20,000 nucleotides of DNA from an uncultured virus (IMG/VR IMGVR_UViG_3300050821_007680). Its lineage: Duplodnaviria > Heunggongvirae > Uroviricota > Caudoviricetes. The notes under the pieces were generated by a model. It had not been told where the DNA came from and made no database searches. It saw nothing but the letters and a program-made list of their open reading frames with translations. Position 1 is the stretch's first letter; the number at the start of each line of letters is the position of its first letter. Shown one piece after another: positions 1-20,000 of this stretch. Location: the IMG/VR virus record IMGVR_UViG_3300050821_007680. The stretch is one strand, 5' to 3'. The position numbers were made by a program, and so were the translations under genes.

Positions 1-1
1 C

Positions 2-2563
2 ACTGGAAATGCTGGAAAAGATAGACCGGGCGAAAGCCCTAAAGGAGGCGAAAGCACAAAAAGCAAAACAGGCTTTAAGAAACCGGATAGCGAGTCAACA
101 GGGGGCAAAGAAGTAAAGAAAACTATCCTTACCAAACGCGCATACGAGGGTGAGGTGCAGCCCGAAGTAAAAAAATATCTGGAAGACAAGGGACTTAAAC
201 GAGCGTCCTTTAGTCAGGAGGAACGGTCAAAACAAGCTACCGACTTTATCAATAAATTCGGCGATGAACCCGCATACCATGCGGTAGATTCGGGCGATAT
301 TGATGGTGGCTTGGCTGCATCCGTGTTGGCGCAATTGCAAATACGCAACAGTGAGGCTATAGAAGATTTACCGGAAGATAGCGAAAGGCGCGACGAACTT
401 GCAAAAAAACACGCAGACCTGATCGCCCTAATGGAAAAGAGAGGGTATTTTAGCGGTGAGTTTATCGGACAACTTGCCCATGAATATCAAAATAAAGATT
501 TGAACTTTGCTTCAATCAAAAGACAGGTCGAAAAACTAACAAAAAAAACACTAACCAAAGAACAGGAATCTAAAATAAAAGAAACAGTAGCCGAAAATGA
601 AAGGTTAAAAACCGCCCTAAAAGATGCCGAAGCTAAATTGATAGAAGAAACCGACAAGGCATTCAGGGCAGGTGAAGAATCTGTTAAAAACGAGACAAAA
701 GCACAAAAAGCTAAACGGATAGCCGATAAAATACGCGCCGGCAAGATACATAGGCCAGGAATATTCAGCAATGCAACACCCGCATCGTTAGCATGGGATA
801 CGGCAGTAGAGGTTGTGGCAAAATCAGTAGAGGCTGGTGGTAAAATAGCGGATGCGATAGAATTGGGACTTGAACATATTCGCAGCACGAGTTGGTATAA
901 AGGGCTGTCTGACAAAAAGAAAACAGAAGCCGAAACAACATTTAAGCGGTATCATAATGACAATTCAGGAAGCGCTGATTTATCAGACCTTCAATCCCGG
1001 TTTGCAGACAAAACAGATAATAAATTCAACCCATCAGAAGCCCGTGATATTTGGGGTTACATGAAAGAAAATTACCTGAATAACGGCACCTCATATGCCG
1101 ATGCACTCTCAAAAACATCACAGGACTTAGGACTCTCGTGGAGGCAGGTCAGCGAGGCCGTTGTGACACCTAAACTAAAACGAATTTCGGATGAGATGTG
1201 GAAGCGAAACTCTGAACTTGCACGGAACAGGTCAGCGATAAAGAATTGGATTGGTCAGCAGGAGTCATCTGCACCTGTACGCGCGTGGAGAAAGATATCG
1301 GGCCTATTGCGGGGCATAGCTACATTCGGTCATGGTCACATATTTTTGGGAACACACGCTGGTATGACATTCTTTAATCCGTCTACATGGAGCAAGACTA
1401 TACCGGCGTTCTTCCGTGGTTTTAAGTTAGCCTATGGCACAGAGGCTGCATACGAACGCAACATGCAGGAACTAAAGAATGAACCCAACTATCTTATCGC
1501 TCAACGTGCCGGGCTAAAGAATGACCCCGACCGTATAAATGTAGAGGAGTTTCAAAAAAGTCAGCAGTATTTAGGCCGATTAGGACATGTAGGGGAGCGG
1601 GGTTTTAACACGATAAAGGTGCTTCGCCAGCATCTGTTTGACTATCACTTTAACAACCTGTCGGCAGCCGAGCGAGACGACCCGGAAGTGGCTAAAAGTA
1701 TAGCTGATTTGGTAAATCTTGCAACGGGGGCGACAACTCTTAAGCTTCCGGCATGGGTTAATGAGGTGTCTTTTGCAGGTGGCATGGAAGCGGCAAGGTG
1801 GGAAAAGCTACTAAAAAGCCCTGCAAAATCAGCAGAAACCTTAGCTAAGGTGATACGCGGCAATCCGACTCCGGCAGAAAAAGTATTTGCCAAAGTATGG
1901 GCGCGTCGGGTAGGCGAACAAGTAGCTACCTATACTTCACTATTGGCAATAAACGCAGCTATTAATAATTATTTTTATCCTAATGATAAAAAAAGATTAT
2001 TTGATCCATCTGACCCTAATTGGTGGAAATTTAAGTTTGGTAAAACAACCATTGATCCTACGTCGGGAATGCGAAGTACGGCGTCTTTCCTGTATGAACT
2101 ATCTACAATCCCATTTAAGAGTAAAGCTGAAAACTACGGAAAAAGCGGATTGGAGGCAGAAGCAAGCGCGGCAGAGGGGTATGGTCGGGGGAAACTTGCG
2201 CCTTTGTATGCCACTATATCCGACTTTGTGGACAACAAAGATTTTAACCGTAATGTTATGCCTAAATTCCCGGTAAAAGCACTTAACTTTAGGAATGATA
2301 GCCCAACTAAGGGGCATCATAAATTAACGTGGATTGAATATGGTACACAAAAACTACCTTTGCCCGTAGCAGAAGGGTTGGGTGTGTTTTATCAATCAGC
2401 ATTAGACCACGGAGCAAATAAGAAACACCTTAACTCAGTTATGGATGGTATTTTATCGGGTGTTATTTCAGGAACAACTGGCTTTAGAGTTGGCGAGTAC
2501 AAAGAAACAAAAGGCAGAATGAAAAAGACTACCTTAGACCCATCCATGCAGAAAAACAAATGA
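2..2563 (+). CDS. Large internal-virion / polyvalent-type protein, C-terminal part (probably 5'-partial)
   Basis: The frame of the 155..2563 ORF stays open back to base 2 (TGNAGKDRPGESPKGG...). The body is helical and coiled-coil. The C-terminal segment DPSDPNWWKFKFGKTTIDPTSG...KLAPLYATISDFVDNKDFNRNVMP resembles C-terminal (LPD38-like) regions of giant phage virion proteins. Confidence 0.65.
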   Translation, partial: TGNAGKDRPGESPKGGESTKSKTGFKKPDSESTGGKEVKKTILTKRAYEGEVQPEVKKYLEDKGLKRASFSQEERSKQATDFINKFGDEPAYHAVDSGDIDGGLAASVLAQLQIRNSEAIEDLPEDSERRDELAKKHADLIALMEKRGYFSGEFIGQLAHEYQNKDLNFASIKRQVEKLTKKTLTKEQESKIKETVAENERLKTALKDAEAKLIEETDKAFRAGEESVKNETKAQKAKRIADKIRAGKIHRPGIFSNATPASLAWDTAVEVVAKSVEAGGKIADAIELGLEHIRSTSWYKGLSDKKKTEAETTFKRYHNDNSGSADLSDLQSRFADKTDNKFNPSEARDIWGYMKENYLNNGTSYADALSKTSQDLGLSWRQVSEAVVTPKLKRISDEMWKRNSELARNRSAIKNWIGQQESSAPVRAWRKISGLLRGIATFGHGHIFLGTHAGMTFFNPSTWSKTIPAFFRGFKLAYGTEAAYERNMQELKNEPNYLIAQRAGLKNDPDRINVEEFQKSQQYLGRLGHVGERGFNTIKVLRQHLFDYHFNNLSAAERDDPEVAKSIADLVNLATGATTLKLPAWVNEVSFAGGMEAARWEKLLKSPAKSAETLAKVIRGNPTPAEKVFAKVWARRVGEQVATYTSLLAINAAINNYFYPNDKKRLFDPSDPNWWKFKFGKTTIDPTSGMRSTASFLYELSTIPFKSKAENYGKSGLEAEASAAEGYGRGKLAPLYATISDFVDNKDFNRNVMPKFPVKALNFRNDSPTKGHHKLTWIEYGTQKLPLPVAEGLGVFYQSALDHGANKKHLNSVMDGILSGVISGTTGFRVGEYKETKGRMKKTTLDPSMQKNK
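3..116 (+). CDS. 3' end of an alternative-frame ORF (...LEMLEKIDRAKALKEAKAQKAKQALRNRIASQQGAKK*)
   Basis: Open from base 3 to TAA 114-116 in a different frame from the large ORF. It reads as a protein-like basic helix. Confidence 0.45.
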   Translation: MEMLEKIDRAKALKEAKAQKAKQALRNRIASQQGAKK

Positions 2564-2721
2564 AACTAACCATTGAAACCGCCGCCGAAGAATCGGTGAA
2601 ACAATATCCCAGCGGCGAGGTGGTTGTTAAGGTTGTAAAAGAAGATTTTGAACAGTTGAAAAATATTATATTGGAGGCGATTGAAAATGGAAATAAAATT
2701 TGTACACAACCTACCGCTTGA
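2560..2721 (+). CDS. Small hypothetical protein, 53 aa (MKLTIETAAEESVKQYPSGEVVVKVVKEDFEQLKNIILEAIENGNKICTQPTA)
   Basis: ATGA overlap with the stop of the large gene. It fills the gap to the GNAT gene and is below the ORF-track cutoff. Confidence 0.6.
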   Translation: MKLTIETAAEESVKQYPSGEVVVKVVKEDFEQLKNIILEAIENGNKICTQPTA

Positions 2722-3184
2722 ACAATCATTGATTTTTGAAGAAATTTATGATGAAAACCTGCAAATGGACTTGGAAGAAAAACTGGAGCTTAAAGATGAT
2801 GGGGCTGAATTTATTTTTATGATAAACGGGGAAAGTGGCGAACTTATAGGCGAAACTTATTTTATCCCGTTGGATGTTTTTGAGGGTGAAGAACCTGATC
2901 CGCTACAACCCGATGAGGGTTTAACGTCTTATTTTGGTAAGGGGTTGATTTATTGTTATTCAACAACAATATTACCAAAACACCAACAGAAAGGTTTTGG
3001 TAAGTTATTAAAAGCATATTTATACGGGTATGTTTACGCCAAGGGGTATAAAGGCAGTATAGCACACGCTAAAGCGGGGGCGTCTATTAAATTAAATACG
3101 TATTTTGGGGCTGAAATAGTTGGTGAATTTGAGAACTGGTATCAAACCGGAATTACCCATTATCTTTATTTGAAGTGGTTTTAG
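2687..3184 (+). CDS. GNAT-family N-acetyltransferase
   Basis: Acetyl-CoA-binding motif A YSTTILPKHQQKGFGKLLK. C-terminal ASIKLNTYFGAEIVGEFENWY resembles motif B of RimI-like GNATs. GGAGG at 2673-2677 precedes ATG 2687. Confidence 0.85.
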   Translation: MEIKFVHNLPLEQSLIFEEIYDENLQMDLEEKLELKDDGAEFIFMINGESGELIGETYFIPLDVFEGEEPDPLQPDEGLTSYFGKGLIYCYSTTILPKHQQKGFGKLLKAYLYGYVYAKGYKGSIAHAKAGASIKLNTYFGAEIVGEFENWYQTGITHYLYLKWF

Positions 3185-3576
3185 AAAGGCAGAAAAAAGA
3201 TTACGACTGTGGTGTATATGCTGTTAATTTTTTAATGGAATTGCATGGTATATATAATTTTGGGATTGATTTTTTAGAGCAAGAACTTAAAACTACCGCT
3301 GACAACGGAACAACACATGAGGATATTTCAAACTGGTTTAATAATGATGTTTTAAGCGGGTATGATAGTGATATTAATAAAATAAAGGTACCGGCATTGG
3401 TCAATTACCAATATGATGGTGAGGGTCATTATGGGGTTGTTTTATGTATAACAAAAAAGATGGTAACGATATATAATCCCGCTATTGGAGATATCGAAAT
3501 AGTAGATAAGGGACAATTTATTTTAAGTTGGTATAGTGAACGTTACGGGAATAAATGGTATTTGTCACTGAAATGA
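3175..3576 (+). CDS. Stand-alone C39-like cysteine peptidase
   Basis: Q-x5-CG (RQKKDYDCG), GTT, GHYGVV and IYNPA motifs give a Cys/His/Asn triad. There is no fused ABC transporter. Confidence 0.85.
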   Translation: MVLERQKKDYDCGVYAVNFLMELHGIYNFGIDFLEQELKTTADNGTTHEDISNWFNNDVLSGYDSDINKIKVPALVNYQYDGEGHYGVVLCITKKMVTIYNPAIGDIEIVDKGQFILSWYSERYGNKWYLSLK

Positions 3577-4838
3577 TGGAAGAAGTAAACCTTAAAGAGA
3601 AAACAATATGCGTGTATGATGAGCGGCTTTGTGTTTCATTGGCACAGCGGCTTGCCCGTGATTACGGTCGTGTTTTATACTTTAGTGAGTGGGCTTGTGC
3701 GTTCCCGTATAAAAAAGACAGCCTTGTTGGCTACGGTATAGAGGGTATTGAACGTATAAAATACTTTTGGCCGTATCTCGATGAAATTGATGTTTTTTGT
3801 TTTCCATTTATTTACAGACCGGATTTACAGGAATATTTAAGAAGCATAGGCAAACAGGTGTGGGGGTCAGGATGGGGGCAAGAAATAGAACTTGACAGGG
3901 CTGATACGAATGGAGATTTACCTAAATTTGGGCTTCCTCAACCATTCATAACTGTCGTAAATGGAGTTGACAATCTGCGTGAGCATCTTTCATCAGTAAA
4001 GAATAAATATATTAAGGTTAGCCAATGGCGCGGTGACAATGAAACATGGAAGCATGAAGATATAAAAACATCTACATCTAAATTAGACGAACTGTCAGTT
4101 GAACTTGGCCCAGAAAAGGATGATTTTGAATTTATAATTGAGGATAAAATAGACGGGGAAGAGTGGGGCTATGACGGATTTTCCGTGAATGGTGAGTTTC
4201 CCAAAACTACACTTTTTGGTATTGAAATTAAGGATTTAGGCTACTGTGCCCATGTTAAAAAACATAAGGATATATCTCCATTGATAACCGACTACCTTGA
4301 TGCTATTGCTCCAACACTTAAAGCTAACGACTACGCTAATTTTTTTCATTCTGAAAACAGAATTACACCTAAAAAGGTATCTTTCCCTATTGATATAACA
4401 TGCCGGATTGGTTTACCACCGGGGGAACTATATATGGAAATGTGTTCAAACCTACCAGAAATCATTTGGTATGGTAGTATCGGCAAGCTTAAAGAGCCTG
4501 AATTTGAAGCTAAATATGGGATTCAAGTAAATATATATTCGAGCAGAAGTGATGATAAATGGAATGAGATACGCTTCCCAAAGGAGATTGACAGGTGGGT
4601 GAAATTGCGCTCGTGTATGAAAAAAAATGACACTTGGTATATTGTGCCTGGAATCGAGCAACTTTTTGAGATAGGTGCAGTTGTGGCTATCGGAAATACA
4701 ATGGATGAATGTATTGAAAAAGTAAAAGAGTATGCCAAACAAATTAAAGGGCATTTGATTGATAAAAAAATAGGCTCAATTGAGGATATGAAGGGGTGTA
4801 TAGAGAATGGTAAGAAAATTGGTATTAATTTCGATTAA
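3573..4838 (+). CDS. ATP-grasp ligase, divergent PurD (GAR synthetase)-like
   Basis: PurD-like spacing of motifs: WGSGWGQEIELDR..KFGLPQP, YIK, FIIEDKIDGEE, DITCRIGLPP (cf. EFNxRFGDPE) and IGAVVAIGNTMDECIEK (cf. GRVLxVxAxGxTLEEA). It lacks the PurD GxGGREH and GPNTGGMG motifs. ATGA overlap with the C39 stop. Confidence 0.75.
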   Translation: MMEEVNLKEKTICVYDERLCVSLAQRLARDYGRVLYFSEWACAFPYKKDSLVGYGIEGIERIKYFWPYLDEIDVFCFPFIYRPDLQEYLRSIGKQVWGSGWGQEIELDRADTNGDLPKFGLPQPFITVVNGVDNLREHLSSVKNKYIKVSQWRGDNETWKHEDIKTSTSKLDELSVELGPEKDDFEFIIEDKIDGEEWGYDGFSVNGEFPKTTLFGIEIKDLGYCAHVKKHKDISPLITDYLDAIAPTLKANDYANFFHSENRITPKKVSFPIDITCRIGLPPGELYMEMCSNLPEIIWYGSIGKLKEPEFEAKYGIQVNIYSSRSDDKWNEIRFPKEIDRWVKLRSCMKKNDTWYIVPGIEQLFEIGAVVAIGNTMDECIEKVKEYAKQIKGHLIDKKIGSIEDMKGCIENGKKIGINFD

Positions 4839-4869
4839 TTATTTTATATATTTATAAAAAATTACAGCA

Positions 4870-5439
4870 ATGGAAATCCTGCTCAATAGCGCCAATGATA
4901 TTTACACCGTAACACTTGATGTTACAGGTAAAACCCTGACCATATCCGGGTGTAATAATTTCCCGCTTGACGTAAGTTCATTAAAGGAGATTTATAATAC
5001 CACACATGCCGGAAATATCGGGCTGCCTGCCGCTAATCAGTTCGCATGGTTCAGGTCAAATGGACTGCCTATTTTTGTTTGGGGATTATCCTCTTTTCCG
5101 GCAGGTTCAGATAATGGTGACACCCTGAATGTGATGCTTGATATACCCCGGACACAATCAATACTATCCCTACAGCAAAAACAGGCATCGGCATCGGCTG
5201 GAACTCCCGGAACGCTCATGACCGCCGAAGTACCATCGGGTACTATAAATGGAACAAATCAAACATTTACGCTGGCGAACACGCCCATAAAGGGCGCAAT
5301 TATGTTGATCTATACACCATCCGGGCAACCGACACAATTTTTACAGTACGGGGTTTATTTTACCGTTTCCGGCAATACCGTTGAGATAGTTGTTCCACCA
5401 TTAACAGGCAGTACACTTTATGCTAACTATTATCACTAA
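4870..5439 (+). CDS. Putative virion structural protein
   Basis: Thr/Gly/Ser-rich beta-type sequence. The C-terminal EVPSGTINGTNQTFTLANTP...FTVSGNTV module is typical of phage tail or decoration proteins. Confidence 0.6.
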   Translation: MEILLNSANDIYTVTLDVTGKTLTISGCNNFPLDVSSLKEIYNTTHAGNIGLPAANQFAWFRSNGLPIFVWGLSSFPAGSDNGDTLNVMLDIPRTQSILSLQQKQASASAGTPGTLMTAEVPSGTINGTNQTFTLANTPIKGAIMLIYTPSGQPTQFLQYGVYFTVSGNTVEIVVPPLTGSTLYANYYH

Positions 5440-5912
5440 TGCCATCAACACCGAGCGGAACAGCAGTAGAGAATAGCCTGACAGGGGGCAGCATCTTATA
5501 TACCGATACAGGTACATACGGCCCGGTTAGTTCCCGTGTGTTGACTATTTTCGATTATCAGGGCAATTTATTGAGTACGATAAACATGGGTACTGGGCTT
5601 ACGGCCACCTATACATTTCCTTCGGATGCCTGGTTTAAGTTTGTCTGTACGGTGATTGATAACACGGGTACATGGGTAACGACGGTATATATCGTTACTG
5701 ACGGATACTATTGGGCTACCTATACCAGCATTTTCACCTCGGCCAATTGTGGATGTGTGGGCAATAACTGCAACCTTGAAGTAAGCTGGCAATGTTTACA
5801 GGCGGCGTTACGCTTTAACCTCGCGGGGCTGTCCGGCGCGGCTTCTGCACAGAATTGCATAGTTGCGGCTAATTATTTTGTAAACCAAAATGCTGTAATC
5901 CAATACGCGTGA
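5439..5912 (+). CDS. Putative virion structural protein
   Basis: TAATG overlap with the upstream gene. Ig-like beta N-terminus followed by a Cys-containing helical C-terminus (NCGCVGNNC). Confidence 0.55.
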   Translation: MPSTPSGTAVENSLTGGSILYTDTGTYGPVSSRVLTIFDYQGNLLSTINMGTGLTATYTFPSDAWFKFVCTVIDNTGTWVTTVYIVTDGYYWATYTSIFTSANCGCVGNNCNLEVSWQCLQAALRFNLAGLSGAASAQNCIVAANYFVNQNAVIQYA

Positions 5913-5913
5913 T

Positions 5914-6732
5914 ATGCCTACGTCAGCACAAGTCCAAACCAGCCTATTAACCGCACAACTCAAAGCGGCCAACCTTACGCTGACAAACATTCTTGCTTTA
6001 CAGGCGGGCGCACTGAGTGCGAACTGGAAGTATATATTTAAGGCGCAAAGGGGCATAAATATTATTCAGAACAAATATAATCAGGGCGACCTATCATCTG
6101 TTACCTTTAAAACCGCCTATTCGTGTTTAACATCGTTTATAGGTAATTATACAGGCGGCACCATTGACCCTAACGCGCAAAATCCGGGTACTGTTATCAA
6201 TATTACAAATCCCGGTGCTACGCCGGTACTGGTAGAATTAAATTTCCCAAAAGGTTCACCAAACCCAATTGTTATATCAAGCTGGCAGGCGATATACTCC
6301 CCAATTTTAGGCAACTTCCCATCAATCCAAGTGTCTACACTCATACCGGACGCTATAAGCACGTTTAAGACACTTGTTCCCGGAAGTGGTGGTATTAACG
6401 GAACATATTACGTTAACCTTGCTGGCGGCAGCGGAAGTGGCGCCAGCGCCTTAATAACCATTGCTGGTAATGTTGTGACATCCGTAACCCTTGATAAAAC
6501 CGGTTCAGCCTACGCCGTAAACGATGTCCTCACCGGCACATTCGGCAGCATATCAGGTTTCAGCATCACTGTAGCGTCGATAGGGGCGACATACACGCCG
6601 TTTACAGCGGGTGCGGTGAAGGTGTATGACCAGGCGACTTCCTCGTTGCTCCAGTATCTGTATATTGATGATCCTGATATAGCTAACCCCCTCCTTACCG
6701 GCGATGCTATTCGGGTGTTGATGAAGCCGTAG
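5914..6732 (+). CDS. Putative virion structural (tail/baseplate-type) protein
   Basis: The module GSGGINGTY..LAGGSGSGASALITIAGNVVTSVTLDKTGSAYAVNDVLT recurs in phage tail and baseplate proteins. Confidence 0.6.
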   Translation: MPTSAQVQTSLLTAQLKAANLTLTNILALQAGALSANWKYIFKAQRGINIIQNKYNQGDLSSVTFKTAYSCLTSFIGNYTGGTIDPNAQNPGTVINITNPGATPVLVELNFPKGSPNPIVISSWQAIYSPILGNFPSIQVSTLIPDAISTFKTLVPGSGGINGTYYVNLAGGSGSGASALITIAGNVVTSVTLDKTGSAYAVNDVLTGTFGSISGFSITVASIGATYTPFTAGAVKVYDQATSSLLQYLYIDDPDIANPLLTGDAIRVLMKP

Positions 6733-7369
6733 AAAAGAGAGTTGGAATTTCTGTAATATTACCCCATTGTTCCGCCATGGCATTTGCGATACCTTGAAAT
6801 GTTTTACTTCTTTCTTTAGCGCTATCCCATGCCTTAAATATCGGCAATTCTGATTTTTTACGTGTCCCGTTTTTTAATAACCCCCCTTGTGTTGAATTAC
6901 TTGTATAATGATATGTTGGCTCGACAATATTGGTAGGCATTAATAGAGGTAGCCCTTTTAACCACAAGCAAGTTCTCTTTTTAAACGGGTCGCCAAATTG
7001 GTATGGGTTTATTATCTGATCCGGTTTTCTATAAACCCTTGACATTATACCCGTCGGATTTTCAATTGCTATTTTACTGCATGTATTATTTACGAATAAC
7101 ATAAAGAAATCAATCGCTGATTGCTGTCTGCCGTCTAATTGTTTTTGTTTCCAACCGGGCGCGCCGGCTGCTGATAAATGCGTACATGGCGGGAAAGCTA
7201 TAATCATACCCCATTGCTGTTTCAACAACTCGGTTACATCTTTTTGTAGGTGCCATTCGGGGTGACCGCCACTACACGGCAATATATCACATGAATATGC
7301 TTCATGGCCCCGCTTCCTAAACTCAATAGTCACGACCTGACTTTCTTCACAAGCTATTAATATTTTCAT
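6707..7369 (-). CDS. Phage-type DNA cytosine (C5) methyltransferase
   Basis: ILIACEES variant of motif I, SCD motif II, FPPCTHL catalytic PC motif IV, IENP motif VI, KxTCLW motif VIII and RSKTFxGIAxAMAEQWG motif X. It overlaps the convergent + strand gene by 26 nt. Confidence 0.85.
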   Translation of the reverse strand: MKILIACEESQVVTIEFRKRGHEAYSCDILPCSGGHPEWHLQKDVTELLKQQWGMIIAFPPCTHLSAAGAPGWKQKQLDGRQQSAIDFFMLFVNNTCSKIAIENPTGIMSRVYRKPDQIINPYQFGDPFKKRTCLWLKGLPLLMPTNIVEPTYHYTSNSTQGGLLKNGTRKKSELPIFKAWDSAKERSKTFQGIANAMAEQWGNITEIPTLFSTASSTPE

Positions 7370-7542
7370 CTTATCTCCGAATGTAAAGTATCCACATTAA
7401 TATCAAGGGTGGTGTCGAAATCGACCTTGTATGGCACCGTTTTAGGATGCGGTGTATCTTTTATCCACCAAAAGGCAATTATGGCTATCAGCAGTACTAA
7501 CAAGAATAATCGGTGCAGGGTGTTTTGGGTTGGACGGTTCAT
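7366..7542 (-). CDS. Small single-TM protein, 58 aa (MNRPTQNTLHRLFLLVLLIAIIAFWWIKD...)
   Basis: ATGA overlap with the methyltransferase start and one hydrophobic helix. Confidence 0.6.
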   Translation of the reverse strand: MNRPTQNTLHRLFLLVLLIAIIAFWWIKDTPHPKTVPYKVDFDTTLDINVDTLHSEIR

Positions 7543-7545
7543 GGT

Positions 7546-7884
7546 TTATTTAAGACTTGCAATTAAATCACGTTCATAATTACTTATATCTTGTTTTCCA
7601 GGCTTGCCACCCGATTCATTCAAAATCTTTTTAGCCCTTAAAATAGTCAGACGAGATGGCCGGTATCGCTGAATACCCTTTCTCAACCAAAAGCAACAAT
7701 AGGGATAATTTTCAATCCAAATTCTTGCATTTCCTAAATCGGCGTTATGATGATCTATATTGGTAAATTTGTGATTATTCAATAACTCGTTTAATTTATC
7801 GTCCCATTGTTTATTAAAGGGTATCAACATCAACCAAAAACTTGGCCTGAATATGAATTGTAAATTTTTTATGAAGTCTTTCAT
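7546..7884 (-). CDS. Hypothetical phage protein
   Basis: 112-aa ORF in the minus-strand gene run. Confidence 0.7.
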   Translation of the reverse strand: MKDFIKNLQFIFRPSFWLMLIPFNKQWDDKLNELLNNHKFTNIDHHNADLGNARIWIENYPYCCFWLRKGIQRYRPSRLTILRAKKILNESGGKPGKQDISNYERDLIASLK

Positions 7885-7921
7885 TTTATCGTTGTTTTAT
7901 CAATGGCTAAACCTTTGGGGA

Positions 7922-8176
7922 TTAAATTACAGTAGTACCAAGTGACATAATGCAGTACCCTTCAGATAATCCAGGCACTTCTAAGTTGCGTATAACATCA
8001 TTGACCATTACGACCAATTCTTCACCTGTATATCTATCATCTTTGGGTACGTATTCTCTTAGATGTAAATAATCCCCGGGCTGATACTTGCGGTCGTCTT
8101 TACGCAATTCAAATCGCTTTGAACCGTTTAATACCATTTGGAAGTATCTTGGCCATGTTTTTAGTTCGTGTATCAT
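7922..8176 (-). CDS. DUF3850 / ASCH (PUA-like) domain protein
   Basis: HELKTWPRYFxxVLNGSKRFELRKDDRKYQPGDYLHLREY signature. Confidence 0.85.
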   Translation of the reverse strand: MIHELKTWPRYFQMVLNGSKRFELRKDDRKYQPGDYLHLREYVPKDDRYTGEELVVMVNDVIRNLEVPGLSEGYCIMSLGTTVI

Positions 8177-8277
8177 TTTTCTTTCACTAAGTTAACAAGT
8201 TTCACAGCAAGCCAAAAGGCAGCCCCTACCATTACCAAGCCGGTTAGGGCGGAATAGAGTGTCCAGAGAAAGATCAT
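8173..8277 (-). CDS. Small single-TM protein, 34 aa (MIFLWTLYSALTGLVMVGAAFWLAVKLVNLVKEK)
   Basis: ATGA overlaps at both ends. Confidence 0.55.
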   Translation of the reverse strand: MIFLWTLYSALTGLVMVGAAFWLAVKLVNLVKEK

Positions 8278-8540
8278 GGGCGTAGTAGTTTACGTAACCG
8301 CATCACAAATGATAACTTATCCGGCTGTTTCTTCTTCCGCTTATTGATTTCAGCAACACGCTTTTTCAAGTTGCCAGGCATCTCGGTTTTTACAGTAGCA
8401 TCTTTAAACTTTGGCATTATCGGTTTTTTTAACGGGCGTGCCTTATCACATAATCGTTCTTTATCATCTGCCGCCCATCCGGTATGCCCTTTAGGATTTT
8501 CCGGTTCGGGGGTAATTACTTTTAGGGTTGATTTGTTCAT
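8274..8540 (-). CDS. Hypothetical basic protein
   Basis: 88-aa ORF with an AT-rich upstream region. Confidence 0.6.
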   Translation of the reverse strand: MNKSTLKVITPEPENPKGHTGWAADDKERLCDKARPLKKPIMPKFKDATVKTEMPGNLKKRVAEINKRKKKQPDKLSFVMRLRKLLRP

Positions 8541-8559
8541 GGTTTTTAATTAATAAATA

Positions 8560-8775
8560 TTAAGATGCCTTTATATACTTTTTTAAAACCTTATAAAGCC
8601 AAAATGGCAAGTTGGTTTGCTTTTCTAAACCAAATCCATCATGATTTAAGCATTGGTATCTGAATCCATTTTGATTTATTGAATAATATCCAGGGCCACA
8701 ATAAACATGTAATTTATGTCTTGATTTAACAAAATCAAATTGATTTTTTGATAAAATCTTAACTGCTATTTTCAT
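8560..8775 (-). CDS. Hypothetical protein
   Basis: 71-aa ORF in the gene run. Confidence 0.6.
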   Translation of the reverse strand: MKIAVKILSKNQFDFVKSRHKLHVYCGPGYYSINQNGFRYQCLNHDGFGLEKQTNLPFWLYKVLKKYIKAS

Positions 8776-8803
8776 ATTTTTTTATTTAAAGTTCTTTTAT
8801 TTT

Positions 8804-8881
8804 TCATCTTTCACATTTTTTAATTAAGCAAAAACAACATACTGGGATGCTGAATATTGCATAGATTATTAGGATTATCAT
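8804..8881 (-). CDS. Possible 25-aa hydrophobic peptide (MIILIIYAIFSIPVCCFCLIKKCER)
   Basis: ATGA overlap with the upstream stop and it fills the gap, but it is very short. Confidence 0.35.
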   Translation of the reverse strand: MIILIIYAIFSIPVCCFCLIKKCER

Positions 8882-9360
8882 AGTTCTTTGATTTTTGAAA
8901 TGAGCTTTTTAATTGCCTTATTTATACCTTCATCGTATAACATAGAGTACTTTTGAGTAATTTCAGATTTCAGTATTTCCACCACCCGATCTTTTAACCA
9001 TGCTTGCTCTTGTTGTTTTTGCCAGTTTGCGCCAAATTCAGCCCCGCCAACAAACGCATCGTCTGTATCATCATAACTGCCATCCAGTTTAAATAGAAAG
9101 TCTTTGGCTGCAATCTTAATGTCTTTGACGTTTAAAGTAATACCGTCCAGCTCCACGCTTTCTTTTACCTGGACTTCAAAATTATCTTTAATAACTTTAA
9201 ATGTTTGAGGACTTGTCATTTTTTGTAAAAGAGGTAATGAGAGGCGGTATTTATCGAGCATGTCATCGCCGAATTGGTCTCGTGCATAAATTGCTACATA
9301 TCTCCCTTTCTCATCAGGGCTTAATGCTTCGTATTCTGTTGGGGTGAGGGTTGGTTTCAT
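8878..9360 (-). CDS. Hypothetical phage protein
   Basis: 160-aa ORF. The DAFVGGAEFGANWQKQQ segment resembles the AFxxGAxWQ motif common in small Bacteroidota phage proteins. Confidence 0.7.
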   Translation of the reverse strand: MKPTLTPTEYEALSPDEKGRYVAIYARDQFGDDMLDKYRLSLPLLQKMTSPQTFKVIKDNFEVQVKESVELDGITLNVKDIKIAAKDFLFKLDGSYDDTDDAFVGGAEFGANWQKQQEQAWLKDRVVEILKSEITQKYSMLYDEGINKAIKKLISKIKEL

Positions 9361-9366
9361 TTGATT

Positions 9367-9567
9367 TTATACATAGAAGTATGGTAAATAATCTTGTTGT
9401 ATGAATTTCGGATTACCGTTATTATCCATTAAACAATTATCATCTGGTGCATCGTACATTTCGTTTGCTGTGAAAATAACACCTTCTTTACCCCCTAAAT
9501 TTATCGTGACCTTGCACTTAATTCTGGAGTCTTTTTCTATCATTATTTTTCTTGATGGCCTTTTCAT
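9367..9567 (-). CDS. Hypothetical protein
   Basis: 66-aa ORF with an ATGA overlap. Confidence 0.6.
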   Translation of the reverse strand: MKRPSRKIMIEKDSRIKCKVTINLGGKEGVIFTANEMYDAPDDNCLMDNNGNPKFIQQDYLPYFYV

Positions 9568-9764
9568 TGCGTTATTATTTTAAAATGCCTCGGAGCGTCT
9601 ATTTGATTGTCCTTAAAAATTTGATTAACTAATGTCAATTCCGAAACATCACCCTTCAAAACAAACCAATTATTACCACCTTTATCTACGAATAGACGCG
9701 GGTTAATCATATTTAGGCCACTTCCCCAAGCATCCCAAATTAAAATCCAAATACCGTTCCCCAT
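9564..9764 (-). CDS. Hypothetical protein
   Basis: 66-aa ORF, tightly packed between neighbours. Confidence 0.55.
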   Translation of the reverse strand: MGNGIWILIWDAWGSGLNMINPRLFVDKGGNNWFVLKGDVSELTLVNQIFKDNQIDAPRHFKIITQ

Positions 9765-9765
9765 G

Positions 9766-9993
9766 CTATTTATAATTATCGTTTTTTATTTGAATTCCTT
9801 CCATTTCTTTAGCTATTGCCTGTATTAAATCCTTTGTTGCGAATAGAGATAGCTCGGTATCATCGGTTATCGCCATAAGAAGCGTCAAGTATGACTTGAA
9901 TAAGTCTTCGCCATGAAAAGCTGCTTTATGAATTTCTATTTTATCGTAGTAATCCATTTCTCTGTTTGCTGAAATTGTGTTTAATTCGCTCAT
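9766..9993 (-). CDS. Hypothetical protein
   Basis: 75-aa helical ORF. Confidence 0.6.
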   Translation of the reverse strand: MSELNTISANREMDYYDKIEIHKAAFHGEDLFKSYLTLLMAITDDTELSLFATKDLIQAIAKEMEGIQIKNDNYK

Positions 9994-9997
9994 ATTT

Positions 9998-10252
9998 TCA
10001 TTTCGTTAAATATTTTTCTACATTAATATTGGTTATGCTGGATTTGTCGACTATAGTTTTATATCTTGGGTTGACTGGAGCGATATCCTGAATATACTCG
10101 GTCTTTATGGTCGCCCTTTCCGCCGCATCTTCCAGCACTTGTTTTATTATGGTGGTGACTTCGGCTTTTGAATACATTTCGGCGGTTTTAAATGCTGCAT
10201 AATCTTTCATGCAATCAATTTGTTGCTGTGTTTGCTTATTTTCCATCATCAA
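9998..10252 (-). CDS. Hypothetical phage protein (start may be 10249 or 10246)
   Basis: The LEDAAERATIK...IVDKSSITN pattern is reminiscent of small Bacteroidota phage proteins. Confidence 0.65.
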   Translation of the reverse strand: MMMENKQTQQQIDCMKDYAAFKTAEMYSKAEVTTIIKQVLEDAAERATIKTEYIQDIAPVNPRYKTIVDKSSITNINVEKYLTK

Positions 10253-10433
10253 CTAATTTAATATTATCCTTAAAATAACTATAATCCGGTTCATCTTTTA
10301 TATCCAACCTGAACCAAAGCCCATCAGCTATTACTCTTTTTATTATTCCTTTTTTGCCAATTAAGTTTCTATTCGTACATCCATCAGGGAGGCTTATCAT
10401 CTCAACCAGGTTGCCTATTTCTTTACTTTCCAT
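10236..10433 (-). CDS. Hypothetical protein, possible SH3/KOW-like barrel
   Basis: IGNLVEM...LIGKKGIIKRV...FRLDI beta-strand pattern. Confidence 0.6.
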   Translation of the reverse strand: MESKEIGNLVEMISLPDGCTNRNLIGKKGIIKRVIADGLWFRLDIKDEPDYSYFKDNIKLVDDGK

Positions 10434-10647
10434 TATTTGATGTAGTTAAATTATCACGCATGTCACTGCTAAATTTCATGCCTTTTACAAATCCCTGCTT
10501 AAAGAATATATCGGTTAACTCTGTAAACAATTGGGCCTCGATCAATCCAATAATTAATTTTTGTTCATCTGTCCTAAATTTTAGGATTTCTTCGGTGCAT
10601 CTTGTGATAGCTTCATCAACAAGGTTATTTATTTTGTTACTTTCCAT
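10423..10647 (-). CDS. Hypothetical protein (MESNKINN...)
   Basis: ATG at 10647 is preferred over the ORF-track start at 10677 because it overlaps the end of the upstream 45-aa ORF. Confidence 0.6.
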   Translation of the reverse strand: MESNKINNLVDEAITRCTEEILKFRTDEQKLIIGLIEAQLFTELTDIFFKQGFVKGMKFSSDMRDNLTTSNNGK

Positions 10648-10774
10648 TGTCTTTCTTTTTCTTCGGTTTCCCCACATCTATCAACTCATTACAAACCGTG
10701 CAATAGGTGCGGATTTCGGTTTCTGTGCCGGATTGAACGGTTGTGGGGTGAGGGCAAATTTTGTTTTTACTCAT
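10637..10774 (-). CDS. Small Zn-ribbon-like protein, 45 aa ([45 protein letters not shown])
   Basis: CxH...CxxC motif and an ATGA overlap with the upstream gene. Confidence 0.6.
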
Positions 10775-11208
10775 ATTAATAGCAATTGCTTAAACCCGCC
10801 ATCTTTTATCTTTTCATAATACGTCTTTTTGCCATCTGTTAAATACGGGAAAAACAACTCCAGTGTATCAGCTTGTTCTAACCGTATCATTGTTAACTGA
10901 ATTTCAACCCAATCCGATATTATCTTCCATGCGGTTCTTTCCGCTTGTTCAAAACAAATTTCCAGACTTCTATTTGTAGGTTTTACATATTCGGCTAAAA
11001 ACAATTTTTCAATGGCTTCTTTTTTACATGGCAATTGAAACGTTAATTGCATGCCATTGCATGGCAAGATAAAGGCAATCCCTGAACATGTACCATTTTC
11101 ATCGTACCGCTTCATTATATCTCTTGCCCCGGCCAAAACCAAATTCTTTTCAATTTTTGCCATTGATACCGATGCGCTTACTGTTGATGAATAATTTTTA
11201 ATGTTCAT
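10771..11208 (-). CDS. Conserved phage protein of unknown function
   Basis: [19 protein letters not shown]...Y and [19 protein letters not shown]...Q....E.FFPY are the signature of a widespread phage hypothetical family. Confidence 0.75.
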
Positions 11209-11342
11209 TTTTACTTAGTTATTTTTATGCGGTTTTCATCATTAAAAATTAATTTTGACAAGTGCCGCTCAAATCAATCAAATGTGCCGTTCCTTATCCT
11301 ACTACCAAAAATAAAATTATCGTTTGAAATAGGCTATTTAAA

Positions 11343-11561
11343 TTACTTCCTGTAAAGGTAAACTTTGCCACATTGTTTGACATAAAAATTGTCCTTTTCA
11401 AGACCCGAATTAAAGAACCTTTCAACCTCTTTTTGCATCCGATCGATTGGTATATAATCAACCAGCCGGTTAATTGAAATCACTTTATATCTGAATGGCC
11501 TAACATCGCCTTTCTTTACATACGGGTGAAATACAACGATCAATTCTTTTTTGAGGTTCAT
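11343..11561 (-). CDS. Hypothetical protein
   Basis: 72-aa ORF with an ATGA overlap. Confidence 0.6.
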   Translation of the reverse strand: MNLKKELIVVFHPYVKKGDVRPFRYKVISINRLVDYIPIDRMQKEVERFFNSGLEKDNFYVKQCGKVYLYRK

Positions 11562-11896
11562 AACGGCAATGTATCTTCAAAGTGCAAATGTTGCTTCCCC
11601 TTAACCTTAATATCGCGCCCATTTTCACAAGACATGAATTTAATTCTTAGTCCAATGTTGTTACCTGGCCCCAGTTGATTATTCAACCAACCGATACAAT
11701 ACATTTCATCGTTACCATTCGAGTGGTGACACGCCATTGCATTGCCAATAGTAATATTTAAATCCTTTGCTATTGTGCATTCTAATGCCCTATGACGTTC
11801 AACTGAATATCCGTCCGGTATTGTATGCGGGTTAGTCGAAACTTTCCAGGGGCATTTTGCACATTGTACTATTCTATTTAATTGAAACTTTTTCAT
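11558..11896 (-). CDS. Cys/His-rich Zn-binding protein, DUF6283-like
   Basis: CAKCPW...MACHH...CIGWL motif pattern. Confidence 0.65.
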   Translation of the reverse strand: MKKFQLNRIVQCAKCPWKVSTNPHTIPDGYSVERHRALECTIAKDLNITIGNAMACHHSNGNDEMYCIGWLNNQLGPGNNIGLRIKFMSCENGRDIKVKGKQHLHFEDTLPL

Positions 11897-12081
11897 ATCT
11901 TCTCATCGCTAAACAACTCCGCATACTCCTTAACCATTGTAAAAAACATCGCATTTTCACCGATCGAATAATCATTAACATTATCGGCTAAGTACTGGCT
12001 GACAACCCGGACATCCTCTTTGCAGTTGATTGCGTCGAAGTAGTCGAATATTTCGTGCGGGGTGTAGGGTTTAAAGGTCAT
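11893..12081 (-). CDS. Hypothetical protein
   Basis: 62-aa ORF with ATGA overlaps on both sides. Confidence 0.6.
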   Translation of the reverse strand: MTFKPYTPHEIFDYFDAINCKEDVRVVSQYLADNVNDYSIGENAMFFTMVKEYAELFSDEKI

Positions 12082-12449
12082 ACTGGTATGTCAATAACGG
12101 GTAAAACGGCTAACCAGCCTTTTATTACAAGCAACCCGATTGCGCTAACAAACCATGATTTAATCAGGTCGCGAATTTTCTTGTTCCATATAAAGGATTG
12201 CTTTTCAAATTCAACCAAAATATCATAATCTTTATGCGGCCCGGTTATACACATCGTGCTATGATACAACTCGTAATTAGCCCAATGAATACTTTTCTTT
12301 ACGCCTAAATAATAGCAGAGAACAATATCCTCAAATAAAAGAGGTGTTTTATCTTTAACGCATTTACACATTGTCTGCAATAGCAATTCCTGACCCTTGG
12401 ACATTTCGCGCCTGCGTTGGTTGCTTATTATTAGCCCCGTTTCTTTCAT
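12078..12449 (-). CDS. Hypothetical phage protein (MKETGLIISNQ...)
   Basis: ATG 12449 overlaps the upstream TGA. Confidence 0.65.
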   Translation of the reverse strand: MKETGLIISNQRRREMSKGQELLLQTMCKCVKDKTPLLFEDIVLCYYLGVKKSIHWANYELYHSTMCITGPHKDYDILVEFEKQSFIWNKKIRDLIKSWFVSAIGLLVIKGWLAVLPVIDIPV

Positions 12450-12547
12450 AACCAAATTACAATTAACCCCACAACCGCCGCACCGACTAATATACCGGCG
12501 AAGAATGAGAGGGTGAGGTCGTGCGTGTAAGTGGATGTGTGTTTCAT
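12446..12547 (-). CDS. Small single-TM protein, 33 aa (MKHTSTYTHDLTLSFFAGILVGAAVVGLIVIWL)
   Basis: ATGA overlaps at both ends. Confidence 0.55.
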   Translation of the reverse strand: MKHTSTYTHDLTLSFFAGILVGAAVVGLIVIWL

Positions 12548-12864
12548 AATCCGTAACTTTCTCTTATTTCCACCATTTTTGCATTGTGAACATCCATTGC
12601 TTCCTTTCCGACCACCTTGCATAATTCAGAGCACGCATACCGCTGCTGTTCATTTACCACAAAATTCATTTGCTTCTGAAATAAAACATTTTGCTGGTGT
12701 AAATCTCGTGGTATTAACTTAGGGAGTGACTGCTGTTTTACAAATACCTTTAAATAAATATTAATCTTTGGTATTAAATCCTGCTTACTAATGTAGTTTT
12801 GACTTATAATTAATTCAGCTATTTTTTCAGCAACGCTTAAAGTTGTTATTTCTGAACCTTTCAT
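12544..12864 (-). CDS. Hypothetical protein (MKGSEITT...)
   Basis: ATG 12864 lies directly after the upstream TAA. Confidence 0.65.
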   Translation of the reverse strand: MKGSEITTLSVAEKIAELIISQNYISKQDLIPKINIYLKVFVKQQSLPKLIPRDLHQQNVLFQKQMNFVVNEQQRYACSELCKVVGKEAMDVHNAKMVEIRESYGL

Positions 12865-12865
12865 G

Positions 12866-12997
12866 TTAAACCTTATCAAAATGAATAACACCATTCATCG
12901 CCATTACCATTAAAATAGCCGCCATTATAATTGACAGGACTAAAAAGCCAAGCAGTTGTTTTTGATTTGTTGTGAGGTTTTTGTAGTAAGTTTTCAT
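12866..12997 (-). CDS. Small single-TM protein, 43 aa (MKTYYKNLTTNQKQLLGFLVLSIIMAAILMVMAMNGVIHFDKV)
   Basis: First gene downstream of the promoter at 13019-13049, with one TM helix. Confidence 0.6.
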   Translation of the reverse strand: MKTYYKNLTTNQKQLLGFLVLSIIMAAILMVMAMNGVIHFDKV

Positions 12998-13018
12998 ATC
13001 TCTTTGTTTTTGTTAAGT

Positions 13019-13049
13019 CAAATATAATAATTAATTGCGTATTGTCAAT
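13019..13049 (-). promoter_or_regulatory. Bacteroidota sigma70-type promoter (leftward)
   Basis: The minus strand reads ATTG-N19-TATATTTG, matching the -33 TTTG / -7 TAnnTTTG consensus with one mismatch. Confidence 0.65.
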
Positions 13050-13059
13050 AGTAATATTT

Positions 13060-13251
13060 CTATTTATTTATAACTTGTTGATTATCAGACAATTTATTTT
13101 CAATTACAAACTTTTGATAGCCTATATGAATGTATTCTCCACCATACATAGCATATATCGGGCAGTCGATCATTGGTATTTTTTTAGACTGCCTTACATT
13201 TTGTTGGCTTGTACGATGTTCGTTTGCGTATTGTTGGATTGTTTTTATCAT
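13060..13251 (-). CDS. Small putative HTH DNA-binding protein
   Basis: The N-terminal TIQQYANEHRTSQQNVRQ fits a helix-turn-helix pattern of the Xis/Cro-like kind. Confidence 0.45.
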   Translation of the reverse strand: MIKTIQQYANEHRTSQQNVRQSKKIPMIDCPIYAMYGGEYIHIGYQKFVIENKLSDNQQVINK

Positions 13252-13715
13252 GATTTTTTAATAAAGGAATTTCTAAATTGTTCCATTTTCTCAAATTCAA
13301 TAGGATAGGTTATTTTTTGCCAATTTCGTCTTTCGCTTTCATGGCGTTCAAAGGCATCTAAGTCAAATGACTTAAAGGCAAAATATCTCGCACCGCTTTC
13401 TTCAAATGTGCCATTTAATGAAAAATGGGTGTGATTTGGCCAACCGCCTTTTAATAATTTTGAAACTCCAATTCCGTAATGATTGGCAATTAAGAATTTA
13501 TTGCCCTGTTTGGTGGTAACCTCTATGGCTGGAATCAGTGAAAAATGATTACCATTCGATTTTACAAAATGGTCGTCTTTAAATGAGCCGTCTATTTCTT
13601 CTTTGGTATAGCATTCAAAATTATACCAGTATAACGGTTTTTCTGAATTTTCCTGTTGATTTACGTATCCAAACCTTACAGATACGGGGTCACCTTGCCA
13701 TTGATATTTTTTCAT
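13248..13715 (-). CDS. Hypothetical phage protein
   Basis: 155-aa ORF with ATGA overlaps. Confidence 0.7.
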   Translation of the reverse strand: MKKYQWQGDPVSVRFGYVNQQENSEKPLYWYNFECYTKEEIDGSFKDDHFVKSNGNHFSLIPAIEVTTKQGNKFLIANHYGIGVSKLLKGGWPNHTHFSLNGTFEESGARYFAFKSFDLDAFERHESERRNWQKITYPIEFEKMEQFRNSFIKKS

Positions 13716-13975
13716 GCTAAATCAATTGTATTAACGGGTTGAAATGGGCACCATGAACCAGGTTCTACCCCATCGCCCCAATTGTTAAGATTGCCGCTAA
13801 AGGATAATTTCATTGGTGGTTGCGGCGCGGATTCATGAATACAATCATCCCGATAAATTGGGTCATGTCCTGATTTTACCAAGCTATGTTTGTGGTATTT
13901 ACAACCCTGGCATGTTGTGTATATTTTTGCCGGACGCATTTCATTTTTCGGCCCCTCTTGATTTGGATAACTCAT
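13712..13975 (-). CDS. Putative Zn-binding hypothetical protein
   Basis: CQGCKY...C.H...PGSWCPF four-Cys pattern. Confidence 0.65.
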   Translation of the reverse strand: MSYPNQEGPKNEMRPAKIYTTCQGCKYHKHSLVKSGHDPIYRDDCIHESAPQPPMKLSFSGNLNNWGDGVEPGSWCPFQPVNTIDLA

Positions 13976-13990
13976 TTTATGATTGTTTTA

Positions 13991-14002
13991 TGTCAATTGA
14001 CA
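13991..14002. promoter_or_regulatory. Perfect 12-bp palindrome TGTCAATTGACA, putative operator
   Basis: Overlaps the -7 box and expected start site of the leftward promoter. Confidence 0.5.
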
Positions 14003-14031
14003 AAGGTAGTAATTTTGTTTATAATATCAAA
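14001..14031 (-). promoter_or_regulatory. Bacteroidota sigma70-type promoter driving the minus-strand block
   Basis: The minus strand reads TTTG-N19-TACCTTTG, an exact consensus match, 25 nt upstream of ATG 13975. Confidence 0.75.
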
Positions 14032-14043
14032 CAACTATTTATT

Positions 14044-14051
14044 TATATTTG
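14044..14051 (+). promoter_or_regulatory. Possible -7 box (TATATTTG) of a divergent rightward promoter
   Basis: TAnnTTTG match 3 nt before ATG 14055, which would give a near-leaderless mRNA. There is no well-spaced -33 box. Confidence 0.4.
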
Positions 14052-14054
14052 AAC

Positions 14055-16733
14055 ATGAGAAAATTCCTACTCCCTATCCTCTTATTACTAAGCCTTTCCG
14101 GGCTGGCGCAAACACTACAGGTCAATCCGATATTTAAAACCTTTTCACCACAACCAACCATAACGGATAGTCTGTTTGTTACGTGGACGGGCAAGCCGGA
14201 TGGATATTCGAAGTTTTATACGCAACATTGGATAAATGGATTAGGTGCTGGATATTTTAAAATCAGCAACAACTTATTCGAATCAACAAACTTCCCGCAA
14301 CTACGCACAAACATAGGTTTAGGCACGGGTAGCGACGTCACATTTAAGACACTTTCATTCACCGCCTTATTTCATAATTCAAGCCCGGCGACTGAATTTT
14401 TAACACTTGACGGATCGGGGAGGATAACGAGCAGGTTAATTTCGGAGGTATTAAGCGACATAGGGGCTGAAGCTGTTACTAACAAAACAGCAACAGCTTC
14501 AAGTAATACAACAACCTACCCTAATTGGAGTGGTCTAAGTATATTAAATGCTCTAAATGTTAAATATACTGATACAGCAGTCGCGCTTGGTAATTATATT
14601 CCGAAATATGTAAATAGTATTATACCATCCCAAAAGTCATTCCAGGCCACACAAACTTTTTTCGGAAATATTACAACTGAACCAGCAAACGGTTTTAATG
14701 GCAAGGCCGTTGTTTATAACGATCAAAATGGGTGGACAAACTTAGAAATTGATAACCCAAATTCTGGCAATGGAACAAATGCAAGGGCTGGATTGGTAAT
14801 AAGAGGAAGCCGTAGACCAGATATAGATGGGGGCACAAATCACAGGTATCTCCAATTAACACTGGAAGACACCTTGTTTGATAAGACGGTAAGAGATAAA
14901 GTAGTGTTAGCAGCTGGTGGTGCCGTTACGAATGGTATAATGATATACGCCGATGCAGGTGGAACCAATGCGGGTATCTTATTATCTACCACAAAACCAG
15001 ATAGTGTATATAATGGCTTAATAAAGTATAATCCGGATTTATATATCCCTGGTGGCCCAATTAAGGGATCTGACGCTTATAAGGCGTTAGGCATAGGAAT
15101 GGGAACGTATAAACCCAATATTACCGGAATGGAGAAAGCCATTACTATTGTTACAGATAGCGTAAGCAATTTAAACGGGACAAAGGGAATTGCCTTAGAG
15201 CTTGTCAATGCAAAAGCAACAACCTCAGGCGTTACAGTAGCATCAATTATAGGATATGCTGATACTCTTTCGAATGCAAAAATTACGCGAATTGATATGG
15301 TGACTGCCGGAACGACTAAGAACACTGGTAAAACAATTATCTCAAACTATAATGCAGGGGTAAAAACCGTAGCGTTAACACTATTACCAAATGGAACTAT
15401 TGCGCCTGGGGCGACTGCTGTGGCATTAAGTACCGATAGTTTATATGCCTCGCATGGAGGTATTTTAGGCAAAGAACCGGCAAGTGGATTAACAGCCGGC
15501 ACCGCAACAGCTTTAGCAACAGCTCGAACCATATCTATCACGGGTGATTTATCTTATACAAGCCCTTCTTTTGATGGAAGCGCGAACATCACAGCTGCAG
15601 GTACATTGGCTACGGTGAACTCAAATACGGGTTCTTTTGGATCATCAACCGCTATACCAACTATTACAGTTAATGGGAAAGGATTAATTACCTCGGTATC
15701 AACAAATGCAGTCATAGCACCAGCCGGGACATTAACTGGTACCGCATTGCCAGTTGGAATAACATCGGCACCAGGATTAACAAGTGTATCAGGCGGTACT
15801 TTTGGAACAAATGCTTTTAATTCAATAGCATACCTGCCAATAGCAGCCGGGAGTGGCAATCCATTAAGCAATGCGGTATTTACAGCAGGCTCTTCGGTTA
15901 CAAGTTCAGCATCTCAAACAAACATAAGCGCATATACTTCCAATGGATTACGAATTAACGGCAACGGTTCAGCAGCATCACAAGACGCTATTTCATATCT
16001 CGGGTTTGGCTCAACAGCGGGGGGTGCGGCAATAAGCTTTAGACGCGGTACTGGATATGATACCTATATTGATTGGTCAACAAATAACACTTCTACACAA
16101 GGAGCTATTACTCGTCAAGCTACATTAGATAACCTCGGTAATTTTAGTCTATTAAATGGAGCTTATTCAGGATTGGCGACTAATTTAACGGGAACAGCAT
16201 CGGGTTTAAATGTTGGGGGCACAGCTAATAACATTACTGCCTATACTATCAATCAGAATTTAGGTACATCTAACTCACCAACTTTTGGAGGGGGCACCTA
16301 CACTGGGGATTTAACAATTTATAGAAGCGGTAGTCCTACGGTTTCGGTATTATTCATGAATCAAGCGCAAACAGCATATTTAGAAAATACTTCAAGTGGA
16401 TTTAGTTTTAATGGTGGAAGTCTTACGGCATCAGCTTTCGTAACATCTGGTGGAACAGCAGCTAAAGTTGTATTGGGCGATGGGACATTAGGGGTATATA
16501 ACGGAGCGTTATTGCATGGTAATTCAACTACTACTGGAACAGCAACATCAGCTGTAACTGTAACAATAGGCAGTACAATGGCTAACACTAATTATTTTGT
16601 CACAATCACGCCTCAGGATTTATTAACGGCTGTTAATTATTATGTTAGCGCCAAAACAACAACAACGTTTACTATTACTTTTGTAACAGCTTTAACTGGA
16701 AGTATAAACTTTGATTGGGGCGTAACACCATAA
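14055..16733 (+). CDS. Tail-fibre / adhesin-like protein with N-terminal Sec signal peptide (892 aa)
   Basis: MRKFLLPILLLLSLSGLA|Q signal peptide. Fibre-shaft motifs ATALATARTISITGDL..SFDGSANIT and TITVNGKGLITS. Thr/Gly/Ser-rich body with a C-terminal beta-sandwich (VTIGSTMANTNYFVTIT...KTTTTFTI...FDW). Confidence 0.7.
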   Translation: MRKFLLPILLLLSLSGLAQTLQVNPIFKTFSPQPTITDSLFVTWTGKPDGYSKFYTQHWINGLGAGYFKISNNLFESTNFPQLRTNIGLGTGSDVTFKTLSFTALFHNSSPATEFLTLDGSGRITSRLISEVLSDIGAEAVTNKTATASSNTTTYPNWSGLSILNALNVKYTDTAVALGNYIPKYVNSIIPSQKSFQATQTFFGNITTEPANGFNGKAVVYNDQNGWTNLEIDNPNSGNGTNARAGLVIRGSRRPDIDGGTNHRYLQLTLEDTLFDKTVRDKVVLAAGGAVTNGIMIYADAGGTNAGILLSTTKPDSVYNGLIKYNPDLYIPGGPIKGSDAYKALGIGMGTYKPNITGMEKAITIVTDSVSNLNGTKGIALELVNAKATTSGVTVASIIGYADTLSNAKITRIDMVTAGTTKNTGKTIISNYNAGVKTVALTLLPNGTIAPGATAVALSTDSLYASHGGILGKEPASGLTAGTATALATARTISITGDLSYTSPSFDGSANITAAGTLATVNSNTGSFGSSTAIPTITVNGKGLITSVSTNAVIAPAGTLTGTALPVGITSAPGLTSVSGGTFGTNAFNSIAYLPIAAGSGNPLSNAVFTAGSSVTSSASQTNISAYTSNGLRINGNGSAASQDAISYLGFGSTAGGAAISFRRGTGYDTYIDWSTNNTSTQGAITRQATLDNLGNFSLLNGAYSGLATNLTGTASGLNVGGTANNITAYTINQNLGTSNSPTFGGGTYTGDLTIYRSGSPTVSVLFMNQAQTAYLENTSSGFSFNGGSLTASAFVTSGGTAAKVVLGDGTLGVYNGALLHGNSTTTGTATSAVTVTIGSTMANTNYFVTITPQDLLTAVNYYVSAKTTTTFTITFVTALTGSINFDWGVTP

Positions 16734-16765
16734 TTTTGAAGGAATAGTTCAGCAAATAAATTAAC

Positions 16766-16834
16766 ATGAAATATTTAAAAGCACTTTATTATCTCATTTT
16801 TCATCCCGAATATTTTGAGTTTTGGGATATTTAA
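16766..16834 (+). CDS. Possible 22-aa peptide (MKYLKALYYLIFHPEYFEFWDI)
   Basis: ATG after an A-rich leader, and it fills the intergenic gap, but it is very short. Confidence 0.3.
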   Translation: MKYLKALYYLIFHPEYFEFWDI

Positions 16835-16846
16835 AATTAACAAGCA

Positions 16847-17041
16847 ATGACCATAAAAGAAACAGCAGCGCACCTATTGAGGCTTGGCGCACAAGAATTA
16901 AATGACCTGGCCGCCGAATTAGAGGCGCAAGCACCGGGTAAACTGAAGGTAATGCCATTATCCGGCGGCGGGGATGGTGATAATGACGCGGACGATGGCG
17001 GCATTGGGCAGGACAACCCGACTAACCCCAACGATGTATGA
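16847..17041 (+). CDS. Small protein with a helical N-terminus and Gly/Asp/Asn/Pro-rich tail
   Basis: 64 aa, with an ATGA overlap with the downstream membrane gene. Confidence 0.7.
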   Translation: MTIKETAAHLLRLGAQELNDLAAELEAQAPGKLKVMPLSGGGDGDNDADDGGIGQDNPTNPNDV

Positions 17042-17415
17042 TCCGCGATGCCAAATTGTTCTTATTGACGCACTTGTTCGTATTGTATATTGTGTTGGAT
17101 TTGCAATACGGATATTTATTTGTCAACGTAAGTCATTTGGCGTATAACATTTTGCCGCCTGTTTTTTATTGCTATTTCTTATACATGTGGATAACTACAA
17201 GCCATCTGAAATTAAGTAAGCAGGAAAAAAGCAACATAAAAACATTTATTTGGTTTGCAAGTGTTTTGAACGTCTATAGTTGCCTATGTATTTTAGTAGG
17301 AAATAAAACAAGTGCCGGCAGGGAATGGTTAATGAATCATAATGGCTATTTAATAATTTTCTTTATTTTTATAGTGATTAATATTTTAAACAACCTAAGA
17401 CGTGCAACTATATGA
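17038..17415 (+). CDS. Four-TM membrane protein
   Basis: Four hydrophobic segments in 125 aa. Confidence 0.7.
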   Translation: MIRDAKLFLLTHLFVLYIVLDLQYGYLFVNVSHLAYNILPPVFYCYFLYMWITTSHLKLSKQEKSNIKTFIWFASVLNVYSCLCILVGNKTSAGREWLMNHNGYLIIFFIFIVINILNNLRRATI

Positions 17416-17563
17416 CCTTATCTTTAATATTTTAATTGTTGCATCATGTTTTGTACTGGCCGCTATTAATTTATTTAACTTAGGTAAGGTGAAGCGGCTG
17501 ATAACAGAAAATGAATTATTACGTTTAAAACTTAAAGAATGTGAGCGAACAGGAAAAAAATGA
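17402..17563 (+). CDS. Small TM plus coiled-coil protein, 53 aa (MQLYDLIFNILIVASCFVLAAINLFNLGKVKRLITENELLRLKLKECERTGKK)
   Basis: GTG start, and it bridges the gap between the flanking genes. Confidence 0.5.
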   Translation: MQLYDLIFNILIVASCFVLAAINLFNLGKVKRLITENELLRLKLKECERTGKK

Positions 17564-17894
17564 ATACATGAAAGATGTAAGGTGGAAAACTGCCTTATAC
17601 ACCGCATATATTTTTGCGGCCCTGTTAATCAGTGGGACGGGTGGCGTTTATATATTAAAGGCCGATATAAAAGGTGTCTCAAATGAAGTTTTTATGCTCA
17701 GACGCGATAATAAGGCAGACAATAGAGAGCTTCATCATTACGTAGATAGCTTGCACCATGATGATATTACCCAGTTCCATGATGTTTGGAACGCAATACA
17801 TGGCATCCCCTTTAATAAGGCACAGGTCGACGGGTGTATTGTTGAAAGGATCATCAATGGACGCCGGGTATTTGTCCCTACAGATTGTAAATGA
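17541..17894 (+). CDS. Single-TM protein, lysis-module type
   Basis: One TM helix (TALYTAYIFAALLISGTGGVYIL) followed by a coiled coil. Confidence 0.6.
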   Translation: MSEQEKNEYMKDVRWKTALYTAYIFAALLISGTGGVYILKADIKGVSNEVFMLRRDNKADNRELHHYVDSLHHDDITQFHDVWNAIHGIPFNKAQVDGCIVERIINGRRVFVPTDCK

Positions 17895-18100
17895 ATGAAA
17901 TCTTTGAAAAATACGGTTTCCCCGGTGCTGCTATTATCGGTTTGTCGTGGTTTATTATGTATCTGATGCGGCAACATAAGGAAGAACGTAAGGAATGGAA
18001 AGATAGCAATGATCGAATAACAAGAGAAATGAACGATAATATAAAAGATAATACAAATATCCTCGCAGGCCTAAAAACACTCCTTGAAAATAAAAAATGA
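17891..18100 (+). CDS. Holin-like protein (BhlA/UviB-like architecture)
   Basis: N-terminal YGFPGAAIIGLSWFIMYLM TM helix plus a charged coiled-coil tail, 69 aa. Confidence 0.6.
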   Translation: MNEIFEKYGFPGAAIIGLSWFIMYLMRQHKEERKEWKDSNDRITREMNDNIKDNTNILAGLKTLLENKK

Positions 18101-18459
18101 AAACACTAAAGCAAGTAATAATTGTACCTGTATTTGTAGATGGATATATGCCTGAATTTTCAAAAATGGAAGATTGTAAGATTTATATATCAGAAAAATA
18201 TCAAACTTCAATACACCGATGTTTATGCGGGTGTGGGGTTCAGACTGTTTTACCATTAAATCATAATGGAAGCAATTTCGGGTGGGATTTAATAAAAGAG
18301 AAAGATGGCACAATATCATTTACACCATCAATCCAAAATCCTGTAACCTGTATAAAGGAAACAGTTGATAGTACTGATGAATTTGTCCCTCCATCTTGGA
18401 CTAAAGAATATGCTTCACATCATTATATTATCACTAAAAATGTTGCCAATTTTGTATGA
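18097..18459 (+). CDS. DUF6527-like Zn-binding protein
   Basis: HRCLCGCG...PL...W.L.....ISFTPSI.N...C...HYII motif set. Confidence 0.7.
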   Translation: MKTLKQVIIVPVFVDGYMPEFSKMEDCKIYISEKYQTSIHRCLCGCGVQTVLPLNHNGSNFGWDLIKEKDGTISFTPSIQNPVTCIKETVDSTDEFVPPSWTKEYASHHYIITKNVANFV

Positions 18460-18734
18460 AATTCCTCGTCGAACTATTCTGGCTCATTATAGCAATATTG
18501 GCCGGTTCGACAGCAGGCGAGTTCAACAGGCATACAGAGGGTATTCTCCGCAAACGTATGTTTTGGTTCTTTGCTTCCCTGGCTTGGCTTTATGGTAGCC
18601 CATTTTTGTATTTCTCGGCCATCAAAATTGGATATTTTAAAAACGTTTCAATCGATATGGTAAAGGTTATTTTAACATTGCCGATGTTTGTATCGATGAT
18701 CTTTTTATATAGGGCTATTAAGTGGGGGAAGTAA
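18456..18734 (+). CDS. Three-TM membrane protein
   Basis: Three hydrophobic segments and an ATGA overlap. Confidence 0.6.
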   Translation: MKFLVELFWLIIAILAGSTAGEFNRHTEGILRKRMFWFFASLAWLYGSPFLYFSAIKIGYFKNVSIDMVKVILTLPMFVSMIFLYRAIKWGK

Positions 18735-18782
18735 ATGGAATAAGAAAATCCTTATTCTAATAAAACAGGGAAAAGTAGAATA

Positions 18783-18832
18783 AGAATAATCTCACATCTG
18801 CAATTTTATTCGCATATATGAGATTTTATTCT
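18783..18832. repeat. Imperfect inverted repeat
   Basis: AGAATAA-TCTCACATCTGC-N10-GCATATATGAGA-TT-TTATTCT. The inner arms match at 10 of 12 positions. Confidence 0.5.
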
Positions 18833-18857
18833 CAATAACTTCCTTATCTTTACCCTA

Positions 18858-18948
18858 CGCAAAGTAAGGAATATAGCTCAATAGTATCTTAGTTTTGCGA
18901 GGTTATATAGCAGTCTATAACCGGAAGCCTCAATTTTGGGGCTTTTTT
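18858..18948 (+). ncRNA. Putative structured sRNA or leader (three stem-loops ending in an intrinsic terminator)
   Basis: Stems CGCAAAG-TAAG/CTTA-G-TTTTGCG, GGTTATA/TATAACC and AAGCCTCAA/TTGGGGCTT plus a T-run. It begins 5 nt after a near-consensus -7 box, TATCTTTA (18845-18852). Confidence 0.45.
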
Positions 18949-18979
18949 GTGAACTGTCACGCTTAGGGGTTATATAGAT

Positions 18980-19333
18980 ATGAAGGCACCCACATTTAAG
19001 CAATTCTTACAATATAAGGCAAAAAAAGAATTAGAAGAACTTGCATTTGAAGAACTATTTAAGTATGTTTACGCAGCTGGAAATGGGCAAACAATCAATA
19101 AAATGAGAGCAAAATTTCAAACCACTTCAGTAACAGATTTTGGCTATGGTTCAAAAGAAGTGAAACTATCAGCCGTTTATGCAATGAGTGAGGAAAAAAA
19201 CAAAGAGGACAATCAATTTTCGAAGTATACCCCAAATGGTGAAATTAGAATGATGATTAGCAACCCGAATACCTTAGATTTCATTCAACCAGGAAAAAAG
19301 TACTATGTAGACTTTACCGAAGCGCCGGAATAA
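18980..19333 (+). CDS. Conserved small phage protein (true start may be ATG 19103, MRAKFQ..., 76 aa)
   Basis: RAKF...V.LSAVY...E.NQFSKYTPNGEI.M.ISNP....FI.PGKKYYVDFTEA is a recurring phage hypothetical family signature. Confidence 0.75.
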   Translation: MKAPTFKQFLQYKAKKELEELAFEELFKYVYAAGNGQTINKMRAKFQTTSVTDFGYGSKEVKLSAVYAMSEEKNKEDNQFSKYTPNGEIRMMISNPNTLDFIQPGKKYYVDFTEAPE

Positions 19334-19357
19334 AGAAGCTAAACTCTAACGAGTTGG

Positions 19358-19395
19358 AAGCCTCGGCATATTGGATATGTTTCGAGGCTTTTTTT
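19358..19395 (+). terminator. Rho-independent terminator
   Basis: AAGCCTCG-GCATAT-TGG-ATATGT-TT-CGAGGCTT followed by TTTTT. Confidence 0.8.
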
Positions 19396-19401
19396 ATTCA
19401 T

Positions 19402-19427
19402 AAAAAACCCCTGCATTTCTGCAAGGG
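19402..19427 (-). terminator. Rho-independent terminator for the convergent minus-strand gene
   Basis: The minus strand reads CCCTTGCA-GAAA-TGCAGGGG-TTTTTT. Confidence 0.8.
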
Positions 19428-19456
19428 CTATCAGCTGTAGGTAATTTCCCAACAAC

Positions 19457-20000
19457 CTAACCGCTAATTTTTTCTTCTTCTTTGGCACATCTGATTATGT
19501 CAGCCATAGCGGTTTCATTATCTTCATAAAACCTCGTTGGGGCGACATGGATTGAAGACGATGCTTTATATATTTGTTTGGCAGCAAATTCATGTGATGT
19601 TTGTTTGGCTAATAAATAGCCAGCTTCCCCGGCCAAATGTTCAACCCATCCGGCACGGCAATGGGTAGTTTCGCAAGTATGCCAATCGCCCATTTCAAGC
19701 TTATTACCATTGTCGTTAATTGCATCCAATACTTTTTGATGAATGTTTGGGATAATCGGCACAATAAAAGCGTGTTCTGTAACCGTTGTTGAATTGCCTT
19801 TAATATTTTGTTTAGAGCTGCAAGAGCTGCAAGAGCGGCAATCGATGCAATCGCGGCAACCGATGCAATCGCGGCAATAGCTGCAAGAGCTGCAAGAGCG
19901 GCAATAGCTGCAATCGCTGCAAGAGCGGCAAGAGCGGCAATCGCTGCAATCGATGCAATCGCGGCAACCGATGCAATCGCGGCAAGAGCTGCAATAGCTG
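19457..20000 (-). CDS. Cys-x-x repeat protein with a C-terminal WHTCETTHCRAGW domain (5'-partial)
   Basis: The frame of ORF 19457..19762 stays open to the window end: ...SYCSSCRDCIGCRDCIDCSDCRSCRSCSDCSYCRSCSSCSYCRDCIGCRDCIDCRSCSSCSSKQNIKG... Confidence 0.85.
   Translation of the reverse strand, partial: SYCSSCRDCIGCRDCIDCSDCRSCRSCSDCSYCRSCSSCSYCRDCIGCRDCIDCRSCSSCSSKQNIKGNSTTVTEHAFIVPIIPNIHQKVLDAINDNGNKLEMGDWHTCETTHCRAGWVEHLAGEAGYLLAKQTSHEFAAKQIYKASSSIHVAPTRFYEDNETAMADIIRCAKEEEKISG
19814..20000 (-). repeat. 9-bp tandem repeat, 20 full units and 1 partial unit (TGC-NNC-NNT)
   Basis: Units such as AGAGCTGCA, ATCGCGGCA and ATCGATGCA on the + strand, each encoding Cys-x-x on the minus strand. 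Confidence 0.95.

Follow-up and report, generated by a model that had tools for sequence, protein, structure and literature searches.

The 20,000-nt stretch of phage DNA analysed here (the window) is best explained as carrying a composite enzyme module that lies at the end of the phage late (particle-building) operon and has a PurD-fold ligase as its conserved core. Upstream of the ligase, and translationally coupled to it, a GNAT and a C39-like (iso)peptidase would form a two-enzyme unit. We tentatively favour the reading that this unit, as a cut-and-cap pair, was recruited to an amide ligase conserved in late operons, and that its target is a peptide or protein of phage or host origin. The initial annotation had noted the lack of a transporter and of any characterised phage system of this combination. 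We likewise found no transporter within the window, and a literature search found no description of such a system.

Gene chain and late-operon setting

Four co-directional genes had been described as one overlapping chain, and every junction was borne out (Table 1). An ATGA at 2560-2563 joins the end of the giant ORF (2563) to the start of orf53. The GNAT gene overlaps orf53 by 35 nt, the C39 gene overlaps the GNAT gene by 10 nt, and an ATGA at 3573-3576 couples the C39 stop to the ligase start. The GNAT start (ATG 2687) and the C39 start (GTG) both align with M1 of their homologues, and the ligase length of 421 aa was confirmed by an identical gene-called protein (P0001).

Table 1. Coordinates of the cassette and its late-operon neighbours in the window.
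Feature	Coordinates	Strand	Basis and remarks
Giant protein, C-terminal 853 codons	2..2563	+	ORF; late operon; without known family
orf53, small acidic protein	2560..2721	+	ATGA overlap with giant gene; conserved ligase neighbour in nearest relatives
GNAT-fold N-acyltransferase, 165 aa	2687..3184	+	AlphaFold model and Foldseek; QxxGxG motif
Stand-alone C39-like cysteine (iso)peptidase, 133 aa	3175..3576	+	PF03412; Q-C-H-N intact
PurD-fold ATP-grasp carboxylate-amine ligase, 421 aa	3573..4838	+	Family profile, model, Foldseek
Three downstream late genes, 189, 157 and 272 aa	4870..6732	+	Last genes of plus-strand operon

The giant protein upstream of the cassette is 1682 aa at full length (from L003:943-5991), and its gene belongs to a late operon, all on one strand, that opens with TerL (large terminase) and portal. 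No Pfam or PHROG family matched the giant protein, and the label of virion protein therefore rests on its operon position. Its homologues adjoin a ligase gene in six other loci (upstream in L004, L014, L015, L022 and L023; downstream in L018). Behind the ligase, g189, g157 and g272 are all kept in L014 and L015, and L004/L005 match g189 only. The 272-aa protein showed a weak match to phrog_6005, a "virion structural protein" (E 8e-5). A Gly-Gly in g157 is conserved equally in relatives without C39, which counts against the cut-and-cap reading.

The 53-aa product of orf53 gave weak matches (Pfam, E 0.097; phrog_9704, function unknown, E 0.0023). In L004 and L014, 55-aa ORFs that occupy this position have M[KR][LV]TIET...YP[SN]GE in common with it, as read by eye and not from an alignment, and its conservation is limited to relatives without GNAT and C39.

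We observed GC contents of 0.383 for orf53, 0.361 for GNAT, 0.323 for C39 and 0.376 for the ligase, compared to 0.439 for the giant protein and 0.442-0.471 for g189, g157 and g272. This makes the cassette AT-richer than the structural genes on either side, as first noted. Against the mean of the window, 0.388, or the 0.355 of the minus-strand block at 7400-13975, its GC does not stand out.

Assignment of the three enzymes

The assignments as GNAT, C39 peptidase and ATP-grasp ligase held upon Pfam, profile and Foldseek searches. No Pfam family matched the ligase above threshold. The ligase family profile matched PurD best in the PDB (2yw2, E 8.1e-8), and the 15 best Foldseek matches of the ligase model (pLDDT 94.6) were all PurD structures (E 1e-19 to 4e-15, TMq 0.64-0.74, 12-16% identity). 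These were followed by biotin carboxylases, the L-amino-acid ligase 3vot and PurK. The ligase is thus PurD-like and not RimK-like, as annotated, and shares with PurD (2yw2, 2qk4, 1gso) a multi-domain ATP-grasp architecture over its whole length.

We found 229 ligase homologues at E<=1e-3, in a family dominated by viruses (ESM Atlas clusters, 79-100% viral). Among 32 sequences 25 residues were invariant, including K148, R153, E261, D274 and R278. PurD and the ligase align at the conserved Arg of an R-x-G-x-P stretch, whereas the E-x-N motif of PurD reads D-x-C/T in the ligase family (D274-I-T276 in the window). Because the Mg-binding Asn of this motif is replaced by Cys or Thr, ligase activity is not assured. 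Two ligase homologues (L037, L039) are interrupted by inteins, at the D274 motif and at R153-D155; inteins are typically found within motifs at the active sites of important enzymes. By analogy with superfamily chemistry, the ligase would convert a carboxylate to its activated acyl phosphate form and then couple it to an amine.

The C39-like protein matched PF03412 (E 9.1e-10, 38.9 bits versus a cut-off of 22), and Q6, C12, H85 and N101 were invariant across six homologues. Its Gln, Cys and His align with those of ComA (3k8u), PCAT1 (4ry2), LahT (6mpz) and PeiR (8z4h). The family profile aligned these residues with the PeiR endoisopeptidase (E 4.8e-10) and the ComA peptidase domain (E 8.3e-9), and matched PCAT1 and LahT at about E 2e-6 only. 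Unlike these four, the phage protein stands alone at 133 aa, with neither a transporter nor a wall-binding domain. Its third catalytic position is Asn, compared to Asp in ComA.

The window GNAT scored 16.2 bits in Pfam, below the cut-off of 20.7, and its homologues in L016 (25.1 bits) and L044 (20.7 bits) were at or above it. Foldseek matched the AlphaFold model (pLDDT 96.3) to RimI-type, NAA60, PAT/BAR and SpeG structures (TM 0.65-0.75), and Q100 and G103 of the CoA-binding motif QxxGxG were invariant across five homologues. The nearest folds thus include protein N-terminal acetyltransferases (RimI-type, NAA60), and these neighbours of the predicted structure would fit a role in capping a freed amine.

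Recurrence of the gene order and other ligase partners

We observed the order GNAT, C39, ligase in the window and in four further phage contigs (L043, L044, L046, L048), which were found via C39 or GNAT queries, so that the sample is biased towards adjacency. The genes are spaced by overlaps or gaps of 0-16 nt in the window, L043, L044 and L048. In L046 a homing endonuclease (NUMOD3) sits between C39 and ligase with the order kept. Identity to the window proteins in these loci was 50-62% for GNAT, 40-47% for C39 and 30-33% for the ligase; by this measure the GNAT-C39 pair appears more conserved than the adjoining ligase. GNAT was also fused N-terminally to C39, aligned over its full length, in 15 of 152 C39-family representatives. 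Because the two form a single polypeptide in other phages, they probably act together. The gene order therefore places homologues of the three genes in synteny in other phages, and the fusions link those of GNAT and C39. No candidate substrate was conserved among the trio loci, which counts against the cut-and-cap reading.

The initial proposal of a three-gene cassette stood in part: the order recurs in four contigs, but the trio is not the basic unit, as most ligase loci are without the pair. Across 30 non-redundant ligase loci, C39 was present in the window only and GNAT was shared by L016 only; neither was found in 24. The nearest ligase relatives (L004, L014 and L015; 43-45% identical, clade support 100/99) are without GNAT and C39, and the ligase therefore does not need the pair. 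The spot between the giant gene and the ligase varies, and holds 45-67 aa ORFs, a small HExxE protein, an AdoMetDC-like protein or nothing. The HExxE protein lies beside the ligase in 7/30 loci, and its Atlas model showed weak likeness to M78/IrrE and SprT-like zincins (TM about 0.5). As a lead from this model, a peptidase partner of the ligase may recur as a non-homologous HExxE protein. The AdoMetDC-like protein adjoins the ligase in 2/30 loci (L019, E 5e-15; L009, E 2.3e-4).

Alternative explanations and proposed mechanism

A somewhat unlikely alternative is that GNAT-C39 works autonomously, as an effector whose two domains acetylate and cleave a protein of the host (or the phage), with the ligase doing an unrelated job and sharing an insertion-tolerant spot between the giant gene and its own. 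A 92%-complete phage genome encodes the fused GNAT-C39 with no ligase match at E<=0.01, and in another phage the fusion gene and a distant ligase-like ORF are 6 kb apart and on different strands; the pair is therefore able to work by itself. The variable content of the spot before the ligase, including the endonuclease of L046, and the AT-richness of the cassette also favour autonomy. Further support comes from PMC5512222, where solo GNATs and peptidases near late genes are seen as likely capsid-delivered counterparts of polyvalent-protein domains. There is also a precedent in Rac of phiKMV-like phages, a GNAT that sets off cleavage of the alpha subunit of RNA polymerase in the host (PMC7552054). 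Its action likewise ends in specific protein cleavage, but Rac is without its own peptidase and depends on the host, and we liken it to the window GNAT by function, not sequence. Autonomy is harder to reconcile with the split GNAT and C39 genes directly upstream of the ligase in 5/5 contigs, the ligases being about 30-33% identical to that of the window. The C39 stop and ligase start codons overlap in the window, L044 and L048, and in the GNAT-only locus L016 the GNAT likewise adjoins the ligase.

We consider it unlikely that the module serves to make or remodel a small molecule. The product would then be an amino-acid-derived amide, for instance a dipeptide-like antimetabolite, a polyamine with an aminoacyl or acetyl group for use in DNA packaging, or a ribosomal peptide, with GNAT and peptidase serving in tailoring, activation or self-protection. 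The closest ligase folds (PurD, biotin carboxylases, 3vot, PurK) all use small substrates, the AdoMetDC-like decarboxylase genes adjoin the ligase in two loci, and the GNAT fold neighbours include phosphinothricin and spermidine acetyltransferases. One ligase homologue has an N-terminal acylphosphatase domain. ATP-grasp, GNAT and peptidase together follow the logic of microviridins and tabtoxin-type prodrugs, which also counts for a small product. However, the five trio loci have no precursor-peptide, transporter or further biosynthetic gene conserved in common. The bonds cut by C39 and by its closest relatives of solved structure (PeiR, ComA, PCAT1, LahT) lie in peptides or in peptide links of the cell wall rather than in small amides, and the weak zincin likeness of the HExxE partner would point to protein-directed peptidases. 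Microviridin/graspetide pathways combine ATP-grasp ligases, a GNAT and a C39-bearing transporter, and the window module has the three enzyme classes and the cleave/ligate/acetylate logic in common with them. Their ligases are of the RimK/MdnB-C kind whereas that of the window is PurD-like, and their C39 is on an ABC transporter whereas the phage C39 is free-standing or GNAT-fused. The phage trio differs further in its late-operon setting and in the missing precursor gene. A RiPP pathway is not favoured by this evidence.

A role of the C39-like protein as a cell-wall endo(iso)peptidase for entry or lysis, with neighbours that are unrelated or modify wall-peptide precursors, appears improbable. 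Its best solved-structure profile match is the prophage lysin PeiR, and PeiR-type Pei enzymes are pseudomurein endoisopeptidases (PMC4592898). The same domain is embedded in glycine-rich proteins of 523-719 aa (P0157, P0184, P0207), and no other lysin was found among the ORFs scanned in the parts of the phage that were covered. Wall hydrolase domains do occur embedded in virion proteins. However, the acetyl-CoA-type GNAT to which it can be fused and the ATP-dependent ligase to which it is coupled suggest the cytoplasm, C39 has no holin-like or membrane protein as a neighbour on the plus strand, and the bacteriocin-type ComA matches nearly as well as PeiR (PCAT1 and LahT less so).

The ligase is almost certainly not a true PurD (GAR synthetase) serving as an auxiliary purine-synthesis gene: PurD is its best fold and PDB profile match, and some sources label its homologues phosphoribosylamine-glycine ligase, but TIGR00877 had no match in the phage contig (above cut-off in 14/14 control genomes) or to the ligase protein at E<=1, GARS_A was found in just 5/32 family members (each E>=0.0082, under the gathering score), identity to PurD structures is low, the E-x-N motif is changed, and this phage-family gene lies in a late operon with other purine genes absent nearby.

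The cut-and-cap reading would run in three steps. The peptidase would open a peptide or isopeptide bond, the GNAT would acetylate the amine so freed, and the ligase would make a new amide on a carboxylate of the same substrate. The analysis establishes the folds, the catalytic residues, the conserved order of the genes and the fusion; we infer the shared substrate, the order of the steps and the target. Three-domain ATP-grasp enzymes of PurD type usually have small-molecule substrates, which counts against a peptide or protein. Overall, a peptide or protein is a more likely substrate than either a precursor of purines or a natural product of ribosomal origin, and candidates would be a virion or ejected protein from the same operon, or a host protein.

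Gene chain and late-operon setting

The four genes of the cassette form one overlapping chain directly 3' of the giant-protein gene. With gene starts chosen to match the N termini of homologues, our ORF map reproduced exactly the succession of overlaps reported in the initial annotation. The GC content of the cassette genes (0.32-0.38, counted per gene) was below that of the flanking late genes (0.44-0.47), so the AT-richness noted earlier holds against the structural flanks; the cassette is, however, no outlier within the window, where GC is 0.388 overall and 0.355 in the minus-strand block at 7400-13975.

We read the operon context from a 44.5-kb IMG/VR contig that contains the window sequence. 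The giant protein is 1682 aa at full length in this contig and matched no Pfam or PHROG family. Upstream of the cassette, on the same strand, we found the large terminase (phrog_6681, E 1.2e-44), the portal (phrog_6547, E 1.8e-39), several 'virion structural' matches and a 1346-aa ORF. The terminase, portal and structural matches place the cassette near the end of a ~27-kb late operon, and the peptidase and GNAT genes lie behind the gene of the 1682-aa protein within this terminase-portal operon. Judging by its position in the operon, the giant protein may be a virion protein. Placement next to late structural genes or giant-protein genes is shared by the solo counterparts of polyvalent-protein domains described by Iyer et al. 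2017 (PMC5512222), a class expected to be packaged in virions and delivered to the host. Against phages, megablast of the entire window gave no match.

Two contigs (L022, L023) encode giant proteins 5' of the ligase that are homologous to the window giant protein and include a segment with matches to RIIA or topoisomerase-ATPase-like PHROGs (E 1e-8 to 1e-9). The minus-strand block of the window, a set of small genes mostly without known function, opens with DNA methyltransferase and ASCH/DUF3850 genes.

Positions of the cassette genes and of other features in the window and in the compared contigs
Feature	Contig	Position	Strand	Remark
Giant ORF, last 853 codons	window	ends 2563	+	ORF calling
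orf53, 53 codons	window	2560-2721	+	ATGA junction with giant ORF
GNAT ORF, 165 codons	window	2687-3184	+	35-nt overlap with orf53
C39 ORF, 133 codons	window	3175-3576	+	10-nt overlap with GNAT
Ligase ORF, 421 codons	window	3573-4838	+	ATGA junction with C39
DNA methyltransferase	window	6707-7369	-	phrog_757, E 3.5e-63
ASCH/DUF3850 protein	window	7922-8176	-	E 2.5e-25
894-aa ORF	window	14049-16733	+	11 Gly-Gly sites; no Pfam or PHROG family matched
Giant protein	L022	208-7002		5' of ligase
Giant protein	L023	424-7002		5' of ligase
HExxE partner fused to Erv1/Alr domain	L035	8425-9120		E 3.3e-8
HExxE partner fused to Erv1/Alr domain	L037	9136-9831		E 2e-6
Ligase homologue with intein	L037	6641-8992		~790 aa
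Ligase homologue with intein	L039	5411-7810		~790 aa
Very basic ORF	L043	1127-1264		just 5' of ligase region
Very basic ORF	L035	6837-7004		just 5' of ligase region
NUMOD3 homing-endonuclease gene	L046	5899-6795		E 2.6e-25

Enzyme classes of the three proteins

The AlphaFold model of the acetyltransferase (pLDDT 96.3) folds as a GNAT. A structure search with this model returned at least 500 PDB matches at E<=0.001 and, among the matches listed, every one with an assigned function was a GNAT acetyltransferase. The nearest structures were RimI-type and NAA60 N-terminal acetyltransferases, phosphinothricin acetyltransferases and SpeG. GNATs are defined by the acyl-CoA motif Q/R-x-x-G-x-G/A, which reads Q100-Q-K-G103-F-G105 in the window protein. 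Q100 and G103 were invariant among five homologues, and G103 was nearly invariant among 20 sequences. The Pfam score was 16.2 bits for the window protein compared to a gathering score of 20.7, and homologues from contigs L016 and L044 scored 25.1 and 20.7 bits. The predicted fold and the CoA-binding motif agree on the GNAT assignment.

The peptidase matched Pfam Peptidase_C39 (PF03412) above the gathering score (E 9.1e-10, 38.9 bits, cut-off 22), and its homologues scored 51.8-52.1 bits. Residues Q6, C12, H85 and N101 were invariant among six homologues. A profile of 35 sequences found the prophage endoisopeptidase PeiR (8z4h, E 4.8e-10) as the best solved structure, then the ComA peptidase domain (E 8.3e-9), with PCAT1 and LahT ranking next. 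The oxyanion Gln and the catalytic Cys and His align with ComA and PeiR; N101 is the third residue. The C39 assignment is therefore upheld by the Pfam score and the intact Q/C/H residues. In bacteriocin ABC exporters C39 is an N-terminal domain, whereas the window protein is a stand-alone peptidase of 133 aa. No transporter was found among the window ORFs scanned, as the initial annotation had stated. Neither C39 nor GNAT gave a tblastn match in GenBank phages. A 2026 paper (PMC13642728) reports that a C39-like archaeal protein with the Q-C-H motif has glycosidase, not peptidase, activity, which cautions that the C39 fold alone does not fix the chemistry.

C39 peptidases cleave after a double-glycine leader. 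Gly-Gly sites are present in the giant protein and in g157, the 157-aa product of one of three late genes 3' of the ligase. We dropped a search for double-glycine substrates because the sites in the giant protein and its neighbours have no common motif, and we dropped the g157 site because it is equally conserved in phages without C39.

The ligase matched no Pfam family. Its family profile (32 sequences) matched PurD in the PDB (2yw2, E 8.1e-8). The 15 best Foldseek matches of the ligase model (pLDDT 94.6) were all PurD structures (420-468 columns, TMq 0.64-0.74), followed by biotin carboxylases, L-amino-acid ligase and PurK. Eleven charged residues were invariant across the 32 sequences (K148, R153, E157, E197, D201, E218, K220, E261, R263, D274 and R278), and individual ones probably serve the nucleotide or metal site. 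By fold and invariant charged residues, the ligase is assigned to the ATP-grasp superfamily and is a predicted carboxylate-amine ligase. The earlier 'PurD-like' label was confirmed at the level of fold, which is nearest to PurD and not RimK-like.

Despite this fold, a true PurD with GAR synthetase activity is ruled out with near certainty. The purD equivalog TIGR00877 did not hit the ligase protein at E<=1, and it gave 0 matches in the phage contig compared to scores above cut-off in 14/14 control genomes. GARS_A (PF01071) did not match the window ligase and matched only 5/32 family members (best E 0.0082), none of which reached the gathering score. When the ligase family is aligned to 2yw2, 'EFNVRLGDPE' of PurD pairs with 'iDfcaRlgsPp', so that the metal-binding E-x-N of PurD, which precedes R-x-G-D-P-E, is altered to D-x-C/T (window D274-I-T276-C-R278).

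Distribution of the ligase, the GNAT-C39 pair and the trio

At E<=1e-3 we found 229 ligase homologues, the majority of them carried by contigs of 10-117 kb. The ESM Atlas clusters of the family had up to 1438 members and were 79-100% viral. Thirty-seven loci were retrieved from IMG/VR, and gene neighbourhoods were compared in a non-redundant set of 30 (the window, 27 IMG/VR loci and two GenBank Aquificae viruses). The two Aquificae viruses were the only tblastn matches of the ligase in GenBank phages (24-26% identity), and the paper describing them does not mention the gene. Across the 30 loci the ligase gene comes after either a portal gene or a giant ORF. A small HExxE-motif protein adjoins it in seven loci and an AdoMetDC-like protein in two; the other neighbours are small, very acidic or very basic ORFs, or none.

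Several variants were observed within the family. In L035 and L037 the HExxE partner is fused to an Erv1/Alr sulfhydryl-oxidase domain. Inteins (LAGLIDADG_3 and Intein_splicing) account for the length of the homologues in L037 and L039, where they interrupt the ligase immediately behind the invariant D274 motif and at R153-D155. One homologue (P0091, 496 aa) has an N-terminal acylphosphatase domain of ~75 aa (PF00708, E 1.9e-13), a notable fusion because ATP-grasp enzymes work through acyl phosphates. Very basic ORFs of 45-55 aa in two unrelated loci (L043 and L035) share '..QAVAIAYSVQ[KR]KA..'; L016 has at that upstream position a 45-aa ORF with a net charge of -18. We found no longer fused form of the ligase among proteins of 869-2480 aa, which is weak evidence.

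An exhaustive C39 profile search gave 1349 cluster representatives at E<=1e-3. We examined 152 of these (the best 150 together with P0124 and P0125). Stand-alone proteins of <=200 aa accounted for 133/152, and four were longer. In 15 representatives, two apparently truncated, a GNAT of the window type formed the N-terminal domain. The N-terminal halves of these fusions align along the entire window GNAT, with Y89 and H127 invariant. GNAT and C39 thus form one functional unit. A search with the fused-protein alignment (A13) returned a weak GNAT fragment alone. One fusion lies in a 45.3-kb phage genome, estimated to be 92% complete, that has no ligase match at E<=0.01. In a second phage (86% complete) the fusion and a distant ligase-like ORF (E ~1e-11) are on opposite strands, 6 kb apart, and a third copy is on a 5.7-kb MAG contig too short to judge ligase context.

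Three of the four longer C39 proteins (P0157, P0184 and P0207; 523-719 aa) are glycine-rich, with the C39-like domain embedded and many copies of a repeat in which x-[DN]-G-G comes after an aromatic residue. These repeats may be self-processing sites or part of a virion-associated hydrolase architecture.

Across the 30 ligase loci, tblastn found C39 in the window only, and GNAT otherwise only in L016. The closest ligase relatives of the window (L004, L014 and L015; 43-45% identity, clade support 100/99) have the giant gene or an orf53 homologue directly before the ligase, with no GNAT or C39 between. Searches based on C39 and GNAT recovered a tightly packed GNAT-C39-ligase trio, always in this order, in metagenome contigs L043 and L044 and in L046 (80 kb) and L048 (78.5 kb) from IMG/VR; in L046 a NUMOD3 homing-endonuclease gene lies between the C39 and ligase genes. 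Synteny of the trio outside the window is thus upheld in these four contigs, but most of the 30 ligase loci lack the pair. Five of eight distinct C39-bearing contigs have the ligase immediately downstream, and all five carry the split form closest to the window.

Identity to the window at the trio loci was 50-62% for GNAT, 40-47% for C39 and 30-33% for the ligase. These values indicate that the pair is better conserved than the accompanying ligase, which could reflect either transfer of the pair among ligase loci or its repeated loss. In a ligase tree that left out L044 (an 85-aa fragment), L046 and L048, built to ask whether the trio-bearing ligases are one clade, the trio-bearing label needs two changes; the tree gives no decision because L043 sits on a long branch (1.75), and a single origin with later losses may equally explain the pattern. 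A three-chain complex prediction (ligase and GNAT, with C39 as the scored partner) gave 0.02, 0.49 and 0.00 against a mark of 0.32 and points neither way.

Possible chemistry and its meaning

The folds, intact catalytic residues and conserved order of the cassette are established, as is the GNAT-C39 fusion in other phages. From these we propose that the C39 peptidase would open a peptide or isopeptide bond, the GNAT would cap the amine so freed, and the ligase would turn a carboxylate into an amide through an acyl-phosphate intermediate. We tentatively favor a coupling of the three enzymes on a peptide or protein substrate, at somewhat less than even confidence. Such a substrate is favored because C39 and its solved relatives cut peptides, because the GNAT resembles N-terminal acetyltransferases, and because the genes lie in a late operon behind the giant protein. 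The HExxE partner found at other loci, which may be a zincin-like peptidase (weak, TM ~0.5), also argues for it. The initial annotation's interpretation stands for the enzyme classes and for synteny elsewhere, but not for a strict three-enzyme unit, given the ligase-free fusion and the pair-free relatives.

The same fusion, in a nearly complete genome with no ligase match, would suit an autonomous GNAT-C39 effector in an insertion-tolerant spot, comparable to the phage GNAT Rac (PMC7552054) or to solo polyvalent-protein domains (PMC5512222). We consider this rather unlikely for the window, where the pair adjoins a ligase gene.

A small-molecule or peptide product is less likely still. Microviridin pathways follow a cleave/ligate/acetylate logic, and tabtoxin is also a comparison. 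However, graspetides of the microviridin type have a conserved precursor gene beside the enzymes, and none was found at the trio loci: no small ORF is common to the five, although very small or divergent ones could escape. Homologues of orf53 occur only in L004 and L014, both without GNAT and C39. Graspetide ligases are RimK-like and macrocyclising, whereas the window ligase folds nearest PurD, biotin carboxylase, PurK and L-amino-acid ligase. It seems improbable that C39 serves as an endo(iso)peptidase of the cell wall.

We give an equally low chance to a further reading, in which the ligase and an interchangeable peptidase (C39 here, HExxE zincin-like elsewhere) would tag or cross-link proteins in the manner of ubiquitin or Pup. 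The carboxylate substrate of PurD is glycine. The C39-type peptidase would expose a C-terminal glycine, and the PurD-fold ligase would convert its carboxylate into an acyl phosphate before linking it to a lysine or a different amine on a virion, ejected or host protein. The GNAT would cap the other cut end, and the peptidase, which has an isopeptidase as its closest solved relative, could also undo the link.

In our literature search, which covered few subscription journals, neither a phage PurD-like ligase module nor a GNAT-C39 pair or fusion turned up, in line with the earlier remark that no characterised phage system is known to have this combination. The enzyme classes and the cleave/ligate/acetylate logic are known; the ligase clade is a different one, the fused partner is new and the setting is a phage late operon.

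Phage late operons are assumed to carry structural and assembly genes. The late operons described here house a large, virus-dominated family of predicted ATP-dependent ligases. The window adds a partner of readable meaning, a peptidase-acetyltransferase unit that other phages encode as a single fused protein, and this partner points the entire ligase family towards peptide or protein chemistry. It also offers three enzymes that can be tested together, with named catalytic residues that open direct experiments. A module that modifies virion or injected proteins would represent a novel type of enzymatic virion maturation or host take-over, whereas one that makes a small amide would yield a new phage-made metabolite.
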